DNA from: a phage
Strand: one strand, 5' to 3'
Assembly (NCBI GenBank): GCA_033580375.1
Contig: GCA_033580375.1_4527.1
DNA: 64,000 nucleotides
Part shown: one piece after another, positions 1-64,000 of the stretch
Layout of the letters: each line of letters starts with the position of its first letter
Numbering within the stretch: the first letter of the stretch is position 1
Program-made: the position numbers and the translations under genes
Notes under the pieces: generated by a model
What the model saw: the letters and a program-made list of their open reading frames with translations, nothing else
Told to the model about the DNA's origin: nothing
Databases searched by the model: none

Positions 1-269
1 ATTGCTTCACTTGTAATTTTTTCAACAATTCCTGTAGGAATAAATTTAGCAAATTGTGTTTCTGGAATAGAATTTTCTTCCAAGAAAGCAGTTGTTGCTT
101 CTAAATAAGACATACCAAATTGTTCAACCATGGATTCGATAATGAATCCGTTTTCTTGACGGTCAAGCAATTTAGCGATATCATCTTTATCGTGTTTTAC
201 TGCTAATTCTTGTTCAGATAAACCGGTCTCATCAACCGGTTTAATATCACTTAGTGAAAACTGTGTCAT
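1..269 (-). CDS. 33: Late-transcription accessory protein gp33, partial (N-terminal ~89 aa in window; C-terminus beyond window start)
   Basis: Hand translation of minus strand from ATG near 269: MTQFSLSDIKPVDETGLSEQELAVKHDK...SIPETQFAKFIP..., resembles remembered T4 gp33; position downstream of dsbA as in T4. Not in ORF track because truncated by window edge. Confidence 0.55.
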   Translation of the reverse strand, partial: MTQFSLSDIKPVDETGLSEQELAVKHDKDDIAKLLDRQENGFIIESMVEQFGMSYLEATTAFLEENSIPETQFAKFIPTGIVEKITSEA

Positions 270-534
270 AAAGCTCGACTACCTCTTCGTTTTCAGCTTC
301 AAATTGGTCACGAGCATCTTTATGATAAAGAGCTAACAAACGATTAAACATTTTTCCATCGACGCCAAGCTCTTCTTTAGCACGAGTACGAATGTCTTTA
401 ATCAGTTCATTATAACCAGAAATTTTAAGTTTGTTATCAGAAGCTTCTTTGACTAGTTTAGCCAGTTCTTCACCATGCACATCTTGATTAAATTCAACTG
501 CTTCTTTCTTAGCCATGTTTACCTCAGAATTCAT
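247..534 (-). CDS. dsbA: dsDNA-binding protein DsbA (alternative start at Met7 near 516 would give the T4-like 89 aa)
   Basis: 95-aa track ORF between rnh and gene 33, same order as T4; small basic/acidic protein. Assignment mainly positional. Confidence 0.55.
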   Translation of the reverse strand: MNSEVNMAKKEAVEFNQDVHGEELAKLVKEASDNKLKISGYNELIKDIRTRAKEELGVDGKMFNRLLALYHKDARDQFEAENEEVVELYDTVFTK

Positions 535-1441
535 TAATTACACTTGTTAATTTAGAAAGTCCAGATTTTACAAAGTACGAATAAATCTTGCCTTTAGGTT
601 GTGGTTTATATGAGTTATAATACTCTATAATGGTTGAAGCAATATTATCAGGGATATAATCAAAATCAATGAGAATCAAATTTTCTTGATACCGTTTATA
701 TTCTTCTGCACTTAATAATACTTCAGCTTGAGAACGGTCATTGGCAATTGCTTCAATAATTGATGTTTTCATGCTTGGAGTTCGTTCACCATCAACTCTG
801 GTAAACCAGAAGTCGCCACGAACTCGAACAGATGCAACACCATCTTTACGGTCGCCTTTAAGAATTTTAGTCATGCAATCAATTTCAGCAGAACCATTCT
901 TAATTTTAACCCATTTTTTCTGCGGTGGCGACCACTGTTTAACGTTAGGGTATTTGTGTAATTGTGTAAAGTCACCATCTGATGCAACAATACACACCTT
1001 ATGACCAGCTAATGACAAATATTTAGTTAATACACCGATATGGTCATCCGCTTCGTATTTGTCAATATCCATTACAACGTATGGCATATATTTCTTAATC
1101 TCATCAACGACTTGATGGAGTGCAGTAAAATATCCTTCCCAATCCCACTTTGAAGCTTCACGATCAGTTTTACGATTTTTCTTGTAATAGTAAGCAAAGT
1201 CGCGTCGCCAATACCCAGAAGTAGCGTTATCCATGCACAATACAAATTTTGTATAACCTTGCTTACGGAACATCACTACGTTTTTACGAATTGAATTCAA
1301 GACCACATGGCGAACCATCGGAACAGTAATTTTATCACCGTCTTCAAAGTTGTTTAATGCAGCTGCCAATGCAATGTTACTAAAGTCGGCAAGTGCAATA
1401 CCTTCTTTGTAATCTTCATCCAACATCATTTCTAAATCCAT
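524..1441 (-). CDS. rnh: RNase H / 5'-3' exonuclease (FEN family)
   Basis: 305 aa, same length as T4 RNase H; N-terminus MDLEMMLDEDYKEGI..., motifs KYEADDHIGVL, SDGDFTQLHKYPNVKQWSP, C-terminus KIYSYFVK.GLSKLT..INEF align with remembered T4 Rnh. Confidence 0.9.
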   Translation of the reverse strand: MDLEMMLDEDYKEGIALADFSNIALAAALNNFEDGDKITVPMVRHVVLNSIRKNVVMFRKQGYTKFVLCMDNATSGYWRRDFAYYYKKNRKTDREASKWDWEGYFTALHQVVDEIKKYMPYVVMDIDKYEADDHIGVLTKYLSLAGHKVCIVASDGDFTQLHKYPNVKQWSPPQKKWVKIKNGSAEIDCMTKILKGDRKDGVASVRVRGDFWFTRVDGERTPSMKTSIIEAIANDRSQAEVLLSAEEYKRYQENLILIDFDYIPDNIASTIIEYYNSYKPQPKGKIYSYFVKSGLSKLTSVINEF

Positions 1442-1519
1442 ATGAACCTCTTGTTCAGTTAGTCAACTTGGACCATAGTAACATACTAGTTCGAAAGCGT
1501 AAATAGTCTTTTACTCATT

Positions 1520-1527
1520 TATAAATA
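1520..1527 (+). promoter_or_regulatory. T4-type late promoter (TATAAATA) upstream of gene 34
   Basis: Exact TATAAATA about 35 nt upstream of the gene 34 ATG; gp55-dependent late promoter consensus. Confidence 0.55.
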
Positions 1528-1561
1528 GTAAAATAGAACACATGATGATAAGAGGACTACC

Positions 1562-4500
1562 ATGGTTGACATCAAACGTAAGTTCAGGGCCGAAGATGGT
1601 CTTGACGCAGGCGGTGATAAGATAGTTAACGTTGCGCTTGCTGACCGCACAGTTGGCACCGATGGCGTGAACGTTGACTTTTTGGTGCAAGAAAACACCG
1701 TACAGAATTATGACGAGACGCGCGCGTATACAAAAGATTTTATTGTTCTTTATGATAATCGTTTTTATCAAGCTTTAAACGATATTCCAGCTCCGGCAGG
1801 CCCTTTCTCTTTGGCTAAATGGAAGGCAACTCGTACAGATGCAGAATGGATTACAGTTCAAGGCGGAGATTTCCAATTATCAGTAGGTAACTCTATCGCG
1901 GTTGATACTTCAGCTGGCACTGATATTAATTTCACTTTGCCTCAAAATCCTTTAGATGGCGATACAGTTATTTTGTCTGATATTGGTGGTAGAGTAGGCT
2001 ATGTAAAAGTTCAAATTACTGCAGAGGCTCAAAGTATTGTAAACTTTAGAGGACAACAGGTTCGTTCAGTTTTAATGACGCACCCAAAATCTAAAATGGT
2101 CTTCATTTTTAGCAACCGCCTATGGCAAATGTATGTTTCTGATTACGAACGTAATGCAGTCACAGTAACTCCTGCTAAGCCATATCAGGCGCAACCTAAT
2201 GATTTTATCATTCGACGTTTTACATCAGCCGCTCCTATTAATATTACATTGCCTCGTAATGCTAATAATGGCGATATTATTAATTTAGTTGATTTAGACA
2301 AATTAAACCCATTATATCACACAATTGTCAAAACTTACGATGATACAACTTCTATACGAGAAGCTGGTGTTCATGTAGCAGAAGGACGTAATACTGCGGA
2401 AGCATTCTTTGTTTATGATTCTGCTAATAGCTTATGGCGTGTTTGGGAAGGTGACCAGAAATCTCGTTTACGTATAGTTCGTAATGATACTGATTTACGC
2501 CCTAATGAAGAAGTTCTTGTTTTTGGAACTAATAATGATACAATCTCAACGGTAAATCTTACTTTGCCTACAGATATTTTGTCTGGTGATACTGTTAAAA
2601 TATCGTTGAATTATATGCGTAAAGGGCAAACTGTAAAAATTAAAGCTGCTGAAGGCGATACAATTGCTAGCAGTATTTCTTTATTACAGTTCCCAAAACG
2701 TTCGGAGTATCCACCTGATGCACAATGGGTTTCTGTTAGTGAGCTGGAATTTAATGGTGATACTTCGTATGTACCTGTACTTGAGTTAGCTTATATAGAA
2801 GATTATTCATCTGAAACAAAATATTGGGTAGTTCAACAAAACACCGTAACCGTCGAACGAGTCGATGCATCGAGCAATACCACTCGAGCTCGTTTAGGTG
2901 TTATTGCTCTTGCTTCTCAAGCGCAAGCAAATGTCGATTTAGAAAATGCTCCTGGTAAAGAACTGGCTATTACTCCGGAAACATTAGCAAATCGTACAGC
3001 AACTGAAACTCGTCGTGGTATTGCTCGTATTGCAACAACTGCACAAGTTAACCAGAATACCGATTTTGCATTCCAAGACGACTTGATTATTTCTCCTAAG
3101 AAATTGAACGAACGTACAGCAACTGAAACCCGTAGAGGTGTTGCTGAAGTTGCAACTCAGGCTGAAACTAATGCTGGCACAGATGATACCACTATTATTA
3201 CTCCTAAGAAATTGGATGCCCGTCAAGGTTCTGAAGTTTTATCTGGTATTGTAAAATACACATCTACGACTGGTACTACAGCTGCTACTATTCGTGGTAA
3301 TGCTGGGACTAACGTTTATAACAAAGCCGTAGATAATTTAACTATTTCTCCAAAGGCTCTTGACCAGTATAAAGCTACCCCTACTCAACAGGGCGCAGTA
3401 ATTCTTGCTATTGAAAGTGAAGTTATCGCTGGCGAATCACAAGCCGGTTGGGCTAATGCTGTAGTGACCCCTGAAACTCTGCATAAGAAAACTTCTACTG
3501 ATGGACGTATTGGTTTAATTGAAATTGCTACGCAAGCAGAAACTAACACTGGAACTGATTATACTAGAGCAGTAACGCCTAAGACGTTAAATGATAGGAA
3601 AGCTACGGAAGGATTATCCGGCATAGCCGAAATTGCTACGCAAGTTGAATTTGATACTGGAACTGACGATACTCGTATCTCGTCTCCACTGAAAATTAAA
3701 ACTCATTTTGATTCTTCTGACCGTACCAGTGTTAATTCTGATTCCGGACTTATTGAAGAAGGAACCTTGTGGAACCATTATACTCTTGATATTTCTAAAG
3801 CAAATGAAACACAACGTGGTACACTTCGTGTAGCGACCCAAGCAGAATCTAATGCAGGAACTTTAGATGATGTTCTTATTACTCCTAAAAAGCTTTTAGG
3901 GACTAAGTCCACTGAAACGTCTGAAGGCGTGATTAAGGTTGCTACTCAGGCTGAAACTGTAACAGGAACTTCTGCTAATACTGCTGTATCTCCTAAGAAT
4001 TTAAAATGGATTGTCCAGAATGAACCAACATGGGCTGCTACTACTGCAATAAGAGGTTTTGTTAAAACTTCATCTGGTTCAATCACATTCGTTGGTAATG
4101 ATACAGTTGGTTCAACACAACCTTTAGAATCATATGAAAAAAATAGCTATGCTATATCTCCATATGAATTAAACCGTGTACTTGCTAACTATTTGCCATT
4201 GAAAGCTAAAGCCGTAGATAGTAATCTGTTAGATGGTCTAGATTCTCTTCAGTTCATCCGTAGAGACATCGACCAGACGGTTAATGGTTCTTTAAGTCTT
4301 ACTAAACAGACCAACCTGAGTGCTCCTTTAGTATCTACAAGCACTGCTTCTTTTGGGTCCGAAGCATCTGTTACTCGTAGATTAACTCTTAATGACTCTA
4401 GCGGTTCTGAAATAGTTTTCACTAAAGGAACCCAATCTCTTAGTAATAAAGAGAATTTCGTTGTTAGAGCATGGGGTAATAGCGCTACAGATGGTGCCCG

Positions 4501-5395
4501 TGATACAATATTTGAAGCTGGTGACGAAACCGGATACCATTTCTATTCTCAGCGCGCTTCTGATAATAAAGTATCATTTAATATTAATGGAACGCTTTAT
4601 TCAACAGGTATTGTTTCTACAAATGGATTAAATGTTACAGGTGTTTCTACCTTTACCGGGCCTATTAGTGCTACAGGTGAAATTGTTTCTAGTTCTCCTA
4701 TTGCATTCAGAGCTATTAACGGTAACTATGGTGTTATGCTTTATAATGCTGGTGACAGTTCTTATATTGCATTAACTAACTCAGGTGACCAGACCGGGAC
4801 GTTTAATAACTTACGCCCGATCACGATTAACAATGCCACAGGCTTAGTTCGTCTTGACAATGGTGTTCAAATCACAAGTGGTGCAACAATAACTACCGGT
4901 GGGTTAACTGTAAATAACAGAATTATTTCTAACGGCGTTAAAACTGCCACTGTTTATACCGATAAACCAACAGCTTCTACTGTAGGTTTTTGGTCTATTG
5001 ACATTAACGATTCTGCTGTATATAGCCAATTCCCTGGTTACTGGACGCGTGATAACAAAGGTAACCGTGACCAAGAAATTAAATATCCTGGTACTTTGAC
5101 TCAATTTGGTAATAGCTTAGATTCGCTTTATCAGGATTGGATTTGTTATCCTACAGGTGCAAATGGTGGTAGTATTCGTTATACTCGTACATGGCAGAAA
5201 AATAAAGATGCTTGGACCTCATTTGCAATGGTATTTGATAGTGGCAACCCACCTTCACCTAGCGATGTCGGTGCTATCCCATCTGATAATGCTGTGATTG
5301 GAAACCTTACTGTTCGAGACTTCTTACAATTAGGAAATGTGAGAATTGTTCCAGACCCGGTTAACAAAACAGTTAAATTTATATGGGTTGAATAA
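1562..5395 (+). CDS. 34: Long tail fibre proximal subunit gp34
   Basis: 1277 aa (T4 gp34 1289 aa); first gene of late tail-fibre operon after rnh; contains repeated ~40-aa motifs typical of gp34. Confidence 0.9.
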   Translation: MVDIKRKFRAEDGLDAGGDKIVNVALADRTVGTDGVNVDFLVQENTVQNYDETRAYTKDFIVLYDNRFYQALNDIPAPAGPFSLAKWKATRTDAEWITVQGGDFQLSVGNSIAVDTSAGTDINFTLPQNPLDGDTVILSDIGGRVGYVKVQITAEAQSIVNFRGQQVRSVLMTHPKSKMVFIFSNRLWQMYVSDYERNAVTVTPAKPYQAQPNDFIIRRFTSAAPINITLPRNANNGDIINLVDLDKLNPLYHTIVKTYDDTTSIREAGVHVAEGRNTAEAFFVYDSANSLWRVWEGDQKSRLRIVRNDTDLRPNEEVLVFGTNNDTISTVNLTLPTDILSGDTVKISLNYMRKGQTVKIKAAEGDTIASSISLLQFPKRSEYPPDAQWVSVSELEFNGDTSYVPVLELAYIEDYSSETKYWVVQQNTVTVERVDASSNTTRARLGVIALASQAQANVDLENAPGKELAITPETLANRTATETRRGIARIATTAQVNQNTDFAFQDDLIISPKKLNERTATETRRGVAEVATQAETNAGTDDTTIITPKKLDARQGSEVLSGIVKYTSTTGTTAATIRGNAGTNVYNKAVDNLTISPKALDQYKATPTQQGAVILAIESEVIAGESQAGWANAVVTPETLHKKTSTDGRIGLIEIATQAETNTGTDYTRAVTPKTLNDRKATEGLSGIAEIATQVEFDTGTDDTRISSPLKIKTHFDSSDRTSVNSDSGLIEEGTLWNHYTLDISKANETQRGTLRVATQAESNAGTLDDVLITPKKLLGTKSTETSEGVIKVATQAETVTGTSANTAVSPKNLKWIVQNEPTWAATTAIRGFVKTSSGSITFVGNDTVGSTQPLESYEKNSYAISPYELNRVLANYLPLKAKAVDSNLLDGLDSLQFIRRDIDQTVNGSLSLTKQTNLSAPLVSTSTASFGSEASVTRRLTLNDSSGSEIVFTKGTQSLSNKENFVVRAWGNSATDGARDTIFEAGDETGYHFYSQRASDNKVSFNINGTLYSTGIVSTNGLNVTGVSTFTGPISATGEIVSSSPIAFRAINGNYGVMLYNAGDSSYIALTNSGDQTGTFNNLRPITINNATGLVRLDNGVQITSGATITTGGLTVNNRIISNGVKTATVYTDKPTASTVGFWSIDINDSAVYSQFPGYWTRDNKGNRDQEIKYPGTLTQFGNSLDSLYQDWICYPTGANGGSIRYTRTWQKNKDAWTSFAMVFDSGNPPSPSDVGAIPSDNAVIGNLTVRDFLQLGNVRIVPDPVNKTVKFIWVE
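2950..4010 (+). repeat. Tandem in-frame protein repeats within gp34 (about 8 units of ...TPK.L...(A/S)TE...G....ATQAE...GTD...)
   Basis: Repeated peptide motif visible in translation (e.g. RTATETRRGIARIATTAQ... / RTATETRRGVAEVATQAETNAGTDDTTIITPKKL / TQRGTLRVATQAESNAGTLDDVLITPKKL / TSEGVIKVATQAETVTGTSANTAVSPKNL). Confidence 0.6.
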
Positions 5396-5403
5396 GAGGT
5401 TAT

Positions 5404-6528
5404 ATGGAAAAATTTATGGCAAGGTTTGGACAGGGATACGTCCAAACGCCGTTTTTATCGGAAAGCAATTCAGTTAGATTTAAGCTAAGTATAGCGGGTT
5501 CATGCCCGCTTTCAACAACTAATCCGTATATTTTGTTCCAAAATGAGCCTTTAGGGTTGCAGTCTTTTGGTATTGGACTAAATGTTAGGGTAATAAATCC
5601 GGAAAATGGAACTATAGTTGATAGTAAATTATACAATTTTGCGCCTACAAATAATGCAACTTCAGCTGCATTTATTTCGTTTGTTAATACATACGCAGAT
5701 AATTTCATTTTCGCATTTATTTCTAATAACAAATTTAATTTGCCACCAGAAATAATTGAATGGTTTAAAGCTGCTGGGAGTTCAGTTATACCGTCAATTG
5801 AAGTTGCTAGTCTTGTTGATATTTCATATTCAGCGTTTTATGTTTCAGGTAAAAATACTATTGCATTGGAACACATAAAATACAGTAATAAGAAAACAAT
5901 TTCTGATTACTCAACTCCATTAGATATTGTATATGACTCTATTGCTGATATAGGTGCTACCGGCTATCCTAGACGTACATACGAAGCTCTAGAAACGTTT
6001 TTATCTCCTGTTGGAGGAACTAACAATGAAATAAAAAGGGTGCCTACATCATCCCTTGTTACTCCTATCGCAAACTATGGATTAAAGCCTACAGATTTTC
6101 TTTATTTGAAATTTCAATTAATGGCTGATGAAGCATTACTAGAGGAAGGAACCACAAGACTTTCAATTCGTTTCTTTAAGTCTCCATCTAGCTCTCCTAT
6201 ATCGTCTAAAGATATAAACTTTGACGGAACTGCTGGGGTGTGGAAGCTGTATGAAGAATACGTTGAAATACCAGCTGAAGCCGATGGTTTTACAGTATAT
6301 TGTTACCGTACGGCCCCAGTCGGTCAAGGTGGACTAAGAAATGTTATTTTCACTGAAGTATCATGTAACGGAAGTATAGCAAAACCTGCCGAGTTTGGCC
6401 TAAATGGTATTCGTGCTAATTACATCGATGAATCATTAACCGGTAATGATATAATGGACTTGCCTACTCAGTTATCTAACGACACGGGTAAGGTATTTGG
6501 GCAGGAATTTAAAGAGTACACAGAATAA
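5404..6528 (+). CDS. 35: Long tail fibre hinge connector gp35
   Basis: 374 aa (T4 gp35 372 aa), directly follows gene 34 with RBS AAGAGG. Confidence 0.8.
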   Translation: MEKFMARFGQGYVQTPFLSESNSVRFKLSIAGSCPLSTTNPYILFQNEPLGLQSFGIGLNVRVINPENGTIVDSKLYNFAPTNNATSAAFISFVNTYADNFIFAFISNNKFNLPPEIIEWFKAAGSSVIPSIEVASLVDISYSAFYVSGKNTIALEHIKYSNKKTISDYSTPLDIVYDSIADIGATGYPRRTYEALETFLSPVGGTNNEIKRVPTSSLVTPIANYGLKPTDFLYLKFQLMADEALLEEGTTRLSIRFFKSPSSSPISSKDINFDGTAGVWKLYEEYVEIPAEADGFTVYCYRTAPVGQGGLRNVIFTEVSCNGSIAKPAEFGLNGIRANYIDESLTGNDIMDLPTQLSNDTGKVFGQEFKEYTE

Positions 6529-6529
6529 A

Positions 6530-6549
6530 GGAGACTTCGGTCTCCTTTT
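6530..6549 (+). terminator. Intrinsic terminator-like hairpin (GGAGAC-UUCG-GUCUCC + U-tract) after gene 35
   Basis: Perfect 6-bp stem with UUCG tetraloop followed by TTTT immediately after gene 35 stop. Confidence 0.5.
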
Positions 6550-6553
6550 CGCG

Positions 6554-6561
6554 TATAAATA
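6554..6561 (+). promoter_or_regulatory. T4-type late promoter (TATAAATA) upstream of gene 36
   Basis: TATAAATA about 27 nt upstream of the gene 36 ATG, followed by RBS AAGGAG. Confidence 0.55.
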
Positions 6562-6587
6562 CTTTAATATTAATAAGGAGACACGAA

Positions 6588-7244
6588 ATGGCCGATTTAA
6601 AAGCCGGAAGTACAGTTGGTGGTTCCGTCATATGGCATCAAGGCAATTTTCCTTTAATGCCAGCTGGCGATGACATCCTATATAAAACATTTAAATTATA
6701 CACTGAATATAACAAGCCAAAAGCGGCTGATAACGATTTCGTATCTAAAGCAAACGGCGGGACATATCTCAAAAAGGTAATCTTTAACGAAGGTGTTGCA
6801 GTCAAAACAGCAGATGACCAAACGAATGGTATTTTTTCTGGTGGTGGTGACGCCGCGACATTCGACCAAACAAACATGGATATTGTTTCGTGGTATGGTA
6901 TTGGGTTTAAATCATCTCAAGGTACCGGTGAAAGAACTGTTGTAATTGATACTCGCACCGGTAATATAAGTTCTAAAGGCGTTATTGAAGCATCTCAATT
7001 CAGAGCCACAACGTTAGCACCTTTAAATAATTACGACCTTACTCGCAAAGATTATGTTGATAGTCAAATAAATACAGTTAATGCTAATGCAAACAGTCGT
7101 GTACTCCGTTCAGGAGATACAATGACCGGTGCGCTAACCGCCCCAAACTTTTTCTCACAGAATCCTGCATCTCAACCCTCGCATGTTCCGCGATTTGACC
7201 AAATTGTTATTAAGGATTCTGTTCAAGATTTCGGCTATTATTAA
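6588..7244 (+). CDS. 36: Long tail fibre distal connector gp36
   Basis: 218 aa (T4 gp36 221 aa), position between 35 and 37. Confidence 0.8.
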   Translation: MADLKAGSTVGGSVIWHQGNFPLMPAGDDILYKTFKLYTEYNKPKAADNDFVSKANGGTYLKKVIFNEGVAVKTADDQTNGIFSGGGDAATFDQTNMDIVSWYGIGFKSSQGTGERTVVIDTRTGNISSKGVIEASQFRATTLAPLNNYDLTRKDYVDSQINTVNANANSRVLRSGDTMTGALTAPNFFSQNPASQPSHVPRFDQIVIKDSVQDFGYY

Positions 7245-7252
7245 GAGGACTT

Positions 7253-10200
7253 ATGGCTACTTTAAAACAAATACAATTTAAAAGAAGCAAAACCGCAGGC
7301 GCACGTCCTGCCGCTTCAGTATTAGCCGAAGGTGAATTGGCTATAAACTTAAAAGACCGTGTACTTTTTACCAAAGATGACCAAGGAAATATTATTGATC
7401 TTGGTTTTGCTAAAGGCGGTAGTATTGACGGGAATGTTATTCACACAGGTAATTATAACCAAACTGGCGATTATACTTTAAATGGCACCTTCACTCAGAC
7501 AGGTAATTTTAATTTAACTGGTATTGCTCGAGTAACTCGTGATGTTATTGCCGCCGGGCAGATTATGACTGAAGGCGGAGAACTTATTACAAAAAGTTCA
7601 GGTACAGCACATGTTCGTTTTTTCGATAACAATAGTCGCGAACGTGGAATCATTTATGCCCCGGCTAATGATGGTTTAACTACACAAGTACTTAATATCA
7701 GGGTTCAAGACTACGCCGCTGGTGATGAAAGCACCTATGCATTTTCGGGCAGTGGACTATTTACTTCACCTGAAGTATCAGCATGGAAATCTATTTCGTC
7801 TCCACAAATTCTGACCGATAAAGTTATTACAAATGGGAAGAAGACGGGCGATTATGATATCTATTCATTATCAAATAACACTCCATTGGCAGAAAGCGAA
7901 ACGGCTATTAACCACCTCCGTGTTATGCGAAATGCTGTAGGAGCAGGTATTTTCCACGAAGTTAATGTTAATGACGGAATAACCTGGTATTCCGGAGATG
8001 GCTTAGACACTTATCTTTGGTCGTTTACCTGGTCCGGTGGATTGAAAGCCGGTCATTCTATCGCTGTAGGTCTTCCAGGCGGTCCAAAAGGATATTCTGA
8101 ATTAGGAACGGCCTCAATTGTTCTTGGTGATAATGATACCGGATTTAAGTGGCATCAGGATGGATATTTCCATACAGTAAACAACGGAACAAAAACTTTC
8201 ATTTACGGTCCTGCGGAAACACAAAGCCTTAGAAAAATGGTTATGGGTTATTCTCCAGATGGGCTTCTTATGACAACGCCACCGACAGAAAACTATGCTT
8301 TGGCCACTGTTGTTACTTACCATGATAATAACGCATACGGCGACGGTCAGACTCTTTTAGGATATTATCAAGGCGGTAATTATCATCACTATTTCCGCGG
8401 TAAAGGTACTACAAACATTAATACTCACGGCGGTTTGTTAGTTACTCCAGGTAATATTGATGTTATTGGCGGTTCTGTTAATATAGATGGTAGAAATAAT
8501 TCTTCTACACTAATGTTTAGAGGCAACACAACAGGATACAGCTCGGTTGATAATATGGATATTAAAGTTTGGGGTAATACGTTTGTTGATCCAAGCGGAG
8601 GTATCCGTAAAAACATTATGGAAATTTCTGATGCAACTAGCTGGATGAGCTATATTCAAAGACTTACTACTGGCGAAGTAGAAATGAACGTTAATGGTTC
8701 ATTTGAATCATCTGGTGTTACTGCTGGAGATAGAGGAGTTCACACAACAGGTGAAATTTCATCTGGAGCAGTGAATGCTCTTCGCATTTGGAATGCAGAT
8801 TATGGAGCCATTTTTAGACGTTCAGAAGGAAGTCTTCATATTATTCCAACTGCTTACGGTGAAGGTAAACACGGTGATATCGGTCCACTTCGCCCGTTTA
8901 GTATGGCTTTAGATACCGGTAAAGTTACTATTCCGGATTTACAATCAAGTTACAATACGTTCGCTGCTAACGGTTATATTAAATTTGTTGGTCATGGAGC
9001 GGGTGCCGGTGGTTATGACATTCAATATTCTCAAGCGGCTCCTATTTTCCAGGAAATCGATGATGATGCTGTAAGCAAATATTATCCTATTGTTAAACAG
9101 AAGTTTTTAAACGGTAAATGCGTTTGGTCTTTAGGTACTGAAATTAATTCGGGTACATTCGTTATTCATCATCTGAAAGAAGATGGTTCACAAGGCCATA
9201 CGTCTCGTTTTAATCAAGACGGTACTGTTAACTTCCCAGATAACGTTTCTGTCGGCGGCGGTGAAGCTACTATTGCTCGTAATGGTAACATCTGGTCTGA
9301 TATCTGGAAAACGTTTACTTCAGCAGGCGACGTAACTAATATTCGCGATGCTATTGCTACTCGCGTTGCCAAAGAAGGCGACACGATGACCGGCACTCTT
9401 TGGATTAATAAAGATGCCGCTGGAATAGTTCTTAATCCTCCTTTGACCAGTGATTCATCATTTATTCGTTCTGATACGGCCGGGGCCAATAATTGGTATA
9501 TTGGTAAAGGCGGTGCCGACAATGGTCTAGGTTTTTACAGTTACATTACACAAGGCGGTGTATACATAACAAATACCGGTGAAATATCGCTTTCTCCTCA
9601 AGGACAAGGAACATTTAATTTTAATAGAGACCGCCTTTATATAAATGCTAGTCAATGGGTTGCACATAAATCTGGCGCTTGGGGCGACCAATGGGGCTTA
9701 GAAGCTCCTGTATTTGTGGATTTTGGCTACGTCGGTAATGATAGTTATTATCCTATTATTAAAGGAAAATCTGTTATTACGAATGAAGGATACGTGTCAG
9801 GCGTTGATTTTGGTATGCGCCGTACCCCTAATATGTGGGCACAAGGTATTATCCGTGTAGGCAACCAGGAAAACGGTTCAGACCCACAAGCCATCTATGA
9901 ATTCCACAGTAACGGTACTTTTTATGCCCCTAGCCTACTTAAGAGCAACAGAGTATCAGCAGGTGGCGGTGACCCCGTATGGGCCGGGCCATGTATTGTT
10001 CTTGGCGATAATGACACAGGTCTAGTTTGGGAAGCAGATGGTATTTTCAACGCATATGCAAACGGACAAGGTGTATTCAGTTTTAGAGCCGGTCTCGCAC
10101 AAACATTTGGTAACGTAGCGTTAAACGTTAACGCAGGTATGTATGTTCGTGATAACATTGATGTTAACGACGTTTATATCCGTTCTGATATTCGCTGTAA

Positions 10201-10504
10201 GTCAGAAATTAAGCTTATTAAGAACGCTCAAGAGAAATCTAAACTCTTAGGCGGCTATACTTATCTGCTTAAAAACTCTGTTACAGACGAAGTTAAACCA
10301 TCTGCAGGTTTAATTGCTCAGGAAGTTCAAGAAGTATTGCCTGAACTTGTTTCTGAAGATAAAGAGACCGGACTGCTTCGTTTGAACTATAACGGTATTA
10401 TTGGTTTAAATACTGCCACTATCAACGAGCATACTGACGAAATCAAGGAATTGAAATCTGAAATTGCTGAGTTGAAAGCATTAATTAAATCATTGATAAA
10501 ATAA
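7253..10504 (+). CDS. 37: Long tail fibre distal subunit gp37 with C-terminal intramolecular chaperone domain
   Basis: 1083 aa; N-terminus MATLKQIQFKRSKTAGARPAASVLAEGELAINLKDR is gp37-like; position and size. Confidence 0.9.
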   Translation: MATLKQIQFKRSKTAGARPAASVLAEGELAINLKDRVLFTKDDQGNIIDLGFAKGGSIDGNVIHTGNYNQTGDYTLNGTFTQTGNFNLTGIARVTRDVIAAGQIMTEGGELITKSSGTAHVRFFDNNSRERGIIYAPANDGLTTQVLNIRVQDYAAGDESTYAFSGSGLFTSPEVSAWKSISSPQILTDKVITNGKKTGDYDIYSLSNNTPLAESETAINHLRVMRNAVGAGIFHEVNVNDGITWYSGDGLDTYLWSFTWSGGLKAGHSIAVGLPGGPKGYSELGTASIVLGDNDTGFKWHQDGYFHTVNNGTKTFIYGPAETQSLRKMVMGYSPDGLLMTTPPTENYALATVVTYHDNNAYGDGQTLLGYYQGGNYHHYFRGKGTTNINTHGGLLVTPGNIDVIGGSVNIDGRNNSSTLMFRGNTTGYSSVDNMDIKVWGNTFVDPSGGIRKNIMEISDATSWMSYIQRLTTGEVEMNVNGSFESSGVTAGDRGVHTTGEISSGAVNALRIWNADYGAIFRRSEGSLHIIPTAYGEGKHGDIGPLRPFSMALDTGKVTIPDLQSSYNTFAANGYIKFVGHGAGAGGYDIQYSQAAPIFQEIDDDAVSKYYPIVKQKFLNGKCVWSLGTEINSGTFVIHHLKEDGSQGHTSRFNQDGTVNFPDNVSVGGGEATIARNGNIWSDIWKTFTSAGDVTNIRDAIATRVAKEGDTMTGTLWINKDAAGIVLNPPLTSDSSFIRSDTAGANNWYIGKGGADNGLGFYSYITQGGVYITNTGEISLSPQGQGTFNFNRDRLYINASQWVAHKSGAWGDQWGLEAPVFVDFGYVGNDSYYPIIKGKSVITNEGYVSGVDFGMRRTPNMWAQGIIRVGNQENGSDPQAIYEFHSNGTFYAPSLLKSNRVSAGGGDPVWAGPCIVLGDNDTGLVWEADGIFNAYANGQGVFSFRAGLAQTFGNVALNVNAGMYVRDNIDVNDVYIRSDIRCKSEIKLIKNAQEKSKLLGGYTYLLKNSVTDEVKPSAGLIAQEVQEVLPELVSEDKETGLLRLNYNGIIGLNTATINEHTDEIKELKSEIAELKALIKSLIK
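10184..10501 (+). other. Peptidase S74-like intramolecular chaperone / autoproteolysis domain at gp37 C-terminus (last ~106 aa)
   Basis: Motif ...DVYIR|SDIRCKSEIKLIK...YTYLLKN...GLIAQEVQEVLPELV...LNYNGIIGLNTATINEHTDEIKELKSEIAELK: Ser-x4-Lys dyad plus IAQEV..V.PE.V core, as in endosialidase/T5 pb1 C-terminal chaperone domains. Confidence 0.6.
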
Positions 10505-10509
10505 TAAAA

Positions 10510-10523
10510 GGGCCTTCGGGCCC
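10510..10523 (+). promoter_or_regulatory. RNA stem-loop (GGGCC-UUCG-GGCCC) between genes 37 and 38, immediately 5' of the gene 38 Shine-Dalgarno
   Basis: Perfect 5-bp GC stem with UUCG loop; no U-tract; followed by tGGAGGttttt-ATG. Confidence 0.4.
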
Positions 10524-10534
10524 TGGAGGTTTTT

Positions 10535-11314
10535 ATGGCAGTAGTAGGAATACCTGGTTGGATTGGAACATCAGCAGTGGCTGAAACAGGTCAACGTTGG
10601 ATGTCAGCAGCTTCTAGAGAATTACGTCTAGGGAACCCATCTTGGATGTCACAATTCGCTGGACGTTCAAGAGAAATTATTCACACTCTTGGAGCAGACC
10701 ATAATTTTAATGGTCAATGGTTCCGTGACCGTTGTTTTGAAGCCGGTGGCGCTCCTATAGTGTTTAATATCACAGGCAACTTAGTATCATATTCTAAAGA
10801 CGTTCCTTTATTCTTCATGTATGGTGATACTCCTAACGAATATGTTACTTTGAATATTCATGGTGGTGTTCATATGTGGGGCCGAGGTGGTAATGGTAGC
10901 GTAAATGGAAGCCCAGGCACTAATGGTGGCGACGTAATCCAAAATGATATTGGTGGACGACTTCGCATTTGGAACTATGGCGTTATTGCATCAGGTGGCG
11001 GTGGCGGCGGTGCAGTGTCGTTAAAGAATAGCTGGGATGCGTATGCTACGGCTGGTGGCGGTGGTGGTAGACCATTTGGTCTCGGCGGTGCTGGCGTTAA
11101 TTGGCCTGGCGGCAATGCTAGTTATGACGCCCCGGGCGGCGCCGGTTACACTTCCCAATTCGGCGGAGGCAATGGCGGTGATGCTGGGGGCGCTGGTGGT
11201 GACGGATGGGGCAGTCACTTATCTAGATCTGGTGGTGGTGCTCCTGGTAGAGCAGTATTCGGAAGTTCACCTTCATGGGGTGCTACAGGCACAATCTATG
11301 GCTCCTGGATTTAA
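10535..11314 (+). CDS. 38: Receptor-recognising adhesin gp38 (T2-type, glycine-rich motifs)
   Basis: 259 aa; conserved N-terminal half ([11 protein letters not shown]...QRWMS...[41 protein letters not shown]) then poly-Gly islands ([29 protein letters not shown]) typical of T2/K3-type gp38. Confidence 0.85.
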
Positions 11315-11332
11315 ACGATAATACCTCTCAAT

Positions 11333-11340
11333 TATAAATA
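11333..11340 (+). promoter_or_regulatory. T4-type late promoter (TATAAATA) upstream of holin gene t
   Basis: TATAAATA about 20 nt upstream of the t start region. Confidence 0.5.
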
Positions 11341-11359
11341 TTGATAAATGGGAGGTAAT

Positions 11360-12019
11360 ATGGCAGCACCAAAAGTATCATTTTCGCCTAGTGATATTTT
11401 ATTTGGGTTGCTAGACCGCATTTTCAAAGATAACGCCTCTGGAAATATTCTTATTTCCAGAGTTGCTGTTGTAGTTCTTTTGTTCCTAATGGCACTAATA
11501 TGGTACAAAGGGAGTATTTTTATGGATTATTACGTGAGGTCGAAATATGATACTTACACAGAAGTAATTCAAAAAGAAAGAAATACACGATTTGAATCTG
11601 CGGCTTTAGAACAACTACAAATAGTCCACGTCACATCAAGGGCGGATTTTAGTTCGGTGTATTCTTTCAGACCTAAAAATCTAAATTATTTCGTCGACCT
11701 TATTGCGTATGAAGGTAAGTTACCTAGCACAGTAACTGAAAAATCTATGGGAGGATTTCCTGTCGATAAAACGACAGCAGAATATTCGGTCCATTTAAGT
11801 GGACTTCACTTTACTTCTAAAACAGATTTTGCTTTCTTACCTACCAAATCAAAAACTCCGGAACTGGCATATATGTATAGTTGTCCTTACTTCAATTTGG
11901 ATAACATATATGCTGGAACTGTTTCTATGTATTGGTACAAGGGGTCGGATGTGTTAAATGAAGAACGCTTGGCAGCAATATGCAACCAAGCAGCAAGGAT
12001 ATTAGGGCGGGCTAAATAA
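11360..12019 (+). CDS. t: Holin T (track ORF starts at 11348 but the GGAGG-spaced ATG at 11360 gives MAAPKVSFSPSDILFG... as in T4)
   Basis: Near-identity to remembered T4 holin T along whole length (SFSPSDILFG, RVAVV.LLF.MA, LEQLQIVH, YSFRPKNLNYFVD.IAYEGKLPST, YMYSCPYFNLDNIYAGT, AARILGRAK). Confidence 0.9.
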   Translation: MAAPKVSFSPSDILFGLLDRIFKDNASGNILISRVAVVVLLFLMALIWYKGSIFMDYYVRSKYDTYTEVIQKERNTRFESAALEQLQIVHVTSRADFSSVYSFRPKNLNYFVDLIAYEGKLPSTVTEKSMGGFPVDKTTAEYSVHLSGLHFTSKTDFAFLPTKSKTPELAYMYSCPYFNLDNIYAGTVSMYWYKGSDVLNEERLAAICNQAARILGRAK

Positions 12020-12292
12020 TTAGTTGTTAGAATACATCGTCAAATGGCGATAAATATTTTCAAAACCTTCATTGAATTCACTAATCAGTGTTTTCTTTTC
12101 TTCGGCAGTTAAATTTGTAATTAGTTTTCTGAACGAATTCTGATTTAGCTGTCGACCATCTTTTTTAATTCCAATCTCATTCAAGAATCCGATGAAATTT
12201 GCTCGGTCTTCAACAATATCTTCCCTCGAGAATTTAATCAAAATAGAAGCAACAGTAATAATTTCACGTACAATTTCAATATCTTTATTCAT
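12020..12292 (-). CDS. asiA: Anti-sigma70 factor AsiA
   Basis: 90 aa; MNK.I..VREIITVASILIKFSREDIVE.RANFI.FLNEIG...NQNSFRK...DEFNEGFE matches T4 AsiA. Confidence 0.9.
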   Translation of the reverse strand: MNKDIEIVREIITVASILIKFSREDIVEDRANFIGFLNEIGIKKDGRQLNQNSFRKLITNLTAEEKKTLISEFNEGFENIYRHLTMYSNN

Positions 12293-12338
12293 AACGTTTT
12301 ATTCATTCCATTTGGTTGATACGATTATAGTACCATTA

Positions 12339-12554
12339 TCAGTGTTGATTGTAAACAGCTTTTTCTACACTTTTAACGTAATCAGTGTAGTCTTCCTGTT
12401 CATACGAGTGTAAGGCCAAGAACATGGCTAATAGTTCATTATAGACTAAAGCCTCACGCTCACGTTCTGCCTCTACTACGTTCTGAAGATTATGGCTCAT
12501 ATCATTCCTTATAACTATCAATGTAGTCCTGTATGTCAAAGAATGACATTTCAT
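12339..12554 (-). CDS. hypothetical protein (start may be internal; overlaps next ORF)
   Basis: Track ORF, co-directional, in asiA-motA early region. Confidence 0.3.
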   Translation of the reverse strand: MKCHSLTYRTTLIVIRNDMSHNLQNVVEAEREREALVYNELLAMFLALHSYEQEDYTDYVKSVEKAVYNQH

Positions 12555-12789
12555 ATTCTAGGACATTAAGAGCCCGTTCTTCAGTATAGTCAGAACCAAA
12601 TACGATAGTGATTTCACCAGGCTTCATATGATTGAAATCGACACTAAAAGGAATACGAGAACATACTTCGTCTGCCATATCTGCAACAACACTACGATAT
12701 ACTTCTCGGTTAACCTGATAAAGCTCTGCAAGTTCTTCGCAACGAATAACAAGTTCAGTAGCAGGATTTTCTTTGATTTTAGTAAACAT
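12502..12789 (-). CDS. hypothetical acidic protein (possible Arn-like anti-restriction protein by position next to asiA)
   Basis: 95 aa, strongly acidic; T4 arn lies next to asiA. Positional guess only. Confidence 0.35.
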   Translation of the reverse strand: MFTKIKENPATELVIRCEELAELYQVNREVYRSVVADMADEVCSRIPFSVDFNHMKPGEITIVFGSDYTEERALNVLEYEMSFFDIQDYIDSYKE

Positions 12790-12863
12790 AGTCTTTACCC
12801 TTATGTTTTTGTTTACGCTTAGATTGAAGTTCCGATTTCTTCTTGTCCTTATGGACAGAAGCC

Positions 12864-13091
12864 TTATTGAAATCGTGTTTTGCTACAAGATTGTTCATAA
12901 TGATTTATAACCTCATTTAAACATTTATCGGTAAAAGAAAACTTTTTAGCCACAGAACATTCGATAATGTGTTCTTTCAAATCTTTAGAGTCGGTATAAC
13001 CCATCTCAGTAATAAAGTGGCGAATTAAAGCTTTATTCTTATCATTAACAGAATTAAAATAATCTGCTTTAGAATCAATTATTCTCATCAT
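12864..13091 (-). CDS. hypothetical protein
   Basis: Track ORF, co-directional. Confidence 0.35.
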   Translation of the reverse strand: MMRIIDSKADYFNSVNDKNKALIRHFITEMGYTDSKDLKEHIIECSVAKKFSFTDKCLNEVINHYEQSCSKTRFQ

Positions 13092-13356
13092 CTAATTTCC
13101 TTAATTGATATTGCAACGAGCTAATAATTTCTTCGTTCATTTTAATATACATGTCACGCAAGAAAGGTTTTAACCCTTCACGAATAATTGCTAATGTATC
13201 ACCTTTACATAAATTAACCAAATAAGGATGATCTAAAGCGTCCCAACCAGGCTGATTAGCATACATGCCATAGTTTTCTTCCATCATATGATTAAGACGT
13301 TTGATATCTTGGATACGTGATTCAATAGCATCTTTCTGGAGTTGTTTAATATTCAT
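13075..13356 (-). CDS. hypothetical protein
   Basis: Track ORF, co-directional, start abuts next ORF stop. Confidence 0.4.
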   Translation of the reverse strand: MNIKQLQKDAIESRIQDIKRLNHMMEENYGMYANQPGWDALDHPYLVNLCKGDTLAIIREGLKPFLRDMYIKMNEEIISSLQYQLRKLDDENN

Positions 13357-13817
13357 TAATAAAGGTCCTCTGAATAAAGTTCTTTCTCACTTCCACCACG
13401 TTCAATACGCACCTGTCCAGCATACGTTGCAATAATCATTGCTTCTTCGCGCGTCCAGTAATTAGAGTATTGGTCAATAAAGCCTTGGTCGTCACCACAA
13501 ACTTGTTGCGAGACTAATTGAGGACCAACTATATCAAGTACTTCAGCCATATCTTTAGAGTAATGACGAACTCCAGGAATAACCAGAGTTCCACCACTCT
13601 TCAATTTAAACCTATTAGCTGCACATACTATAACACGTTGAACTTTTTGGTCATTATTCCAATAACACGTTTGCCAACAGATTTCAGGAACTTCATTCAT
13701 TATATCATCAGCAGAATAATTATAACCGTAGGACTGGAATTTTTCTGCTAGACTTTCAGGAGTCTCACGAGACAAGGCCAAATCTAATAGCTCTAAACGT
13801 TCTTTAAATGATTTCAT
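13356..13817 (-). CDS. hypothetical protein
   Basis: 153-aa track ORF with ATGA-type overlap to neighbours. Confidence 0.45.
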
Positions 13818-14143
13818 TTAAACCATTCCTTAATACGTTGCCAAATAGATTTTTGTGCTTGTTTATTTACACCAATCGAACGAATAACAGGTTGTGACTG
13901 CTGATATTCTTTATAATCTTCTTTATAGATTTCGTAAGCCGCATCAACAAATGAACTGATCGCTGCCATGTAGTTTTTACGAAGGCCAAATGGCGCATCA
14001 TTATTTTCACGAATAACCGTATATTGGCCTGCTTTAATCTTTACAATTGTCCCTAAATAAGCCCCGTGGTACCAAATATCCCATCCTTCCTGAGTAGGTT
14101 CTGCACATTTACGAAGTTCGTTAATAATATTCAGCTTATTCAT
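13814..14143 (-). CDS. hypothetical protein
   Basis: 109-aa track ORF immediately downstream of motA. Confidence 0.45.
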
Positions 14144-14153
14144 TATGTATTCC

Positions 14154-14786
14154 TCACAGTACGTTAGTTACAAGGGTAATGATTTCTTTGGACACATTAG
14201 GGAAGTCAATGTAAGTATATTTACCACCGATCTTAATCTTAACATCATTTTCAAGAGAAGTAAACAGCTTTGATTCAGTTTCTGACATGTTGTATGCAAA
14301 GATTCTAAGAGCGCCGTCTCGTCGAATTTCAATTTGGCGAATGCCTAGAACTCGTTTTGCAAATCGAACTTCTAAGTTACTACGGTTTTCACCAATTTCT
14401 TTAACTTCAACTTTATCTTTAATATTTTCAAAAACAAAGTTTGCTAATTCATGCATTTCAGGAGTAACTCCACGTGCTTTTCTGGTGTTACGTTTCTGAA
14501 GAAGTTCTGGAGCATTTTCTTGAGCAAATAGGTCTGCAGCTTTTTGGATAATATCCATTGCTTCGCCGGTTGCCACAAGTCCATCACCAGATTTTTCGAC
14601 TAAACCTTTCTTAATCAATACACCAATGTTAGAGTTAACAACTGATGCATTGTATTCTGCTTCCAGAGCTTCACGGACATTGGCAGCAGTGGTGAAGTTG
14701 TTCTTAATGATATAAACCATTATTGCAGCAGTTTTTTCATTCAGAGCGTTTTCAGAAGCTTTGATGATGTAAGTAACTTTAGACAT
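14154..14786 (-). CDS. motA: Middle-transcription activator MotA
   Basis: 210 aa (T4 MotA 211 aa); position between asiA region and gene 52; preceded by early promoter. Confidence 0.8.
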   Translation of the reverse strand: MSKVTYIIKASENALNEKTAAIMVYIIKNNFTTAANVREALEAEYNASVVNSNIGVLIKKGLVEKSGDGLVATGEAMDIIQKAADLFAQENAPELLQKRNTRKARGVTPEMHELANFVFENIKDKVEVKEIGENRSNLEVRFAKRVLGIRQIEIRRDGALRIFAYNMSETESKLFTSLENDVKIKIGGKYTYIDFPNVSKEIITLVTNVL

Positions 14787-14823
14787 TTTATTTCTCCAAA
14801 TTAGTATTTGTTTTGATAGGTCT

Positions 14824-14852
14824 ATAATATCACGTTTGAAGCAAAAGTAAAC
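14824..14852 (-). promoter_or_regulatory. T4 early-type sigma70 promoter (GTTTAC-17 nt-TATTAT on minus strand) upstream of motA
   Basis: Minus strand reads GTTTACttttgcttcaaacgtgaTATTAT about 38 nt upstream of motA ATG. Confidence 0.5.
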
Positions 14853-14889
14853 TTTATTTTGGGCTCTTTTTCAAAAGCCCTGGTAAAAT

Positions 14890-15105
14890 TTACAAACTCA
14901 TTTCTTTAATAAGGCCAATAAGTTTTGCCTTTTTAGAACGAAGCTTTTCTAAATGATATCCGTTTGAACCGCGAACAACTAAAGAATTGATTTCAACTTC
15001 TAAGAAATTTAATTCTTCAACAAGTGCTTTACGGGGAGCATTCATACCAGGTTTAACTTTACCAAAACGAGTAGTTGTGTTTTGGGTTAATTTCATTTTA
15101 GACAT
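14890..15105 (-). CDS. hypothetical protein (52.1-like position)
   Basis: 71-aa ORF with its own copy of the motA promoter/leader module. Confidence 0.4.
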   Translation of the reverse strand: MSKMKLTQNTTTRFGKVKPGMNAPRKALVEELNFLEVEINSLVVRGSNGYHLEKLRSKKAKLIGLIKEMSL

Positions 15106-15144
15106 TTTATTTCTCCAATTTGGTTGTTTTGTTTTGATAGGTCT

Positions 15145-15173
15145 ATAATATCACGTTTGAAGCACATGTAAAC
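15145..15173 (-). promoter_or_regulatory. T4 early-type promoter, near-duplicate of the motA promoter
   Basis: Same GTTTAC-17-TATTAT module and leader (agacattttatttctccaa) as at 14781-14852. Confidence 0.5.
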
Positions 15174-15180
15174 TGTTTTG

Positions 15181-15214
15181 TGAAAAAAATGCACAAAAGG
15201 GAGCCGAAGCTCCC
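15181..15214 (-). terminator. Intrinsic terminator (GGGAGC-UUCG-GCUCCC + U-tract, minus strand) downstream of gene 52
   Basis: Perfect hairpin with UUCG loop on minus strand followed by TTTTGTGCATTTTTTT. Confidence 0.55.
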
Positions 15215-15290
15215 TAATCGCGATTGTCCAACCAATACAGCCAAATCACTAGTGCAGCTATTGCACCGAGAAATCCTAAGGCTAGGGCAC

Positions 15291-16616
15291 TCAAAGTGCC
15301 TCCAAGTCTTTAGTGTACTCTGTCACAACATCAGTAGACTTCCAATACTCGTTTTCTTCTTTCTTAGCTTTAGCTTCTTCTGCTAGTTTACGTGCTTCGT
15401 CGGAAGTGATATGGAAGATGTTAAGACCTACCAGTTTATCGACATGTTCTTTATACATTTCGATTTGTGCTAGCTCTTCAGTCAAAGCTTTACGGGTCTT
15501 GCCTTGAATCACAATTTCGCCACTGATAACTTTTTTGATGAAGTGTGCCTTAGCAAAAGCAAGTTTAAATGCTTTTTCAGATTCAAGGATTTTGTTGTCA
15601 ATACGTTTCTGAACGTAAGTCTTACGGACTTCAACAAAATCTTTGATTAAGTCTACTACATTATCATAGACCGCTAATTTACCCTTTTCATTAATCACTG
15701 TGATGTTTTGTGAACGACGTTCGATGAGACTAAAATCTTTCATGATTTTTTCATGACGTAGCTCTTCATCATCAGGAAGCGAGTACTCTTTACGGAACTT
15801 CACCTTAAACCCAAAGCCGTGTTCACCACAATCGTCTTCCCATGAGATTAGTCCTTTGTCTTCCAACGGGTCAAGAACCTTACTCACATACGTTTCACGG
15901 TCGAATTTATATGGGATTTCAGTTATCTGCATTTGAGTGCGAGATGTGAACTTATATGTTCCGTGAATCTCATAACGCCCATCAACTTCATGTACTTCAC
16001 CACGGAATTCCGGGAATTCAACTTTTGGCTTAGTGACATTTTTACCTTGAAGAGCTTGTAATACTGCCTTTTTGACAGATTTAAAACTATGAGGCAGAAT
16101 ATTTGTTGCGTAACCGGTTGCAATACCGGAGACACCATTCAAAAGAACTGTCGGAATAATAGGAAGATAGAATTTTGGTGGAACGTGTTCTTTATCTTCA
16201 TGAGCTGGAGCATATTCAGTATCTTTATAGACATTATAGAAATTTTTACTTACACGAGCAAAAATATAACGAGATGCTGCAGCTTTTTGGACTGTTCTAG
16301 AACCAAAGTTGCCTTGGCCATCTAACAGTGGATAGTTGTTGTTCCATGTGTTAGCCATCAATGCGCCTGCATCTTGTGCAGAAGATTCACCATGGTGATA
16401 ACCTAAATCTGCAACACCACCCGCAATTGACGCAAGTTTATGAAATTTTTCTTTATTACCACGAGCCAAATCTAATGCACGATGAACCACAAAACGTTGA
16501 ACCGGCTTAAATCCATCAATCATATTTGGGATTGCACGGTTTTCAACGGTGTACATCGCGTATGCTAAGGCTTCGTTATCAATAATACTTTTTAGATTAC
16601 GAGAATTCAATTGCAT
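15291..16616 (-). CDS. 52: DNA topoisomerase II medium subunit gp52 (GyrA-like)
   Basis: 441 aa (T4 gp52 442 aa); position after motA; N-terminal region typical of type II topoisomerase A subunit. Confidence 0.85.
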   Translation of the reverse strand: MQLNSRNLKSIIDNEALAYAMYTVENRAIPNMIDGFKPVQRFVVHRALDLARGNKEKFHKLASIAGGVADLGYHHGESSAQDAGALMANTWNNNYPLLDGQGNFGSRTVQKAAASRYIFARVSKNFYNVYKDTEYAPAHEDKEHVPPKFYLPIIPTVLLNGVSGIATGYATNILPHSFKSVKKAVLQALQGKNVTKPKVEFPEFRGEVHEVDGRYEIHGTYKFTSRTQMQITEIPYKFDRETYVSKVLDPLEDKGLISWEDDCGEHGFGFKVKFRKEYSLPDDEELRHEKIMKDFSLIERRSQNITVINEKGKLAVYDNVVDLIKDFVEVRKTYVQKRIDNKILESEKAFKLAFAKAHFIKKVISGEIVIQGKTRKALTEELAQIEMYKEHVDKLVGLNIFHITSDEARKLAEEAKAKKEENEYWKSTDVVTEYTKDLEAL

Positions 16617-16760
16617 ATTTTCACCATATTAATGAACGAATAATCATTATAACATCTGAAATGAAAAGCACTACTTGGATTAGTCCAAACATCACACCGT
16701 AGTACAGAACCGTAAGCAACAACAAGAGCCCGAAGGCTCCTGCTAAGATGTTCTTAATCA

Positions 16761-16907
16761 TTACTCGCCTTTTAACACGTTAATAAGAGCTAAGACCGCT
16801 AAGGTACCTTGTGATACGGCCTGTTGAAATACTGTTGTTTCGCCCGTAACTAAAGTGTTAACGAATAAAAACGACCAACACAGCAATGCAATAATCCATG
16901 CTACCAT
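16761..16907 (-). CDS. small hydrophobic membrane protein (ac-like position), ~48 aa; coordinates approximate
   Basis: Hand-found ORF MVAWIIALLCWSFLFVNTLVTGETTVFQQAVSQGTLAVLALINVLKGE between gene 52 and ndd, where T4 has ac/stp. Below track size cutoff. Confidence 0.3.
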   Translation of the reverse strand: MVAWIIALLCWSFLFVNTLVTGETTVFQQAVSQGTLAVLALINVLKGE

Positions 16908-16959
16908 TTTAATTACCTCAAAAATAAATTAAAGGCCTAACTTAATAGGTCCGTATAAA

Positions 16960-17406
16960 TTAGTAACTCTGCAGAATGAATTTGAAATTATCAGCCAGAA
17001 GACGGTTCATTTCAGTGAGTGTTTGATATTCTGACGTATGGTTGCGAGTGAATGCCAGAGCCAATTGACCTTTACCATAACCAGTAGTCAGTGGTTTCAT
17101 GTTCTTAGCTGCAACAAAGATTACATCATATTCAGTATTGTTAGTGGCCATGGTACGAGCTAGTTGTGAACGGCCTTGACGAATGTGAGAAAGAATTGCA
17201 TCTAACCCTTGTTTAGAACGTTGACGTCCTACAAAGAATCGTGCTGCTACTTGACGCCAGTCAGATGAACCTTTAACGAAGAAGTAAAAACCTTCACGAG
17301 AACGAAACTCTTTAGAAACTTCAGAACCGTATTCGCCATTACGAACTACTGCAACAACTTCACCGCCAACTTCCAGAAGGTCTTTACGAGTTAAATATTT
17401 GGACAT
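16960..17406 (-). CDS. ndd: Nucleoid disruption protein Ndd
   Basis: 148 aa; FY.GNQRSKQG..A.LSHIRQ.RSQLART.A.NN..Y.V...[42 protein letters not shown] matches remembered T4 Ndd. Confidence 0.85.
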
Positions 17407-17482
17407 GCTAATTTCCTCAATTGATTAATGTTTTTGTAATCCATGAGAGCATTATACTCTGCTCTCAAGAGTTTGTACAATT

Positions 17483-17683
17483 TTATTCGGCTATATCAGA
17501 ACGTTCAAAAAGCTCTTCAACAGTTAAACATTCAGTGTCATCTTCAATAAAGAATCGAGTCCAACACGTTGGGGCGATACAGTTATGAGTTTGTCCGGCG
17601 ATAGAAGCTACACGAATAAGCTGCTGACCATTATTCAGAACAAATTTTTCGCCAATTTCAACATCTTTAAAAAGCTTAGCCAT
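17483..17683 (-). CDS. hypothetical protein
   Basis: 66-aa track ORF with Cys pairs. Confidence 0.35.
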   Translation of the reverse strand: MAKLFKDVEIGEKFVLNNGQQLIRVASIAGQTHNCIAPTCWTRFFIEDDTECLTVEELFERSDIAE

Positions 17684-17933
17684 TTTGTGTTCCTCATGTT
17701 TCAGTAAGACTACTATACTATAATCCTACCGTGATGTAAACAATTAAATTACATTAAAATATGTTAAAGCCAACCATGTTCCAGTGAACGAACATGCAAT
17801 GTAAAAAACCGTATCACAAATTGTTTTTAGTACAATAAGAAGTGCATTTTTCATAAGTACCTCAATGCAATTGAAAATATTATACAAATCATAGGGATAC
17901 TAAGCAACCATATTCCGATCCACATTTTAGAGC

Positions 17934-18197
17934 TCATATCTCAACTTCCGCGAGTTCCATATATCCTTTGCTGATAACCTCTTTAAGGTCTTTAGAAAGA
18001 ATAACATCAAAATGGTCGTTCATATGTCCATTAACCAGACGAGTTATTTCGGCTTCAGATGACATATAAGGCACGTCCGAGTCCCAATGAGATAGGCCTA
18101 AATGGGTATAAATCATCCCTTCGTCGTCTGCAGTGTTGTACATTGAAACAAACTCACCTGTCACTTTATGTTTTGCGTAGAAAAATTTAAATTTCAT
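17934..18197 (-). CDS. hypothetical protein
   Basis: 87-aa track ORF downstream of denB. Confidence 0.4.
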   Translation of the reverse strand: MKFKFFYAKHKVTGEFVSMYNTADDEGMIYTHLGLSHWDSDVPYMSSEAEITRLVNGHMNDHFDVILSKDLKEVISKGYMELAEVEI

Positions 18198-18265
18198 GAT
18201 GTTATCCTCTTTTAGATAGGACTACTGTATCATAGTCCTACTTAGTTGTAAACACTTTTATGAAA

Positions 18266-18823
18266 TTAAAGTTGAAGATACCACCCGTTGTAGTTGCTCT
18301 TGCGGACGATTTTCTTTAGGTCTTCATGGTCTCCCACGAACTTTATAGAATAAGAGAAGACGTCAGGTGAGGTTTCTTTGACATTCAATATAATAATACA
18401 GTCTGCAACTCGATGATTCAGGAATGGCCCTATGTTGATTCCGTTGCCACCCGGATAATCACCACTGTATCCTGTGGTAACAGAAATCCATTTAGAATCC
18501 ATCTGATGTGTCTTGACTTCTACACGAATTCCACAATATTTGGGATGGGCTAACACGTCCCATGCATATGTGTACGGGTCTTCTACGTCTTCATTACCTT
18601 TATTAACATATCCGTCTAGCCAATTTGCTACTACATACTCTGCAAAGACTGCAACCTTACAACGTCGAACTACATCTTCTTTGTTTTGGTCTGGATTTTG
18701 GCTCAATGAATACCGAGCAGTGTCAGCAATCTTCACTTTCATTTCACTAGTCAAAAACTCATTCGACAGGATAAATGTCGGAAGATTCTTCAGTCTCAAC
18801 AGTCCCAAGTTCGTCTTTACCAT
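18266..18823 (-). CDS. denB: Endonuclease IV DenB-like (start taken at internal Met giving 185 aa)
   Basis: Position between ndd and rIIB as in T4; internal-start length equals T4 DenB (185 aa). Positional/size inference. Confidence 0.5.
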   Translation of the reverse strand: MVKTNLGLLRLKNLPTFILSNEFLTSEMKVKIADTARYSLSQNPDQNKEDVVRRCKVAVFAEYVVANWLDGYVNKGNEDVEDPYTYAWDVLAHPKYCGIRVEVKTHQMDSKWISVTTGYSGDYPGGNGINIGPFLNHRVADCIIILNVKETSPDVFSYSIKFVGDHEDLKKIVRKSNYNGWYLQL

Positions 18824-19046
18824 AGATACCTCTGATGTGTAGTTCGCCAAAATAAATGCGGTCTCCTTCTTCAAGATAGTTAGCATCTACCGGTGGGATT
18901 TCAATAACAACTTCGTCGCATTCTAACCAGCCATAGTGTGCATCACCAGGATGTTTTACCAATTTAGCACAATAAACTGATTTACACTTATGATGACCAC
19001 GAAGATTAGCAATTTTGGATTCTGATACGTCAAATGGATGAATCAT
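18759..19046 (-). CDS. hypothetical protein (start uncertain)
   Basis: Track ORF 18759..19085; upstream part overlaps a terminator hairpin so a later start is assumed. Confidence 0.3.
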   Translation of the reverse strand: MIHPFDVSESKIANLRGHHKCKSVYCAKLVKHPGDAHYGWLECDEVVIEIPPVDANYLEEGDRIYFGELHIRGIYGKDELGTVETEESSDIYPVE

Positions 19047-19060
19047 AATTACCCCTAAAG

Positions 19061-19083
19061 AAAAAAAGGGGACCGAAGTCCCC
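19061..19083 (-). terminator. Intrinsic terminator (GGGGAC-UUCG-GUCCCC + U7, minus strand) downstream of rIIB
   Basis: Perfect hairpin with UUCG loop followed by seven U on the minus strand, 5 nt after rIIB stop. Confidence 0.6.
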
Positions 19084-19088
19084 AATTA

Positions 19089-20024
19089 TTATTCTGCAAA
19101 TAATTCAGTAACGTCTGAAATTACTTCATAACGACAAGTACGCATCTTAGCATCGCCATAGTCAACTGGGATAGATACAACATCGCGCGGATGAACTTTA
19201 ACCTTAACAACTTTATCTGAGCTAGAACCAAAGTAACGAATATATGATTTAGCGCAAACATGTAGACCACGGGAGCAGGTTTGCGTATCATCATCGTTAA
19301 CACGAGTACGAGGCATTGAAACAACTTTACCTGGTGAGTTATCAAATGTACCGCTATAGCAATCTAAATAATCTTTACGAACTACTTTCCACGCGTAGAA
19401 ATGCCCATCTTCAGTGATTTCAATATCATTTGCAACCAAGAAGTCGAATAAACGTTGTACAGCTTTTTCGCTCGGGTTTTCTAACAGGTTTTCAAGGAAC
19501 GGCAGATAGAATTTAAAGTCTTCGCCTTTTTCCATGGAATCAATAATACGATTAACCAGACCTGAACGAATTTCTATACCTTGATAAAATAAACTACCAC
19601 CTTCAATAGTAACATTACCATCAACAAACTTAGTAATAGCTTTCTTGACGTTAATAAGTTCAACAGCTTTACTAAGGTTTCCTGCGACCAGATTAGCTTT
19701 AATTTCTTCAAAATTTGCATGACTTGATGGGGTCGCATTGTATGCTACGCGTCCTTCAATGATTGAAATAAATTTAGATGACGCGTTCCATATGATTTCT
19801 GGACGATGTCCGCCGATAATAGGTTCATCATTTTCTGGGACCTGTTCTTCGTCTTCAAATTCAGCGGCTTTCTCTTCAGCTTTAAAATTCTTAACAATCT
19901 TACGAAGAGTATCTGTTGAAATGTCGAAGTAATCGGCAATTTCTTTACGAGTCCATTTGCCTGATTCAACCAGGCCATAAGCTTCTAACTGTTCTTCTTG
20001 GGGCAAGCATTTGATATTGTACAT
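19089..20024 (-). CDS. rIIB: rIIB protein
   Basis: 311 aa (T4 312 aa); MYNIKCL..., IIWNASKKFISI, GGSLFYQ.IE.RSGLV.RI.DSMEKGE.F.FY.PFLENLLENPS.KAV.RLFDFLVANDIEITEDG.FYAWKVVR, DDDTQTCSRGLHVC.KSYIR.FGSS match T4 rIIB. Confidence 0.9.
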   Translation of the reverse strand: MYNIKCLPQEEQLEAYGLVESGKWTRKEIADYFDISTDTLRKIVKNFKAEEKAAEFEDEEQVPENDEPIIGGHRPEIIWNASSKFISIIEGRVAYNATPSSHANFEEIKANLVAGNLSKAVELINVKKAITKFVDGNVTIEGGSLFYQGIEIRSGLVNRIIDSMEKGEDFKFYLPFLENLLENPSEKAVQRLFDFLVANDIEITEDGHFYAWKVVRKDYLDCYSGTFDNSPGKVVSMPRTRVNDDDTQTCSRGLHVCAKSYIRYFGSSSDKVVKVKVHPRDVVSIPVDYGDAKMRTCRYEVISDVTELFAE

Positions 20025-20033
20025 AATGTTTCC

Positions 20034-22247
20034 TTATTTGGCTGCTTCCACAGCCTTCATGAATTTAACGATTTGAGCGACCTGTTCTTTGGAAAGAGTA
20101 CCACGTCGTCCCATGTATTCTGACACAATATGATAATTGGTTTCGAATTCAATAACCATTTTATCATCATTATCGTAAGCATTATCTTTAAGCTTATCGA
20201 AAATTTTAGCACACAATTCTAACTTTTTATTCAGTTCTCTGTTAGTAGCACCTGAGAATCGATTCCATCCCCAACGATTATTTACTGTTGAGAGTTTTGC
20301 AAAATCTTTACTGATTTCTTTGTTTTTAGAGCTAAAATACTTACTAAGGAAGTTAAGCTCTTCATTACGAGTAATATGATTCAAATAAGGTTGAGCTCTA
20401 CGACTTGGTGATACATACTCATCATAATCCACTTTATCGATTAGCGTAATATAGTCGTTAATTGATTTTTCGAACAAGCATTCTACTTCGCCAAGTTTAC
20501 GAACTTTCTTAGCAATCTGTGGACGAACTACAGTGAACTCTTTAATACCTGACAAATCAGCAATACGGGTCAAGAAATTGGAGTCATAGTTCAACCAACC
20601 TTTATCTGCGTCAAGACATTCAGCATTAGAACGATTACGAACTATAGCATAACCTTGGATTTCATCTGCTTCACTTGCCGGAATAAAGAGGTCTTCTGAT
20701 ACCCAAACATCGTTTTCATTCTTAAAGAATCGATGAGCACTTGGCGATTTAGGACGAGGCTCATTAGTCCGTTTCCTGACTTCAATCCATGGCTTAACGA
20801 TTTGTAAAAGCTCTGAAGTCTTGTACATGTTAATGTTGTCGCCATCAAAGATAACTTTAAGGCGTTCCAGAAGTTTCATTGCATCTTCGTCTGTAGGGTC
20901 AACGAATAGTACGCTTTTACCAAAACCGCGTGGAACTTTACCGGTTAATTTAACCTCGTCTTTAGACATTTCAATTGAATTAAGAGCTCGCATTAATGGA
21001 ACGCGTCCCTTAACGTCGTCAATAACAATTTCAACGTTTTTAATGTTAATGCCAATCAGGCTGTTAATTGAAATAGTTGATGATGAGCTACCACTTTCAC
21101 GAATACGACGAAGACGAGGGGATTCAACGATATCGTATACGACGCCAAGATTACACCACTCAGGCCCCATTTTAAAACGTTTGTACAACTCAGAATAAGT
21201 TAGTTGTTCTTTAGAGTATTTCAGTGATTCAATATTAGACCCGGCCTTTTCCATGTATTTACGAGCGGTATAACCAAGAGAATCAATTTCACGGAACACA
21301 TGACGTGGGTATTTACAATCAATCCATTTCTTAGAATCTTCAGCGAACAATTTAGCATCGATTTCTGCAACGCGTTTATGGATATTTGCTACTGTACGTT
21401 TATCAAATGACAACGCTTCACGAGACGGAGCTACATCTAGTTCACCCATAGGGAATTTAATATAAGCTGTAGTGCATCGCGTCATCATCCATGTTTGTTC
21501 TTTAATAACACTTCCGATTGGATATACAATACCGCCGTAAACAGCCATGATATTACCACGTTCACCCCATGGAGCTTCCTTGGCCAAATATACATCGTCA
21601 AATTCTGGGAAGTATTTGATATCTTTAACACCACGAACTTCTGCAATATCACCGAGAGGACGCATAACATAAGCAATTTCGGATGCGAACTTTTCAAAAT
21701 CTTCTGGGTTAACCGGCACAACTACTTCTACACCCGTACGGTCATCAGGGCCCATTTTATCTACGAAGGTTGGCTTAATTTGTGGACCTGTGTCATCTTG
21801 GTAGATTACGTAACCACGAACTTCGCCGTTGTGATAAGACGTAAGGTTAAACGTATCGGTATATGCTAGTGGAGCTTTAGAGCCTAGACCGAATCCACCA
21901 ATGAAATCGTTACTCGATGTTTTAGTTGAAGCAAAATATGAGTTATAGATTCCTGGCTCTTCGTCATTACCTCGAATAGTGAAATCACTCATACCAGGAC
22001 CAAAGTCTCGAACTACAAAGCGTGGGTCTAAACGACCTGGAGCCTGAACAATAAACTTATCAGTGCAACCATTAAGAATTTGTCCATCAATACAGTTTGT
22101 GATTAATTCACGTACACAAGCCAATTCTTTGTTTGTATAAAGGTCATTAGACAAAATCTTATAAACTTTACTATTGCCTTGAATAGTGAATGCCGTGCTC
22201 TTACCGCCTGAACCAATAATCGTTTCTTTAGCCGTTTCAATAATCAT
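20034..22247 (-). CDS. rIIA: rIIA protein
   Basis: 737 aa (T4 725 aa); position upstream of rIIB; N-terminal GHKL/GyrB-like ATPase-type region. Confidence 0.85.
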   Translation of the reverse strand: MIIETAKETIIGSGGKSTAFTIQGNSKVYKILSNDLYTNKELACVRELITNCIDGQILNGCTDKFIVQAPGRLDPRFVVRDFGPGMSDFTIRGNDEEPGIYNSYFASTKTSSNDFIGGFGLGSKAPLAYTDTFNLTSYHNGEVRGYVIYQDDTGPQIKPTFVDKMGPDDRTGVEVVVPVNPEDFEKFASEIAYVMRPLGDIAEVRGVKDIKYFPEFDDVYLAKEAPWGERGNIMAVYGGIVYPIGSVIKEQTWMMTRCTTAYIKFPMGELDVAPSREALSFDKRTVANIHKRVAEIDAKLFAEDSKKWIDCKYPRHVFREIDSLGYTARKYMEKAGSNIESLKYSKEQLTYSELYKRFKMGPEWCNLGVVYDIVESPRLRRIRESGSSSSTISINSLIGINIKNVEIVIDDVKGRVPLMRALNSIEMSKDEVKLTGKVPRGFGKSVLFVDPTDEDAMKLLERLKVIFDGDNINMYKTSELLQIVKPWIEVRKRTNEPRPKSPSAHRFFKNENDVWVSEDLFIPASEADEIQGYAIVRNRSNAECLDADKGWLNYDSNFLTRIADLSGIKEFTVVRPQIAKKVRKLGEVECLFEKSINDYITLIDKVDYDEYVSPSRRAQPYLNHITRNEELNFLSKYFSSKNKEISKDFAKLSTVNNRWGWNRFSGATNRELNKKLELCAKIFDKLKDNAYDNDDKMVIEFETNYHIVSEYMGRRGTLSKEQVAQIVKFMKAVEAAK

Positions 22248-22259
22248 ATTTTTCTCTCA

Positions 22260-22460
22260 TCACAAGTTACGTTTAAAAATTTCTGCTACTTCAAGAAGTT
22301 CTTCTTTAGTGGCTGTATCGGTTTGTATTTTATATCGAATTTCTTTAAAGCGTTCTTTAAAGGACTCTGCTGACTCGATATCAAAAAATCTTTGGATAAG
22401 CCGGAATTCCCGGAGCACTGCTTTATCAAAAAGTTCCAAGTCCACGTTATATGTTCTCAT
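22260..22460 (-). CDS. hypothetical protein (rIIA.1 position)
   Basis: 66-aa track ORF immediately upstream of rIIA. Confidence 0.45.
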   Translation of the reverse strand: MRTYNVDLELFDKAVLREFRLIQRFFDIESAESFKERFKEIRYKIQTDTATKEELLEVAEIFKRNL

Positions 22461-22552
22461 AATATTCTCTTCAGTAGATTCCTAGGGCACTATTACTAAA
22501 GACCATATAATCTATCATCTTATGTGTAATAGCGCCTCAGGCGATTCAGGAT

Positions 22553-23653
22553 TTACGCTGTGAAGATTTTATCCCACATTGCAACAACTGCATCTCGGTT
22601 ATACTTCTTCCATACTGCTTCAGCACGTTTAACTCGAGCTTCGTACGTGTCAGTGAATTCTAATACAGCTTTTGTGTAAAGCGCAACTACTTCTTTCTTA
22701 GGAGTAGAGGAATCAATTTCTACACGCACAGTATCTGGGTCATATTCGAATGTCGCATGCGGATAATCCTTAAAAACTAACTGAATTACAGGGACACCTT
22801 TAGAGATGGCTTCAATAGAACTATTCTCTACCGTACCCGTGTCAGGACACGTATTAATAAGTGCTTTAGCTGTTTTAAGACGTTCCATGATTTCACTGTG
22901 TGGAGCATCAATAATAACAGGATACTTAGCTGGTGGTGCCCATTTGCTTGGACAATAACCAATACCATTTTCGCCTAGTGCTTTAATCGCTTCAAGAGCA
23001 ACATCAGTACGACGCATCTTAGTGTCATAACGTTGAGCACTAATAATCAAATCAGTTGCTGGAAGAACTTCAGGTTTCTCATTCAAACAAATAACCGGAT
23101 AATCTTCGGCTTCAAACAACGGATTTGCTCGCCAATAATCATAATCAATTTTGTCAGTCAGACCCGAAGTCATATAACAATATTTACGTTCAAATTCACG
23201 GAAGGCTTTAGTAGGAGCATAACTCTTACCACCATTCTTATGAATTTGAATAGTCTGGTCCCAAATTTGAACAATGCCACGAGATACCGGTTCAAATGGT
23301 GTTGCCATAAAATTCTTATGAACTTTAGAGAGACCTGCGTCTTTAATTGCCTGAACGGTTAGTTTGGTCGGTTCCATTGTAACAACGAAATCGTACTCAT
23401 TAATGCCGGCTAGTTCAACAATCTTACGAGCCATAGTATAACTCATACCTAGACTGAATTTAGTCAGATGACCAACAGGATGGTGTGTAACTTTCCAATC
23501 ACCAAATGTGTCATTATCAAAACCAATATAATCAATATCAGCACCGATGGACACAAGATATTTCAACACATTTAAATGTACTGCTTCAAGACCACCTTGT
23601 ACACGCTCTGGGTTAAACGGGACTGCGCGAGATGGGATAAACATAACTTTCAT
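22553..23653 (-). CDS. Putative GT-B-fold glycosyltransferase (candidate DNA hmC glycosyl/arabinosyl-transferase)
   Basis: 366 aa at the rIIA-39 junction where T4 carries gene 60/mobA; C-terminal E..SIEAISKGVPVIQ resembles the GT1/GT4 E-x7-E donor-binding region; size typical of GT-B enzymes. Confidence 0.5.
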   Translation of the reverse strand: MKVMFIPSRAVPFNPERVQGGLEAVHLNVLKYLVSIGADIDYIGFDNDTFGDWKVTHHPVGHLTKFSLGMSYTMARKIVELAGINEYDFVVTMEPTKLTVQAIKDAGLSKVHKNFMATPFEPVSRGIVQIWDQTIQIHKNGGKSYAPTKAFREFERKYCYMTSGLTDKIDYDYWRANPLFEAEDYPVICLNEKPEVLPATDLIISAQRYDTKMRRTDVALEAIKALGENGIGYCPSKWAPPAKYPVIIDAPHSEIMERLKTAKALINTCPDTGTVENSSIEAISKGVPVIQLVFKDYPHATFEYDPDTVRVEIDSSTPKKEVVALYTKAVLEFTDTYEARVKRAEAVWKKYNRDAVVAMWDKIFTA

Positions 23654-23679
23654 AATTAAGCCTTATTAAAATTAAAATG

Positions 23680-23697
23680 AAGCTCCCGAAGGAGCTT
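23680..23697 (-). promoter_or_regulatory. RNA hairpin (AGCUCC-UUCG-GGAGCU) overlapping gene 39 stop, 26 nt before glycosyltransferase start
   Basis: Perfect stem with UUCG loop; short U-rich tract after; too close to downstream ATG for a separate promoter, so read-through or attenuation likely. Confidence 0.4.
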
Positions 23698-25513
23698 AGG
23701 ACATCCATTCTTTACGAAGTTCTGAATCATCACCCAACAACATTTCAAAGAGTTCTTTCCAATTTTCAGGAAGTTTAACTACGTCGTACACAGGGTTTTG
23801 AATCATTTCACGATATTCTGACTTTTCAAGGGAGCCCAATCCCTTGATGTATCGAATACTATGCTTAGGCAGTGTATCTTTAGCTTCTTCATACTCAGCT
23901 ACAGTATAAAACCATTTTTGAGATTTGCCAATTTGTGCAATAATTACAGGCGTTTTAACGAAGCGAATACGTCCTTGTTCAAACAATTCAGGCCAATTAC
24001 TAAAGAAAGCAAGCAAAGCCGGATAAATACTTCCAAGGCCGTCATGATCGGCATCGGTCATAATTGCAATATTACGATAGTTCGTATTCTCTGCCTTTTC
24101 ACCAAGAATAAGACCTGTGATAGCACAGATATCAAAGAGCTCTTTGTTCTTCATCATATCAGCATATGACATACCCCAGCTATTCATCACCTTACCACGT
24201 AATGGGAATCCACCGTGTAGTTCACGGTCACGAACATCAATGAGATAACCAATTGCCGAATCACCTTCTGTTAAAAACAATGTCGTATCTGCATCTTTAC
24301 CACATTGGTTAGCTTTAATATGCTTATGAACCTTAGCTTTAGTTGCCTTTTTAGCGGCTTTAGTTTCTGCAGCCTTTTCTGCCGCTAATTTACGAGCTAA
24401 TGCTGCTTCAACAATAGGCATAATCAAGGCTTCGTTTTTAAGAAGTGCCTGAGCAATTTTCTTAGCATCTAATTGGATATGATTACGAATATCACCATAC
24501 GTTGACGTTAAACGTTCTTTAGTCTGAGAATCAAAACGCATGTTACTCATGTCTCTAATAAACATCAACATTGTGAGGCATTCTTTAACACGAGCTTTAG
24601 TGACTTCAATACCCTTATATTTCTTTTTAATACCGGGCAAAAGATGTTCGCAGATATCATCCATTACACATTCAACATGATGACCACCATTTTTAGTATG
24701 GATGTTATTCACATAAGTTAAATGACGGAAGCCATCTGGTGATGTTGTGAATGCTATAGAGACTTTATCATTTTCTTGAATGATGTTATCTTCACCAAAT
24801 TGTTTAGCAAATCGTTTAAAATTGCCATCAACCTTTTTACCATTAAATGTGAACTTGATATCAGGATAAACGACTGCCAATGTTTGAAGTCGGTCTAAAG
24901 TAATATCTAAATAAATTTGAGATAAATTATGCTCTTCAAATGAAGTGAAATCAGGAGTGAAGATTACTTTAGTGCCTTTACCTTTAGATTTCTTAGAAGA
25001 CCATGATTTGTTTTCCATTCCGTTTGAACAGTTAACAGTGATTTCATTTTCACCATCTGACGTGATGCCTGTAAACAACGTAGAGAAGATATTAGTTAAA
25101 CTACTCCCGACGCCGTTCATACCACCAGTCTTGCGTTCAGAGTCATCACCAAAGTTACCACCGGCCTTTGGAATAGTCCAGGCTGCTACAGGCCCAGGAA
25201 TTTGTTCGCCCGTTTGGTCGGTAACTAAACCTTGAGGAATACCACGTCCGTTATCTTCCACCGAAACTTGATTATTTTTAATTTGCACATCAATTTTATT
25301 TGCAAACTTAAATGATGTACGAATAGCTTCATCAACCGAGTTGTCAATAATCTCATCGATTAATTTTACCAGACCAGGAACATATTCAACTTGTTGATAT
25401 TTACCAAACAAAAAACGTTCATGTGCTTCTTTAGCAGAAGAACCAATATACATACCACTACGTTTCTTAATATGTTCTACATCTGACAATACCTTAATTT
25501 CATTTTTAATCAT
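23696..25513 (-). CDS. 39: DNA topoisomerase II large subunit gp39 (GyrB-like ATPase), uninterrupted 39+60 form
   Basis: 605 aa; GyrB-type ATPase motifs (E..DNS.DE, DNGRGIP, GG.FGDD, GG.NGVGSSL) and TOPRIM-like C-terminal part; T4 has this split into 39 (516 aa) plus 60. Confidence 0.9.
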   Translation of the reverse strand: MIKNEIKVLSDVEHIKKRSGMYIGSSAKEAHERFLFGKYQQVEYVPGLVKLIDEIIDNSVDEAIRTSFKFANKIDVQIKNNQVSVEDNGRGIPQGLVTDQTGEQIPGPVAAWTIPKAGGNFGDDSERKTGGMNGVGSSLTNIFSTLFTGITSDGENEITVNCSNGMENKSWSSKKSKGKGTKVIFTPDFTSFEEHNLSQIYLDITLDRLQTLAVVYPDIKFTFNGKKVDGNFKRFAKQFGEDNIIQENDKVSIAFTTSPDGFRHLTYVNNIHTKNGGHHVECVMDDICEHLLPGIKKKYKGIEVTKARVKECLTMLMFIRDMSNMRFDSQTKERLTSTYGDIRNHIQLDAKKIAQALLKNEALIMPIVEAALARKLAAEKAAETKAAKKATKAKVHKHIKANQCGKDADTTLFLTEGDSAIGYLIDVRDRELHGGFPLRGKVMNSWGMSYADMMKNKELFDICAITGLILGEKAENTNYRNIAIMTDADHDGLGSIYPALLAFFSNWPELFEQGRIRFVKTPVIIAQIGKSQKWFYTVAEYEEAKDTLPKHSIRYIKGLGSLEKSEYREMIQNPVYDVVKLPENWKELFEMLLGDDSELRKEWMS

Positions 25514-25535
25514 GTTGTCTCCTCGTTATGAAGGT

Positions 25536-25562
25536 ATTCTATCATCCGAAATCTAAAGCAAA
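25536..25562 (-). promoter_or_regulatory. Candidate MotA-dependent middle promoter for gene 39 (MotA box TTTGCTTTA, 12 nt, TAGAAT)
   Basis: Minus strand: TTTTTGCTTTAgatttcggatgaTAGAATacc about 23 nt upstream of gene 39 ATG. Confidence 0.4.
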
Positions 25563-25578
25563 AAGGGCCGAAGCCCTT
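25551..25578 (-). terminator. Intrinsic terminator (AAGGGC-UUCG-GCCCUU + U-tract, minus strand)
   Basis: Hairpin with UUCG loop overlapping the stop codon of the upstream 141-aa ORF, followed by TTTTTGCTTT. Confidence 0.5.
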
Positions 25579-26002
25579 ATTTAAATTTAATTTTCTGAAG
25601 TGCATCAATTGCAGCCAAACGCCCTTGTTCACTTTTAACTGTAATGACCACATCGCCTGATATGATCACCGAACCATCAACAAATTCTATAGAGCCTTTT
25701 TTGAAACCGACAGCTGTATCTTGTTCCGGGACTTCTTCAAAGAATTTAAATTCTGCACCATAAAGCAGAATATCACCTTGCATACTATGAATAGTTCGGC
25801 CATAATCGCCTACGGCTTCTACAGCAATAACCGAAACGCCGTAACCAATCATCTCTTCCACAATAAAATCTTTGGACAATAAAGTAGTATGCAGATTAGT
25901 ATTAAGACGTTTACCAGTCGTATTAAGAATTCTCAAGAAATTATCTTCCTGTCCTTTGATAATACGGTATTTCTTGCCAATTTCAAAACCTTTAAAAGCC
26001 AT
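25577..26002 (-). CDS. hypothetical protein (39.1/goF region)
   Basis: 141-aa track ORF. Confidence 0.45.
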   Translation of the reverse strand: MAFKGFEIGKKYRIIKGQEDNFLRILNTTGKRLNTNLHTTLLSKDFIVEEMIGYGVSVIAVEAVGDYGRTIHSMQGDILLYGAEFKFFEEVPEQDTAVGFKKGSIEFVDGSVIISGDVVITVKSEQGRLAAIDALQKIKFK

Positions 26003-26004
26003 AA

Positions 26005-26184
26005 TTATCCCTTCTTAAGTAAGTCGTAAAAACCACCGTTCACATGTTTAGGAGCAGAAACCCGACGAGTAGACAGACGGTGACATTCAGGGCAAACATC
26101 GTTTTCTCGTTCAGAAATCCTTTTAATTTTTTCATATTCATGACCACAATCTTCAGATTGACATTTATAGTCGTATAACGGCAT
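26005..26184 (-). CDS. small zinc-ribbon protein (CxxC...CxxC, FmdB-like), ~59 aa
   Basis: Hand translation MPLYDYKCQSEDCGHEYEKIKRISERENDVCPECHRLSTRRVSAPKHVNGGFYDLLKKG: two CxxC pairs. Below track cutoff. Confidence 0.45.
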   Translation of the reverse strand: MPLYDYKCQSEDCGHEYEKIKRISERENDVCPECHRLSTRRVSAPKHVNGGFYDLLKKG

Positions 26185-26186
26185 TA

Positions 26187-26615
26187 TTATTCCTTAAAAT
26201 GTGCTTTCAACATTTGATACAAAGACCATGCCTGGTCGTTATTTTCGATAGTAATCGTCATCACCGGAAATTCGGTCAATTCATCAAGTTCTCCAGAGTC
26301 TTGCTCTTCAGACGCTTGATATGGATTTCCAACTTCATCAAAAAACTCTGCTTCACTAGTAGAGAGCCAGATAAAGTTTTCATCAAGAATATCACCACCA
26401 GTGGCGTATCCAACCATGCCAGTAGATGTCACAATTTTAGTAGGTCGTCCAAGATGGTCAACATCTAATACTTTAAATGGTTCCATGCCAAGACGTCGTG
26501 CATAAATCCCATTATCAGTGTGGTTTTTAATAAACTCTTCTTGGGCACGTTTATCTTTAAATTGGTACCATGAGTTAACGCGGAATTTATTAGCCATTAG
26601 TAAGTTTCCTTCCAA
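26187..26615 (-). CDS. hypothetical protein
   Basis: 142-aa track ORF. Confidence 0.4.
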
Positions 26616-26869
26616 TAAGTTGTACCATTTTCAGTGATTTCACGGAAGATACCATAGATAGGCATTTCATCACCGAGTTTTTCGTAAACGTAAACCACTT
26701 CAGTGTAGCATAAAAATTCAGTCCAGTTTTTCTGTACAACAACTAAATCAGGATTAAATAGAACATCTTCAAACTCATCGATGTTTGAATCAGTAGTTAC
26801 GTTTTTAATGATTTGACGTTTCATAATATTCTCCTCTTGTTTTGATAGGTCTATAGTATCATAGCCCAT
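26597..26869 (-). CDS. hypothetical protein
   Basis: 90-aa track ORF. Confidence 0.4.
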
Positions 26870-26881
26870 AGTTGTTGTACA

Positions 26882-27406
26882 TCATTTTAGCAAAATAAAA
26901 TCAACTTGTTCTGCCAATGAACGTCTGAACATTAATTGACAACTTCCGAGGATGAAATCAGGTGCTTCATAGACCGCGATGTAGTATCCTTTAGCTTTCA
27001 AGAGTTCAACATCTACCTGGTCATCAAACCATGCATAAACCGCGTCAACACTTTCAAATCCAAAATAGAACCCTTGAGCCCAATCTTCACTCAATTCAAA
27101 TGTGTGCTCAATTCTATAGTATCTTAAGATATTTTTTTCAAGGAGTTTATCTTCATTTACTGTAGGACGATTAGGGACATTATAGTTGTCGCCGTGATGG
27201 TAGAAATTACCTGAGAGTATTCCATGTTTATCAAGGAACTCCCATGTTTCTTCAGAGTTGTCGGTGCCCGACCAACCGTATGGCGAACGAGGTTCTTTAT
27301 TCCAAGAGGTTTCCCAAATTCTGACGGCTTTACCGTCTTCAATAGCAATTCCTGGTAATGATTCACGTTGAGTACAAAAACTACGTTCTACGCGGTAAAC
27401 TAACAT
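26882..27406 (-). CDS. hypothetical protein
   Basis: 174-aa track ORF. Confidence 0.45.
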   Translation of the reverse strand: MLVYRVERSFCTQRESLPGIAIEDGKAVRIWETSWNKEPRSPYGWSGTDNSEETWEFLDKHGILSGNFYHHGDNYNVPNRPTVNEDKLLEKNILRYYRIEHTFELSEDWAQGFYFGFESVDAVYAWFDDQVDVELLKAKGYYIAVYEAPDFILGSCQLMFRRSLAEQVDFILLK

Positions 27407-27465
27407 ATTATTCTCCTCTGGTTGATATGGTTATAATATCAAAACCAGAGGAGAAGTAAACAACT

Positions 27466-27885
27466 TTATGCGAAAGCAGCCGGGCTATATTTTTTAATTT
27501 GGAATTCAGGAACTACCATGAACTGACCAGCGAAAACGATGTTATAAAGCTTAACACCATCTTCTACCCAACGGTCGCTAATAAATCCGGCGATTTGCTT
27601 AGTTTTCCATGGCGTTCCATCGGTTGCCGCAGCAATAGTGAATTCGTGGTCTTTTTCAACAGAAACTGATCTGCATAGTCCCCATTTGAACGCTTTTTCT
27701 TCTGGTTCAATGAATTGGCTTGAGACGTAACCAATGTTGCCATCAGCATCACGAACTTTAACTTGATGTGGACTAAAGAGTCCACAACTTACAGAAAGAA
27801 CTTCAACCAACTTCCCAGCAACTTTAGAGCGAGAAGCAACAGGTACATATACGTAATCACCAATAGAGAGATTTGCAATATTCAT
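27466..27885 (-). CDS. hypothetical protein, paralog family member 1
   Basis: 139 aa; shares N-terminal SRSK.AGKLVEV and C-terminal GFISD.WVEDG.KLYNIVF.G.F.VV with the next ORF. Confidence 0.5.
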   Translation of the reverse strand: MNIANLSIGDYVYVPVASRSKVAGKLVEVLSVSCGLFSPHQVKVRDADGNIGYVSSQFIEPEEKAFKWGLCRSVSVEKDHEFTIAAATDGTPWKTKQIAGFISDRWVEDGVKLYNIVFAGQFMVVPEFQIKKYSPAAFA

Positions 27886-27894
27886 AATAATTCC

Positions 27895-28380
27895 TTAAGC
27901 TTTACGAGGAGACACATAACGAGTGATTTCGGATTCTTTAACAACTCTGAAGTCACCTAAGAATACGATATTGTATAACTTTTCACCATCTTCAACCCAT
28001 TGGTCACTAATGAAGCCACACATAGTATCAGTTTTGCTTGGATAACCGTATTCATCGATGAAGTCAAATTCTTTATCAGTCTGGAATTCAACACCTTTAC
28101 ACAAGGCCCATTTGAACTGTGCATTATGCTCTGTGGATTCAACTTTTTCTCTTGAAGCAAAAGCACTACTCACAGGCGTTTCCAAGAACTTTGCACGAAC
28201 ATAAGCAAATTTGGTTTCCTGTGTCCCAAAACTAGGAATAATACGAACTTTTACCTCAGAATCTTCATCTTTAACGCCTTCTTTAAGTTGAATACTTACA
28301 ACTTCGACCAATTTTCCTGCGGCTTTAGAACGAGATTTGTTAGATACGCGAACGATTTCACCAATAATACCAAGATTCAT
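27895..28380 (-). CDS. hypothetical protein, paralog family member 2
   Basis: 161 aa; paralog of 27466..27885. Confidence 0.5.
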   Translation of the reverse strand: MNLGIIGEIVRVSNKSRSKAAGKLVEVVSIQLKEGVKDEDSEVKVRIIPSFGTQETKFAYVRAKFLETPVSSAFASREKVESTEHNAQFKWALCKGVEFQTDKEFDFIDEYGYPSKTDTMCGFISDQWVEDGEKLYNIVFLGDFRVVKESEITRYVSPRKA

Positions 28381-28412
28381 AATTTCTCTCTCTCTTTGTT
28401 TAAATTGAATTC

Positions 28413-28442
28413 ATTATACTCCGTCCATCCTTGGATGTACAA
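28413..28442 (-). promoter_or_regulatory. T4 early-type promoter (TTGTACA-17-TATAAT, minus strand)
   Basis: Minus strand: TTGTACAtccaaggatggacggagTATAAT, about 30 nt upstream of 28380 start. Confidence 0.5.
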
Positions 28443-28444
28443 CA

Positions 28445-28939
28445 TTAATTAAGGATATTAACCACAGCACTACGTGGAACTACACTAAAATCACCTGCAT
28501 GAACAACGTTCAGAAGTTCAACACCGTCTTCAATCCACTGGTCAGTTACCCATCCATTTACTGGATAAGCGAACGGGCGTCGAATTGAAACATATTTACA
28601 CAGCAAATCAGTAGGCTCAATAGGCTTAATCAGAGTACCGTACATACAAGCGATATCCATATCAATACAGACGTCTTTAACGGGTTCTACTTCTTCAATC
28701 AACAGTTCAAAGTCGGTGCTTGGAAGGGCGGTAGTAGAAATTGTATCGTATGAATTTTTAATTTCTAAGAATAACCAAGGGCCTTCAGCTTGTTTGATGA
28801 AGTTAACAATAGTGAAACTATTACCTTGAGTGGCACCTAAAATTTCACAAAACTTTTCGTAAGCTCGCACTGAAGCACTGTACCAGTTGATTTGTTTTTC
28901 GTCTTTCAGGATGTAAGTAGCCGTAGTATTGATATTCAT
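28445..28939 (-). CDS. hypothetical protein, paralog family member 3 (C-terminal module only)
   Basis: 164 aa; C-terminus WVTDQWIEDGVELLNVVHAGDFSVVP matches the family motif. Confidence 0.5.
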   Translation of the reverse strand: MNINTTATYILKDEKQINWYSASVRAYEKFCEILGATQGNSFTIVNFIKQAEGPWLFLEIKNSYDTISTTALPSTDFELLIEEVEPVKDVCIDMDIACMYGTLIKPIEPTDLLCKYVSIRRPFAYPVNGWVTDQWIEDGVELLNVVHAGDFSVVPRSAVVNILN

Positions 28940-28970
28940 AATGTTTTTCCTGTTTGGTTAAGATAGAAAG

Positions 28971-29000
28971 ATTATACTCCAACCATCCTTGGTTGTAAAC
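28971..29000 (-). promoter_or_regulatory. T4 early-type promoter (GTTTACA-18-TATAAT, minus strand)
   Basis: Minus strand: GTTTACAaccaaggatggttggagTATAAT; spacer nearly identical to promoter at 28413-28442. Confidence 0.6.
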
Positions 29001-29005
29001 TGATT

Positions 29006-29683
29006 TTATCGCTGTTTTACACTTAACGGGTCAGGATTCTCAGGGACATCTTCAAGACCAAGCGCATAACGCTGAGCATATTTTAACATCAAAATATCTT
29101 TAGCACAATCATGAATACTATCATGGGCAACGAATCCTTTTAGCGTACCCATCGGTAATGGACACATACTTAATCCTCGTGTCAACGAGTAAGCTTCGAT
29201 TGCCGTACGAATATCGCGTTGAGCCCAGAATTTAACCGGTTCTAATTTATCAGTATCAATATCTGGTTCAAGAACACCTTCATCACGATAGAGGTCACGA
29301 ATCAAATCGACCAAGATCGGGAAGTCAAAGCTCATACCACGGCACCACATTTGTGATTTCCATTGGTCAACTTTATTAGCTCGACAATAATCTAAAAAGA
29401 TTTTAATGCCTTCAAGCGTAGTGACATCGTCTTCAGACGGGGCCAGGTTTTTACGTGCTTCTGCCGATTGTTCTTTCCACCATTTCATAGTGGATTTAGC
29501 GAAAACTCGCTTCCCTTTTTGAGAAGCTAAATTAAATTTAATTCGCTTACCTCGTTGAACAAGTTCTTCGAATGTTTCAACAATTTCAGGGTCGGAATTA
29601 TATGCAATAACCGCAAGGTCAATAACAGCCGCTTTTGATGTATTGCCGAATGTTTCAAAATCTATAATAACATCAGTGCTCAT
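29006..29683 (-). CDS. dexA: Exonuclease A (DnaQ-like 3'-5' exonuclease) DexA
   Basis: 225 aa (T4 DexA 227 aa); N-terminal IIDFETFG exonuclease motif I; position next to dda. Confidence 0.8.
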   Translation of the reverse strand: MSTDVIIDFETFGNTSKAAVIDLAVIAYNSDPEIVETFEELVQRGKRIKFNLASQKGKRVFAKSTMKWWKEQSAEARKNLAPSEDDVTTLEGIKIFLDYCRANKVDQWKSQMWCRGMSFDFPILVDLIRDLYRDEGVLEPDIDTDKLEPVKFWAQRDIRTAIEAYSLTRGLSMCPLPMGTLKGFVAHDSIHDCAKDILMLKYAQRYALGLEDVPENPDPLSVKQR

Positions 29684-29692
29684 AATTTTCTC

Positions 29693-31006
29693 TCAAATAA
29701 AATGGACGTCAAAACGACCACGAGTTGTGCCGACATACAATAGTTGTTTAGCTAATTCTGAATCGGCATAATGGATACACGGTGTATAAACAAAGGCCGT
29801 GTCAACAGACATACCCTGAGCCTTATGGAAGGTTGATACTGGTAGTGCCTTCACCTTAGTGAACATACGTTTAGCATCCCAGAATTCACTCCATGGAGCT
29901 TTACCACCTTTATTCCAGAATTTGTATGTTTCTGCGGTCTTAGCCAAAAACAAATTGAATTTATAAAGCTCTTCTTCGGAAGAAATAACCTTTATATCCT
30001 CGCGGACGTATTCTTCATCATCCCCATATGTTTCTACTGTAAGATTCCAGTATCGTATCATATATTCGCCTGAAACACCACGTGCTTTAACGAATGTAGA
30101 CGTTTCTACAGCATCTCGAATACGAACGAATTGCCCGTTATTGAAAAGCATTTCGGTCATATTTTTGCCATCTAGCTTATATGTCTTAGTAAATGGCTCT
30201 TGTAGAACAATGACCTCGTCTTTAATAAATGGTTTTTCTGTTTCAAGAAGTTTTCGGCGAATAATTGAATTCAACTTGTCAACCGACTTATTTGTGAATG
30301 CCATCATTCGATTTTCGAAAAGGTCTTCAGGAGTTTTAACGACATTAAAATAGTTCATCATATACGATTTAAGGTCTGTATATCCATGAACACCATGTCC
30401 GTCAACTACTTTATCATAAATCCATTTGCCATTACGAATATCAGTCGCAACATCAATAATTGGTGCATTGCTACGTTTAACTTCTGTAAGGTTGCATTGC
30501 ACGAAGTCTTTGTGAGTGAAGAAAGGACTTAGATACGCAGTGGATTCGCCTGGGTCTACAGGTCGAATCTGACATCGGTCACCAATTCCAATTACTGTGC
30601 ACCATTTAGGGATACTAGCTAACATTATTTTAAACAGAGAACGGTCACACATTGATGCTTCATCAAATAACAGTACACGACACAAGGCTAAGTCGGGAAC
30701 CTTTTTCTGTTCAAACAATACGTTTTCTTCGTATGTGGTTGGGTTGATTTTAAGAATGCTATGAATGGTTGATGCTTCTTGTCCGGCAAGTTTGCTTAGA
30801 ACCTTTTTAGCAGCGTGTGTTGGTGCTGCTAAAATAATACCTGATTCTCCAGAAGAAATAAGGGCTTCAACGATGAATCTAGTAAGGGTTGTTTTACCTG
30901 TACCAGCAGGCCCATTAATAGTTACATGATGTTTCTTTTCTTTAATAGCGTTCATAACAACGTTGAAGGCGTTTTTCTGGCCGTCAGTCAAATCATCAAA
31001 TGTCAT
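29693..31006 (-). CDS. dda: SF1B DNA helicase Dda
   Basis: 437 aa (T4 Dda 439 aa); MTFDDLT.GQKNAF, Walker A GPAGTGKTT, helicase motifs. Confidence 0.9.
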   Translation of the reverse strand: MTFDDLTDGQKNAFNVVMNAIKEKKHHVTINGPAGTGKTTLTRFIVEALISSGESGIILAAPTHAAKKVLSKLAGQEASTIHSILKINPTTYEENVLFEQKKVPDLALCRVLLFDEASMCDRSLFKIMLASIPKWCTVIGIGDRCQIRPVDPGESTAYLSPFFTHKDFVQCNLTEVKRSNAPIIDVATDIRNGKWIYDKVVDGHGVHGYTDLKSYMMNYFNVVKTPEDLFENRMMAFTNKSVDKLNSIIRRKLLETEKPFIKDEVIVLQEPFTKTYKLDGKNMTEMLFNNGQFVRIRDAVETSTFVKARGVSGEYMIRYWNLTVETYGDDEEYVREDIKVISSEEELYKFNLFLAKTAETYKFWNKGGKAPWSEFWDAKRMFTKVKALPVSTFHKAQGMSVDTAFVYTPCIHYADSELAKQLLYVGTTRGRFDVHFI

Positions 31007-31314
31007 CGTAAAGTCCCTGCAATTGGAATACTAACAATACGGCCTGTGTCCAGGATTCGTTGATATAATCTTTGCGTCTCCGCATCTAGTTTAATGTGTT
31101 TCATTTCAAGCTTATTAAACCAGAACTTACGCGGAGTTTCGACCATTCTTAGAACTCCCATTTTTAAATCTGTTTTATACTGTGTTTTCAAAGTATCGAA
31201 AACTTTATCTGCAATATCCTTTCTAAAAAATACTGCAGGACGATGCTCATCAAGTGGAACCGGGACAGTAAATCCTTCCATATCTCGATAAACTATTGCA
31301 TATACATAAACCAT
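31003..31314 (-). CDS. hypothetical protein (dda.1 position)
   Basis: 103-aa track ORF overlapping dda start by 4 nt. Confidence 0.45.
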   Translation of the reverse strand: MVYVYAIVYRDMEGFTVPVPLDEHRPAVFFRKDIADKVFDTLKTQYKTDLKMGVLRMVETPRKFWFNKLEMKHIKLDAETQRLYQRILDTGRIVSIPIAGTLR

Positions 31315-31316
31315 AA

Positions 31317-32063
31317 TTAACCTTTAATTAGTTGGAATAATGATGCGCTAAGTGGTAAGCCACGTTTCAATTTTAATTTACCAATGAAACCAATCTTTTC
31401 AAAACGTTGCAAACCTTGGATAACTTTATCATATGTATCGAAAAGCGATTCAGCGTCAGTTAATTTAGTTTTAGTTTTCCAGTCAGAGCCTTTAAGAAGA
31501 ACGTTGAGTTTAGTAAGTTCATGGCCTTCTGCTTGATGTGAGCCATTAATGCGTGCCTTCAAAGCAACAATTCTAAGTTTAGATTCGTTAGATAAAGGTT
31601 GATTTTTCATCATGTTAGCCATATGCTTAACACGATTTTCACGTTTTGCTCGGATTTTTAAAATAGTACCATAAACCTTTTTAATTTGGGCCCATTTCTT
31701 CTCATCAAGATTAAGTTTCTCTACTTTACGGACAGAAGGATTAGCGATACGTCTTGCAATGGCATCACGTTTCTCAATAAGTTCTTCTAATGTTAAATCA
31801 GAACGAGCCGTGTTATATTTTTTCTTAACTGGGATAACATTACCTTTAATGTAGCCGATATCGTTATCAAAACGTTCTAAGGATAATTTCTCACCTTCAA
31901 CAGAGTTATTGAAAGATTCACCTGAGTAAGCGCAGACCTTTTGATCAAGAATGTTTTTAAGGTAATTAAAGTCTAAGTTAAAATCCTTAGAGCGTCTCTT
32001 CGCAGAAGCTCTGGTGTGGTCAAGACGACGATTGATTTTGTTAATTTTATTATTTGATAACAT
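31317..32063 (-). CDS. hypothetical basic protein (Srd-like by position and size)
   Basis: 248 aa, lysine/arginine rich; T4 srd lies after dda.1. Positional guess. Confidence 0.35.
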   Translation of the reverse strand: MLSNNKINKINRRLDHTRASAKRRSKDFNLDFNYLKNILDQKVCAYSGESFNNSVEGEKLSLERFDNDIGYIKGNVIPVKKKYNTARSDLTLEELIEKRDAIARRIANPSVRKVEKLNLDEKKWAQIKKVYGTILKIRAKRENRVKHMANMMKNQPLSNESKLRIVALKARINGSHQAEGHELTKLNVLLKGSDWKTKTKLTDAESLFDTYDKVIQGLQRFEKIGFIGKLKLKRGLPLSASLFQLIKG

Positions 32064-32215
32064 AATATTTTCCTCTGTCTTACGGACGTTAGGTCATTTA
32101 GCTGATAAGCTTATAATATCATGCCCTCAGGCAGTGTACACTCTTTTTTCATAAAATGCTTTAATTTTTTATGTGTTATAATGGTTCTGAGTTCCATCCG
32201 GTTATTCCAATCCAG

Positions 32216-32824
32216 TCAGTAACTGACAATAGTCAGATTCCAGATTGTATAATTTCCGTCTTGAATAATAGAATCTACACGCAGTGTAGTCCCTATAGGG
32301 AGCATAAATTCACATTCGTCAGATATAAGTCTAGCATTAGACCGTCTTGTCGCTTCAGGGAAAGCTCCATTGAACTCACAAGACGGCGCAGCCAGAATCA
32401 TATTAAGCATATGTTCACGGAAGTTGAAAGCAAATGGTGCATCTTTGATGCAGAACATATTAAATGTTCCGTAAAAATTATACGAAGCGAAGTTACGTGC
32501 TACACCGAACACCGGGCTGAAGCTCATTACTCTATCAAATTTAATAATACTACCAACGCCTTTATCATCAAGTGTGGCCATAGTTTTCTTAGAGATTCCA
32601 CGATACATTGTCTCAGGAACAGAAGACGACCAATTTCTACGAACAATTGCACTTAAATCTTGTTGGATGCTATCAGGCTTGTTTTCCATACACTGCCATA
32701 GTACACTTTGTTCAATGTCGCTGAATTGCTCATCGATTTTGTACTGAAGCATATCTTGATAATCTGGACATTGAGCACGTCGAACCATTTCCTCAATTTC
32801 ACATTCATTATACGGCATAAACAT
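32216..32824 (-). CDS. ADP-ribosyltransferase (ModA/ModB-like)
   Basis: 202 aa; R-S-E triad motifs visible: MYRGIS (Arg), MSFSPV (S-x-S), SDECEFMLP (catalytic Glu-x-Glu); position matches T4 modA/modB. Confidence 0.65.
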   Translation of the reverse strand: MFMPYNECEIEEMVRRAQCPDYQDMLQYKIDEQFSDIEQSVLWQCMENKPDSIQQDLSAIVRRNWSSSVPETMYRGISKKTMATLDDKGVGSIIKFDRVMSFSPVFGVARNFASYNFYGTFNMFCIKDAPFAFNFREHMLNMILAAPSCEFNGAFPEATRRSNARLISDECEFMLPIGTTLRVDSIIQDGNYTIWNLTIVSY

Positions 32825-33232
32825 TTTGGTTTCTCCTATGGTTGATAAAGGTATAGTATCATCATCGGAAGAGTTTGTACACTAAAAATTCAACATTTTC
32901 AAATGAATGATTTTGTATAATCGAGATAAAGGGATATATTCTAAGTCTTCAATTTCCACAATCTCAAATCTAGAGATACTTGAGACCATGTACTCTTATT
33001 CAGATTGACATGTCATGATAGACCTCCATTTAAAGATAAGCCTATCATAACACGAAAGGAGGGAATGTAAACTACTTTTTAAGCTTTCCTACTAAAGGAC
33101 CGTCAGGCCCAGGTTGTTCTAACATGAATGGTGATGCTTTAAGAAGCAATGCCAACCCTTTCACCATTCGATACCATATCTCAAAGTCCTTTTTCTTGGT
33201 TTCCACTAAGAATTGCTCTTTCAAATGCTCTT

Positions 33233-33421
33233 TCATTTCCAAGGACTCCACGGTGGTGGGTCGTCATAATAAGAGGCTAGGTCTTTCAGGACTTCTAATG
33301 GTAAACTAAAACCATGACGTTGTATAATACTATCAATTTCATTGACAAGTTCACCACGTTGTTCTTTAGGAGCCTTGACTTCAGGCTCATCAAACATACT
33401 CATCAAGTCCATATTATTCAC
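33233..33421 (-). CDS. hypothetical protein
   Basis: 62-aa track ORF. Confidence 0.35.
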   Translation of the reverse strand: MNNMDLMSMFDEPEVKAPKEQRGELVNEIDSIIQRHGFSLPLEVLKDLASYYDDPPPWSPWK

Positions 33422-33878
33422 CGAGATAAAAACTAGCCGGTTCAGAGAATGTTTCTAGTGCTACACCTTTTGTCTTAAAAAATTTCCAAATAGCTCGTTG
33501 CAAATGGATTAAATCTGCTAATGATGTAATAAAGTATTTTTTGGCAAAATACTTATGGTCTCGCTTTTCAAACAGGTCTAAACGCTTTTCAGGATTCACA
33601 TAAACAGCATTTTCTGTAGATTCGTACCCTAAATCCTTTATGCCTTCTTCAAGACTAAATGGAGAATTTTTAGAATGAGTAATAGCTCCAACTCGCTCTA
33701 CACGAATTTTGTAACCTTTAGGAATCTGCAATTTACAGAATTCTTCTACGATATATTGCGGATTATTTAGACTTTTGTTAATGAGAATAGCTATTTCTAG
33801 TGGAGTCTTATCTTCTACTGGTATATGTTTAAATGACTTGGCTTCAAGCAAATACATTTTAAATAACATAGCATCCAT
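33414..33878 (-). CDS. hypothetical protein
   Basis: 154-aa track ORF. Confidence 0.45.
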   Translation of the reverse strand: MDAMLFKMYLLEAKSFKHIPVEDKTPLEIAILINKSLNNPQYIVEEFCKLQIPKGYKIRVERVGAITHSKNSPFSLEEGIKDLGYESTENAVYVNPEKRLDLFEKRDHKYFAKKYFITSLADLIHLQRAIWKFFKTKGVALETFSEPASFYLGE

Positions 33879-34053
33879 TATAATTTCCTCAATGGTTCAC
33901 CCATATAAAGTTTTACAATACGTTCGCCTTCATCTTCGACGAGCTTTTCTTCATGTTTCTGGAGTTCTTTGACCATTTTCTCTTCAAAAACATCTAACCA
34001 ATCTTCTGGACCGACACCATCATTCAAGCTTTTAAACCATTTTACTATTCTGT

Positions 34054-34302
34054 TCATTCACAGCTCCCTGAGCTTGAACTACAATCAGAATCACTTGTCC
34101 CAGAATCACCAGGCCAAGACGATACGTATGAATGATTATAACTTGAAGAGCTTGAAGCATTAACCTGTTTTGTTTTTGGACGAATAATTTCTTCCATCAT
34201 TCCGTCACCGATATATTCCCAACTTTTTTCATGTGTATCAGGAATAGGCATCATCCCCTCGCCTGGTTTAGCAGCAAACAACTTCTTCAGCATCGTAAGC
34301 AT
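34054..34302 (-). CDS. hypothetical protein with Ser-rich C-terminus (start at internal ATG after RBS GAGGAA)
   Basis: Track ORF 34054..34377 trimmed to the ATG that follows the stop of the upstream ORF. Confidence 0.35.
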   Translation of the reverse strand: MLTMLKKLFAAKPGEGMMPIPDTHEKSWEYIGDGMMEEIIRPKTKQVNASSSSSYNHSYVSSWPGDSGTSDSDCSSSSGSCE

Positions 34303-34495
34303 TAATTGTTCCTCGAACAAAACGAACACCACCATCATCCCAACGGATTTCGGCATTAAATTTGACGTCTTCACCATCCATCATGAATGAGTGTACGACT
34401 ACATCATCGTAATATCCAAGACCGTATTTCAACGAAACTTCTTGAGCAATCAAAGCACCTAATGTGTTATTAGGTTTAATCCAACGATTTAACAT
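34268..34495 (-). CDS. hypothetical protein
   Basis: 75-aa track ORF preceded by early-promoter-like GTTTACA-17-TAAGAT. Confidence 0.4.
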   Translation of the reverse strand: MLNRWIKPNNTLGALIAQEVSLKYGLGYYDDVVVHSFMMDGEDVKFNAEIRWDDGGVRFVRGTINAYDAEEVVCC

Positions 34496-34560
34496 ATTGT
34501 TCTCCTCTTGAGTAAGTAAGAATATCTTAACATAGTTTTTAGTGGTTGTAAACTCTAGAA

Positions 34561-34587
34561 ACGAAAAAAGGAATCCCGAAGGATTCC
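34561..34587 (-). terminator. Intrinsic terminator (GGAAUCC-UUCG-GGAUUCC + U6, minus strand) downstream of soc
   Basis: 7-bp perfect stem, UUCG loop, followed by TTTTTTCG on minus strand. Confidence 0.6.
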
Positions 34588-34596
34588 TTAAATTAT

Positions 34597-34833
34597 TTAA
34601 CCACTTACTGGTGTAGGGGTAAACATTGTAGCGTTCTTAGTACGCCAATCTTCTGCGCTTGACACTACCGTAGTGTAAGCAGCTTTTTCAGATGGGAAAG
34701 TCTGATAATGAGCATCAGCAATTCGGTGCTCATTTGAGTAAATCTCAAACGGAACCGAAACTTCCATACCTTTAACTTCTTTGCCTTCACCAGCAGGATG
34801 CGTAAAGGTTTTGATGTTTACATAACCACCCAT
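34597..34833 (-). CDS. soc: Small outer capsid protein Soc
   Basis: 78 aa; GYVNIKTF...HYQTFPSEKAAY.TV matches remembered T4 Soc. Confidence 0.85.
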   Translation of the reverse strand: MGGYVNIKTFTHPAGEGKEVKGMEVSVPFEIYSNEHRIADAHYQTFPSEKAAYTTVVSSAEDWRTKNATMFTPTPVSG

Positions 34834-34864
34834 AATTAACTCCTTTGTTGTTTAATTACAGGTG

Positions 34865-34872
34865 TATTTATA
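34865..34872 (-). promoter_or_regulatory. T4-type late promoter (TATAAATA on minus strand) upstream of soc
   Basis: Minus strand TATAAATA about 30 nt upstream of soc ATG. Confidence 0.5.
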
Positions 34873-34878
34873 ACTTAA

Positions 34879-35415
34879 TTAGTACCCATTATCCTGACGT
34901 TCAAAGTTGTGTTGGTTTTTCAAGTAGTAAAGTTTAAAGATTTCTTCAGCCGAAAGACCTAGACCCTGGAACATATTTAGAACGAAATGCAGAATATCAA
35001 TCATTTCAAATTTAATTTCAAGTTGGTCTTCAGGAGACAGTTCATCGATACGACGATTTCGATATTCAGCATGTTGTGCTTTCCAAGGCTTCCATACACT
35101 GCTGGCAGCTTTTTCACCATTGCTCATACCACCAAGTGAAGTCAGCAGTTCACGGAATTCATCATCAATATAATCTTTCTGATTACGCAGCCAATCAACA
35201 ACATCGCCAGCAGTGACCAATTCATCAGGATGTTTGTTATGTTCAGGCTTGTCATTTGCCAGACGAACCTGTAAAGATTTCTGCATATCAAGCATTACCT
35301 GCAGTGGGTCTTTATCTTCGTGAATCAGAGCATTAAAATAAGCTTCTTCTGCTTTATCAACACCAGAAATAAGTTGTGAACATTCATTAAAGTGTGCCAT
35401 TATTTTTCCTTTCAA
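34879..35415 (-). CDS. 56: dCTPase/dCTP pyrophosphatase gp56 (MazG-like)
   Basis: 178 aa (T4 gp56 171 aa); position between soc and primase. Confidence 0.8.
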   Translation of the reverse strand: MKGKIMAHFNECSQLISGVDKAEEAYFNALIHEDKDPLQVMLDMQKSLQVRLANDKPEHNKHPDELVTAGDVVDWLRNQKDYIDDEFRELLTSLGGMSNGEKAASSVWKPWKAQHAEYRNRRIDELSPEDQLEIKFEMIDILHFVLNMFQGLGLSAEEIFKLYYLKNQHNFERQDNGY

Positions 35416-35489
35416 TTCAGTATAAGAGAGTTAATTCTAACATTAATTTTATAAAGCGTAATAAATAATAAGGTAACTAAGGAGATATT

Positions 35490-35687
35490 ATGTTTAAACT
35501 TCCATCGTTAATCAATGCTATTAAAGGCAATAAAAAGAAAACTGCTATCGCTGCAATAGTTGTAGGTGGCATTATTTCATGGAACTTCGGTATCGCACCG
35601 GTGTTAGTTGCTAATGGTATTATAGTTCCTTCTGTTCCGTTGGATACTGTTGTTGACCTAGCTTTTGCTGTTATAGGGCTAGTCTAA
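35490..35687 (+). CDS. small hydrophobic protein on opposite strand (candidate membrane peptide)
   Basis: 65-aa plus-strand ORF with strong RBS (AAGGAG, 7 nt spacing) in a minus-strand block; predicted hydrophobic helices; 3' end overlaps primase stop by 4 nt. Confidence 0.35.
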   Translation: MFKLPSLINAIKGNKKKTAIAAIVVGGIISWNFGIAPVLVANGIIVPSVPLDTVVDLAFAVIGLV

Positions 35688-36718
35688 ATTTTAGAATACC
35701 GAGATAATCTCATTTTAGCATGCAACCCACTTGAAATATTCTGTTTCATATATTCTAAAATTTCTTGTGGTGTTGCATTTTCTTTCATTACCATATCATT
35801 CACATCCTTTGATCTCCATGGAGCTCTATCCCAGAACATGACACGTTCGCCTGCATCAACTAATCGCTTCATACGAGCTATAGTATCCGGATGCCTAGGT
35901 TCATTATCCATTACCCATACCCGACGTTCTTTAAATGGTACCACATCTAAATCTATTGAGCCGCCTGTAATAGCGATTGCATTAGGTATGAATAAACTAT
36001 CAATAGGGCCTTCCATTACCCAGACGTCTCCTTCCTTAACACGTTCAACACCATAAATTTTTGTTGCGGACTCAAAAGCTTTAATAGTGATATATTTTTG
36101 AGGAGCATCTTTGCGAAGTGCACGTCCTTGAAATGACTCGGCCTTCCCGTCTTTATTAAAAATAGGAATCACTAAACGCGGTTCGGGAATCTCTTTCTTA
36201 TACGTACCAGGTTGAATCTTGTTGACCAATTTAGGCCATTCTAATGTGAACCATAATCTGTTCCACGATTCTTTAGGAATACACCGAGACTTAACATATT
36301 TCACAATAGGATGCTCTTCAGGCAACTTGTCCAGACGAGAACAAGACGGCAAAGAATTTATAGTCTTTTTCTCCGGTTCTGGTTTATGTTCAGGAACCTT
36401 TTCGATCTTTGGTTCCATTCTAGCTTTTTCTTTACGAACTTCCATTAGATATTCGCGATAAAGCTCTTCGTCATACTCTTTTAAGTATCCAGAAATCGTA
36501 TTATGATATTGGCAGTTATAGCAATGCACATTACCTGGAGTACCGCCATAATACCATCCGCGGGCTTTCATTGCATCTGTCTGAGAGTCGCCACAAACTG
36601 GACAACGAAACGTTAATTTAAATGTGCTTGAATTATTGATTTGTCTAAAACGAGGTAGGTGAGAAAACGCACGATAAGCAAATTCATTATCTATCCATTC
36701 AGCCATAGTATTCTCCAA
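35684..36718 (-). CDS. 61: DNA primase gp61
   Basis: 344 aa (T4 gp61 342 aa); zinc ribbon CPVCGDS...CYNC and TOPRIM motifs (VMEGPIDSLF, VWVMDNEPRH); N-terminus WIDNEFAYRA matches T4. Confidence 0.9.
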   Translation of the reverse strand: MENTMAEWIDNEFAYRAFSHLPRFRQINNSSTFKLTFRCPVCGDSQTDAMKARGWYYGGTPGNVHCYNCQYHNTISGYLKEYDEELYREYLMEVRKEKARMEPKIEKVPEHKPEPEKKTINSLPSCSRLDKLPEEHPIVKYVKSRCIPKESWNRLWFTLEWPKLVNKIQPGTYKKEIPEPRLVIPIFNKDGKAESFQGRALRKDAPQKYITIKAFESATKIYGVERVKEGDVWVMEGPIDSLFIPNAIAITGGSIDLDVVPFKERRVWVMDNEPRHPDTIARMKRLVDAGERVMFWDRAPWRSKDVNDMVMKENATPQEILEYMKQNISSGLHAKMRLSRYSKI

Positions 36719-36745
36719 AGGCCTTAAATTAATAAGGCCATCATA

Positions 36746-37240
36746 TCACAACTTATTGATATTTACTTTAATTCGCTTTCTTTTCTTGTAAGGAATTTGT
36801 TCTGGACCTTTATTTACGACTGCACCTGTAGTTGTTCCTGATGCAATAGCTTGAGGGCTGCCACCTGAATCACCGGCCACCATATCCTCAAATAAAGGGA
36901 GTTCTTTAAATATTTCTTTCTGTTGTTCTTCAGTAATGTTATAGCGTGAAGCTACAGCACTCCAAGCAGACATCATTGAGGCCATTCCATTAAGACCCGG
37001 AACAGTGCTCATCATTCGCTTCATTGAACGAACTGAAGCATGAAAAGGTGTATAAGCCGCTTTCTCTTCAGGAGTAGAAGGACGTTTAAGAACACTTCCA
37101 CGTTCGTCGATTATTTTGGCTTCGTACGCTTTCCATTCTGTAAAAGGTTTTTGCATTAGTCGAATAAACTTATATGCATAAACTGAATCTATTGCAGTGT
37201 TAATAATACCCATAGGTACCTCCTGAGTATATTTAATCAA
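36746..37240 (-). CDS. hypothetical protein
   Basis: 164-aa track ORF. Confidence 0.45.
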   Translation of the reverse strand: MIKYTQEVPMGIINTAIDSVYAYKFIRLMQKPFTEWKAYEAKIIDERGSVLKRPSTPEEKAAYTPFHASVRSMKRMMSTVPGLNGMASMMSAWSAVASRYNITEEQQKEIFKELPLFEDMVAGDSGGSPQAIASGTTTGAVVNKGPEQIPYKKRKRIKVNINKL

Positions 37241-37430
37241 TCACAAAGATCGCTTTATCGCCGTTCGCATCTGTGACTTCATATGTAGTGTCTTCATAGT
37301 GTGGAATATTCCAAATTACACCATCATTAGCTTTTACGCTAATATGACATTGGTGTTTTGAAACAACTTCATAATCTTCAAAACTTGTAAAAACACTAAT
37401 TTTAGAACCAGTGCAAATTGCAGTAGTCAT
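37233..37430 (-). CDS. hypothetical protein
   Basis: 65-aa track ORF. Confidence 0.35.
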   Translation of the reverse strand: MTTAICTGSKISVFTSFEDYEVVSKHQCHISVKANDGVIWNIPHYEDTTYEVTDANGDKAIFVID

Positions 37431-37431
37431 T

Positions 37432-38091
37432 TTAACCTCGATTCATAAATGCATTAAATATTTGGTCATCAACAGAAATTTCTAATTCGACTTCAATTGC
37501 TTCAGCCTTTTCTTCAGGTGGTAATTCGTATCCACACACTACAATTTTTTCATCGATATCAAAATATACAGAAGCAATATGATTAATGTTATTTTCAGTT
37601 AAGTCTAAATCAACATCAACATCTTTTTGACCTACACTTAAAGGATAACTAATACGGGTTATTTTATTATCTTTAACAAAGAGTCCACCAACATACTCTG
37701 TACTACGTTTGAAGTTTACACGTTTCCGAATTGAAAGATATGATGCATCTTTACCGTGGGCTCGGCTCATAGGACATAATGAATAACTAGAATAAGAGAT
37801 ATCAAATCCTACGCCTTCAACATGTGCCAGAGTATCATGAGTAAACCAATTATAGTCGTATGCCAAATCCATTAAATTATAATATGTGAATGGAACCGGA
37901 TTAACGTCATACGTTGTACCTTTAAAATCTGCCCAGGCAACGATTTCGTTATCTTTAACAATTACAAAAATTACACCAATATGGTATCCGTTATTATTTT
38001 CATTCGGCGTTATATTATAACATTGTGCATTAGGAAATTTACCATATTTAAATGGCGCGTTTTTGTGCATATAATAAATCATATTATTCAC
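37432..38091 (-). CDS. hypothetical protein
   Basis: 219-aa track ORF. Confidence 0.45.
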   Translation of the reverse strand: MNNMIYYMHKNAPFKYGKFPNAQCYNITPNENNNGYHIGVIFVIVKDNEIVAWADFKGTTYDVNPVPFTYYNLMDLAYDYNWFTHDTLAHVEGVGFDISYSSYSLCPMSRAHGKDASYLSIRKRVNFKRSTEYVGGLFVKDNKITRISYPLSVGQKDVDVDLDLTENNINHIASVYFDIDEKIVVCGYELPPEEKAEAIEVELEISVDDQIFNAFMNRG

Positions 38092-38377
38092 CTGTGATTT
38101 CGGTTACGATATCTTTGTTATCGAAATTAGGGTCACAATACAAAACATAGTTGTACTGCATGATACCGCCAGACTTAAGTTGTTCAACAACTTTATTAAC
38201 CATATTAGGACGGTCTCGTTTAGTGATGTTCATGATATCAGAGAAGATTTGTTGTTCAACATCTTCTTGATTTGCAGTCATTGACCACTCACAGAGGTCT
38301 TTATCATAACCTGCTGTAACTGGAGCTGGTGCACATGATACTGCAAGTAAGATTGCTGCCAATGATAACTTTTTCAT
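38084..38377 (-). CDS. sp: Spackle periplasmic protein Sp (lysozyme inhibitor / superinfection exclusion)
   Basis: 97 aa with signal peptide; GYDKDLCEWSMTA...DIMNI.KRDRP...QLKSGG.MQYNYVLYCD.NF.NK.I matches remembered T4 Sp. Confidence 0.8.
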   Translation of the reverse strand: MKKLSLAAILLAVSCAPAPVTAGYDKDLCEWSMTANQEDVEQQIFSDIMNITKRDRPNMVNKVVEQLKSGGIMQYNYVLYCDPNFDNKDIVTEITGE

Positions 38378-38440
38378 TTTAACTCCTTAGTTGATTTGAT
38401 AGGACTACTATACTATAGTCCATCTATAATGTAAACAAGT

Positions 38441-38689
38441 TTATTCTTTTTCGCGAATAATAATTACTTGTTGAGGCTGCTGAGCAGATTTCTTTTCGGC
38501 AACGATAGACCAAATTAAAGTTCCAATCCAACCAACCATCGTCCAGTTAAAGAGCAAAGATACAAAGAAGATTGCTGTTGTGCTTTTTGTGCCACGAATA
38601 AGTGCGATTACCCAAGGCAACATGTAAATGATGATTGAACCAATACCTGCGATTAAAACTGCTACTGAACTAGCTACGAATAATTCCAT
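38441..38689 (-). CDS. small integral membrane protein (two predicted TM helices; Imm-like?)
   Basis: 82 aa, hydrophobic (LIAGIGSIIIYMLPWVIALI...FFVSLLFNWTMVGWIGTLIWSIV). Confidence 0.45.
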   Translation of the reverse strand: MELFVASSVAVLIAGIGSIIIYMLPWVIALIRGTKSTTAIFFVSLLFNWTMVGWIGTLIWSIVAEKKSAQQPQQVIIIREKE

Positions 38690-38750
38690 GTTAATTTCCT
38701 CTTGATTTGTTATGTTTATAGTATCTTGTTTTAACTTTGGCGTAAACCAA

Positions 38751-39119
38751 TTAATTAAATTTGTTTAAACGTTCAATACACTGGACGTAGTTATTCGCGA
38801 TTTGTTTCTGGGTAGGCTCTTTACCAGTTGTTTCAACATAGCGAATGAATGCGATTTCAGTAGCCTGTAGACAATGTTCTTTAACGCGTTGTTCTTTTGT
38901 CAATGCTACAGTATCAGAGTCACGATAACGTTGAGCATGGGCATCGGCTTGAATCATTCGATTACCTACAGTAACCGGGTCTTCCACTTCAACTTTAGGT
39001 TGGTTGTACTGTTTAACATTCGGGTTATAAATCAATTGGCCAACATTATTAGGGATAAAGCCATGAGCACCACATCCAGTTAATCCGAATACCATTGCTA
39101 AAGCTATTAATTTTTTCAT
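38751..39119 (-). CDS. putative lipoprotein
   Basis: 122 aa; signal peptide with lipobox L-T-G-C (MKKLIALAMVFGLTGCG). Confidence 0.5.
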   Translation of the reverse strand: MKKLIALAMVFGLTGCGAHGFIPNNVGQLIYNPNVKQYNQPKVEVEDPVTVGNRMIQADAHAQRYRDSDTVALTKEQRVKEHCLQATEIAFIRYVETTGKEPTQKQIANNYVQCIERLNKFN

Positions 39120-39190
39120 TTCAATTTCCTCTGTAGTTGATAGAAAGATAGTAACACAGTATGCGGTGCTTGTAAACAGTTATTTTAAAA

Positions 39191-39379
39191 TTATCGAAAA
39201 TCTGCTTCAAAAACTTTCTCGTCATTAATAAATGCTTTAACTAATGCGTTGTTCACTTCAGCAAGTTGTACCGCAACCCACTCGATTTCTTCACGATCAC
39301 CTGATAACATGATATCTTTAGTGAACATCTCACCGCTTTTAAACCAGCCAATAAAAGTAATTTTAGTTAATTTGCTCAT
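39191..39379 (-). CDS. dmd: Dmd antitoxin (discriminator of mRNA degradation); track ORF trimmed to RBS-preceded Met
   Basis: ITFIGWFKSGEMFTKDIM...EVNNALVKAFINDEKVFEADFR matches remembered T4 Dmd; about 62 aa. Confidence 0.75.
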   Translation of the reverse strand: MSKLTKITFIGWFKSGEMFTKDIMLSGDREEIEWVAVQLAEVNNALVKAFINDEKVFEADFR

Positions 39380-39693
39380 ATTTCCTCGCAAAATGCCCAT
39401 TCAGCGTGATAAACTGTAGCACCTTTAGTATCATTCATTTGAACTACATCTACCGGAGAAATTACTCGATAGAGACGTGGTTCACCTCCATAAGAGCGTG
39501 CTGCTCGTCCTGCATAAATCTTTGCTAAACCGATATCTTCAGTAAAGAATACACGATCCAAGTTTTTCTTACGTCCGGTTTCAGACAGAACTCCTGTTTC
39601 TTCAGGAGGACAAAGCATGTTTTCGATGTTAGCTGAACTACTTGAACCGTGATAAAAAATCTTAAATTCTGCTTTACAATCAATGGTTTTCAT
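39376..39693 (-). CDS. hypothetical protein
   Basis: 105-aa track ORF; ATGA-type overlap with dmd start. Confidence 0.4.
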   Translation of the reverse strand: MKTIDCKAEFKIFYHGSSSSANIENMLCPPEETGVLSETGRKKNLDRVFFTEDIGLAKIYAGRAARSYGGEPRLYRVISPVDVVQMNDTKGATVYHAEWAFCEEI

Positions 39694-39748
39694 TTTGTTC
39701 TCCAGTAGTTGATATGTCTATAATAACACAACTACTGGAGAAGTAAAC

Positions 39749-40123
39749 TTAAAAACGTAATTTAGATATATCTGCGTTGATTTCGTTTTGGTTTGCGTCG
39801 TATGCAATTAAACGAACCGCTTTAGATGGGTCATTCAATGCATAGAAATGATGGAACATTGCTCGAACGATATCACCATTTACGAGTTCTACCTGGATAG
39901 GAGAACCTTTTTCGAGTTGGAAATGTTCATAAGCTTTGATGGTTCGCAGATAATCAAGTTTTTGATTTCCGGCTCCAACGATTTGTACGATACGTTTGCC
40001 CATGTTTTCCATACGAGATACAATAGTTTTAGGAGCAAGAATAACGTAGGTTGCCAGCGGAGAAACTACTTCAACAGTTGTGTTTTCGGTGATTGCAGTA
40101 AAAATTGCTTGAGACATATTCAT
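39749..40123 (-). CDS. hypothetical protein
   Basis: 124-aa track ORF preceded by early promoter. Confidence 0.45.
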   Translation of the reverse strand: MNMSQAIFTAITENTTVEVVSPLATYVILAPKTIVSRMENMGKRIVQIVGAGNQKLDYLRTIKAYEHFQLEKGSPIQVELVNGDIVRAMFHHFYALNDPSKAVRLIAYDANQNEINADISKLRF

Positions 40124-40152
40124 AATGTTTTCCTCTTGGTTGGTGTAAGTAC

Positions 40153-40182
40153 ATCATATCATGCCTAGAGGAAGATGTAAAC
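40153..40182 (-). promoter_or_regulatory. T4 early-type promoter (GTTTACA-18-TATGAT, minus strand)
   Basis: Minus strand GTTTACAtcttcctctaggcatgaTATGAT about 30 nt upstream of 40123 ATG, directly after the gene 41 terminator hairpin. Confidence 0.5.
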
Positions 40183-40189
40183 CCCGAAA

Positions 40190-40210
40190 GGAGACCGAAG
40201 TCTCCTTTTT
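40190..40210 (-). terminator. Terminator-like hairpin (GGAGAC-UUCG-GUCUCC) just after gene 41; orientation ambiguous (T5 tract on plus side, UUUCGGGGUUU on minus side)
   Basis: Perfect stem with UUCG/CGAA loop; same stem as the gene 35 terminator. Confidence 0.45.
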
Positions 40211-40211
40211 A

Positions 40212-41654
40212 TTAAAATTTTAACTCATTGGCTAAGCTATCTAGGTCAGCCCGTGTTGCCTTGGCTTTACCTACGCGTTCCGTGCGATTCACCTCTGCCT
40301 GACGCATCTGAGCACCTGCGTTTTCATTTACCGTGTTAGGTGTGTTCATGCCTTCTTGCTCAATCTCAACCCATTTCTGATTGCCTTTACGTACACCCAT
40401 CAAGAACTTGTTCCACTTATTCTTATCACCATATCGTGATTTGATTTGTTTGATAAGTTGTTGTTCAGCTTGTGCAAGTTCTTCGGTTTCAATTACGGCC
40501 AACATGAAATCTGCTGTCGCCGGTAAACCTGCTGATTCTGCAATATCACTCATGTTCATGTCTGAAGCATCCCATGCTGCACGTCCTACTTGAGCTGCAG
40601 TCCATAGAACTGTTTCAGATTCTACTGCTAATGCACGAAGTTCTTCTGCGATAGCTTTAACTAATGTGTAACTATTTTCAGTGTAAACTCTGATACGACA
40701 AGACCCACAAATACCTAAGTAATCGACTATAATTACAGACGGCACAAAGTTCTTCTTAAGTTTCAATTCATTAAGCAATGCACGGAATGTATTAGCATTA
40801 GCTCCACCAGTAGGATACTGTTTAACTACTAAACGTCCTAATGTTGATTTTGAACGCCATTTTTCCATCTTGGCTTTATATTCAGCATAAGATACGTTAC
40901 CATCATCGATATCATCGAGTGATACGTCAAGCATGTTTGCATCTATACGCTTAGCACAAACTTCTTCAGCCATTTCCATGGAAATATAAAGAACATTATG
41001 TCCTGTTTGAAGATAATCTGCAGCAAGTGAACAAAGGCCTAAAGATTTACCAACGTTAACACCAGCCATTAAAACGTTTAGTGTACCTGTTTCTGCACCA
41101 CCTTTAGTGATTTTATTCAGAATGTTTAATTTGAACGGGACCTTACGTGCTTTATTTAGATAAGAAAGCCAGCGTGATTCGTAGTCTTCCATCCAGTCAT
41201 GACCAACATAACTATCAAACGAAATTGAAAGTGCTTGACGCATAATATCAGGAATAGCTCCTACGTCAGGCATTTTCTTGTTACGTTGTTCTGGAGGTAG
41301 TTCGGCATTAGTCTGAATCTCAATGATTTTGGACGTGGCATTATACATCGCTTTTTGCTGGACATATTTCTCAGTTTCTTTAACCAACCATTCGTGGTCT
41401 TCAGGAGTATCAGCCAATTTTTCAATTAGGTCTGAAGTTCCTTTATATTCGGCTTCAGTTAAAGAACTGTTATCTAAAGCCACCTTTAATGCATTGATAG
41501 ATGGCATTGCATTATATTCGTTAACGTGGCTCTTTATAATTTTAAAGACATTTTTTGCCGGTCCACGCTCAAAATACTCAGAATCCATATAAGGCCAGAC
41601 CTTAGAAAAATAAGCCTGGTCGTATACGAGATGAGACAAAATAATTTCTACCAC
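40212..41654 (-). CDS. 41: Replicative DNA helicase gp41 (DnaB-like)
   Basis: 480 aa (T4 gp41 475 aa); Walker A GVNVGKS, DnaB-family motifs. Confidence 0.9.
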   Translation of the reverse strand: MVEIILSHLVYDQAYFSKVWPYMDSEYFERGPAKNVFKIIKSHVNEYNAMPSINALKVALDNSSLTEAEYKGTSDLIEKLADTPEDHEWLVKETEKYVQQKAMYNATSKIIEIQTNAELPPEQRNKKMPDVGAIPDIMRQALSISFDSYVGHDWMEDYESRWLSYLNKARKVPFKLNILNKITKGGAETGTLNVLMAGVNVGKSLGLCSLAADYLQTGHNVLYISMEMAEEVCAKRIDANMLDVSLDDIDDGNVSYAEYKAKMEKWRSKSTLGRLVVKQYPTGGANANTFRALLNELKLKKNFVPSVIIVDYLGICGSCRIRVYTENSYTLVKAIAEELRALAVESETVLWTAAQVGRAAWDASDMNMSDIAESAGLPATADFMLAVIETEELAQAEQQLIKQIKSRYGDKNKWNKFLMGVRKGNQKWVEIEQEGMNTPNTVNENAGAQMRQAEVNRTERVGKAKATRADLDSLANELKF

Positions 41655-41663
41655 GATAACTCC

Positions 41664-42026
41664 TTAAAAGAATTTAAATTTTTTCTTGGTTCGTTCATTA
41701 AAAGCTTGTTGTACCTGCATTGTAACACATTTTTCAACATGCGGCGCAAGTTCTGCTTTTCTGTCCTGGTCAAGAACTGCAAAGTCCATTACGATTTTAC
41801 CATCAACCCAGTCTAGTTTTGTAATATAGACTATATGATGAGAACCGTCTTCAAGTGTAATCAGAATCTCTTGAATGACGTTTTCCATTGCTGAACGGAT
41901 AATTTTAAGAGATTCATTAAACACTCGTTCTTTGCGAATGTCTTCCCCTTCCGAAGAAGGGGATTCATCAACGATTTCTAGATTTAAATCATCGAGATTA
42001 TTCATCGAAATCTTCCATTTCGTCAA
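41664..42026 (-). CDS. hypothetical protein at the gene 40 position
   Basis: 120-aa track ORF between uvsX and 41; assignment positional only. Confidence 0.4.
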   Translation of the reverse strand: MTKWKISMNNLDDLNLEIVDESPSSEGEDIRKERVFNESLKIIRSAMENVIQEILITLEDGSHHIVYITKLDWVDGKIVMDFAVLDQDRKAELAPHVEKCVTMQVQQAFNERTKKKFKFF

Positions 42027-43170
42027 GGTCGTTTTCTATATCTGCTGCAGATGGAGCATCAGAAGTTTTAACCGGAACTTTAGTTGTTGCTTTGCAATTA
42101 ATAAGGTCGTTAACTGCGTCATCAACTTCTTTAATAGAAGAGATAGCGCCTAGTTTATATTTAGTTTCAATTGCATCTCGGAAAGGTTTGTGTTTAAACA
42201 ACGGTCCCCAGAATTCTACGCAATCAGTAGCTTTAGCACGCCATGATTTCTCTTCACGAATCATTTCACCTGTTTCTTCGTCAAGGAATTCACGAGCATA
42301 CCAACCGGCTTTAGGTTTAACCACAAAACCAATTTCAGTTGCCATTTCTAACAAGCCACTGAATGGGTCAATACCGCCATCAAAATTAACCGTGATCGGG
42401 AAAGTAGATTTCTCTTTAACAGTACGAGATTTTTCTGCTTTCAACGTGAAGTCATAACCGGTCAATTCTGTACCTTCTTTAACCTGACGTTTAGAGATAA
42501 AGAATACAGTGTTAGCAGAGTAAAGAATACCTGTACCACCACCCATAATCTCTTTAGGATATAGTCCACCGATTTCCATTGCTGTATGGTTAATTGCAAC
42601 ACATGGAATATCTTTAATAGTCAGATACGGGGTCACAATACGGAACAGAGATTTAAGTGCCTTAGCACGAGACATATCACCTACGACTTTCTCGTTCAAT
42701 GCATCTTCGGTTTCTTTCTTAGATGCAGTATTACCGATTGAATCGATAAAGATAATAACTTTATCACCGCGTTCAATAGCGTCAAGCTGATTAGTCATAT
42801 CAACTTTAAGTTGTTCGACGGACTGAATTGGTGTGTGAACTACACGGTCTAAATCAACACCCATTGAACGAAAATAAGATTCTGAAGCACCGAATTCTGA
42901 ATCATAGAACAAACAAATTGCATCTTTATATTTCTTCATATACGCTGCAACCATGGTCAGCCCAAACAATGTTTTAAAATGTTTAGAAGGTGCAGCAAAA
43001 ATAGTCAAGCCTGATTGCAATCCTGCATTCAGAGCACCACCTAGTGCAATATTCAACATCGGAATACGAGTAGGGACTTCATCGCGATTATTAAACAGCT
43101 TAGACTTAGTCAAGTCTGCAGTCATTTTAGAAGTAGAAGCTTTAATCAGACGAGATTTTAAATCAGACAT
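41998..43170 (-). CDS. uvsX: RecA-like recombinase UvsX
   Basis: 390 aa (T4 UvsX 391 aa); N-terminus MSDLKSRLIKASTSK.TA.L.KSK.FN..D...RIPMLNIALGG; RecA core. Confidence 0.9.
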   Translation of the reverse strand: MSDLKSRLIKASTSKMTADLTKSKLFNNRDEVPTRIPMLNIALGGALNAGLQSGLTIFAAPSKHFKTLFGLTMVAAYMKKYKDAICLFYDSEFGASESYFRSMGVDLDRVVHTPIQSVEQLKVDMTNQLDAIERGDKVIIFIDSIGNTASKKETEDALNEKVVGDMSRAKALKSLFRIVTPYLTIKDIPCVAINHTAMEIGGLYPKEIMGGGTGILYSANTVFFISKRQVKEGTELTGYDFTLKAEKSRTVKEKSTFPITVNFDGGIDPFSGLLEMATEIGFVVKPKAGWYAREFLDEETGEMIREEKSWRAKATDCVEFWGPLFKHKPFRDAIETKYKLGAISSIKEVDDAVNDLINCKATTKVPVKTSDAPSAADIENDLDEMEDFDE

Positions 43171-43269
43171 TGTATTTTTCCATAGGCATCATTATATTTT
43201 ACTCATGTTTAAAAGATAAGATGATTATATACTAATGATTATACAGCATTTAAAACTTTAAACAGGCTC

Positions 43270-43818
43270 TTAACGAGCCCATTTGATGATTTCTGTAATC
43301 AAATCATTACGTTCGCTTGCATTAAATCCTATAACTTTGTTAGCACCATCATGATTAAGTAATTGATACGTTTGGATTTTGTTATGAATTGCAAACTCTT
43401 CAAAATGTGAAATGACTGTATTAAAACTGAGTGAAGACAAAGTAATAAGATCGTCTTCAAAACTTTCAGTCATTTCGTTACGTGTTAAAATAATTGTGAA
43501 CACGTCATGGTTTTGGCAAAGACGAACATAATCCTGCTCATAAACATCAAGAACCGAGTCCGCATCTTGTCGAATACGTCCATAAACCCAGTTACTAATA
43601 TATCCACGGTCTAACAGATAAATCTTAGTAGGGTCTAAATAATTCAACATCGTTTCGAAACAACCAACTTCATTTCGAGACTTAACATCGAAACGTCCAT
43701 CAACTGTTCGTTTAGGGAAATCAATCTTTACATATCTTTCACTAATTTCCATTATGACATTAATGAAAGTTGTTTTGCCGGCATTATCTGGGCCATCTAC
43801 TAAAATAATTTTAGCCAT
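43270..43818 (-). CDS. P-loop kinase-like protein (thymidylate/dNMP-kinase fold); function unknown
   Basis: 182 aa; Walker A ILVDGPDNAGKTT near N-terminus, DRGY motif (LLDRGYISNWVYG) like the DRY/DRX motif of nucleoside monophosphate kinases. Occupies the slot of T4 beta-gt. Confidence 0.5.
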   Translation of the reverse strand: MAKIILVDGPDNAGKTTFINVIMEISERYVKIDFPKRTVDGRFDVKSRNEVGCFETMLNYLDPTKIYLLDRGYISNWVYGRIRQDADSVLDVYEQDYVRLCQNHDVFTIILTRNEMTESFEDDLITLSSLSFNTVISHFEEFAIHNKIQTYQLLNHDGANKVIGFNASERNDLITEIIKWAR

Positions 43819-43819
43819 T

Positions 43820-44716
43820 TTATTCCTCGATTACGACATCTTCGTATTTAGGTATATTATACGGCGAAGAAATTAAAGCATTAAAGTAGATGAACTCACC
43901 AAGACCTGGATGGAATACTTCTTCAGGATTTTCGAAATATTGAATCTTCGGACGTCCTTTAAGAATTTGATAGTACTCAGTTTTAGTTGGTTTAAAAATT
44001 CGAATCAGCGCTTCTTCAGGATACTTATTTCTGTCGAAGCTATTATTTGGATCGGTTATATAAAGTGGTTGTCCTAATTGAATTGCACATTCAACCACTT
44101 GTTCAAAATGATAACACGGATCACTAATTCGAAATGGATGAAAAATACCATCTACATGAATAGGAGCCAAATCACCTACAAGACGCTGCATGATGGAAGG
44201 ACGTATAACTTTCTGCGTTACGATAATCTTATTATCTGCGCCAGCGTTAACCAGCACTTCTTTTTGACGTTCATTCAACACAGTAGTTTGAAGTGAACGA
44301 TTAACCGACAACATGTCGGTTTTTAAGAATTCGTCAATATAAAAACGTGGTTTATTAGGGTCTGCAGTGATATTGAAATTGAATTCTACATCAAAAGCGC
44401 CGTCATATCCAGTGATATCTGTGATTAGAAAATCACAATCATAATAAGCAATTAATGAATCAACAACAAATTCATTTTCAGACCAGAAATATTTACGAGT
44501 GTTATACGCGTTATCTTTATACCATAATGGAACAAACTTAAATTCTGGGAAAAGACGTTCACATTCTTTAATATCAGATGCATTACGTGGATATGTAATC
44601 ACATCACCCGGATTAGCACGGTGCAAATGAAGTTGGAAGTTGCCATCCTTAAGGATAGCATACTGTCCAGTTTCATAAGACCGCATACTCAAGATTGGTA
44701 CGCGGAAAATAGCCAT
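43820..44716 (-). CDS. hypothetical protein (298 aa) in beta-gt position; no motif recognised
   Basis: Track ORF tightly packed (2-nt gap to next gene, 1-nt overlap with gene 42 homolog). Confidence 0.4.
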   Translation of the reverse strand: MAIFRVPILSMRSYETGQYAILKDGNFQLHLHRANPGDVITYPRNASDIKECERLFPEFKFVPLWYKDNAYNTRKYFWSENEFVVDSLIAYYDCDFLITDITGYDGAFDVEFNFNITADPNKPRFYIDEFLKTDMLSVNRSLQTTVLNERQKEVLVNAGADNKIIVTQKVIRPSIMQRLVGDLAPIHVDGIFHPFRISDPCYHFEQVVECAIQLGQPLYITDPNNSFDRNKYPEEALIRIFKPTKTEYYQILKGRPKIQYFENPEEVFHPGLGEFIYFNALISSPYNIPKYEDVVIEE

Positions 44717-45432
44717 TAGTCAAGGAATCCTTTAACATAATCAAAATCACGTTCAAACACATGGGCACTTACCATGGTATGAGTATAATCACCAACTTCT
44801 ACACCGCATTCGTTAGCGATATAATGAAGTAATTTTCCTTGGAGATAAAAATCCAACTGCATAACAACAGCACAGTTCTGAGAACGCATATGACAGTGGG
44901 TATAAAGCTTACCATCACGAATATAATAAGTCACTGAGTCAGTACATGGATATTCAAGTGTTTCATCTGAATCAAGCAAAGCCTGATCAGAACTTTCTAG
45001 AATTTGGAACACAACTCTTCGAGAGTTAGGTTTTTCTTTAAGTTCTTTTAGAAGAGCTGGTAATTGAGCCGCAATGCGAGGACCATAGAAAGTGTTGAAG
45101 TTTGCAGGCAAAGCATCTGATTTTGGTTTAGAAATAAATTTAGCGACATTAGGATATGCCTTAAACGCTTCTTCTGCATCAGTACCACCGGAAATCATAA
45201 ACTTCCAGAAGTCTTCGGCATATTCATAAGATATGCGATTAATACGTGGGTCGGTCATTTTGAATGATGATGGAGTGTCAACAACTACTGTCATAGACCC
45301 AATTTCATTACAACGTCCAATACGAGAATCAGTTACGAATTCTGGGTTTTCTAAAATTTCACGATTGACTGCTTTAAATGCGGTTTGAAAATCTGCGGCT
45401 TTGATATATTTCATTGTGTTATGTTTTCCCAT
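44716..45432 (-). CDS. 42: dCMP hydroxymethylase (thymidylate-synthase superfamily), gene 42 homolog
   Basis: 238 aa; catalytic region YPCTDSVTYYIRDGKL...HMRSQN...MQLDFY aligns by eye with T4 gp42 FMCTNTVQYLIRDKKI...NMRSND...FRNDY (Cys148 nucleophile, Asp179 equivalent retained). Confidence 0.7.
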   Translation of the reverse strand: MGKHNTMKYIKAADFQTAFKAVNREILENPEFVTDSRIGRCNEIGSMTVVVDTPSSFKMTDPRINRISYEYAEDFWKFMISGGTDAEEAFKAYPNVAKFISKPKSDALPANFNTFYGPRIAAQLPALLKELKEKPNSRRVVFQILESSDQALLDSDETLEYPCTDSVTYYIRDGKLYTHCHMRSQNCAVVMQLDFYLQGKLLHYIANECGVEVGDYTHTMVSAHVFERDFDYVKGFLD

Positions 45433-45557
45433 GTTTACCTCAATACAATTTATTATATACTCAATTCGTAAAGCTTATTTGAATTTCTTGGCAATGTTGA
45501 TATAACGTAAAGCTTCAGCATCGATACTTCCAAGAACACTATGAAGAAATGCATCAG

Positions 45558-45713
45558 CTTAGTATTCTAATTGAACAGGTTCTTTAATCACTTTAGCCGC
45601 TTTGGTTTCAAACAGGCCCATAAGGGCCTTTTTAAGAATTTGTTCGTTAGTGTTCAGTTTCATAGTCAAAATCTCTTCATTAAGTTTATAATTAAAAGCT
45701 TTTCTAGAAATCA
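45558..45713 (-). CDS. small ORF (~51 aa) translationally coupled (ATGA) to the U32 gene; coordinates approximate
   Basis: Hand translation MISRKAFNYKLNEEILTMKLNTNEQILKKALMGLFETKAAKVIKEPVQLEY; start overlaps U32 stop. Confidence 0.25.
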
Positions 45714-46871
45714 TTCCGGGTACCTCAAAGCGTCATCAGAGTTAGTTATATCAATAATAGATATGGAGTTTTCTGCTAACCCGTTTTTAGATAATTGACG
45801 TTTGTAATATCTTTCACAATATGTACACGTTGACCCACAGATTTCATTAGCACAATCGAAATCCGGATGTCTGAACCACCTTTTTTCTAAAAAGCCATCT
45901 AACAAAGAGGTTTCAATATTTACTGTATGTGAAAACTCAGTCTCATTTTCAAGAGTGAAAATAGTCTCTAAAGGCTTCCACAGTTCTAACAAATTACCTT
46001 CAAACTTTTCAGAAGCGTATGCTTCAAGAACTTTCAAAATGTAGTCTGTGCTACCTGTACGTCCTGAAACTTTGAATTGAGTGATACCAATATCATTATA
46101 AAGTTTCAAATCTTGAGGACGAACAAAACGAGTTCTCAGCCAGTTAAATGGGTCTGTATCACGAGCTTTAATGCAGTGTTGCATTGGATATCCATTTAAG
46201 GATTTAGCATCATCAGCGGTAACATCAGTACTATGGAAAATATAGCAAGAGTCACGATAACTACAATGTGTTGTATACCCTTTACCAGCATTAGAACAGA
46301 ACTCATTTACAAGAACTTCAAATATTATATTGTTCTTATTGCAAAACTCTGCTGCACGCTTCAGGAAAGAAACTGAACGGTTCTTATGAATTCCACAGCA
46401 GACCTTTTTGATATTATATTGGTCATGCAAGTATTTGATTTGAGTTACGGCATCAACATGTAGAATTGTTGAAACTTCAATCTCAATATCTTTATTGACT
46501 TCACGAACAATTTCCATAACAACAGGGTTAGCGATAGTAATACGCCATACACCTATTGACCAAAGATACTGAACATAATCCTGAATAGCTTTCTTCTTCC
46601 ACTCAACTAGTTCTCTTTTTGAACCAGGATTTATCGTGTTGAGTGTATAGTTAAAGCAAATACCTAATTCGTTACAACGTTTAACATAGTCTTCTAACAT
46701 TTTTTTGTCAACGTCAGGAAGCCTAAAATCAGGTCTGGCTGCTACAAAAGCCATTTCTCTTGTAGAGCCATATACTTCGTTTATCAAGCTATTAGGATAA
46801 GTTTTATTGAGCTCTACGATTTTATCAAGAAGAGCTAAATCAAAATTCGTTCCGATTTTAAAAGTATTCAT
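45711..46871 (-). CDS. Peptidase-U32-family protein (RlhA/TrhP/UbiU-like putative oxygen-independent hydroxylase)
   Basis: 386 aa; N-terminal TIM-barrel signature NEVYGS...FVAARPDF...ICFNYTLNTI (cf. U32 DAVY.G...NAR.F...YVTLNTL), central ITIANPVVMEIVRE...EIEVS and Cys cluster EFCSNAGKGYTTHCS, plus C-terminal CANEICGSTCTYC. Confidence 0.6.
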   Translation of the reverse strand: MNTFKIGTNFDLALLDKIVELNKTYPNSLINEVYGSTREMAFVAARPDFRLPDVDKKMLEDYVKRCNELGICFNYTLNTINPGSKRELVEWKKKAIQDYVQYLWSIGVWRITIANPVVMEIVREVNKDIEIEVSTILHVDAVTQIKYLHDQYNIKKVCCGIHKNRSVSFLKRAAEFCNKNNIIFEVLVNEFCSNAGKGYTTHCSYRDSCYIFHSTDVTADDAKSLNGYPMQHCIKARDTDPFNWLRTRFVRPQDLKLYNDIGITQFKVSGRTGSTDYILKVLEAYASEKFEGNLLELWKPLETIFTLENETEFSHTVNIETSLLDGFLEKRWFRHPDFDCANEICGSTCTYCERYYKRQLSKNGLAENSISIIDITNSDDALRYPE

Positions 46872-46929
46872 TTTTTTGCATCTCGCGTTAATTGATGCGA
46901 TGGGTTTTTTGCAGGTCTTACTTAAATTA

Positions 46930-47331
46930 TTATAGATTCGGTTTATACGATTTAAATGTTTCGAATTCGCCTTTATTCATAAGAGCTTTGAATTCGTCAG
47001 GACGCATAGCTTTGTCGTCGATAATCCAATCATATACTGGTTTATGTGTTAGCAAATTATGGTACTTCAAACCAATGTTTTCCAAGTTCTGAATCAGACT
47101 TGGGAGAATGTCAATTGCTATACGACCAGGACCTACTGACTTCATACCACGAGCAGTGTAAAGCGTTATGGTATGCCCTGCATCATACAGGGCATTAATG
47201 GCGGTCACCATTTCGACGTCTGGTTTGAAGTTCGCGTAATCACGATTGTTATTCCATTCCGTGATGCAATCATCGACATCAAAACAAAGATTAAGCATGT
47301 TTTCTACACGGCGCATTAGATTCGTTCCCAT
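46930..47331 (-). CDS. HAD-superfamily phosphatase (KdsC-like sugar-phosphate phosphatase)
   Basis: 133 aa; HAD motif I FDVDDCIT, motif II LYTAR, motif IV YDWIIDD. Confidence 0.6.
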   Translation of the reverse strand: MGTNLMRRVENMLNLCFDVDDCITEWNNNRDYANFKPDVEMVTAINALYDAGHTITLYTARGMKSVGPGRIAIDILPSLIQNLENIGLKYHNLLTHKPVYDWIIDDKAMRPDEFKALMNKGEFETFKSYKPNL

Positions 47332-49001
47332 TGATGAGTGATATCGCCACCGATTGGACGATAGGAAACACCAGTTTCTTTATCAGTTAGTACCCATTTA
47401 CCAGGATTTTTTGTAATCAGAGTAGCCGTTACAGGTTCTGCTACGTCATAACTAATAGAGCCGTCTTGAAGTACACGACCCATGTTACGTAATTGCTTAG
47501 TCAGAAGTTCCATACCTTTATAATATGCGGCTACCGCTTTAAGTGGATTATTCTTGAAATAACCACCTAATGCAATCCAGATAATCGCCACTGCCAAATG
47601 ATGATACTCGTTAAACGAACTCATCTTTCCATATTTGTAAACTAATGGATTGATGTTAATAGTCACATTACAAGTTGTTTCGTCAATAGTAAACTGTCCC
47701 CAGGTCGGATTAGCATTGAATTCATCATAACCTGAAACAGCATAAAGCACTTTAGCTTCATCGTACAATTTTGGCCCGTAAATCTTGGTTTCACCAAAAT
47801 ATCCACGAGGGTCGATAAACTTGACTTCGCCGTTATCAGTAATCATAGTATTACTGAAGTTCGGGTCACCGTGAATAACAGAGTACTGTCCCTGAGAACG
47901 GTTATGATAACGAATAAGGTGTTCTAAAGCTTGTTTCAACATTGGCTTCAGACGTCCAATCTTAGTGTAGTTCACATGTGTGATTTTACCAAATGAATCA
48001 ATCAATGGTTGAATGCTTTCACAACGATCAATAACTTTCGTATAGAATTCTTTAGTGAAATCACGACGAACAGTTTCAGGACTTACAAAATAAATGTCTG
48101 TGCTGAATTTCAGTGCATCTAAAATTGCATCAACAATTTGTGGACGAGCAAGACTTGATTTGGATTTAATATATTCAAATGCTGGCTTACCTTTAATGCG
48201 TTCCATTTCAAAGTTATTTTCATTAACAGAAACTAACTGAGGAACTGAATCTGATTTTACTTTCAAATACCATGAAATCTCATCTTTTTGAAGAGCTCGT
48301 CCCTGTTCTGTTAATGCGAATTTAGTTACAGTTTCTTCACCAATTTCAACTGCATTAAAACTACGATTAAGTTCACGAACTTCATGAGCCTTTTCAAGTT
48401 TAGGCATATCACCTAAATCAATTAGATTCATAAGCTCTGATTTATTGAATGCACTGCCGTAAAGGAATTCTACAAAATCACGTCCTTTACAGTATTCGTG
48501 AATTTCCTCGTCAGTAGAACCCATGTAGAATTCCCAGTCTTTGAACTGATAAATTCCTACAACATTACCGCCTGTTGAACCTACGTTAGTGATATTTTCA
48601 CCATCGAAATTATATCGACATTCATCACCCTTAACATAGATTGCGTTAACATTCCAAGACCATGAACCAAAATCTGGAATAATATCACACCAGTTAACAA
48701 CTACGTTATGGCCGTCTAAATCTTTATGTAATTTAGCAAGAGCATAAGCAGAACCATACGCTTCATCAACTGTACGAATAGTCACATTGAACCCTTCTTG
48801 CTCACAATAAGCTCGAACAGTTTCAGCAAATTTTGAATGAACTACTACAATAATTTCATCTGCACCAAGGTCAGAATAAATTGTATACAAATTGCTCAGA
48901 ATAGTGTCTTGTTTATAGTTCACAAGAACTTTTGGAATATGGTGAGTAATTGGATATAAACGAGTTGCCAGTCCAGCACCAAGAATAACAGCTTTTTTCA
49001 T
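47316..49001 (-). CDS. Bifunctional sugar-1-phosphate nucleotidyltransferase (N-terminal) / sugar kinase (C-terminal, APH/ChoK-like)
   Basis: 561 aa; N-terminus KAVILGAGLATRLYPITHHIPKVLV matches the RmlA/GalU G-x-G-T-R-L signature; C-terminal HGDPNFSNTMITDNGEVKFIDPRGYFG resembles the catalytic loop of aminoglycoside/choline/anomeric-sugar kinases. Confidence 0.7.
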   Translation of the reverse strand: MKKAVILGAGLATRLYPITHHIPKVLVNYKQDTILSNLYTIYSDLGADEIIVVVHSKFAETVRAYCEQEGFNVTIRTVDEAYGSAYALAKLHKDLDGHNVVVNWCDIIPDFGSWSWNVNAIYVKGDECRYNFDGENITNVGSTGGNVVGIYQFKDWEFYMGSTDEEIHEYCKGRDFVEFLYGSAFNKSELMNLIDLGDMPKLEKAHEVRELNRSFNAVEIGEETVTKFALTEQGRALQKDEISWYLKVKSDSVPQLVSVNENNFEMERIKGKPAFEYIKSKSSLARPQIVDAILDALKFSTDIYFVSPETVRRDFTKEFYTKVIDRCESIQPLIDSFGKITHVNYTKIGRLKPMLKQALEHLIRYHNRSQGQYSVIHGDPNFSNTMITDNGEVKFIDPRGYFGETKIYGPKLYDEAKVLYAVSGYDEFNANPTWGQFTIDETTCNVTININPLVYKYGKMSSFNEYHHLAVAIIWIALGGYFKNNPLKAVAAYYKGMELLTKQLRNMGRVLQDGSISYDVAEPVTATLITKNPGKWVLTDKETGVSYRPIGGDITHQWERI

Positions 49002-49041
49002 GTTGAAGTCCTCATTGGTAAGTAGGAGTATTGTACACTAT

Positions 49042-49185
49042 TCTAGTTAAAGCATTCATACTTTGCTTGTAGTCCAATCATAATCCATCCAATTACAAGT
49101 GTTGGAATCATTACTGGAGCCGTTAAGCTCCAGTAGATAGTCATGACAAGCATCAATAGTAAAAGTCCTATTGTTATTGCTTTCA
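49042..49185 (-). CDS. small hydrophobic membrane peptide (~47 aa), ATGA-coupled to the SIS-domain gene; coordinates approximate
   Basis: Hand translation MKAITIGLLLLMLVMTIYWSLTAPVMIPTLVIGWIMIGLQAKYECFN. Confidence 0.3.
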
Positions 49186-49818
49186 TTGCTCGCCTCGTAA
49201 CATGGCACCTAGAGCACCGCCAGGGTGGAACTTAAGGAAATCATTAGAGGTAAATCCACGTTCAGACGAAAGGTTGATAGCAAACGTATCGATAAGCGCT
49301 AACAACAATGTAGTGGACATGGTCGGAGCTAAAGAGTTCTCGTCAACTTCTACCGCGATACCGGTACAGAACGTATAATCAAAAAGAGCTTCGTATTCTT
49401 GCGGAATGTCAGGGTTACAATGTAACAGAATCTGTTTAACCTGAGGACGAATCATACGAAGATGTTTAGCAACACCTATCATTTCTTCAGTCTTACCAGA
49501 ACGACTGATGTGAACTAATACATCATTAGGTGCAATAAATCCTGCGTCGCCATGAGAATAATGCCCAGTGTTCAAATACATGCTAGGAATACCGAGTGAA
49601 GCAAATGTCTCAGAAGCTTTAGTTGCAATATTAGCATTCTTACCAACACCTGTAATAATTACACGACTTTCATAATTACTCAGTCCAGGGCGTCGAAGAG
49701 TTTCAAGAATAGCATTATAACGAGCAGGGTTTTGACTAATTACTTTGGCCATAGCGGCCAAAGAAGAAGCTTGTTTTATGATTGCGTCAATAGCGATAGT
49801 AATAGGAGTAGTTTTCAT
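49183..49818 (-). CDS. SIS-domain sugar-phosphate isomerase (KpsF/GutQ/KdsD-like arabinose-5-phosphate isomerase, no CBS domains)
   Basis: 211 aa; SIS motifs VIITGVGKNANIATKASETFASLGIPS...HGD...DVLVHISRSGKTEEM and C-terminal HPGGALG. Confidence 0.7.
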   Translation of the reverse strand: MKTTPITIAIDAIIKQASSLAAMAKVISQNPARYNAILETLRRPGLSNYESRVIITGVGKNANIATKASETFASLGIPSMYLNTGHYSHGDAGFIAPNDVLVHISRSGKTEEMIGVAKHLRMIRPQVKQILLHCNPDIPQEYEALFDYTFCTGIAVEVDENSLAPTMSTTLLLALIDTFAINLSSERGFTSNDFLKFHPGGALGAMLRGEQ

Positions 49819-49858
49819 ATTTCTCTCATTTAATTAGTTTACCGTCCTTGGCATTATA

Positions 49859-52570
49859 TCAAAAATCGAACATATCGAATAGAGATGCTTTCTTCTCGTA
49901 ATCGAGTTTCGCTGCTGATGTGAATCCTTCAAGTGGTTTAATAAATGTCTTCTCAAGGAGAACAGTGTAGTCCATCCAATGAAGTACATCATCTTTGATT
50001 AAATCAGTGATTTCAGTACCAGAAGGCCATGCGATACATTTATCACCGAACGGGTTTCCTTCACGTAAAGGCAGAACATATACTTTTTCACCTTCTACAA
50101 CTTGTGGTGCATCGATATTACCTTTGATAGCCCGGTTATACGTCAGAATTCCACGAATATGGAACGGACATTTAGGACCAGGGAATCCACCTACATCATA
50201 TTTAGCAATGTTATTCGCAGAAGATACCGACGCGATGCTAATATAATTCAATTGACGGAATTCTTTTTCAAACTCTTTAAAATATTCTTGTAATGATTCT
50301 TCACCTTCTTGAAGCATACGACGAATACATTCTTTAAGAGCTTTCTGTACCGCTTTAGGAGTTGAAGATTTCTGTGTTTCGAGACCCATGATTTTGAGTT
50401 TAGGCTCAGCGTAACGAGTACCTTCCATATCCCACACGTTTAATGCATAACGTTTCTTACCAGTCCAGAATCCGCCAATACCTTTAGAACCGAGCGGAGG
50501 ACCAGCGATAGCTTCTCGGTCCATGAACATTAAGTGTTGTTTATTGTTCATGTATTCACACATTTCACGGAAACCTCTATCAATAGCCGGTTCCATACGT
50601 TCACGAGCGAACTTATCTAAGAAGTCTACCCAATGGTTGGTATCACGGAATTTAGATTCACCAACCTTATCAATAATTTTATCTGCAGATACATAAATGG
50701 AGTCTGTATCACCATAAAGAACGAAAGCTTCACCTTCTGTACCACAAACTTCGTTCAGATATTCATTAACTTTACGTTCAATCCACTGTAAAGCCATTTG
50801 CCCGAATGTTGTGATTGCAGTAGCATTACGCAAATCGTAATAACGGAACCAAACGTTTCCAAGTGCACCATAAAGCGAGTTGATGAGTAATTTACGGTTA
50901 ATCTGTGCAGTCATACCTGCAACTTCAGTACGTTGAGCTCTAAACAACATTTCATTAAGAGATTTAGCAGACAACTTTTTAATCTTTTCTTTAATCTCGT
51001 CAGTGAAGTCGAAACGATAATCAACATCTAATGGTTCATCAACAGAAAGATTAGGATTATGCAATGCCTCTTTAATTATTTCACCATTACGTTGAGCTGC
51101 AAGCATGTAACCTTTATGTTCTTTACGCTGATTAAAGACCTTAGTGATTTCGGTTGGAACTACACCATCACGGTCTTTATAATACATCATGCCATTAGGA
51201 GAGCAACTGTACACATCTGAAGGACGTTCAGCAACAGCGTTAATATAATCATGCAATGGAGCTACTTTAAACGTTCCTGCTATTGTTTCTGGGCTAATAT
51301 TCACTTGGCGAATAATACTTGGATACAGAGATGTAAGGTCGAAACTCATTACATATTTGTATCGATTTGGAATAGGTTCCTTAACAAAAGCGCCAGGATA
51401 AGGTTGAACCGGGTGAGAACGACCTTGTGGAATCACCTTGTTCTGCTCTTTAAGGCTATTAAAAATAATAGCATCCCATGTTTTAATTGGGCTAAACACA
51501 GATTGAATCTGTATCTTAGCATAATAACCCATGTCCAAACTCAAGTTGATGAACTGACGCTTAGCATCAATTTGCAATACACGATACACGTCGATAATGT
51601 TATAAGAAATATATCGTTGGTGATTGCTTTCACGAAGCTTAGAAATAGGGCCTTCATATTTCAGTTTACCAACGTTCAATTCAAATTCTGAAATGTAATC
51701 CAGAGAATACGACGGTTGATTGGTAAAAGAGAATTTTTTGTAAAGGTCAATGTAATCAAGAACAGAGATACCGAACAATGTAATGATTTCACGAGAACCA
51801 TACATGTTTTCGATAACTTTAACACGAGTTTTACGATGTGGTGATAAACGTTTCGCAGTAGATTCGCCAAAAATATTCTTGATTCGGTTATACACATATG
51901 GAATATCAAATGACTCAACGTTCCATCCAGTCAAAATGACAGGAGTTTTCTGTTGCCAGAAGTTGAGATATTCCATCAACAATTCTTTTTCGTTATCGAA
52001 CGGCATATAAATGATTTTATCAATAATTTCGGATGGAACTTCATCACCACCTTGTTCTTGAAGCTTAGCCGCAATTTCGATAGACCATTCTTCCACATTA
52101 CCATATGGAGAATTCAATAGATCAAATACGTAGAACCTGTCGTCAATTGAGTCATAATGGGTGATAGCATCAATCGGATGTTTTGCTTGTGACGGCTCAG
52201 GGAACCCATCCGGAGATGTTACTTCGATGTCGAAGTTAGCCACACGAATTTTTGTATGGTCGTATTTGATTTCATAGTTATAAGTGTCAGACAAATACGC
52301 TAATTTGAAATCGTCCATGCCAAGTGCTTCAAGTCCGATATCTTCCATGCGTTTAATCCATTGGGAGGCATCACGCATATTAGCGAACAACTTACGAGTA
52401 CATGGCTTACCGTAGATATCGAAATATTTCGTAGCCTGACTTTCTGGACAATGAGCAAACAGTGATGGTTTATATTCTACTTCACGAGTACGTTCACGGC
52501 CGTTAGAATCGATGTAACGTTCAAAAATTGAATCACCGATCTGTTCAACCGTTAAGTAAAATTCTTTCAT
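49859..52570 (-). CDS. 43: DNA polymerase gp43 (family B, with 3'-5' exonuclease)
   Basis: 903 aa (T4 gp43 898 aa); MKEFYLTVEQIGDSIFERYID N-terminus, exo motifs (FDIE), pol motifs (SLYPSII, YGDTDS). Confidence 0.95.
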   Translation of the reverse strand: MKEFYLTVEQIGDSIFERYIDSNGRERTREVEYKPSLFAHCPESQATKYFDIYGKPCTRKLFANMRDASQWIKRMEDIGLEALGMDDFKLAYLSDTYNYEIKYDHTKIRVANFDIEVTSPDGFPEPSQAKHPIDAITHYDSIDDRFYVFDLLNSPYGNVEEWSIEIAAKLQEQGGDEVPSEIIDKIIYMPFDNEKELLMEYLNFWQQKTPVILTGWNVESFDIPYVYNRIKNIFGESTAKRLSPHRKTRVKVIENMYGSREIITLFGISVLDYIDLYKKFSFTNQPSYSLDYISEFELNVGKLKYEGPISKLRESNHQRYISYNIIDVYRVLQIDAKRQFINLSLDMGYYAKIQIQSVFSPIKTWDAIIFNSLKEQNKVIPQGRSHPVQPYPGAFVKEPIPNRYKYVMSFDLTSLYPSIIRQVNISPETIAGTFKVAPLHDYINAVAERPSDVYSCSPNGMMYYKDRDGVVPTEITKVFNQRKEHKGYMLAAQRNGEIIKEALHNPNLSVDEPLDVDYRFDFTDEIKEKIKKLSAKSLNEMLFRAQRTEVAGMTAQINRKLLINSLYGALGNVWFRYYDLRNATAITTFGQMALQWIERKVNEYLNEVCGTEGEAFVLYGDTDSIYVSADKIIDKVGESKFRDTNHWVDFLDKFARERMEPAIDRGFREMCEYMNNKQHLMFMDREAIAGPPLGSKGIGGFWTGKKRYALNVWDMEGTRYAEPKLKIMGLETQKSSTPKAVQKALKECIRRMLQEGEESLQEYFKEFEKEFRQLNYISIASVSSANNIAKYDVGGFPGPKCPFHIRGILTYNRAIKGNIDAPQVVEGEKVYVLPLREGNPFGDKCIAWPSGTEITDLIKDDVLHWMDYTVLLEKTFIKPLEGFTSAAKLDYEKKASLFDMFDF

Positions 52571-52630
52571 TTAATTTCCTTTAGACGAGTTATTGTCTTT
52601 TGTTTGTTGATGAACTTATTATACTCCAAA

Positions 52631-52646
52631 TGGGACCGAAGTCCCA
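52631..52646 (-). terminator. Terminator-like hairpin (UGGGAC-UUCG-GUCCCA, minus strand) between regA and gene 43
   Basis: Perfect stem, UUCG loop, followed by UUUGGAGUAUAAU on minus strand. Confidence 0.45.
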
Positions 52647-52651
52647 TTGCT

Positions 52652-53029
52652 TTAATTACCAATTGTATATTTTGCTTTCAAAGTCCAGTCATCTTTCTGT
52701 TTAAAAGAGATAACACGGAAGTTATTAGTCAGGCTAAATAGATCTTCACGAGCAGAGTCTTCAATAACAATTAATCCCCAGTCTTCAAGCAACTGAGCAA
52801 TCGAATCACGTCGCTGATAGTCTTCACCATCAATATCAACCTGACGTCCGTCCATACGCAGCATTTCTTTAAAGTGGACGATGTAATATTTACCTTGCTT
52901 TTGGAGGATATGACAGGACTGATAAAGGATTTTATCCTTGTTATTAGCGATGCCCATACGGGTCAAAGTCTCTTTGACTTTCAGAAAATCTTCAGGGTTC
53001 TTCAATTTAATTTCAATCATTTTTACCAT
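52652..53029 (-). CDS. regA: Translational repressor RegA
   Basis: 125 aa (T4 122 aa); [23 protein letters not shown]...[20 protein letters not shown] matches T4 RegA. Confidence 0.85.
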
Positions 53030-53586
53030 TCCAATGCTAATTTTTTAAATTGTTTTTGTTCTTTTACGTTTTTAGTAACTTCTTTGAGAAATTCATCAGT
53101 GACCATGGCCTTCAGTTCTTTAAGGACTATTGGCAGCTTGTTATTTTTTTCAAGGAGCCGCTTATACTCGGTAGCATCATTCATGTTGATTGTGTAATGT
53201 TTCATCAACAGTTTGATAACTAGTAACTCTGAAGTGTCTTCGACTAGTTTAGCCCATTTAGAGAATCGACGACCACGCGGAATTGCCGCCATCATATAGT
53301 TGAAGTGCGCTTCATCACTTAATTCAGAACCGACTAAGTTCATCATGTAAACGGCTGGCATACATTCTGGGAACTGGGATAATGAGTTCTCAATCATAAA
53401 TTTTGAGTAGTCGACCTGAGCAATTGACATAGATTTCTTTTCATTAATGGCATTAATGATTTTAAAGAATTCATTCTCAGGTTTTTCTTTAAACATATCA
53501 GCACATTTTTGAATCGCATCAGCGTCATTAGACTTCCATGCAATTTGGTGCTCGTTAAGCTGGACGTCATCATCGAATAAGTTCAT
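53023..53586 (-). CDS. 62: Clamp loader small subunit gp62
   Basis: 187 aa, same as T4 gp62; position between regA and 44. Confidence 0.8.
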
Positions 53587-53587
53587 A

Positions 53588-54550
53588 TTATTTCCAAGTC
53601 AGTTCACAGGTCAGTTGAAGAAGCATATACATAACATGTAATTCAATATTACTTGCTAGTCCATGAAACTTATTATTTTCGCCTGCAATTTCGTAAAGCG
53701 AAATAATACTTTTACCAGGTGCAACTTGGTCATAACATTCTGAAACTAATTTATCGATGAACCACGAATAATCTGCAGCATATTTTGGAGCTAATGCACG
53801 AAGCTGTTTGATATCTTTGTTCTTCATTGCTTCGATAACATCAGAGACTGTTCCACGGTCATTAGTTACGATAGACAGAATACCTGCATCAAGAACACCT
53901 TTAGACGAGTACTGGTCTAATTGGCCGATTGTGCGACGAAAGTCTGGGAAGTTCTTTTTAACCAGAGCTGCAACAACTTTCATATCAGCGATTTCGATAT
54001 TTTCATTCTTACAGATTTCAACCATACGATGAATCATTTTCTTCATCATCGAGATTTTATCTTCTTCGGTCGGACGACCGAATTCGATAACTCGACAACG
54101 GCTACGTAATGGTTCAATAATTCCATCGATGTTGTTAGCAGTAATAATAATAGAACAGTTACTAGAGAATTCTTCCATGAATGTACGAAGGTGACGTTGT
54201 GATTCGGCGAGGCCACTACGGTCAAATTCATCAATAACAATAACTTTAGGCTTGCCTTCCATTGAGACTGAACGAGCGAATGCAGTTAACGGACCACGCA
54301 CAAAATCAATTTTACAATCAGAACCGTTGACGAACATCATTTCGGCATTGATATCATTACATAATGCTTTTGCTACGGTTGTTTTACCTGTACCAGGAGA
54401 TGGAGAGTGTAAAATAATATGAGGAAGTTTTCCTTTAGATACTAAAGACTTGAATGTTTCATGGTCATACGCAGGCAGAATACATTCGTCAATGGAAGAA
54501 GGACGATATTTCTGTTCTAGAATGTGTTCTTTGGAATTGATAGTAATCAT
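53588..54550 (-). CDS. 44: Clamp loader large subunit gp44 (AAA+ ATPase)
   Basis: 320 aa (T4 319); Walker [11 protein letters not shown], Walker [12 protein letters not shown] motif LRSRC. Confidence 0.9.
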
Positions 54551-54625
54551 GTAATTTTCCTCATTATCATTAAACTGGAGGATTTCTCCTCCATAATCGT
54601 ACTACATTAAACGTAAAGCTTTAAC

Positions 54626-55327
54626 TTAGAAGTCGTGGGTAGAATCGGCTTCCATCGCAATAACATAACTTACTTGAGAGCTTTCAAACTTAGCTGCAAC
54701 TTTATCACCAGCTCCCCACAACATTACTTTATAGTTACCTGGCTGGATTTTCATATTAGCCATATTGATTACGAAGTTAAAGTTATTAGAACCATCATAA
54801 TCGGTAAGAGTCAAAGAATACTTAGGACGAGTTAGTCCAGAATCTTCAACTTTATTATAACCGTTGATAACAATTTTACCATCTTTATTTGTAATAGCAA
54901 TTGTATCAATCTGAAGACCACGTGAAACTCGAAGCAATTGTTGAAGGTCTTCAGCTTTAATTTCAGTAATCACCGAAGCCACTGGGAATTGAATTGGCTT
55001 ATTAGGAAAAACAATGGTGCTCTTGTCGGCAGCAGGCCAATAAACTGTGGAACGTGTATCTGCAATTTTAATATTGCCATCGGTGTGCATTGAAATTTCA
55101 GCATCATCAGACACTAGACTCAAAATGCTTAAGAAGCTATTCAAATCATAAAGTGCTACGTCAAAATCAATTTCATCAGAGATATTTGCTTCCGCATAAG
55201 TGGTGCCATTAACTGCACGGGTCATAATAAATTTACCTTGACTCAGCAGAATGCCGGAGTTAATAGAGGCAAAGTTTTTCAGAATAGCGATAGTATCTTT
55301 AGACAGTTTCATTTTATTTCCTTTCAA
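54626..55327 (-). CDS. 45: Sliding clamp gp45
   Basis: 233 aa (T4 228); MKLSKDTIAILKNFASINSGILL N-terminus as in T4 gp45. Confidence 0.85.
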   Translation of the reverse strand: MKGNKMKLSKDTIAILKNFASINSGILLSQGKFIMTRAVNGTTYAEANISDEIDFDVALYDLNSFLSILSLVSDDAEISMHTDGNIKIADTRSTVYWPAADKSTIVFPNKPIQFPVASVITEIKAEDLQQLLRVSRGLQIDTIAITNKDGKIVINGYNKVEDSGLTRPKYSLTLTDYDGSNNFNFVINMANMKIQPGNYKVMLWGAGDKVAAKFESSQVSYVIAMEADSTHDF

Positions 55328-55354
55328 GACAATTCAAAGTTTAAAAAAAATTTA

Positions 55355-55771
55355 TTATGCAGCAACCATCTGCTTTTTAATAGCTTCAGGCAGTGATTCA
55401 ATATATTCTGGAATTTTAGAAGCAACAATTTCGCCGGCTGCAATTAATTGTTCGTCGGCATCAACACAGTAGAAATCTTCCAGACGCTCAGAACCATCTT
55501 TATCAAGAACGATTTTTCCACCAGCTTCAATAGAATCTTTATAGTGCTTACGCATCAGATGAATCCACATATCAGATACATCGTTGTCGATAAAACCATA
55601 AATCATAAAACGAGTTTCTTGTGGCAAAGATTGAAGCTTTTTAGCACTTGCGTCATCACAATGCAGGACCCATGCTTTACGAACACGATTATGGTTATGT
55701 GGGTTAGCGTCAGTACGGATAGAAGTAACTTTCAGATCAGCAGCAGTAAAACCTTTAGCAGTAGTAAACAT
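55355..55771 (-). CDS. rpbA: RNA polymerase-binding protein RpbA-like
   Basis: 138 aa at the position of T4 rpbA (between 45 and 46). Positional. Confidence 0.5.
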   Translation of the reverse strand: MFTTAKGFTAADLKVTSIRTDANPHNHNRVRKAWVLHCDDASAKKLQSLPQETRFMIYGFIDNDVSDMWIHLMRKHYKDSIEAGGKIVLDKDGSERLEDFYCVDADEQLIAAGEIVASKIPEYIESLPEAIKKQMVAA

Positions 55772-55783
55772 ATTATTTCTCTC

Positions 55784-55984
55784 TTATTCGTAGAAGTCGG
55801 TAACTGTCCATGCGGAATTGCGATTAGACATTATTTTATTATACTCATCTTTAAAAGCAGATTTGAGCATTTGTTCAGTAACAATATGTTCTTCACCTGA
55901 AAACGTATTGGTCAAAACATATTTTTTAATTTCAGGGACAACAAGAAGATGTTGTCCGGTTGAATACTCCATGTTGTTCTCCAT
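55784..55984 (-). CDS. hypothetical protein (45.2 position)
   Basis: 66-aa track ORF. Confidence 0.4.
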   Translation of the reverse strand: MENNMEYSTGQHLLVVPEIKKYVLTNTFSGEEHIVTEQMLKSAFKDEYNKIMSNRNSAWTVTDFYE

Positions 55985-56026
55985 TTAATTTGATGTGGTC
56001 ATTATAACCACATCGTGTTAAAGCGT

Positions 56027-57715
56027 TTATGAAACAGTCATTACCGTAAATCGTCCAACTTTGCTCATCTGAAGATGTTGTCCATAAGCTTGTGGGTCAT
56101 GGTCTCTGTGACTAATTATAAACACGTTTGCATCGGTTAGAGAGTTAAGAATTGTTGAAATAGCTTTAATACCTTCAGAATCAGTCGCGGAATCCATGAC
56201 TTCGTCCATAATTAATGTATTGATTCTAACACCAGAAACCTTTTCAGCAATATCTCGCCATGTAAACAACAATGCGATATCGATACGTGCTTTTTCACCT
56301 TGACTAAATGAAGCATAACTAAAATCTTCACGGCCGCGTGATTTTATAGATTCATTGAATTCTTCGTCAATAGAAAACACATAATCAGCTTCCATGATTT
56401 TAAGATAATGGTTAATCTGCTTGTTGAACAGAGGCACATATTTTTTAATGATAGCACCTTTAATACCAGAATCTTTTAACATATCTGTGATAATACCACG
56501 ATGGTATTTTTCAAGAACGATATCCGATTTTGTTTTAATGATTTTATCAAGTTCTTTTTGAAGCAAAGCTATCTCATCGGCATGGTCGATAAATTCCGCC
56601 GAGGCTTGTTCTATTGCAGCTTTAACTTTCTTAGCTTTATCAATAGTGGCAATCATTGCTTGTTTCTTGGTACGAATATCGGATGCAAGGTCCTGTTTAG
56701 TCTTAACATTAGCTCGATATTCGTCCACTAGGACACTCAGATTATCTCTGTGACAGGTAAGTTGCTCGAATGAGTGATTACATTCATGAAGCTTATCGGT
56801 AATCTTAGAGACAATAGGATCACCCTGGTGCAACTGCGATGCACAAGTAGGACATGTGCCACCATCGTGATACATCTTAATAACTTTGTTATATGAGTCA
56901 ATTTTAGATTTAATCAAGAATGCTTCTTGTCCGATCTTGTTGAACGCCTCAGTAGGGTCTTCATCAAGAACGATATTAAGTAGACGCTCATTAGCTTCTT
57001 CGATTTCTGCTTTTAATGAACGAGCTTCTTTGGCTAGGTCGTCATACATATTCTGTAGACGTGCTACATTATCGCCAGATAATTTCTTTTGACGTTCGAT
57101 ATTCTCGTTATAAATCTTAATTTGTTGGATAATACCATCTTTCTTGGCATCGAGAACTTGTCCCTGGGAATTAAGTTCGCGAACTTGAGACTTATTGATT
57201 TTATCCATTTCAGCGAGTGTGCCGACTTCTAAAAGGTCTTCGACAAGTTTTCTACGAGCAGGGGTGCTAAGAGCCATGAAAGGGGTATACCCTGCCGTCC
57301 CAAGCACAACGATTTGTTTAAAAGACGCGTATGACATTCCGATGCTACGTTCAAATTCTTCTTGGAAGTCACGACTGCTGGCAGATTCATCGAGACGAAC
57401 ACCGTCAACGGAGATTTCGAAAATATTGGGCTTTTGGCCACGTTTAATGAAGTATTTTTTACCATCGAATTCCATCCAAAGCTCAACTAAGAGCTCTTTC
57501 TTGTTCGTGCTATTAATGATTTGTCCTTTCTTAACATCACGAAATGGTTTACCGAAAAGTCCGAAAGTAATGGCTTCTAACATCGTAGATTTACCACCGC
57601 CATTTTTACCAGTGATTAATGTCTTTTGGACTTTATCTAATTGGATATCGATAGGATTCCCACCTACCGACATGATGTTTTGATAACGAACACGATTTAA
57701 TTTAAATGATTTCAT
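56027..57715 (-). CDS. 46: Recombination endonuclease subunit gp46 (Rad50/SbcC-like ATPase)
   Basis: 562 aa (T4 560); Walker A GKNGGGKST, coiled-coil middle, CxxC zinc hook (CPTC), C-terminal D-loop/signature region. Confidence 0.9.
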   Translation of the reverse strand: MKSFKLNRVRYQNIMSVGGNPIDIQLDKVQKTLITGKNGGGKSTMLEAITFGLFGKPFRDVKKGQIINSTNKKELLVELWMEFDGKKYFIKRGQKPNIFEISVDGVRLDESASSRDFQEEFERSIGMSYASFKQIVVLGTAGYTPFMALSTPARRKLVEDLLEVGTLAEMDKINKSQVRELNSQGQVLDAKKDGIIQQIKIYNENIERQKKLSGDNVARLQNMYDDLAKEARSLKAEIEEANERLLNIVLDEDPTEAFNKIGQEAFLIKSKIDSYNKVIKMYHDGGTCPTCASQLHQGDPIVSKITDKLHECNHSFEQLTCHRDNLSVLVDEYRANVKTKQDLASDIRTKKQAMIATIDKAKKVKAAIEQASAEFIDHADEIALLQKELDKIIKTKSDIVLEKYHRGIITDMLKDSGIKGAIIKKYVPLFNKQINHYLKIMEADYVFSIDEEFNESIKSRGREDFSYASFSQGEKARIDIALLFTWRDIAEKVSGVRINTLIMDEVMDSATDSEGIKAISTILNSLTDANVFIISHRDHDPQAYGQHLQMSKVGRFTVMTVS

Positions 57716-57960
57716 ATGTATTCTCTTCGAATGAAGTCCTCTACATATTTTAACATGTCATCCCTATCAGCAAAATATTCATCTAGTTCTGCATACATAA
57801 CAACACCCGGTGCATACTCACAGGTAACATACATTGTTCCAAAGAAACGAGGAGATGATTCCTCGTAATTCTCAGTCCATTCAACGATACCAATATAACC
57901 GTCGCCAATACTAAATTCATGACGATGGATTTCATAGTCAGTCTTCGTCATTATACGCAT
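57712..57960 (-). CDS. hypothetical protein (46.1 position)
   Basis: 82-aa track ORF. Confidence 0.4.
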   Translation of the reverse strand: MRIMTKTDYEIHRHEFSIGDGYIGIVEWTENYEESSPRFFGTMYVTCEYAPGVVMYAELDEYFADRDDMLKYVEDFIRREYI

Positions 57961-58195
57961 CCTCGATACATGCTTCAGCCATTTTAAGAATAGAGCCAGG
58001 AGTATCGTTGTCCATTATATTAAAGCTAAATTCAATAGCCCAGTCGGTACAGACATGAACGGCTTTAACTTCATTGCCTTCAACGCGTAATGGCTCAATC
58101 CAATACTTGATGGTGTTCTCGAATCCATCATCATCTTTAACGTCTATTTCAGCTTCAAGTCCGAGCCCAGCATTGTTAAATTCATCTAAAGTCAT
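57938..58195 (-). CDS. hypothetical protein (46.2 position)
   Basis: 85-aa track ORF. Confidence 0.4.
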   Translation of the reverse strand: MTLDEFNNAGLGLEAEIDVKDDDGFENTIKYWIEPLRVEGNEVKAVHVCTDWAIEFSFNIMDNDTPGSILKMAEACIEDAYNDED

Positions 58196-59211
58196 TGTGT
58201 TGCCTCAATATAAAGTTCGTTGGAATATTTGACCAGCGCTTCTCTGTCTTCGTCTGAGATATCTGGAATCGCGTCAATATATTCTTTAATGATATCTTGA
58301 AGTGATTTAATCTCGATTTCCTGGTCGTCATCAGATTCAACACTGTTATCAACTTTAGAAACCATACGAAGAGAGTGAACTACTTTTTCAAGTTCAGATT
58401 CAAACTTAGTCAACTCTGAATCAATTTCTGATACTATAACACGTACGGCTAGATTAGTATAATCAGAATAATTGATTTTGCCTTTAAACGGATAAGTGAT
58501 TCGTCGATGCCATGTTGTTTCATTAGGAATAAATTCCATACGTTCAACATCAGTGTCAAATACCCAGAATCCGCGCGGGTCGTTCTCGTCACCTGCAGTA
58601 AGGGTCCATGGTGTCCCAATATATTTGACGTTAGCAGCTTCAGAGATTGTGTGGAAGTGGCCAGACCAGACTTGTTTATAGGTCTTTAAGAAATCAGGTT
58701 CAAGCCCATGAGACTTCATTCCTTTATAGAAATAAAAGCCATTCAGTTCCCAGTGCCCAACACAATATGCCGCAGAAGAAGTCTTGATGTGCTCTAAGAT
58801 TTCACCTGTATTTTCTTCACACATCCACGGAACGATATCAATCAGACATCCGTCAAAATCTACAGTAGTTGGATGTTCGTAAATAGTAAAGTTTTCAAAT
58901 TGAGTTAACAATTCAGAAACAGTGTTAGGTGTTATTGTATTCTTAAACGCCATGTCATGGTTTCCTATCGTGACATGAACGTGAATGCCTGCTTTAGAAA
59001 TCATATCAACGATTTCACGATTGAATTCCATTGTACGATGTGTAATTGCTTTACGGACGTCAAACCAATCACCGTACTGAATCCAAGTTTTAATCCCGTG
59101 TTTCTTAGAGTATTCAATTGCTTGACGAATACCATCACGTTGAATATCTTGAACCCATGGGTCATCTTGTTTGACTCCGATATGGAAGTCGCCTAAGTGC
59201 AAAATTTTCAT
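58192..59211 (-). CDS. 47: Recombination nuclease subunit gp47 (Mre11/SbcD-like phosphoesterase)
   Basis: 339 aa (same as T4); MKILHLGDFHIG, calcineurin-like phosphoesterase motifs (GNHD, GHFH). Confidence 0.9.
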   Translation of the reverse strand: MKILHLGDFHIGVKQDDPWVQDIQRDGIRQAIEYSKKHGIKTWIQYGDWFDVRKAITHRTMEFNREIVDMISKAGIHVHVTIGNHDMAFKNTITPNTVSELLTQFENFTIYEHPTTVDFDGCLIDIVPWMCEENTGEILEHIKTSSAAYCVGHWELNGFYFYKGMKSHGLEPDFLKTYKQVWSGHFHTISEAANVKYIGTPWTLTAGDENDPRGFWVFDTDVERMEFIPNETTWHRRITYPFKGKINYSDYTNLAVRVIVSEIDSELTKFESELEKVVHSLRMVSKVDNSVESDDDQEIEIKSLQDIIKEYIDAIPDISDEDREALVKYSNELYIEATQ

Positions 59212-59234
59212 ATTATTTCCTCATTAGTTAATTC

Positions 59235-59260
59235 ATTCTATCATCCGTTTATAAAGCAAA
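59235..59260 (-). promoter_or_regulatory. Candidate MotA-dependent middle promoter for gene 47 (TTTGCTTTA, 11 nt, TAGAAT)
   Basis: Minus strand TTTGCTTTAtaaacggatgaTAGAATgaattaactaatGAGGaaataatATG; shares CGGATGATAGAAT with the gene 39 candidate. Confidence 0.4.
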
Positions 59261-59283
59261 AAAAAAAGAACTCCGAAGAGTTC
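59258..59283 (-). terminator. Intrinsic terminator (GAACUC-UUCG-GAGUUC + U10, minus strand)
   Basis: Perfect stem, UUCG loop, followed by ten U on minus strand. Confidence 0.55.
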
Positions 59284-59457
59284 CTATCCACATAGTACAC
59301 CGTACAGAGGCTCATTTGAACTTTTAAATCGAATGGGCTTGTGCGTAATAGTTCCTTCGGCTTTAGCTTTATCATAAGACTCTTTAAAACGTCTCATTCT
59401 TTCTGCTTTGCCTTTACGGATTTTATCGAAATTTTCAGAGGTCAGGTCGTTCGTCAT
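59284..59457 (-). CDS. small basic hypothetical protein (~57 aa); coordinates approximate
   Basis: Hand translation MTNDLTSENFDKIRKGKAERMRRFKESYDKAKAEGTITHKPIRFKSSNEPLYGVLCG; below track cutoff. Confidence 0.3.
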   Translation of the reverse strand: MTNDLTSENFDKIRKGKAERMRRFKESYDKAKAEGTITHKPIRFKSSNEPLYGVLCG

Positions 59458-59496
59458 GCATAAGCACCTCTCAGAAAATGCCTAAATCGATTTCTC

Positions 59497-59718
59497 TCAT
59501 CGTTTCCACCATTTCTTAACTTGAAATGAATCGACCCACACGAGTTGTTTTGGGTCTGCCTTTACAATAGGCGGACAAATTTCTGTAATAGAACCGTCGT
59601 GATATTCCTTTTCAGAAATTTTAACACAAAGAGGACCACCCAATTTAATGGTGAACCCTGCGTTCAGCTTCAGACGTTTAAATTTTGTTTGAACTAGCGC
59701 CATTAATGATGTCCTCAA
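59497..59718 (-). CDS. hypothetical protein
   Basis: 73-aa track ORF in the region where T4 carries alpha-gt. Confidence 0.35.
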   Translation of the reverse strand: MRTSLMALVQTKFKRLKLNAGFTIKLGGPLCVKISEKEYHDGSITEICPPIVKADPKQLVWVDSFQVKKWWKR

Positions 59719-60001
59719 TAGCCTGACGAGTAGTAATCCACTGGATTTTAATTAACTTGTCATTATATGGTTGTCGTAGAATATCCCGAGATTTCTTAAT
59801 AGCATATTCGTAAGCTTCGAAGTTGTTTTGAATTGCTGCTTCTTGAGCATGTGCATAAAGACGGTTTAGTTCAAAACGATTCTTTTTAAGAATCTTTTCA
59901 GATTTTTTACGTGCTTCAGCTTCATTTTTCTTTTGGATTTCTTGTAGCATTTTAGCCACTGCATCTTCTGCTTCTTTATTTTCAATAATCTCGGTAGTCA
60001 T
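59678..60001 (-). CDS. hypothetical protein
   Basis: 107-aa track ORF, Lys/Glu rich. Confidence 0.4.
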   Translation of the reverse strand: MTTEIIENKEAEDAVAKMLQEIQKKNEAEARKKSEKILKKNRFELNRLYAHAQEAAIQNNFEAYEYAIKKSRDILRQPYNDKLIKIQWITTRQAIEDIINGASSNKI

Positions 60002-60002
60002 A

Positions 60003-60216
60003 TTATCTCATTAAATTAAAATAAAAACGTCCGTCCTCTTCAATACAGAACTCGTACTCAACTGGAGTCCCATTTATCGAAAATGACACGTCATGTGGGT
60101 TCAAAGGGTCGATGTCAAAATTAATTTTAAATTCTCGACCCAACAGTTTTACCAAATAAGGGATTGCTTCGTCAAAAGGTTCTTCTAAGTAGTTAGAGAT
60201 ATCAATTGTCATCCTC
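60003..60216 (-). CDS. hypothetical protein (start trimmed to Met just after gene 55 stop)
   Basis: Track ORF 60003..60296 overlaps the gene 55 3' end in another frame; internal Met chosen. Confidence 0.35.
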
Positions 60217-60759
60217 ATATAAAAAATCCAAACTAGGTGAATCGCTAACAACTTCCTTCTTTTCAGCCCCAGGAGCTTTATAAGCGGATTCTTCATAATG
60301 CGTCATTTTATCGTAGATGTCTTGAATAAACGTTTCATCTACCAACGCTACCATATCATCGTCATGACTGTCGTAGACGTTATGAACGAAGTAACTATAT
60401 TTCTTTGCAACTTCCTTACGTTCTTTTTTGATACGTTGGACAAAAGCATTAAAACAAGCTCGAGTTATGTATGCATGTGGGTTATTGTACTTAGTTTCGT
60501 CGAAATTATGAAGTCCCTTAATAGAGGCTTCAATCCCATCTGCAATCATCTCCTGCTTCCAAGACTGGGTATATCCTGAAAAGTTGAAACGTTTGGACAG
60601 GCCTTCGGCGATAAGCATAATTGCTAAACCGATGGTATCATTCTGACGAATAATTTTGTTTGGGTCTTTATTATTTAAGAGCTCCTTTTTCCACTCGATT
60701 ATAGCGGCGAGAAGCTCTTTATTATTCACATAGTTATTTTTAGGTTTTTGTTCAGTCAT
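60202..60759 (-). CDS. 55: Late sigma factor gp55 (track ORF uses upstream TTG; ATG at 60759 gives the T4-like 185 aa)
   Basis: [27 protein letters not shown]..., region 2-like sigma motifs; length and sequence match T4 gp55. Confidence 0.85.
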
Positions 60760-60914
60760 AAGTACCTCTTGGCTCAATTCATAGGTCTATTATATCATAA
60801 TATTTAGAGACCTATCTTAAAGCACGAGATACTATCAAAGATACGTAACTTTCATAAAGTTGACGACTTAAAATTCACCAAACTTTTCTTCGGTTATAGC
60901 AATTCGAGATAGTT

Positions 60915-61142
60915 TCATTCTAATTCCTTCGCTGCAAATAAGGCAGCATCCAACGAATCAAATTGGTCAACGAAATCAATATTCAACGCATCGTCAACCG
61001 TAGCATATAACCACCATTGTTTGAATTCGTATTCTAGAATAAATCCAGGACCTTCAATCTGAGGAAGACCTAGGCTATTTGTACCAACTTCGTAACCAGC
61101 TAGACGCAGGTCATTAATCAAAGTTTCTGTTAATACGCTCAT
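60915..61142 (-). CDS. hypothetical protein
   Basis: 75-aa track ORF. Confidence 0.35.
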   Translation of the reverse strand: MSVLTETLINDLRLAGYEVGTNSLGLPQIEGPGFILEYEFKQWWLYATVDDALNIDFVDQFDSLDAALFAAKELE

Positions 61143-61519
61143 TTTACCGCCTTAACAATTTTCAGGTCAACGAATTTTTTCTTACGTTGATTTTTCATAC
61201 GACGGATAGTCTTTTCAGAGATTTCATGTTTCTGATAAGCTTTAGATTCAACACCAAATGCAGCAACGTCAAATTCAGAAAGAATATATTGTACTAGAAT
61301 TTCGCGAATAGAATTACGTCCAATTTTCTGGTCGTGTTTTTGCATGATTTCATAAAGACGGAATTCCCACGCATCAAGAACTTGAGGAGTAACAATATTG
61401 CCGGATTCCAGAAGAGCAACAACTTTATCGAAAGCGAAAGAATTAACTACGTTTTTGATTTTAGTAGACATATTATTTTCCTCGGTTATTTTATTATCCA
61501 ATGAGAGAATTATACTCAT
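61139..61519 (-). CDS. hypothetical protein
   Basis: 126-aa track ORF. Confidence 0.4.
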   Translation of the reverse strand: MSIILSLDNKITEENNMSTKIKNVVNSFAFDKVVALLESGNIVTPQVLDAWEFRLYEIMQKHDQKIGRNSIREILVQYILSEFDVAAFGVESKAYQKHEISEKTIRRMKNQRKKKFVDLKIVKAVK

Positions 61520-61776
61520 CTCTCAAGAGTTTCTATACTATTTTTAAGCATGAAAAGTAAGTAATTTGTATCACGTGGAGTAATATCAACACCCATATCA
61601 AAGATGCCTTTATAGATTGGGTATTTGTTTTCGGTTGTATCGAAGCTGAAACTATTTCCATCACATCTAACAGTAATAGCATCTGTTAAAATGTCATACT
61701 CAATCCTAACAATTGAATCCCCAATTTTAACGTCGAGGTGTTTTTTGAATTTGATAAAATCTAATTCTTCGGCCAC
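61516..61776 (-). CDS. hypothetical protein
   Basis: 86-aa track ORF. Confidence 0.4.
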   Translation of the reverse strand: MAEELDFIKFKKHLDVKIGDSIVRIEYDILTDAITVRCDGNSFSFDTTENKYPIYKGIFDMGVDITPRDTNYLLFMLKNSIETLER

Positions 61777-61839
61777 GATATTTTCCTCATTTTAAGACGA
61801 TAGGAAGATAATAACATGTCTTCCTATCGTTGTACATTA

Positions 61840-62040
61840 TTAACCGAACTTTTTAGCGCCTTTCCAGCCTTCGTACATAACTGCACAAGTCAGTAGTACA
61901 GCGTGCTGGCATTCTTTGTATTTGTAAATCCAGAACCAGCGTAAGAAGTCTTCGTCCTCAACACCATTGAGTTTCATATTGGCAAAGAATTCTGCACGTT
62001 CTTCACGAAGTTGCCATGACACAATATTTTCAGGATTCAT
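61840..62040 (-). CDS. hypothetical protein
   Basis: 66-aa track ORF. Confidence 0.35.
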   Translation of the reverse strand: MNPENIVSWQLREERAEFFANMKLNGVEDEDFLRWFWIYKYKECQHAVLLTCAVMYEGWKGAKKFG

Positions 62041-62265
62041 TTAAATTTTCCAGTTACCGTTTTCATCAATAAATTTAATCCAGTCATTTACTGACCACTT
62101 AGTTGTATCGCCTTTTGGAGCAGAATTTAAAGTGTAGAACCCTTGCTTAAAAAGCCAGCGTTTGATATTCATAATTTCCTCAACTGTAACGATAACATTC
62201 GTTAGCTTTACGTTTGGCTTCAGTATGAGAAGTATTATAATCATACTCTTCTTTACTGTAAACAT
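62041..62265 (-). CDS. hypothetical protein
   Basis: 74-aa track ORF. Confidence 0.35.
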   Translation of the reverse strand: MFTVKKSMIIILLILKPNVKLTNVIVTVEEIMNIKRWLFKQGFYTLNSAPKGDTTKWSVNDWIKFIDENGNWKI

Positions 62266-62500
62266 CTTTTTTCAACTTACGAACTTCTTTGCGGAGTTGT
62301 CGATTCATTTCATTCTTGACTTCAGAATCAACGCCTTTCATACGTTTCCATTTATCTGAGCGGAAGATGTTTTCAACCATGTCTTTGTGGCTAACACCGT
62401 CAGGAGCTTTACGCTTACCAAAATAGTCGTAATCGCGAACTTTCAAATCTTTACGACGATATGTTTTACCCATAAGTACCTCAGAGGTTGATTGATACAA
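62180..62500 (-). CDS. hypothetical basic protein (true start probably internal)
   Basis: 106-aa track ORF overlapping neighbour. Confidence 0.3.
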   Translation of the reverse strand: MYQSTSEVLMGKTYRRKDLKVRDYDYFGKRKAPDGVSHKDMVENIFRSDKWKRMKGVDSEVKNEMNRQLRKEVRKLKKDVYSKEEYDYNTSHTEAKRKANECYRYS

Positions 62501-62729
62501 TGCGTTTGATAAAATTCACTTCACTTACTGAAAGGTCTTTAAGACCGATTGATTCTAAACGCTGAGTAAGCGTCAACATTGGGATATAGTCCCAATGAGT
62601 TTTATTTGCTTGATAAGTACGAACGTCATTAGCAATTTCAACATGCAAATCGGAAATGGTAATGAATACCTGATGCTCGTCATTAACTTTAAGGGTTAGA
62701 ACAACCTTCTTTGAATCTAAACTAATCAT
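62481..62729 (-). CDS. hypothetical protein
   Basis: 82-aa track ORF. Confidence 0.35.
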   Translation of the reverse strand: MISLDSKKVVLTLKVNDEHQVFITISDLHVEIANDVRTYQANKTHWDYIPMLTLTQRLESIGLKDLSVSEVNFIKRIVSINL

Positions 62730-63070
62730 GGCTTAATTTCCTTCGCAATTGAACAGAAGATACTACGGTCACAAAGCATTTCACCAATTTCTGGATATTT
62801 GATTGAACGGTACCAAACATCCAGGCTTGAAACTCTGGTTATCTGTACTGCGTTACCGTTGACAGAATAGTACTGCTCAACCTTAATTTCTTTATCTTCA
62901 ATTGTCATTTTGTTTTCCTCTATAGCAGTTGGTTTAATCTTAACACATCTATCGAGGATGTAAACTGTTTTATGAAAAATATTTTTGATTTGAGAGGGGC
63001 ACAAGGAGATAGTGAAGTGAAGATTCCAATGGATTATATTAGAAATAGGATAAAGAAGACCAGGCGGCAC
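62726..63070 (-). CDS. hypothetical protein
   Basis: 114-aa track ORF. Confidence 0.4.
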   Translation of the reverse strand: MPPGLLYPISNIIHWNLHFTISLCPSQIKNIFHKTVYILDRCVKIKPTAIEENKMTIEDKEIKVEQYYSVNGNAVQITRVSSLDVWYRSIKYPEIGEMLCDRSIFCSIAKEIKP

Positions 63071-63074
63071 CTGG

Positions 63075-63380
63075 TCAATCTTCTATGATATCAGAGTCGT
63101 ATCCTAATGAAATCAAGGACTTTTTAAACTCTGCAATATTCTTTTGTTTCTTATCATTTAAAAATATGACAGGATAACGAATATTAAGTGAAGTGAATCC
63201 TGCACGTTTAGCAAGAGATACGATTAAAGGACGGTCGTATTCAATCTTACCATTATTAGTGAGGACTTTATAAAATGTATAAGGAACATTGAGCTCCTTT
63301 AAAAGTTTTGTAACAGTATAACATCCTGGACAACGTCCAACTTCTTCAGGGATGCCATAAATTTCAATCTTGTTCTTTAA
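63075..63380 (-). CDS. Glutaredoxin/NrdH-like redoxin (C-P-G-C active site); start uncertain
   Basis: C-terminal ~100 aa of track ORF 63075..63527: KIEIYGIPEEVGRCPGCYTVTKLLKELNVPYTFYKV is a thioredoxin-fold redox motif; N-terminal 50 aa of the track ORF overlap the upstream gene and are probably not translated. Confidence 0.45.
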   Translation of the reverse strand, partial: LKNKIEIYGIPEEVGRCPGCYTVTKLLKELNVPYTFYKVLTNNGKIEYDRPLIVSLAKRAGFTSLNIRYPVIFLNDKKQKNIAEFKKSLISLGYDSDIIED

Positions 63381-63681
63381 GTTCGAGTTTTGTTCCACGA
63401 GAAATAATTCCTTGGTAAGCCCAATAAGGAGGATTAACAGAATCCTCACCCGAGTTTTCTTCAGGAAAATAAACCTGGATAACGAAGCCGGATTCATCAA
63501 ATGTAAAATAAACTGTAGGCAGTTCACCTAACAATTCGGCGCGAGCATTAATTTCTTCGAGATCTCGTTCACGTCCAGCCCAAAAACTAGGATTTAGATT
63601 ACATTCGTAAAAATAATAGTCATTACCGAACATATCAAACCCATTCCAACTCTCTACCACGTACCGCTCAAAACTAATCAT
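63364..63681 (-). CDS. hypothetical protein
   Basis: 105-aa track ORF. Confidence 0.4.
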   Translation of the reverse strand: MISFERYVVESWNGFDMFGNDYYFYECNLNPSFWAGRERDLEEINARAELLGELPTVYFTFDESGFVIQVYFPEENSGEDSVNPPYWAYQGIISRGTKLELKEQD

Positions 63682-63683
63682 AA

Positions 63684-63899
63684 TTAAGCCTTTTTATCAA
63701 GAACAGAATTCAGTTTGTTAGTAATTTTATCCAGACGCTCATTGAACTCATTAGAAGATAAGCCCTTTTCTGGAGAAATTAAACTAATCACGAAAAATAC
63801 ACCAGTAAAAGGAATAAGAAAAATAGCTCCAACTGCCATAAACAAAAAGAACGTTACAGTTGTAAGAAAATCAGCTAAACCTTTACGAAATTTATACAT
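63684..63899 (-). CDS. small membrane protein (hypothetical)
   Basis: 71-aa track ORF with hydrophobic core FFLFMAVGAIFLIPFTGVFFVISLI. Confidence 0.4.
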   Translation of the reverse strand: MYKFRKGLADFLTTVTFFLFMAVGAIFLIPFTGVFFVISLISPEKGLSSNEFNERLDKITNKLNSVLDKKA

Positions 63900-64000
63900 A
63901 TTTACCCTTAATTAATTAACCAAGCATTGATAAGCACTAAACTATATTGCGAATAAAATTCTGGACCAAAATGAAAAATCATATCATTTATAGTATCCAT

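Follow-up and report, generated by a model that had tools for sequence, protein, structure and literature searches.

The interval between uvsX and gene 43 in this phage raises the question of what stands there in place of the T4 genes, and whether its genes serve one function or were collected one by one. The window, that is the whole stretch of 64,000 nucleotides that was analysed, holds nine ORFs in this interval (43270-49818). All of them lie on the minus strand:

41998-43170, uvsX, with gp40 and gp41 on the same flank (annotation of the near-identical phage Bas47)
43270-43818, minus, thymidylate-kinase-like P-loop nucleotide kinase (RB69 gp45), 182 aa, 97.8% identical to RB69 gp45
43820-44716, minus, GT-B glycosyltransferase (RB69 gp46:47), 298 aa, 1-nt overlap
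44716-45432, minus, thymidylate-synthase homologue, 238 aa
45559-45714, minus, micro-ORF in the gp49 slot, 51 aa, ATGA overlap
45711-46871, minus, U32 protein gp50, 386 aa
46930-47331, minus, HAD phosphatase (RB69 gp51; AfhF), 133 aa, 16-nt overlap, 96.2% identical to RB69 gp51
47316-49001, minus, nucleotidyltransferase/kinase fusion, putative arabinose-5-P 1-kinase/UDP-arabinose pyrophosphorylase (RB69 ORF53_52c; HY126 AfhE), 561 aa, 99% identical to RB69 gp52:53
49043-49186, minus, micro-ORF gp54, 47 aa, its own ATG overlapping the SIS stop as ATGA, 100% identical to RB69
49183-49818, minus, SIS protein, predicted arabinose-5-P isomerase (RB69 gp55 homologue), 211 aa, 97.6% identical to RB69 gp55
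49859-52570, gp43, with regA, 62 and 44 on the same flank (Bas47 annotation)

An additional 33-aa ORF at 45453-45554 lies in a different frame and is probably spurious.

An RB69-type module in place of T4 genes

The T4 counterpart of this interval consists of segA, beta-gt, 42, imm and imm.1. With nine co-directional ORFs and a different gene set at this position, the replacement island postulated by the sequence-only reading is real. That reading named beta-gt, 42 and imm correctly as the replaced genes and omitted segA and imm.1. The island's gene set, which it expected to be missing from glucosyl-hmC phages, is indeed absent from the T4 interval. At the DNA level the island is 96.6% identical to RB69 across 6694 nt, its proteins are 96-100% identical to RB69 gp45-gp55, and at least 80% of its length recurs at 95-99% identity in 152 phage records. 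Gene set, gene order and the position between uvsX and gene 43 are all shared with RB69 gp45-gp55 and the HY126 Afh cluster, and a second transferase gene likewise lies between rIIA and gene 39. We found only two differences from RB69: gp49 has a premature stop in the window, and the ORFs 46/47 and 52/53 that are split in the RB69 record are intact. Near-identical PDB entries of the 9iq*/9ir* series cover the hydroxylase, the phosphatase and the second transferase, 9iqz being labelled 'phage HY126'. Judged by sequence, the island is very probably the already published Mosigvirus (RB69-type) cytosine hypermodification module, with nothing novel in the island itself. Mahler et al. 2025 (Cell Host Microbe) and He et al. 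2026 (Nat Chem Biol) reportedly dealt with this arabinosyl-5-hydroxycytosine cluster.

RB69 gp45-gp55 have been assigned to the synthesis of arabosyl-5-hydroxycytosine (PMC13326640, PMC6024577). Papers from 2018 to 2026, the literature on the RB69/HY126 Afh cluster including Thomas 2018 and Lee 2026, showed or predicted that the cluster leads to 5-hydroxy-dCMP, UDP-arabinofuranose and arabinosylated 5-hydroxycytosine in DNA. Biochemical work has been published on RB69 gp48, on the sugar pathway and on the chemistry of the DNA (PMC13326640; PMC6024577), and arabinosylated 5-hydroxycytosine has been demonstrated in RB69 virion DNA instead of cytosine. The chemistry of the cluster, its key enzymes and its role against host defences are in print, and the window adds a further Mosigvirus copy. 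A re-annotation would still be useful, as most records say 'hypothetical', 'peptidase', 'thymidylate synthase' or 'dCMP hydroxymethylase'.

Alternatively, independent insertions at a plastic site could have made the island a patchwork, whose compactness would reflect merely T4-like gene packing. The uvsX-43 interval is known to be plastic, homing endonuclease genes have inserted there in some relatives, and neither gp49 nor gp54 is connected with the pathway. Gene content also varies, some genera lacking SIS, some U32 and some chorismate mutase. However, the cluster is kept as a block across many Straboviridae genera, and a core set (thymidylate-synthase homologue, glycosyltransferase, TMK-like kinase, HAD and nucleotidyltransferase/kinase) travels jointly from Escherichia to Acinetobacter, Pseudomonas and Shewanella phages; moreover, the enzymes make up one published pathway. 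Neither GC content (0.363 in the island, 0.372-0.376 in the flanks) nor codon usage distinguishes the island from its flanks. This comparison, which had been suggested as a check, therefore gives no sign of a recent import. Conserved co-occurrence and published biochemistry largely refute the patchwork, which we regard as very improbable, and the idea of one functional unit holds, given the match to the RB69 gp45-gp55 pathway cluster and the conservation of the block. MotA-box-like sequences are present within the island, and a scan for sigma-70 promoters returned sites no commoner than chance.

The predicted route to arabinosylated DNA

We assign roles to the island proteins because they are 96-100% identical to RB69/HY126 proteins for which the respective steps were demonstrated or predicted. 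The thymidylate-synthase homologue (Pfam Thymidylat_synt) is 100% identical to RB69 gp48 and about 99% identical to PDB 9iqc, 9ir2 and 9iqu. RB69 gp48 converts dCMP to 5-hydroxy-dCMP with O2 and flavin, as followed by 18O2 labelling (PMC13326640). Identity with T4 gp42 amounts to 24.8% over 218 aa. In an alignment with E. coli ThyA and T4 gp42, C146 is kept and the replacements L143E, N177D, D169N and W80A are found, so that Asn and Ala stand at positions 169 and 80 instead of the Asp and Trp of the T4 gene 42 hydroxymethylase. D169N is the diagnostic signature and N177D the mark of dCMP preference defined in PMC13326640. On its sequence, the protein encoded at 44716-45432 on the minus strand is identified as a flavin/O2-dependent 5-hydroxy-dCMP synthase, the RB69 gp48 enzyme, and not as a dCMP hydroxymethylase. 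The former label 'gene 42 homolog' misleads in view of the low identity, the D169N replacement and the product of the RB69 twin. The enzyme would hydroxylate C5 of dCMP by means of flavin and O2, and 5-hydroxy-dCMP would then be phosphorylated and incorporated instead of dCTP.

For the P-loop kinase-like protein the family match to dTMP kinase is weak. The fold of RB69 gp45 resembles thymidylate kinases (PMC13326640), and TMK-like kinases lie directly upstream of U32 at distant viral loci. The RB69 genes for dNMP kinase and dCTPase also sit outside the cluster. Two genes elsewhere in the window belong to this context:

22553-23653, minus, second arabinosyltransferase, between rIIA and gene 39, 98.6% identical to RB69 ORF003c
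34879-35415, minus, MazG/dUTPase_2-like protein (Pfam dUTPase_2, 30.4 bits)

The latter is, tentatively, a candidate dCTPase of the gene 56 type that would exclude dCTP.

All three components of a UDP-arabinose branch (SIS isomerase, bifunctional kinase/nucleotidyltransferase and HAD phosphatase) are present, and Pfam and NCBIfam bear out the domain calls made before from the letters alone for SIS, HAD, nucleotidyltransferase/kinase and U32. The SIS protein matches Pfam SIS (38.8 bits), PDB 3etn (E 1e-24) and also 2xhz, an arabinose-5-P isomerase; its NCBIfam matches to KpsF/GutQ (110.7 bits) and KdsD (105 bits) both stay under the curated cut-offs. A role of gp55 in the formation of arabinose-5-P has been predicted (PMC13326640), and the isomerase would produce it from ribulose-5-P. 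The fusion protein contains Pfam NTP_transferase at residues 3-99 and weak kinase-family matches at about 310-409. Its ORF is intact in the window and split in the RB69 record by a sequencing error. Its kinase half would form arabinose-1,5-bisphosphate, from which the HAD phosphatase (NCBIfam capsule-biosynthesis phosphatase subfamily, 50.8 bits; near-identical PDB 9iqw, E 4e-85) would remove the 5-phosphate to yield arabinose-1-P, and the nucleotidyltransferase half would then make UDP-arabinofuranose. PMC13326640 describes the role of the phosphatase and, citing He et al., reports the activities of HY126 AfhE.

The ORF at 43820-44716, formerly listed as unknown, encodes a protein with the GT-B fold and is predicted to be DNA arabinosyltransferase 1 (RB69 gp46:47). 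It would place the first arabinose onto 5-hydroxycytosine in DNA, and the ORF003c homologue at 22553-23653 would add the second. This other GT-B arabinosyltransferase matches PDB 9iqz and 9ir0, 'phage HY126 glycosyltransferase', with E 2e-249, and its location means that the functional unit is not self-contained in the island. The same slot in T4 follows a similar logic with 42 and beta-gt: an enzyme of the thymidylate-synthase fold alters C5 of dCMP prior to replication, and the hydroxyl group so introduced is glycosylated in DNA by a GT-B enzyme. However, the T4 product is a 5-hydroxymethyl group made with folate, whereas the island enzyme, with D169N and W80A, would produce a 5-hydroxy group with flavin and O2. 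Furthermore, T4 borrows host UDP-glucose, whereas the island phage would make its own arabinofuranose donor with three extra enzymes.

A proposed function of the U32 protein gp50

As far as the accessible literature goes, gp50 has no assigned function. Our analysis suggests, with a probability of roughly 0.55, that gp50 provides a second, O2-independent and prephenate-dependent route to the 5-hydroxypyrimidine nucleotide made by gp48. The protein belongs to Pfam Peptidase_U32 (PF01136; 42.2 bits, cut-off 22.4), its AF2 model has a pLDDT of 90.2, and it has the TIM-barrel fold of U32 proteins, the best PDB match in Foldseek being the U32 protein 5d88 (E 2.8e-7). Among the cluster proteins gp50 is the best conserved, with 76-87% identity across genera. 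Many records, following the Pfam family name, annotate such proteins as collagenase-like peptidases. We consider a peptidase hardly credible: wherever a cellular role has been demonstrated for family members, it lies in hydroxylation, and ten invariant cysteines (including C233 and C340/C345/C349/C352) and neighbours from the shikimate pathway are unlike a protease.

gp50 shares the U32 domain and a Glu/Cys/Cys motif with E. coli RlhA, TrhP and UbiU/UbiV. All 32 sequences compared have E190, C203 and C209, which line up with E161, C169 and C176 of RlhA. These residues are essential in RlhA (PMC5727448), as are E162, C170 and C177 in TrhP (PMC6599085). RlhA makes 5-hydroxycytidine in rRNA (PMC5727448), two known U32 enzymes hydroxylate C5 of a pyrimidine, and prephenate is the oxygen donor or a requirement of U32 hydroxylases (PMC10990095; PMC5727448; PMC6599085). 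On the model proposed for RlhA, TrhP and UbiU/UbiV, prephenate would be the oxygen source of gp50 and the reaction would need an Fe-S cluster, which further cysteines among the ten invariant ones may help to complete. The phage protein represents a divergent clade with a weak NCBIfam match to UbiU and an extra C-terminal Cys4 motif. While the substrates of RlhA, TrhP and UbiUV are RNA or quinone, that of gp50 is likely a deoxynucleotide or DNA.

Profile comparison with the E. coli paralogues ranked RlhA first (E 2e-5), followed by TrhP (3e-3), UbiU (0.012) and UbiV (0.14). The match to RlhA is modest, with a probability of 77% and restricted to the N-terminal U32 core, which speaks against a hydroxylase. 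Since the characterised pyrimidine-hydroxylating U32 enzymes target RNA and RlhA is the best-matching paralogue, gp50 (together with chorismate mutase where present) might instead hydroxylate RNA, either U34 of phage or host tRNA or C2501 of 23S rRNA. However, gp50 (386 aa) lacks the long C-terminal region of RlhA (653 aa). In addition, the T4-like U32 genes lie inside a DNA-modification cluster, and distant ones are found among genes of nucleotide metabolism, replication and sugar-nucleotide or transferase functions (dCMP deaminase, TMK-like kinase, NT5C, dNK, GT). RNA as the target thus appears quite unlikely, and equally so the corollary that gp50 tunes translation during infection and is located with DNA-modification genes incidentally.

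The host U32 enzymes have O2-dependent counterparts (TrhO for TrhP; UbiI/H/F for UbiU/UbiV), and gp50 has gp48 alongside. In RB69-like phages of facultative anaerobes, the flavin/O2 enzyme could accordingly work in air and the U32 protein in anoxia, as with host TrhO/TrhP and UbiIHF/UbiUV. The gp50 route would permit phage DNA synthesis in the anoxic gut, where the flavin enzyme fails. If true, this would explain how phages that replace all cytosine by means of an O2-requiring enzyme replicate there, and prephenate-dependent hydroxylation would reach DNA precursors, beyond RNA and quinones. Phage fitness would then vary with oxygen, which bears on phage therapy with Mosigvirus-type phages.

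U32 genes in other viruses and the micro-ORFs

Further evidence for hydroxylation by gp50 comes from its relatives. In 13 of the 15 other T4-like IMG/VR loci, a chorismate mutase gene lies directly 3' or 5' of U32. These mutases are Pfam-significant (CM_2) with invariant catalytic residues (Arg/Arg/Lys/Glu/Ser/Gln), and the pair stays intact when relocated within the cluster (Thanatos-2) or when its order is reversed (L020). Distant viral U32 homologues (39-56% identical) adjoin DAHP synthase or a DAHP synthase-chorismate mutase fusion, as well as AfhE-like, SIS, HAD, GT and TMK-like genes and dCMP deaminase. Some distant phages may thus provide the oxygen donor themselves, by way of a DAHP synthase and a chorismate mutase that they encode. 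This linkage suggests prephenate, which U32 proteins are known to use for hydroxylation. On the other hand, no chorismate mutase adjoins U32 in the window, in all Mosigvirus or in phage Marfa, which counts against a hydroxylase.

A different proposal is found in Table 1 of PMC13326640, where gp50 is labelled 'sugar or heterocycle reductase'. gp50 would then carry out a reduction or another redox reaction on a sugar or heterocycle, in making or trimming the arabinose donor, and would not hydroxylate the base, and U32 homologues are indeed often found beside sugar-nucleotide genes (AfhE-like, SIS, epimerase). However, the published route from ribulose-5-P to UDP-arabinofuranose requires no redox step, this pathway is made or encoded in DLP3 and KARL-1 even though both lack U32, and the recurrent linkage to chorismate mutase and DAHP synthase suggests prephenate and hence hydroxylation. 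A reductase is therefore unlikely.

The distribution of U32 bears on the proposed hydroxylase as well. Acinetobacter phage DLP3 (gp76-gp83; tri-arabosyl-5-hydroxycytosine) shares the thymidylate-synthase-type hydroxylase, TMK-like kinase, HAD, nucleotidyltransferase/kinase, SIS and GT-B proteins but has neither U32 nor chorismate mutase and encodes additional transferases. The host of DLP3 is a strict aerobe. U32 is absent from the clusters of the examined Acinetobacter and Pseudomonas phages, and the phage collection contained no U32 match below 80% identity, although 65 Acinetobacter records carry the thymidylate-synthase homologue; this counts in favour of the hydroxylase. E. coli phage JS10 (Dhakavirus) argues against the hydroxylase, as no U32 lies in the examined 14.7 kb of its cluster region even though the host is a facultative anaerobe. 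At the distant U32 loci, no homologue of the 5-hydroxy-dCMP synthase type was found within the examined DNA, up to 10 kb on each side, and one locus carries an ordinary ThyA-like gene. In lineages without a nearby gp48-type enzyme, U32 could be the sole hydroxylase feeding glycosylated hydroxypyrimidine DNA. In some contigs dCMP deaminase adjoins U32, which counts against the proposal as a hint that the substrate differs in these. We see about even odds that gp50 and the wider viral U32 clade together are O2-independent, prephenate-dependent C5 hydroxylases of a pyrimidine deoxynucleotide or DNA. If so, hydroxypyrimidine-based DNA hypermodification would be likely in many uncultured viruses.

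Both micro-ORFs probably travel as passengers outside the pathway. gp54, a small membrane peptide with two hydrophobic segments, matched no family in Pfam or NCBIfam; its LC53 homologue is annotated with transmembrane segments. The gp49 slot is the following:

45475-45714, minus, gp49 slot ORF, with a TAA at 45559-45561 that leaves 51 aa

Bas47 has TAC (Tyr52) instead of this stop, the frame beyond it is open to 45475 in the window, and RB69 gp49 is annotated at the full 240 nt. As a candidate AroQ chorismate mutase gp49 was rejected: neither the window ORF nor full-length Bas47 gp49 matched in Pfam, and hhalign against the phage chorismate mutase profile (E 0.53) indicated no similarity. gp49 is fast-evolving, confined to Mosigvirus and often truncated, truncated forms recurring in public data, and in other genera its slot holds the chorismate mutase gene.

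The island and the RB69/HY126 cluster

Between uvsX (41998-43170) and gene 43 (49859-52570), the minus strand carries nine ORFs in tandem:

49183-49818, minus strand: SIS protein
49043-49186, minus strand: 47-aa ORF (gp54)
47316-49001, minus strand: 561-aa nucleotidyltransferase (NT)/kinase fusion
46930-47331, minus strand: HAD phosphatase
45711-46871, minus strand: U32 protein (gp50)
45559-45714, minus strand: 51-aa ORF (gp49, shortened)
44716-45432, minus strand: thymidylate synthase (TS) homologue
43820-44716, minus strand: 298-aa ORF
43270-43818, minus strand: 182-aa P-loop protein

Domain searches confirmed the labels that the sequence-only reading had put on these ORFs, but the gene identities needed correcting: the supposed gene 42 homolog is 24.8% identical to T4 gp42. 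Aligned with ThyA and gp42, this TS homologue keeps the catalytic Cys146 together with L143E and N177D, as T4 gp42 does, but has lost Trp80 and carries Asn at position 169, where both ThyA and gp42 have Asp. The D169N exchange is a signature of 5-hydroxy-dCMP synthases (PMC13326640). The island does replace other genes, as had been proposed, since T4 has segA, beta-gt, 42, imm and imm.1 in this interval, and its description as one functional unit holds in that it is the RB69/HY126 arabinosyl-5-hydroxycytosine cluster. Both micro-ORFs described as ATGA-coupled indeed start in an ATGA overlapping the preceding stop codon (junction sequences). The 42/beta-gt pair of T4 occupies the same locus and follows the same working principle, whereas the island differs in its chemistry and in its phage-made sugar donor. 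Island GC is 0.363 compared to 0.372-0.376 in the flanks, and GC, GC3 and codon usage did not separate island from flanks, hence gave no sign of recent import. A 33-aa ORF (45453-45554) was rejected as a gene; its frame differs from that of the gp49 remnant, it has no family match and is probably spurious.

Megablast with the island matched 259 phage records; in 152 of them the match spans 80% or more of the island, with 95-99% identity. Among the matches listed with at least this coverage, all are Mosigvirus-type phages. Identity to RB69 amounts to 96.6% for the island DNA and to 96-100% for its proteins (RB69 gp45-gp55), with the TS homologue being 100% identical to gp48. The RB69 record NC_004928.1 splits RB69p046/047 and RB69p052/053, whereas the window has single intact ORFs (298 and 561 aa); the splits agree with sequencing errors reported in the literature. 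By its sequence, the island belongs to the RB69/HY126 cluster, all sequence-level defining features tested being present. The RB69 cluster has been studied before (Thomas et al.; Lee et al. 2026, PMC13326640). The RB69-type base is 5-hydroxycytosine with at least one ether-bonded arabinofuranose (Lee et al. 2026, PMC13326640). RB69 gp48, which binds flavin, converts dCMP to 5-hydroxy-dCMP with O2 as the oxygen source, and gp55, gp52:53, gp51 and gp46:47 have been assigned to the pathway that leads from ribulose-5-P to UDP-arabinofuranose and to the subsequent transfer onto DNA (PMC13326640). For their RB69 sugar-route assignments, Lee et al. used the NT/kinase fusion AfhE and the HAD phosphatase AfhF of phage HY126 (He et al. 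2026; cited in PMC13326640). PDB entries 9iqc, 9ir2 and 9iqu are near-identical to the window hydroxylase (the TS homologue), 9iqw to its HAD phosphatase, and 9iqz and 9ir0 to the ORF at 22553-23653, 9iqz being labelled 'phage HY126 glycosyltransferase'. The arabinosylation module is not self-contained within the island. That ORF is a second arabinosyltransferase, 20 kb away and 98.6% identical to RB69 ORF003c, and the dNMP kinase and dCTPase genes lie outside this cluster in RB69 (PMC13326640). The island itself is no new finding; what makes it interesting is solely the U32 gene, which has no assigned function.

A promoter scan found 24 sigma-70-like sites (26.9 expected by chance), and a terminator scan found no minus-strand terminator. 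Only three MotA-box-like sequences, all putative, lie inside the island. Matches whose first box base is at 49056 and 43882 (minus strand) consist of AATGCTTTA, 12 nt and then TACAAT or TATAAT. Their positions, a short distance upstream of the NT/kinase gene and the TMK-like (thymidylate kinase-like) gene, respectively, suggest putative internal promoters.

A proposed role for the U32 protein

In Lee et al., RB69 gp50 appears solely as a table label, 'sugar or heterocycle reductase', and is never discussed (PMC13326640). We found no function for it in the accessible literature; He et al. 2026 and Mahler et al. 2025 may assign or exclude one. A full-text literature search for U32 in a phage context, with arabinose or with chorismate mutase (CM), likewise returned nothing relevant. 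The protein matches Pfam U32 with 42.2 bits (cut-off 22.4). A fold search placed it in the U32 family, with the uncharacterised U32 protein 5d88 plus generic TIM barrels as the only matches, and a sequence search of the PDB gave no match. No other protein of the cluster is as conserved as U32, which has 76-87% identity to other genera compared to 63-83% for the TS homologue and 40-72% for the transferase. Ten cysteines and Glu190 are invariant in an alignment of 32 U32 homologues. A profile of the gp50 family matched E. coli RlhA best (E 2e-5 over 203 columns), followed by TrhP (E 3e-3), UbiU (0.012) and UbiV (0.14), and E190, C203 and C209 of gp50 align with E161, C169 and C176 of RlhA. RlhA cannot form 5-hydroxycytidine in 23S rRNA without C169 and C176 (PMC5727448), and the TrhP equivalents of the RlhA residues are likewise essential for 5-hydroxyuridine (PMC6599085). 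Characterised U32 hydroxylases require Fe-S clusters and prephenate but not O2 (PMC5727448, PMC10990095, PMC6599085), and prephenate is the oxygen donor for UbiU/UbiV (PMC10990095).

We propose that gp50 is a putative prephenate-dependent hydroxylase of dCMP or a related nucleotide and would provide an anaerobic route to the product of gp48, a reading to which we assign a probability of about 0.5-0.55. The flavin enzyme gp48 requires O2, but these phages, in which all cytosine is replaced, infect gut bacteria; U32 acting with prephenate on dCMP or a related nucleotide could yield the same 5-hydroxy product without O2. Such a pair of O2-dependent and O2-independent enzymes would resemble those of the host, TrhO/TrhP for tRNA and UbiIHF/UbiUV for ubiquinone. 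Several observations speak against this proposal. The RlhA match is limited to the U32 core. A CM is lacking in phage Marfa and in Mosigvirus phages, including the window; these phages would have to depend on host PheA/TyrA. Finally, the E. coli Dhakavirus JS10 is without U32 in the cluster region examined, so that a clean rule by which a facultatively anaerobic host implies presence of U32 holds only partly. U32 is missing from the examined clusters of Acinetobacter phages (KARL-1, DLP3) and Pseudomonas phages. For Acinetobacter, the basis is a single inspected locus, the gene list published for DLP3, and the phage collection, in which no U32 match falls below 80% identity although the TS homologue occurs in 65 Acinetobacter records.

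Neighbours of U32 in other phages

The small gene adjoining U32 in other genera is a CM, with Pfam CM_2 scores of 33-47 bits (cut-off 27) in Entb_45, LC53, Thanatos-2, a Klebsiella phage, phiR1-RT, Pm5461 and PEi20. Its invariant Arg/Arg/Lys/Glu/Ser/Gln residues are spaced like the catalytic residues of the E. coli enzyme. CM lies beside U32 in 13 of 15 T4-like IMG/VR loci, and the pair is kept when placed elsewhere in the cluster (Thanatos-2) or in inverted order (comparison locus L020). In Mosigvirus, gp49 was considered as a CM and rejected (no Pfam match; hhalign E 0.53).

Viral contigs as long as 466 kb contain distant U32 homologues with 39-56% identity. Within up to 10 kb on each side, none of these homologues has a TS homologue of the 5-hydroxy-dCMP-synthase type, although an ordinary ThyA-like gene is present at one locus; in such lineages U32 would be the only hydroxylase. 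Their neighbours include an AfhE-like fusion, SIS, a HAD, dCMP deaminase and DAHP synthase, with a GT1-like transferase or a TMK-like kinase directly upstream. The U32-adjacent DAHP synthase scores 237 bits against the DAHP synthase subfamily and only 63 bits against KDO8P synthase. A DAHP synthase-CM unit stands two genes upstream of U32 in four loci (L050, L052-L054); in the IMG/VR contig L050 (8411-9433), both form a single fused protein, with SIS and an AfhE-like gene ahead of it. Judging from this gene content, a phage with the fused protein appears to carry its own prephenate supply line.

In three comparison loci (L012, 7447-9086; L019, 6504-8083; L060, 9540-11086), the gene immediately upstream of the U32 homologue encodes a dCMP deaminase. 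Their contigs resemble jumbo phages (Pol III alpha, UDG, SSB). The neighbouring deaminase is a further point against the proposal, since it suggests a uracil substrate in these contigs, where a hydroxylated uracil nucleotide may be made. In the viral contig L049 (8689-9951), the position directly upstream of the U32 homologue holds an inserted IS605 OrfB/TnpB-like gene with a Cas12f1-like TNB domain. Another locus, L013, has a second, very diverged U32-like gene (13227-14360) adjoining a radical SAM/SPASM gene, 5 kb from its first U32 homologue; NT5C, dNK and a nucleoside deoxyribosyltransferase-like gene are found on this contig as well.

Micro-ORFs and other window genes

Both micro-ORFs look like passengers. 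The 47-aa peptide gp54 (49043-49186, minus strand) has two hydrophobic segments, shares 100% identity with its RB69 counterpart and 41-64% with those of other genera, and may be a small membrane protein that has nothing to do with DNA modification. The other micro-ORF, gp49, is restricted to Mosigvirus and is more variable than the neighbouring genes. A TAA at 45559-45561 (minus strand, within 45475-45714) replaces the TAC (Tyr52) of the near-identical phage Bas47 and leaves a 51-aa product, whereas RB69 gp49 is annotated at full length. Since shortened forms of 47-58 aa are frequent among public Mosigvirus sequences, gp49 looks dispensable or decaying.

Elsewhere in the window, the ORF at 37432-38091 (minus strand) encodes a full-length homologue of AdfA (anti-DarT factor A; Pfam 398.6 bits). 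Two adjacent MotB-family ORFs, apparently a tandem duplication, lie at 27895-28380 and 28445-28939 (minus strand), one being a strong match (179.8 bits) and the other diverged (35.7 bits).

Follow-up and report, generated by a model that had tools for sequence, protein, structure and literature searches.

In phage T4, deoxycytidine is replaced before replication and the DNA is glycosylated afterwards, with the dCMP hydroxymethylase gp42 (EC 2.1.2.8; NP_049659.1), an enzyme of thymidylate synthase (TS) fold, using methylene-THF and water to place a 5-CH2OH group on dCMP. The base of phage RB69 was first described as arabinosyl-hydroxymethylcytosine (arabinosyl-hmC) by Thomas et al. 2018; RB69 DNA has since been shown to contain arabinosyl-5-hydroxycytosine, not arabinosyl-hydroxymethylcytosine, with a base fragment of m/z 128.05 that fits 5-hydroxycytosine and not hmC (PMC13326640). 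RB69 gp48 and its orthologue in phage HY126, AfhB, are TS-fold flavin monooxygenases that start this hypermodification. In contrast to T4 gp42, RB69 gp48 uses flavin and O2 to introduce a 5-OH group, with conversion of dCMP to 5-hydroxy-dCMP shown in a 2026 NAR paper (PMC13326640). In that work, expression of RB69 gp48 together with the phage dNMP kinase in E. coli led to 5hodC in DNA, 18O2 labelled the product, showing O2 to be the oxygen source, and the purified protein was yellow, with peaks at 370 and 455 nm and a co-purifying FMN-like flavin. In a parallel assay T4 gp42 yielded 5hmdC and RB69 gp48 yielded 5hodC (PMC13326640).

Crystal structures are also available, with PDB entry 9IQC titled ‘Monooxygenase dependent on riboflavin with dCMP and FAD’ and 9IQU titled ‘phage HY126 dCMP hydroxylase-AfhB with substrate dCMP’. 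The flavin is loosely bound, and is FMN-like according to PMC13326640 and FAD or riboflavin according to the PDB titles.

The 64-kb stretch of DNA analysed here (the window) is 94–97% identical to RB69 at the DNA level, and its source is a Mosigvirus isolate other than RB69, an RB69-like coliphage. The gene under study occupies the slot between uvsX and the DNA polymerase gene, which in T4 holds gene 42.

The TS-family gene and its characterised counterparts

44716–45432, minus strand: predicted dCMP 5-hydroxylase (5hodCMP synthase), orthologue of RB69 gp48 and HY126 AfhB; open reading frame, PF00303 match, sequence identity and fold.

This region of the minus strand is a single open reading frame of 238 aa in the ORF listing, with an ATG start preceded by a GAGG Shine-Dalgarno sequence 5 nt upstream. 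The encoded protein is identical (100% of amino acids) to RB69 gp48 (RB69p048, NP_861738.1) and about 98–99% identical to the crystallised AfhB of phage HY126, with phmmer E-values of 4.5e-162 and 9.7e-159 to PDB 9IQC/9IR2 and 9IQU, and three substitutions visible in the alignment with 9IQC. Its length, E160/C163/N186/D194 signature, gene neighbourhood and fold are all as in RB69 gp48 and HY126 AfhB, and no difference of functional significance from either was seen.

The preliminary description of this DNA placed the protein in the TS family, which profile, catalytic and phosphate-binding residues, and fold all bear out: the protein is a member of the TS superfamily. Pfam PF00303 (Thymidylat_synt) matches with an E-value of 2.4e-15 (56.9 bits against a cut-off of 24.3), the match being confined to residues 122–235, in the C-terminal half, and residues C163, R138, R139, R183 and S184 are invariant in 12 aligned sequences that include ThyA and gp42. 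In a fold search, an AF2 model of the protein (pLDDT 84.7) superimposes on 9IQC with a TM score of 0.94 and an rmsd of 1.5, on 9IQU with a TM score of 0.89, and on many TS structures with TM scores of 0.64–0.76. It is the sole TS-family gene of the window, with no second one found elsewhere in the 64 kb.

Because the protein is identical to RB69 gp48, for which 5hodC, 18O2 and flavin assays are published, and because its signature residues and cluster context agree, the open reading frame very likely encodes the dCMP 5-hydroxylase (5-hydroxy-dCMP synthase) of a Mosigvirus, the function being carried over from the characterised proteins. The enzyme itself is already known, with the identical protein described before and two data sources from 2025–26 as published support, and the outcome here is a correction of annotation rather than a new discovery. 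The correction reaches beyond this phage, as the hydroxylase gene is labelled either thymidylate synthase or dCMP hydroxymethylase in hundreds of T4-like phage genomes. The correct label bears on predictions of the restriction and type IV defence systems that a Mosigvirus used in therapy would evade, and on the choice of enzymes for handling Mosigvirus DNA. The hydroxylase also informs the evolution of a folate enzyme into a flavin enzyme.

Pyrimidine specificity and the choice of cofactor

The protein was aligned with the gp42 proteins of T4, S16 and 44RR and with E. coli ThyA (a sequence identical to K-12 thyA) using MAFFT, with the three gp42 sequences using hhalign, and with T4 gp42 using BLASTP. 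The BLASTP match to T4 gp42 covers 218 aa at 25% identity (E 7e-13), with Cys163 falling on T4 Cys148 and Asp194 on T4 Asp179 in an ungapped block; the E. coli counterpart of Cys163 is Cys146. The segment YPCTDSVTYYIRDGKL, residues 161–176 of the 238-aa protein, is the motif from which the preliminary description recognised a relationship to T4 gp42 around the catalytic Cys; that relationship stands, as does the difference in length, the protein being 8 aa shorter than the 246-aa gp42. Asp194, in the motif MQLDFY, falls on T4 Asp179 in all three alignments, and on E. coli Asn177 in the MAFFT alignment that includes ThyA. An Asp at this position had been read from an alignment by eye, and the alignment with gp42 and thymidylate synthase confirms that the specificity position holds Asp and not Asn. 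The cytosine specificity predicted from it agrees with both Asp194 and the published substrate, dCMP. Additionally, Glu160 occupies the position of E. coli L143 and T4 D145. T4 gp42 and the window protein share a TS fold, a catalytic Cys, a cytosine-specifying Asp, an acidic side chain where E. coli has L143, a genome slot, and dCMP as substrate.

The two proteins part at the cofactor site. The Asp at T4 position 171, or E. coli position 169, contacts the pterin of folate. This position, Asp in the folate-dependent members compared, is Asn186 in the window protein in the BLASTP, MAFFT and hhalign alignments, and the patterns E-x-P-C and R-S-x-N-x7-D are found in all 120 of the closest homologues, with R-S-x-D in none of the 120. 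D169N is a published diagnostic of the 5hodCMP synthase, or dCMP hydroxylase, alongside N177D and L143E. The invariant Phe75 lies on the catalytic Glu60 of T4 (E. coli Glu58), and Val96-Ala97 on the Ile-Trp of the folate loop (T4 Trp82, E. coli Trp80), in two of the three alignments (MAFFT and hhalign), with BLASTP differing at both sites. An invariant KPKSDxLPANFNTFYGPRI segment appears to take the place of the Trp-containing folate loop of gp42. It appears, with high confidence given the identity to characterised proteins, that the nucleotide half of TS chemistry has been kept and the folate cofactor swapped for flavin. A search for Asn at the specificity position is unable to expose such a hydroxylase.

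These features bear directly on whether the protein is a divergent T4-type dCMP hydroxymethylase, that is, a gp42 orthologue that would use 5,10-methylene-THF to form 5hm-dCMP, which would then be arabinosylated. A hydroxymethylase was implied by the preliminary description and assumed in the 2018 RB69 model, and it is the label in many GenBank records. The gene does occupy the gene 42 position, the protein is gp42-like in its catalytic Cys, its Asp179 equivalent and its acidic side chain at E. coli L143, and several GenBank records name it accordingly. However, the 25% identity to T4 gp42 compares with 55–73% among gp42 orthologues themselves, and tblastn shows the same gap: members of the hydroxylase clade match at 60% identity or more, true gp42s at about 25%. 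The replacement of the pterin-binding Asp by Asn in 120 of 120 homologues also argues against a folate enzyme, as do the titles of the crystal structures, which name a flavin monooxygenase and a dCMP hydroxylase. The identical RB69 protein gives 5hodC carrying 18O from O2 where T4 gp42 gives 5hmdC (PMC13326640), and the mass of the RB69 base fragment is that of hoC and not hmC. A hydroxymethylase is thus highly improbable. Of the earlier designation as a divergent gene 42 homolog, the gene 42 slot, the TS family membership and the Asp hold, whilst the implied methylene-THF-dependent dCMP hydroxymethylase does not, since the identical RB69 gp48 makes 5-hydroxy-dCMP from O2 with flavin.

The best Pfam and NCBIfam matches are TS models, and numerous GenBank records give thymidylate synthase as the product, both of which suggest an ordinary TS or an enzyme specific for dUMP, such as a dUMP hydroxymethylase. 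E. coli ThyA shares with the window protein the core fold and equivalents of Cys146, Arg166-Ser167, Tyr94, His207 and the SRR motif that binds phosphate; identity between the two is 19–22%, and the 40 C-terminal residues of ThyA are absent. Nevertheless, all NCBIfam TS models score far under the cut-offs set for them by curation (one of them 68.5, where 174.6 is required), and PF00303 covers the C-terminal half only. The substitutions N177D, L143E and D169N (Asp194, Glu160 and Asn186 in the window protein) include an Asp in place of Asn at the pyrimidine-specificity position, and the crystal complexes hold dCMP, with 5hodC as the published product. ThyA and the hydroxylase differ in both substrate and cofactor, and we regard a thymidylate synthase or dUMP enzyme at this locus as exceedingly improbable.

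The closest non-orthologous structure is the CMP 5-hydroxymethylase MilA (PDB 5JNH, 5B6D), with TM scores of 0.82–0.85, 23–25% identity and a full-length sequence match (E 1.6e-11). Like gp42, MilA is acidic at the N177 position and at the L143 position (PMC13326640), but it depends on folate, favours the ribonucleotide CMP over the deoxyribonucleotide, and serves antibiotic biosynthesis in Streptomyces.

By analogy with TS and gp42 chemistry, the thiolate of Cys163 would add to C6 of dCMP, with Asp194 reading the N3/N4 face of the cytosine. The activated C5 would then receive an oxygen via reduced flavin, the origin of this oxygen in O2 and the bound flavin both being published, and we propose a C4a-hydroperoxyflavin as the intermediate. 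Elimination of the Cys would release 5-hydroxy-dCMP.

The arabinosylation gene cluster

Every gene of the published RB69 cluster is present in the window, with orthologues of gp55, gp52:53, gp51, gp46:47, gp45, gp3 and gp56 at 96–99% identity:

22553–23653, minus strand: beta-arabinosyltransferase 2 (RB69 gp3); 98.6% to RB69p003 over 366 aa, published assignment.
34879–35400, minus strand: gp56 dCTPase; 96.5% to RB69p028, annotation.
43270–43818, minus strand: thymidylate-kinase-like nucleotide kinase (RB69 gp45); 97.8% to RB69p045, weak dTMP-kinase P-loop match, published structural assignment.
43820–44716, minus strand: arabinosyltransferase 1 (RB69 gp46:47, here one 298-aa open reading frame); RB69p047 matches residues 1–180 and RB69p046 residues 183–298, each at 98%.
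46930–47316, minus strand: HAD-type phosphatase (RB69 gp51, AfhF analogue); 96% to RB69p051, TIGR01689 capsule-biosynthesis phosphatase at E 1.5e-13.
47316–49001, minus strand: bifunctional sugar kinase and UDP-arabinose pyrophosphorylase (RB69 gp52:53, here one 561-aa open reading frame; AfhE analogue); RB69p053 and RB69p052 at 99%.
49183–49818, minus strand: arabinose-5-phosphate isomerase (RB69 gp55); KpsF/GutQ at E 9e-32, KdsD at E 4e-30, 97.6% to RB69p055.

The ATG of arabinosyltransferase 1 overlaps the stop codon of the hydroxylase gene by one base (TAATG). This transferase has no Pfam or NCBIfam match, with its function assigned in Table 1 of PMC13326640. The gp52:53 protein has an N-terminal NTP_transferase domain and C-terminal kinase-like matches, its bifunctional role being as published, and the role of RB69 gp51 in dephosphorylating arabinose 1,5-bisphosphate is likewise as published.

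In the RB69 pathway as published or proposed, gp56, whose role is to remove dCTP and supply dCMP, would feed its product to the hydroxylase as substrate. Two kinases, the dNMP kinase of the phage and a nucleoside-diphosphate kinase that is presumably the host's, would then raise 5-hydroxy-dCMP to the triphosphate. The DNA polymerase gp43 would insert the 5-hydroxy nucleotide instead of dC, and after replication gp46:47 and gp3 would link arabinofuranose to the 5-OH by an ether bond, using UDP-arabinose made by gp55, gp52:53 and gp51. The end product would be DNA resistant to restriction. Replacement of dC before replication and glycosylation of the DNA afterwards is a logic shared with the T4 gp42 system, but the T4 beta-glucosyltransferase is not: a T4 beta-gt query found no match in the window (best E 3), which argues further against a hydroxymethylase of the gp42 type, and RB69 lacks both hmC glucosyltransferases, alpha-gt and beta-gt (PMC13326640).

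The adjacent U32-family gene

45711–46871, minus strand: U32-family protein (RB69 gp50); PF01136 at E 7e-11 (42.2 bits against a cut-off of 22.4), 99% to RB69p050.
45559–45714, minus strand: small open reading frame, shortened homologue of RB69p049; in-frame TAA at 45559–45561, where the full frame would reach 45475.

For phages of gut bacteria, it would be odd to depend on an O2-requiring enzyme alone for an essential DNA base. In TrhO/TrhP, RlhA and UbiI-H-F/UbiU-V, pyrimidines are hydroxylated at C5 (ho5U, ho5C) or hydroxylation is on an aromatic ring, with both O2-dependent routes and U32/prephenate routes in existence. In the window a flavin/O2 hydroxylase gene neighbours a U32 gene, and a dual system formed by the two would be a counterpart of TrhO/TrhP and UbiIHF/UbiUV in the host, but no TS-fold enzyme takes part in any of these systems, whose U32 proteins are no more than distant relatives of the phage one. 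This arrangement raises the tentative suggestion, which we consider possible although somewhat doubtful, of a dual system, in which the flavin/O2 hydroxylase would be the aerobic half and the U32 protein would carry out an O2-independent, prephenate-dependent C5 hydroxylation of dCMP, or of a related deoxypyrimidine, under anoxia. Such a system would extend the dCMP 5-hydroxylase explanation and not replace it.

U32 membership itself is evident from the profile match and the fold, with the U32 protein 5D88 as top PDB match (TMt 0.70), and ten Cys, some of which may be ligands of a 4Fe-4S cluster, do not vary among homologues down to 48% identity. Genuine chorismate mutase genes, of the AroQ type, abut the U32 gene in four lineages (Entb_45/CIP9, 92A1, Thanatos-2 and Pm5461), and this conserved pairing is consistent with a prephenate-dependent role. 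The U32 gene is present only in phages of facultative anaerobes, and its distant homologues lie in deoxynucleotide-metabolism neighbourhoods, both of which also favour the suggestion.

Against this, hhalign probabilities to the characterised U32 hydroxylases are weak at 3–12% (11.6% for TrhP and 3.4% for UbiU), tblastn against these hydroxylases and phmmer against PDB sequences gave no match, and the UbiU NCBIfam model, whose cut-off is 440 bits, scores 18.5. Conservation of the canonical Cys motif in register is lacking, as C192 alone pairs with a Cys in the E. coli U32 proteins and the G-x-L-C-x3-S-G-R-C segment is absent, and no chorismate mutase is found in the 64-kb window. The sole published guess for RB69 gp50 also differs, naming a ‘sugar or heterocycle reductase’ (PMC13326640). 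No paper tying U32 proteins to phage 5-hydroxycytosine synthesis was found in a literature search that left out He et al. 2026 and Mahler et al. 2025. If the dual system is real, gut phages could build 5-hydroxycytosine DNA under anoxia, and prephenate-dependent hydroxylation would extend to deoxynucleotide metabolism, a result weightier than the main finding here.

The RB69p049 homologue was considered as a degenerate chorismate mutase. This was rejected, as the small protein has no Pfam or NCBIfam match and its comparison with the Entb_45 chorismate mutase gives a BLASTP E-value of 6.9 and an hhalign probability of 0.1%. No second instance of its nonsense variant was found in an IMG/VR pattern scan, and among phage records none matches the region at 100% identity. 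The nonsense codon is TAA in the window, compared with TAC in RB69 and CAU_ECP01, so that the frame reads VQLEY-stop-ADAF where RB69 has VQLEYYADAF.

Identity of the reading frame in the gene 42 slot

By megablast the region belongs with RB69-like coliphages (genus Mosigvirus; 97–98% identity), with 94–97% identity to RB69 DNA. The ORF at 44716..45432 (-) in the ORF listing of the window is a single frame of 238 aa with an ATG start, a GAGG ribosome-binding site 5 nt 5' of that start, and a position between uvsX and the DNA polymerase gene 43, the slot of gene 42 in T4. Its product is 100% identical to RB69 gp48 (NP_861738.1), an enzyme that is already known from structures released in 2025 and papers published in 2026, though the enzyme class itself is remarkable.

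A PDB sequence search returned 9IQC/9IR2 (E 4.5e-162) and 9IQU (E 9.7e-159), where the aligned sequences show three substitutions; T4 gp42 was absent from the best 60 matches. Both 9IQC (“Monooxygenase dependent on riboflavin with dCMP and FAD”) and 9IQU (“phage HY126 dCMP hydroxylase-AfhB with substrate dCMP”) were released on 2025-07-16. The AlphaFold2 model (pLDDT 84.7) superposes on 9IQC with a TM of 0.94 and on 9IQU with a TM of 0.89, followed in the fold search by the CMP hydroxymethylase MilA (TM 0.82–0.85) and then thymidylate synthases.

Lee et al. (NAR 2026, PMC13326640) report that RB69 and Acinetobacter phage DLP3 DNA carries mono- and poly-arabinosylated 5-hydroxycytosine with the sugar ether-linked directly to C5, the RB69 base fragment having an m/z of 128.05 compared with the 142.06 expected of hmC. 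Co-expressed with the phage dNMP kinase, RB69 gp48 gave 5-hydroxy-dC in E. coli DNA, with T4 gp42 giving 5hmdC in the same set-up, and the gp48 product gained 2 Da under an 18O2 atmosphere. Purified RB69 gp48 has a yellow colour with absorbance peaks at 370 and 455 nm, and an FMN-like flavin is released from it (PMC13326640). A crystal structure of the HY126 enzyme with flavin and its in-vitro reconstitution are credited to He et al. (Nat Chem Biol 2026) in the citation given by PMC13326640.

Across phage genomes, tblastn reveals a clear identity gap between the hydroxylase clade and true gp42. The class of at least 60% identity comprises 343 records from phages of Enterobacterales, Acinetobacter, Shewanella and Pseudomonas, with more distant homologues in Tenacibaculum phage PTm1 (38%) and the Rhizobium RL38J1 group (30–33%), and true gp42 proteins at ~25%. 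In well over 100 Mosigvirus and related genomes the gene is named dCMP hydroxymethylase, deoxycytidylate 5-hydroxymethyltransferase, thymidylate synthase or hypothetical protein.

Active-site residues and proposed chemistry

The preliminary description related the protein by eye to T4 gp42 around the catalytic Cys, and predicted cytosine specificity from what appeared to be an Asp (MQLDFY) rather than Asn at the T4 Asp179 position. BLASTP against T4 gp42 (25% identity over 218 residues, E 7e-13) contains an ungapped block pairing Cys163, within the motif YPCTDSVTYYIRDGKL (residues 161–176), with T4 Cys148, and Asp194 with T4 Asp179. A MAFFT alignment that includes E. coli ThyA (a sequence identical to K-12 thyA) along with three gp42 orthologues equates Asp194 with T4 Asp179 and E. 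coli Asn177, and a profile-profile comparison against the same gp42 set is in agreement. The three alignments concur, and the by-eye alignment was therefore right, as was the remark that the protein is 8 aa shorter than T4 gp42 (238 vs 246 aa). Homology and cytosine specificity stand from the reading as a divergent gene 42; the reaction and cofactor do not, as the identical RB69 gp48 yields 5hodC, and the methylene-THF assay suggested at that stage would be expected to give a negative outcome. The Pfam thymidylate synthase family PF00303 matches residues 122–235 only (E 2.4e-15; 56.9 bits, cut-off 24.3), and all NCBIfam thymidylate synthase models score far under their cut-offs.

The alignments further equate Cys163 with E. 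coli C146, Glu160 with E. coli L143 and T4 D145, and Asn186 with E. coli Asp169 and T4 Asp171. An Asn in place of E. coli D169 has been proposed as diagnostic of 5hodCMP synthases, and was validated on nine further homologues including those of Thanatos and RL38J1 (PMC13326640). In a search of 5.8 billion proteins, E-x-P-C and R-S-x-N-x7-D are present in 120/120 best homologues, and R-S-x-D in none of these 120.

Two further features were drawn from the alignments and the AlphaFold2 model:
about 45073-45210, Phe75 and the segment of residues 85–120

In MAFFT and hhalign, the position of the catalytic Glu of thymidylate synthase and gp42 (E58/E60) is taken by an invariant Phe75, and an invariant KPKSDxLPANFNTFYGPRI takes the place of the Trp-containing folate loop; BLASTP aligns this N-terminal region differently, and these replacements are therefore suggestive only. 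Model confidence is lowest in the KPKSDxLPANFNTFYGPRI segment (pLDDT 52–71), and the dCMP-only crystal entry lists 217 residues, 17 fewer than the 234 of the FAD complex. It is possible that this region becomes ordered upon flavin binding, and Phe75 and the segment are possibly an adaptation to the flavin.

The dCMP substrate, 5-hydroxy-dCMP product, O2-derived oxygen and bound flavin are established in the literature for identical or about 98–99%-identical proteins. By analogy with thymidylate synthase-family chemistry, Cys163 would add to C6 of dCMP, with Asp194 recognising and protonating the cytosine face; the resulting C5 nucleophile would attack a flavin-derived oxygen species, probably the C4a-hydroperoxide, rather than a folate iminium, and elimination of the Cys would restore aromaticity.

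The arabinosylation gene cluster

The full published RB69 pathway is present in the window, each gene at 96–99% protein identity, with functions as assigned in PMC13326640:
22553-23653, arabinosyltransferase 2 (RB69 gp3)
34879-35400, dCTPase (RB69 gp56)
43270-43818, nucleotide kinase (RB69 gp45)
43820-44716 (-), arabinosyltransferase 1 (RB69 gp46:47)
46930-47316, HAD phosphatase (RB69 gp51)
47316-49001 (-), bifunctional kinase/pyrophosphorylase (RB69 gp52:53)
49183-49818, arabinose-5-phosphate isomerase (RB69 gp55)

5hodCMP is phosphorylated by the phage dNMP kinase, with arabinosylation taking place on DNA (PMC13326640). Neither a T4 beta-glucosyltransferase homologue nor a second thymidylate synthase gene was found within the window. 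ORF046/047 and ORF052/053, each a split pair in the RB69 reference, form one uninterrupted ORF apiece here (298 and 561 aa), which lends support to the published attribution of the RB69 splits to sequencing errors (PMC13326640). In public records the name ‘RNA polymerase binding protein’ is sometimes given to the arabinosyltransferase, and ‘phosphoheptose isomerase’ to the phosphatase.

The hydroxylase TAA stop and the arabinosyltransferase 1 ATG share one base (TAATG) at 44716, and a TAATG overlap at 47316 likewise links the phosphatase gene with that of the kinase/pyrophosphorylase; this arrangement suggests that translation within the pathway may be coupled. A further small ORF is confined to Mosigviruses:
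within 45475-45714 (-), RB69p049 homologue with an in-frame TAA at 45559-45561

The TAA replaces the TAC (Tyr52) of RB69 and CAU_ECP01, shortening the product from 79 to 51 aa, and could be a genuine nonsense mutation or a sequencing error. The product is not recognisable as a chorismate mutase.

The U32-family neighbour

Two genes upstream of the hydroxylase gene, with the small ORF between, lies:
45711-46871 (-), U32-family protein of 386 aa (PF01136, E 7e-11; RB69 gp50 orthologue)

For phages of gut Enterobacterales it is surprising that an essential base should come solely from an enzyme that depends on O2, and the U32 protein is a tentative, somewhat doubtful candidate for an O2-independent hydroxylase. 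The characterised U32 proteins RlhA (ho5C2501 of 23S rRNA), TrhP (ho5U34 of tRNA) and UbiU/V are O2-independent Fe-S hydroxylases that need prephenate, their oxygen donor, each beside an O2-dependent alternative. The best PDB fold match of the phage protein is the U32 protein 5D88, and ten Cys, including a C-terminal C-x4-C-x3-C-x2-C, are invariant in homologues down to 48% identity. However, the protein resembles TrhP and UbiU only very weakly, and the canonical U32 Cys motif is out of register. PMC13326640 lists the gene only as a “sugar or heterocycle reductase”, without discussion.

Genuine AroQ chorismate mutase (CM) genes directly follow the U32 gene in four lineages, with Pfam CM_2 above threshold:
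Entb_45/CIP9, E 2.4e-10
Serratia 92A1, E 4.6e-10
Shewanella Thanatos-2, E 8e-8
Proteus Pm5461, E 3.4e-12

In comparison loci from Kanagawavirus, Serratia 92A1, Shewanella Thanatos-2 and Proteus Bragavirus phages, each in its own coordinates, these genes occupy L009 6158-6397, L013 2988-3245, L014 2734-2991, L015 2999-3385 and L021 5783-6022. R8, R25, K36, E49, S71 and Q75 are invariant, with the spacing of the active site of the E. coli enzyme. The U32–CM pair moves as a unit, lying at a different cluster position in Thanatos-2. Against a prephenate-dependent role, no recognisable CM is present in Mosigviruses, including the window.

Homologues of the U32 protein were matched in 222 phage records, none below 80% identity, and every named host belongs to Enterobacterales or Shewanella, both facultative anaerobes. 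The hydroxylase-carrying phages of Acinetobacter, Rhizobium and Tenacibaculum are not among these records; in one of them, Acinetobacter phage Apostate, the hydroxylase gene directly adjoins that of the phosphatase. The papers that could be searched held no link between U32 or CM and these phages.

More distant homologues (48–58% identity) lie on large metagenomic contigs, one of 466 kb, with 48–55% identity at two loci:
L017 7447-9086, phage-U32 homologue
L018 8001-14360, phage-U32 homologue

Their neighbourhoods are those of deoxynucleotide metabolism, with dCMP deaminase, thymidylate kinase, NT5C, dNK and nucleoside deoxyribosyltransferase among the neighbours, as well as UDG and radical-SAM/SPASM genes. 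They hold no thymidylate synthase homologue close by, and may represent a separate nucleotide-modification system.

Follow-up and report, generated by a model that had tools for sequence, protein, structure and literature searches.

A U32-family protein in an arabinosyl-5-hydroxycytosine modification island as a candidate oxygen-independent cytosine hydroxylase of phages

A stretch of phage DNA of 64,000 nucleotides (NCBI GenBank assembly GCA_033580375.1, contig GCA_033580375.1_4527.1; hereafter "the window") encodes a protein of the U32 family which, as comparison of sequences and gene neighbourhoods suggests, probably gives the phage an oxygen-independent, prephenate-dependent route to the 5-hydroxycytosine (5hoC) of its DNA, beside the oxygen-requiring synthase gp48. 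Under this proposal, a U32 Fe-S enzyme would hydroxylate cytosine at C5 without O2, the oxygen atom coming from prephenate, a donor likewise proposed for RlhA, TrhP and UbiU/UbiV. As substrate, dCMP is most likely, cytosine already in the DNA being also possible, and the product would not differ from the 5-hydroxycytosine of gp48, which works with O2 and flavin; phosphorylation, incorporation into DNA and arabinosylation would follow. In this way the phage would possess two routes to an essential modified base, one aerobic (gp48) and one anaerobic (U32), and the U32 reaction would use about one prephenate for each cytosine, or some 63,000 per genome.

The gene is an uninterrupted ORF of 386 aa with an ATG start, occupying precisely 45711..46871 of the minus strand, and its product is orthologous to RB69 gp50 (NP_861740; 99.2% identity). 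A previous sequence-only reading of this DNA had placed it in the U32 family with a TIM barrel, and both assignments are borne out: Peptidase_U32 (PF01136) matches residues 94-286 with E=7.3e-11 and 42.2 bits (gathering cut-off 22.4), the same family is annotated in 118 of the 120 homologues listed with precomputed annotation, PHROG 5757 covers the protein end to end (E=7e-267), and the AlphaFold2 model (pLDDT 92.9, pTM 0.91) displays the strand/helix alternation typical of a TIM barrel. The top PDB match of the model in Foldseek is the U32 peptidase Mk0906 (5D88; E=3.2e-7, TM 0.69 normalised to the target), a match also reported for RB69 gp50 (Lee et al., NAR 2026, PMC13326640, Table 1). The phage protein is a genuine member of the U32 family. 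Mk0906, the only U32 crystal structure matched, is a minimal U32 protein of 247 residues with 11% identity to the phage protein, and covers the barrel only, not the C-terminal Cys-rich region; a sequence search of the PDB gave no match at E<=1. The U32 C-terminal domain, the second profile put forward in the sequence-only reading, did not appear, PF01136 being the sole Pfam family at E<=0.1, and neither DUF3656 nor Thymidylat_synt was matched in the Pfam scan. Regarding the characterized members, the NCBIfam equivalog model for UbiU scored 18.5 bits against a cut-off of 440 bits and the RlhA and TrhP models gave no match, and an HMM of the phage family scored TrhP, RlhA, UbiU and UbiV of E. 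coli at 15.5, 9.5, 5.9 and -1.5 bits, respectively. As judged from these profile scores, the phage protein is not orthologous to RlhA, TrhP, UbiU or UbiV; it belongs to a separate subfamily of proteins of ~360 aa, for which 1187 representative clusters were counted at E<=1e-3. In most database records it is called a peptidase or collagenase, Lee et al. give gp50 no more than the description "sugar or heterocycle reductase" (PMC13326640, Table 1), the Thanatos paper modelled TH1_057-065 and gave TH1_065 no function, and no link between U32 and phage 5hoC was found in the literature searched.

Ten cysteines of the protein (C158, C177, C192, C203, C209, C233, C340, C345, C349 and C352) are invariant in 121 homologues with 48-100% identity, a stronger pattern than the conserved clusters first described. 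The canonical [4Fe-4S] cysteines are C169, C176, C193 and C232 in UbiU, 169/176/192/196 in RlhA and 170/177/193/197 in TrhP. In alignments with these three proteins, C192 falls on ligand 1 and C209 on ligand 2, and C233 falls on ligand 3 via a common C-x-x-A-R motif; of the mapping of four cysteines onto the RlhA/TrhP ligands, put forward earlier, positions 1-3 are recovered, and the phage protein has no Cys at position 4, as in UbiU. C203, C158 and C177 are candidates for the fourth ligand. The spacing of the ligands is not canonical, as 10 residues are inserted between ligands 1 and 2. A by-eye equivalence of C233 with UbiU C232, based on a "GYP-x-x-C" likeness, was rejected, as the optimal alignment leads to UbiU C193 and none of 50 family members aligned on C232. 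Another group of four cysteines, C340-x4-C345-x3-C349-x2-C352, is situated in a family-specific C-terminal segment, and the phage protein has two candidate Fe-S Cys groups in a single chain.

The surroundings of the gene had been interpreted as an island for hmC, with a "gene 42" dCMP hydroxymethylase downstream. RB69 DNA carries arabinosyl-5-hydroxycytosine, not hmC, and islands of the RB69 type make this base (Lee et al., PMC13326640). The downstream gene (44716..45432, minus strand; Pfam Thymidylat_synt, E=2e-15) encodes a thymidylate-synthase (TS) homologue with 100% amino acid identity to RB69 gp48, the 5-hydroxy-dCMP synthase, whose dependence on O2 and flavin was established by 18O2 labelling (PMC13326640). 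Since RB69 DNA contains arabinosyl-5hoC and gp48 is a 5-hydroxy-dCMP synthase, C5 hydroxylation of cytosine is the central step of the pathway, contrary to the previous statement that no step needs an enzyme of the U32 type. gp48 requires reduced flavin, which it binds loosely, and suffices without gp50 for the formation of 5hodC in E. coli in air (PMC13326640). The order of genes had been correctly described, with a HAD phosphatase upstream and the TS homologue downstream of U32; the U32 and gp48-type genes lie ~280 bp apart in one operon. Also on the minus strand are the genes for DNA arabinosyltransferase 1 (43820..44716; RB69 gp46:47, one ORF here; PHROG 3891; PMC13326640, Table 1), a thymidylate-kinase-like nucleotide kinase (43270..43818; 97.8% identity to RB69 gp45; PHROG 761; PMC13326640, Table 1), the HAD phosphatase of arabinose activation (46930..47331; RB69 gp51, AfhF-like; NCBIfam TIGR01689, E=1.5e-13; PMC13326640), a bifunctional sugar kinase/nucleotidyltransferase (47316..49001; RB69 gp52:53, AfhE-like, a single 561-aa ORF here; Pfam NTP_transferase plus weak kinase matches; PMC13326640) and an arabinose-5-phosphate isomerase (49183..49818; RB69 gp55; NCBIfam KpsF/GutQ, E=9e-32, and KdsD, E=4e-30).

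The best reading of the phage U32 protein, from its family and cysteines, is a C5-pyrimidine hydroxylase of the RlhA/TrhP/UbiU type, and this part of the earlier interpretation stands. RlhA (YdcP) is implicated in the formation of ho5C2501 in E. coli 23S rRNA, with genetic dependence on prephenate and Fe-S biogenesis, and the combination of the U32 domain with DUF3656 is unique to it (PMC5727448). The phage protein resembles RlhA in its U32 domain, in the Cys residues at ligand positions 1-3 and in the chemistry proposed, hydroxylation of cytosine at C5. On the other hand, RlhA has 653 aa with DUF3656 and acts on a ribosomal precursor, whereas the phage protein has 386 aa, no DUF3656 and, as proposed, a deoxynucleotide or DNA as substrate; it also has the insertion between ligands 1 and 2 and its own C-terminal four-Cys group, and lacks the CX3C pair. 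With UbiU it shares C-x-x-A-R at ligand 3 and the absence of an adjacent fourth Cys, but UbiU and UbiV contain one [4Fe-4S] each, in contrast to two candidate Cys groups in one polypeptide, and act on the aromatic ring of a lipid, with UbiT annotated as accessory factor, the phage protein being of a different subfamily. For UbiU-UbiV, prephenate was identified as the oxygen donor by 18O-shikimate labelling (PMC10990095). More generally, the function of the U32 family rests on genetics, because, by 2024, in vitro reconstitution of direct hydroxylase activity had been achieved for no U32 protein (PNAS, PMC10990095).

Pairs of aerobic and anaerobic enzymes have precedents in this family. According to two sources (PMC6599085, PMC10990095), ho5U34 of tRNA is made by two non-homologous enzymes, the O2-dependent TrhO and the U32 protein TrhP, which is prephenate-dependent and O2-independent. 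The pair proposed here, gp48/gp50, would follow the same dual-route logic, with the differences that the aerobic partner is a flavin-dependent TS homologue rather than the rhodanese-type TrhO, and that the substrate pool would be DNA precursors on a stoichiometric scale rather than single tRNA positions. UbiI-H-F and UbiU-V of E. coli are likewise paired aerobic and anaerobic routes. The TS-type synthase (RB69 gp48, DLP3 gp80) yields the product, within the pathway, that is proposed for U32, but has an unrelated fold and uses flavin and O2, 18O2 being incorporated. He et al. reportedly studied the HY126 homologue of this synthase.

Use of prephenate is suggested by the genes that adjoin U32 in related phages. 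By tblastn, a chorismate mutase (CM), which forms prephenate, was found adjoining U32 in 54 phage records, representing about nine T4-like groups, and all 54 of the matches listed are at the U32 locus. In Kanagawavirus and Winklervirus, a Pfam-significant CM directly follows U32, with stop and start codons overlapping, and in Thanatos-1 the U32-CM pair has been kept together despite the rearrangement of the cluster. Among unrelated phages, a fusion of DAHP_synth_1 and CM_2 adjoins U32 in five loci (assigned by clustering, two of them checked with Pfam), and DAHP synthase alone is found beside U32 in one more. This association of CM, or of the DAHP-synthase/CM fusion, with U32 could be due to the consumption of about one prephenate per cytosine in the proposed reaction. 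No CM was detected in the window phage or in any other Mosigvirus by tblastn, phage-CM HMM, Pfam or hhalign, and this Mosigvirus would have to depend on PheA and TyrA of the host. The slot of the chorismate mutase of other genera is occupied in the window by a small ORF (45559..45714, minus strand), a homologue of RB69 ORF049c, whose start overlaps the U32 stop codon and which has been shortened by a Tyr52->TAA change, the RB69 and phiE142 copies being intact (79 aa). That this ORF is a decayed chorismate mutase was rejected: it has no Pfam match, RB69 ORF049c has none even at E<=10, the phage-CM HMM scored <=2 bits in all six frames, and the hhalign probability was 0.1%.

The distribution of U32 is narrower than that of the TS-type enzyme. 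At >=80% identity, tblastn located U32 in 222 phage records, the hosts being Enterobacterales or Shewanella throughout. The TS homologue occurs additionally in phages of Acinetobacter (57 records) and Rhizobium (20 records), and the corresponding clusters of Acinetobacter, Pseudomonas and Rhizobium phages have no U32. Broadly, every T4-like phage with arabinosyl-5hoC has the TS-type enzyme, even where the host is a strict aerobe, and U32 is optional. In the Acinetobacter, Pseudomonas and Dhakavirus clusters the HAD gene is followed directly by the TS gene, with the sugar genes present and no U32, and DLP3 makes tri-arabinosyl-5hoC (PMC13326640); U32 is for these reasons dispensable for arabinosylation itself. 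A strict two-way correlation between host oxygen and U32 was rejected, as Dhakavirus IME08 infects E. coli and carries neither U32 nor CM. Because of these Dhakaviruses of E. coli, the correlation is one-way only, no phage of a strict aerobe having been seen with U32; together with the coexistence with gp48 and with the presence of nrdD and nrdG in RB69, this pattern lends indirect support to an O2-independent activity. Between genera, median identity is 85% for U32, 80% for the TS homologue and 71% for the gp43 DNA polymerase; from these values, U32 is among the most conserved proteins of the locus and is under strong purifying selection.

Distant viral loci with U32 provide a second context. 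Homologues of the window genes accompany it there, including glycosyltransferases (23/32), sugar kinase/nucleotidyltransferases (16/32), A5P isomerases (9/32) and a KdsC-type HAD (16/32), and in 31 of these 32 distant viral loci the search for a TS-type hydroxylase up to 10 kb from U32 gave nothing. A sensitive HMM search over 38 distant loci (636 kb) returned one weak TS-family match only, and a single distant locus (L035) carries both U32 and a TS homologue. In another (L018) the gene order is MazG-type dUTPase, Tmk-like kinase, glycosyltransferase, U32 and DnaE polymerase, and the glycosyltransferase beside U32 matches the window arabinosyltransferase (BLASTP E=5e-10). Among wider relatives of U32, the neighbours include dCMP deaminase, Tmk, dNK, NT5C and nucleoside deoxyribosyltransferase, i.e., genes of dNMP metabolism and not of RNA modification. 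A protein of ~200 aa upstream of U32 in the distant loci was considered as a modified-dNMP kinase and rejected, since it lacks a Walker A motif and hhalign against Tmk clusters was negative; it carries the KdsC-type HAD motif DCDGILTDG.

These contexts bear on the interpretation favoured in the sequence-only reading, in which U32 introduces a different, additional modification into phage DNA, or serves takeover by hydroxylating tRNA or rRNA of the host (ho5U/ho5C), having no part in 5hoC. The characterized pyrimidine-hydroxylating U32 proteins, RlhA and TrhP, all act on RNA (PMC10990095, PMC5727448), and gp48 by itself gives 5hodC in E. coli aerobically, so that U32 is not needed there in air. 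On the other hand, arabinosylated 5hoC replaces all the cytidine of RB69 DNA, and the available text of that paper mentions no second modified base (PMC13326640). An additional or takeover modification is unlikely, and less probable than a second, O2-independent route to 5hoC, because the distant loci combine U32 with glycosyltransferase and sugar-activation genes in the absence of a TS-type hydroxylase, and because the relatives of U32 stand among genes of dNMP metabolism.

The label of "sugar or heterocycle reductase" (PMC13326640, Table 1) would place U32 in the sugar branch of the pathway, where its gene is located between those for sugar activation and base modification. The gene that is most likely U32 in the BASEL-collection record of AlbertHofmann is described as a "putative enzyme involved in UDP-arabinose biosynthesis", TIM barrels are frequent in sugar enzymes, and many of the Foldseek matches of the model are glycosidases or aldolases. 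However, these non-U32 matches are poor, with TM-scores of only 0.3-0.4 and large rmsd, and synthesis of UDP-arabinose is already covered by the isomerase, AfhE and AfhF alone, according to He et al. as cited in PMC13326640. A role in the sugar branch is also hard to reconcile with the clusters that have the sugar genes and no U32, DLP3 still making arabinosyl-5hoC, and leaves the conserved linkage to CM and DAHP-synthase/CM unexplained; we regard it as quite improbable. Slightly less probable still is that U32 serves as redox partner of gp48, for instance as an Fe-S flavin reductase supplying reduced FMN. The need of gp48 for a reduced flavin, which it binds loosely, the nearness of the two genes and two candidate Fe-S sites through which electrons could be passed fit such a role, but gp48 is active in E. 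coli without gp50, in 31 of 32 distant loci U32 has no TS homologue as a possible partner within 10 kb, and here too the CM linkage finds no explanation. Finally, a true peptidase or collagenase, as suggested by the family name, the database annotations and the former description of the U32 members PrtC and HP0169 as collagenases (PMC5727448), is hardly credible for a gene in a nucleotide/sugar modification operon with linkage to prephenate-forming enzymes and ten invariant Cys typical of Fe-S enzymes, a U32 peptidase mechanism never having been established (PMC5727448).

A more specific version of the O2-independent route to 5hoC can be put forward tentatively, and we lean slightly against it as a whole: phage U32 would be the first hydroxylase of its family to act on free dCMP with prephenate, would be the sole source of 5hoC for the glycosylated DNA of the many non-T4-like phages devoid of the TS-type enzyme, and would be fed by a phage CM or DAHP-synthase/CM that rewires the shikimate pathway of the host. 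Should the route exist, phages dependent on 5hoC DNA could multiply in places without oxygen, for example the gut, where gp48 cannot work, and relatives without U32, such as Dhakaviruses, are predicted to be oxygen-restricted, with a bearing on the choice of phages for therapy. Prephenate-dependent hydroxylation by U32 proteins, so far a matter of RNA and quinones, would take in DNA precursors as well and would reach viruses, and a phage CM or DAHP synthase-CM feeding a DNA-modification enzyme would represent a new auxiliary metabolism. A small soluble substrate, dCMP, together with a single-chain enzyme, would make U32 hydroxylation directly testable in vitro. Besides, the grouping of U32 with glycosyltransferase and sugar-activation genes, sometimes with CM, could serve as a genomic marker for glycosylated-5hoC phages that lack the thymidylate-synthase signature now used.

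Hypermodification of phage DNA would also acquire separate aerobic and anaerobic biosynthetic routes. The ribonucleotide-reductase pair NrdAB/NrdDG offers an analogy only, that of a phage lineage with O2-dependent and O2-independent DNA-precursor enzymes, with other chemistry and other families involved. NrdAB is carried by T4-like phages. The window itself ends in an NrdH-like glutaredoxin, and nrdD and nrdG are annotated just past that point in RB69.

The DNA of phage RB69 contains mono- and poly-arabinosylated 5-hydroxycytosine (5hoC), not arabinosyl-hmC, and its thymidylate-synthase (TS) homologue gp48 converts dCMP into 5-hydroxy-dCMP with the help of a flavin, which it binds loosely, and of molecular oxygen, as 18O2 incorporation shows (Lee et al., PMC13326640). 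The TS homologue of the window (44716..45432, minus strand) has 100% amino acid identity to RB69 gp48; thus, this “gene 42” is a 5-hydroxy-dCMP maker rather than a dCMP hydroxymethylase, and the sequence-only reading of an hmC-modification island has to be replaced. As the island makes arabinosylated 5hoC and gp48 makes 5-hydroxy-dCMP, its central step is cytosine C5 hydroxylation, a chemistry linked to RlhA, contrary to the previous statement that no pathway step needs a U32-type enzyme. The U32 protein of the window is best explained, on balance, as a second, O2-independent route to 5hoC: the earlier interpretation as a hydroxylase holds, but not its assignment to an extra, unrelated modification. 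In PMC13326640, the RB69 orthologue gp50 appears as a single table entry (“sugar or heterocycle reductase,” structural match 5D88), the text uses none of the words prephenate, chorismate, hydroxylase and peptidase, and the discussion mentions, with reference to the RlhA and TrhP papers, that pyrimidines of RNA have other hydroxylation pathways, gp50 not being connected with them. Mosigvirus HY126, the phage of He et al. (2026), also carries the U32 region; PMC13326640, which appeared later, assigns the gene no function. The DNA arabinosyltransferase (GT; 43820..44716, minus strand, 298 aa) and kinase/nucleotidyltransferase (47316..49001, minus strand, 561 aa) genes are single intact ORFs in the window, and are split into ORF046/047 and ORF052/053 in the RB69 record; this agrees with the attribution of both splits to sequencing errors (PMC13326640).

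The window belongs to an RB69-type Mosigvirus, with 97-98% nucleotide identity to several Escherichia and Shigella phages. The U32 ORF lies exactly where it had been placed (45711..46871, minus strand, 386 aa), its product is 99.2% identical to RB69 gp50 (NP_861740), and its U32 identity is confirmed by Pfam Peptidase_U32 (E=7.3e-11; 42.2 bits, curated cut-off 22.4); a PHROG 5757 match spans the protein end to end. A confident AlphaFold2 model from a 70-sequence alignment (pLDDT 92.9, pTM 0.91) has the strand/helix alternation of a TIM barrel, and its top match among solved structures is the U32 structure 5D88, the remaining matches being generic TIM barrels with poor superposition; a search of the PDB by sequence alone gave no match. 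The protein is no orthologue of the characterised subfamilies UbiU, UbiV, RlhA and TrhP, and falls in a large separate family with members of ~360 aa. RB69 gp50 is annotated with 389 aa vs. 386 in the window, where an out-of-frame ATG precedes the U32 start by 10 nt, with an A-run in between (46872..46901, minus strand); we suspect that a difference in A-run length may decide the reading of the three extra N-terminal codons. The family alignment starts at the downstream one of these two Met codons (MNTFK...).

The conserved Cys clusters noticed from the sequence proved to be ten invariant residues among 121 homologues (48-100% identity): C158, C177, C192, C203, C209, C233 and C340-x4-C345-x3-C349-x2-C352. 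Alignment with E. coli UbiU, UbiV, RlhA and TrhP places C192 and C209 at the first two canonical Fe-S ligand positions, separated relative to these by a 10-residue insertion which holds C203, and C233 at the third, through a common C-x-x-A-R motif. At the fourth ligand position the phage protein has no Cys, as in UbiU. A by-eye match of C233 to UbiU C232 is ruled out by the same alignment.

Without oxygen, gp48 cannot work. On the model put forward for UbiU/UbiV, RlhA and TrhP (PMC10990095, PMC5727448), U32 would then hydroxylate cytosine C5 with prephenate as oxygen donor, its Fe-S centre(s) carrying out the two-electron oxidation; dCMP would be the most likely substrate, because kinases and dNMP enzymes surround U32 relatives. 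The product would join the kinase, polymerase and arabinosyltransferase route of the aerobic product. As of 2024, there was no U32 protein whose hydroxylase activity had been reconstituted in vitro (PMC10990095). Since each genome contains ~63,000 G:C pairs (GC 0.374), prephenate use would reach millions of molecules per burst, a demand that could explain the phage-borne genes for chorismate mutase (CM, prephenate-forming) and its DAHP synthase fusions. A paired aerobic/anaerobic design is already present in this phage lineage, as RB69 also has nrdD and nrdG, which encode the anaerobic ribonucleotide reductase; the window ends at an NrdH-like glutaredoxin (63075..63527, minus strand), directly after which RB69 carries nrdG and nrdD (44977..47261; locus L068), ~17 kb from the U32 gene.

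Enterobacter phage Entb_45 and Serratia phage LC53 carry a type II CM, significant by Pfam, whose gene overlaps the stop codon of U32. By tblastn, CM occurs in 54 phage records (Winkler-, Kanagawa-, Marfa-, Teguna- and Bragavirus, EcS1, Morganella and Providencia phages, Pectobacterium PM2 and Shewanella Thanatos), and all 54 listed matches lie at the U32 locus. The overlap is kept in Thanatos-1, with the cluster rearranged to TS, GT, kinase, U32, CM; in Proteus PM2, a homing endonuclease gene lies between U32 and CM (L014:4932-5615). Other such genes lie directly upstream of U32 in LC53 (L002:5352-5990) and, by the U32/CM module of Thanatos-1, within a recombination gene that it splits (L013:7239-7892); homing endonucleases are a possible vehicle for shifting the module between phages. 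The CM slot of Mosigviruses, including the window, holds an unrelated 79-codon ORF, negative in every CM test. In the window this RB69 ORF049c homologue (45559..45714, minus strand, read through to 45478) is cut to 51 codons, an in-frame TAA standing where RB69 and phiE142 have Tyr at codon 52, and no other part of the locus varies as much among Mosigviruses as its 280-bp stretch (89-98% nucleotide identity vs. ~97% for the 7 kb around it).

Viral contigs yielded 47 U32 loci, 15 T4-like and 32 distant (40-55% identity, some on contigs of up to 294 kb), in which every ORF lying within 10 kb was called and clustered. U32 is accompanied by GT homologues in 23 of the 32 distant loci, by sugar kinase/nucleotidyltransferase homologues in 16 and by arabinose-5-phosphate isomerase homologues in nine, and a KdsC-type HAD phosphatase lies immediately upstream in 16. 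Within these 10 kb of U32, the TS-type hydroxylase cluster occurs in 15/15 T4-like vs. 0/32 distant loci, and a sensitive HMM search for the TS family through the six frames of 38 distant loci (636 kb) returned a single weak match (283 aa, E=0.007), on a 230-kb viral contig (L035:5491-11089) where it is directly followed by GT, GT, kinase/nucleotidyltransferase and U32; this may be a non-T4-like phage with both hydroxylase types. The distant CM cluster members are long: fusions of DAHP synthase and CM next to U32 were identified by Pfam (L058:11079-12197; L044:8411-9433) and by clustering (L047:7302-8357; L048:8332-9387; L045:9-971), and one locus has DAHP synthase alone by Pfam, overlapping the U32 stop codon (L033:9384-10130). 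Such phage-encoded enzymes from the entry to the shikimate pathway appear to form an undescribed class of auxiliary metabolic genes.

The order MazG-type dUTPase, Tmk-like kinase, homologue of the window GT (BLASTP E=5e-10, common PI-SMRSYETG-Y motif), U32 and polymerase is seen in L018, an unrelated phage whose polymerase is of the DnaE type, and further U32 relatives adjoin dCMP deaminase, thymidylate kinase, dNK, NT5C and nucleoside deoxyribosyltransferase. Besides genes for dockerin/GH43 proteins, an 86-kb contig has a bacterial-looking cluster (L004:8001-15428) with two U32 paralogues, radical SAM/SPASM, NT5C, a PnuC-like transporter, deoxynucleoside kinase, an AlaX-like protein and nucleoside 2-deoxyribosyltransferase, which may serve an anaerobe to modify or salvage nucleosides. 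Two unrelated contigs have radical SAM/SPASM proteins in the neighbourhood of U32 relatives (L003:1-1454, L004:12160-13185); the one in L003 adjoins a protein of 402 aa that weakly matches a glycosyltransferase-like family (QTMAN_N).

The gene order is conserved in Acinetobacter phage DLP1, Pseudomonas phage PspYZU05 and E. coli Dhakavirus IME08, except that TS directly follows HAD, without U32 or CM, and DLP3 still makes tri-arabinosyl-5hoC (PMC13326640); therefore, neither the sugar pathway nor aerobic hydroxylation needs U32. Of the 374 phage records with the TS homologue, 57 are from Acinetobacter and 20 from Rhizobium, and U32 is present in 222 records, all at ≥80% identity and all, by organism name, from Enterobacterales, Shewanella or Mosigviruses; this pattern holds in one direction only, since E. 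coli Dhakaviruses do without U32. The 5hoC/arabinose cluster of IME08 (L011, 3854-8589) also has no annotated arabinose-5-phosphate isomerase at the syntenic position; if our proposal is right, DNA modification in this phage should need oxygen. In 14 non-Mosigvirus T4-like loci, the proteins have the following median identities to their window counterparts: U32 85%, UvsX 86%, TS homologue 80%, DNA polymerase 71%, gp41 helicase 66.5% and GT 66%.
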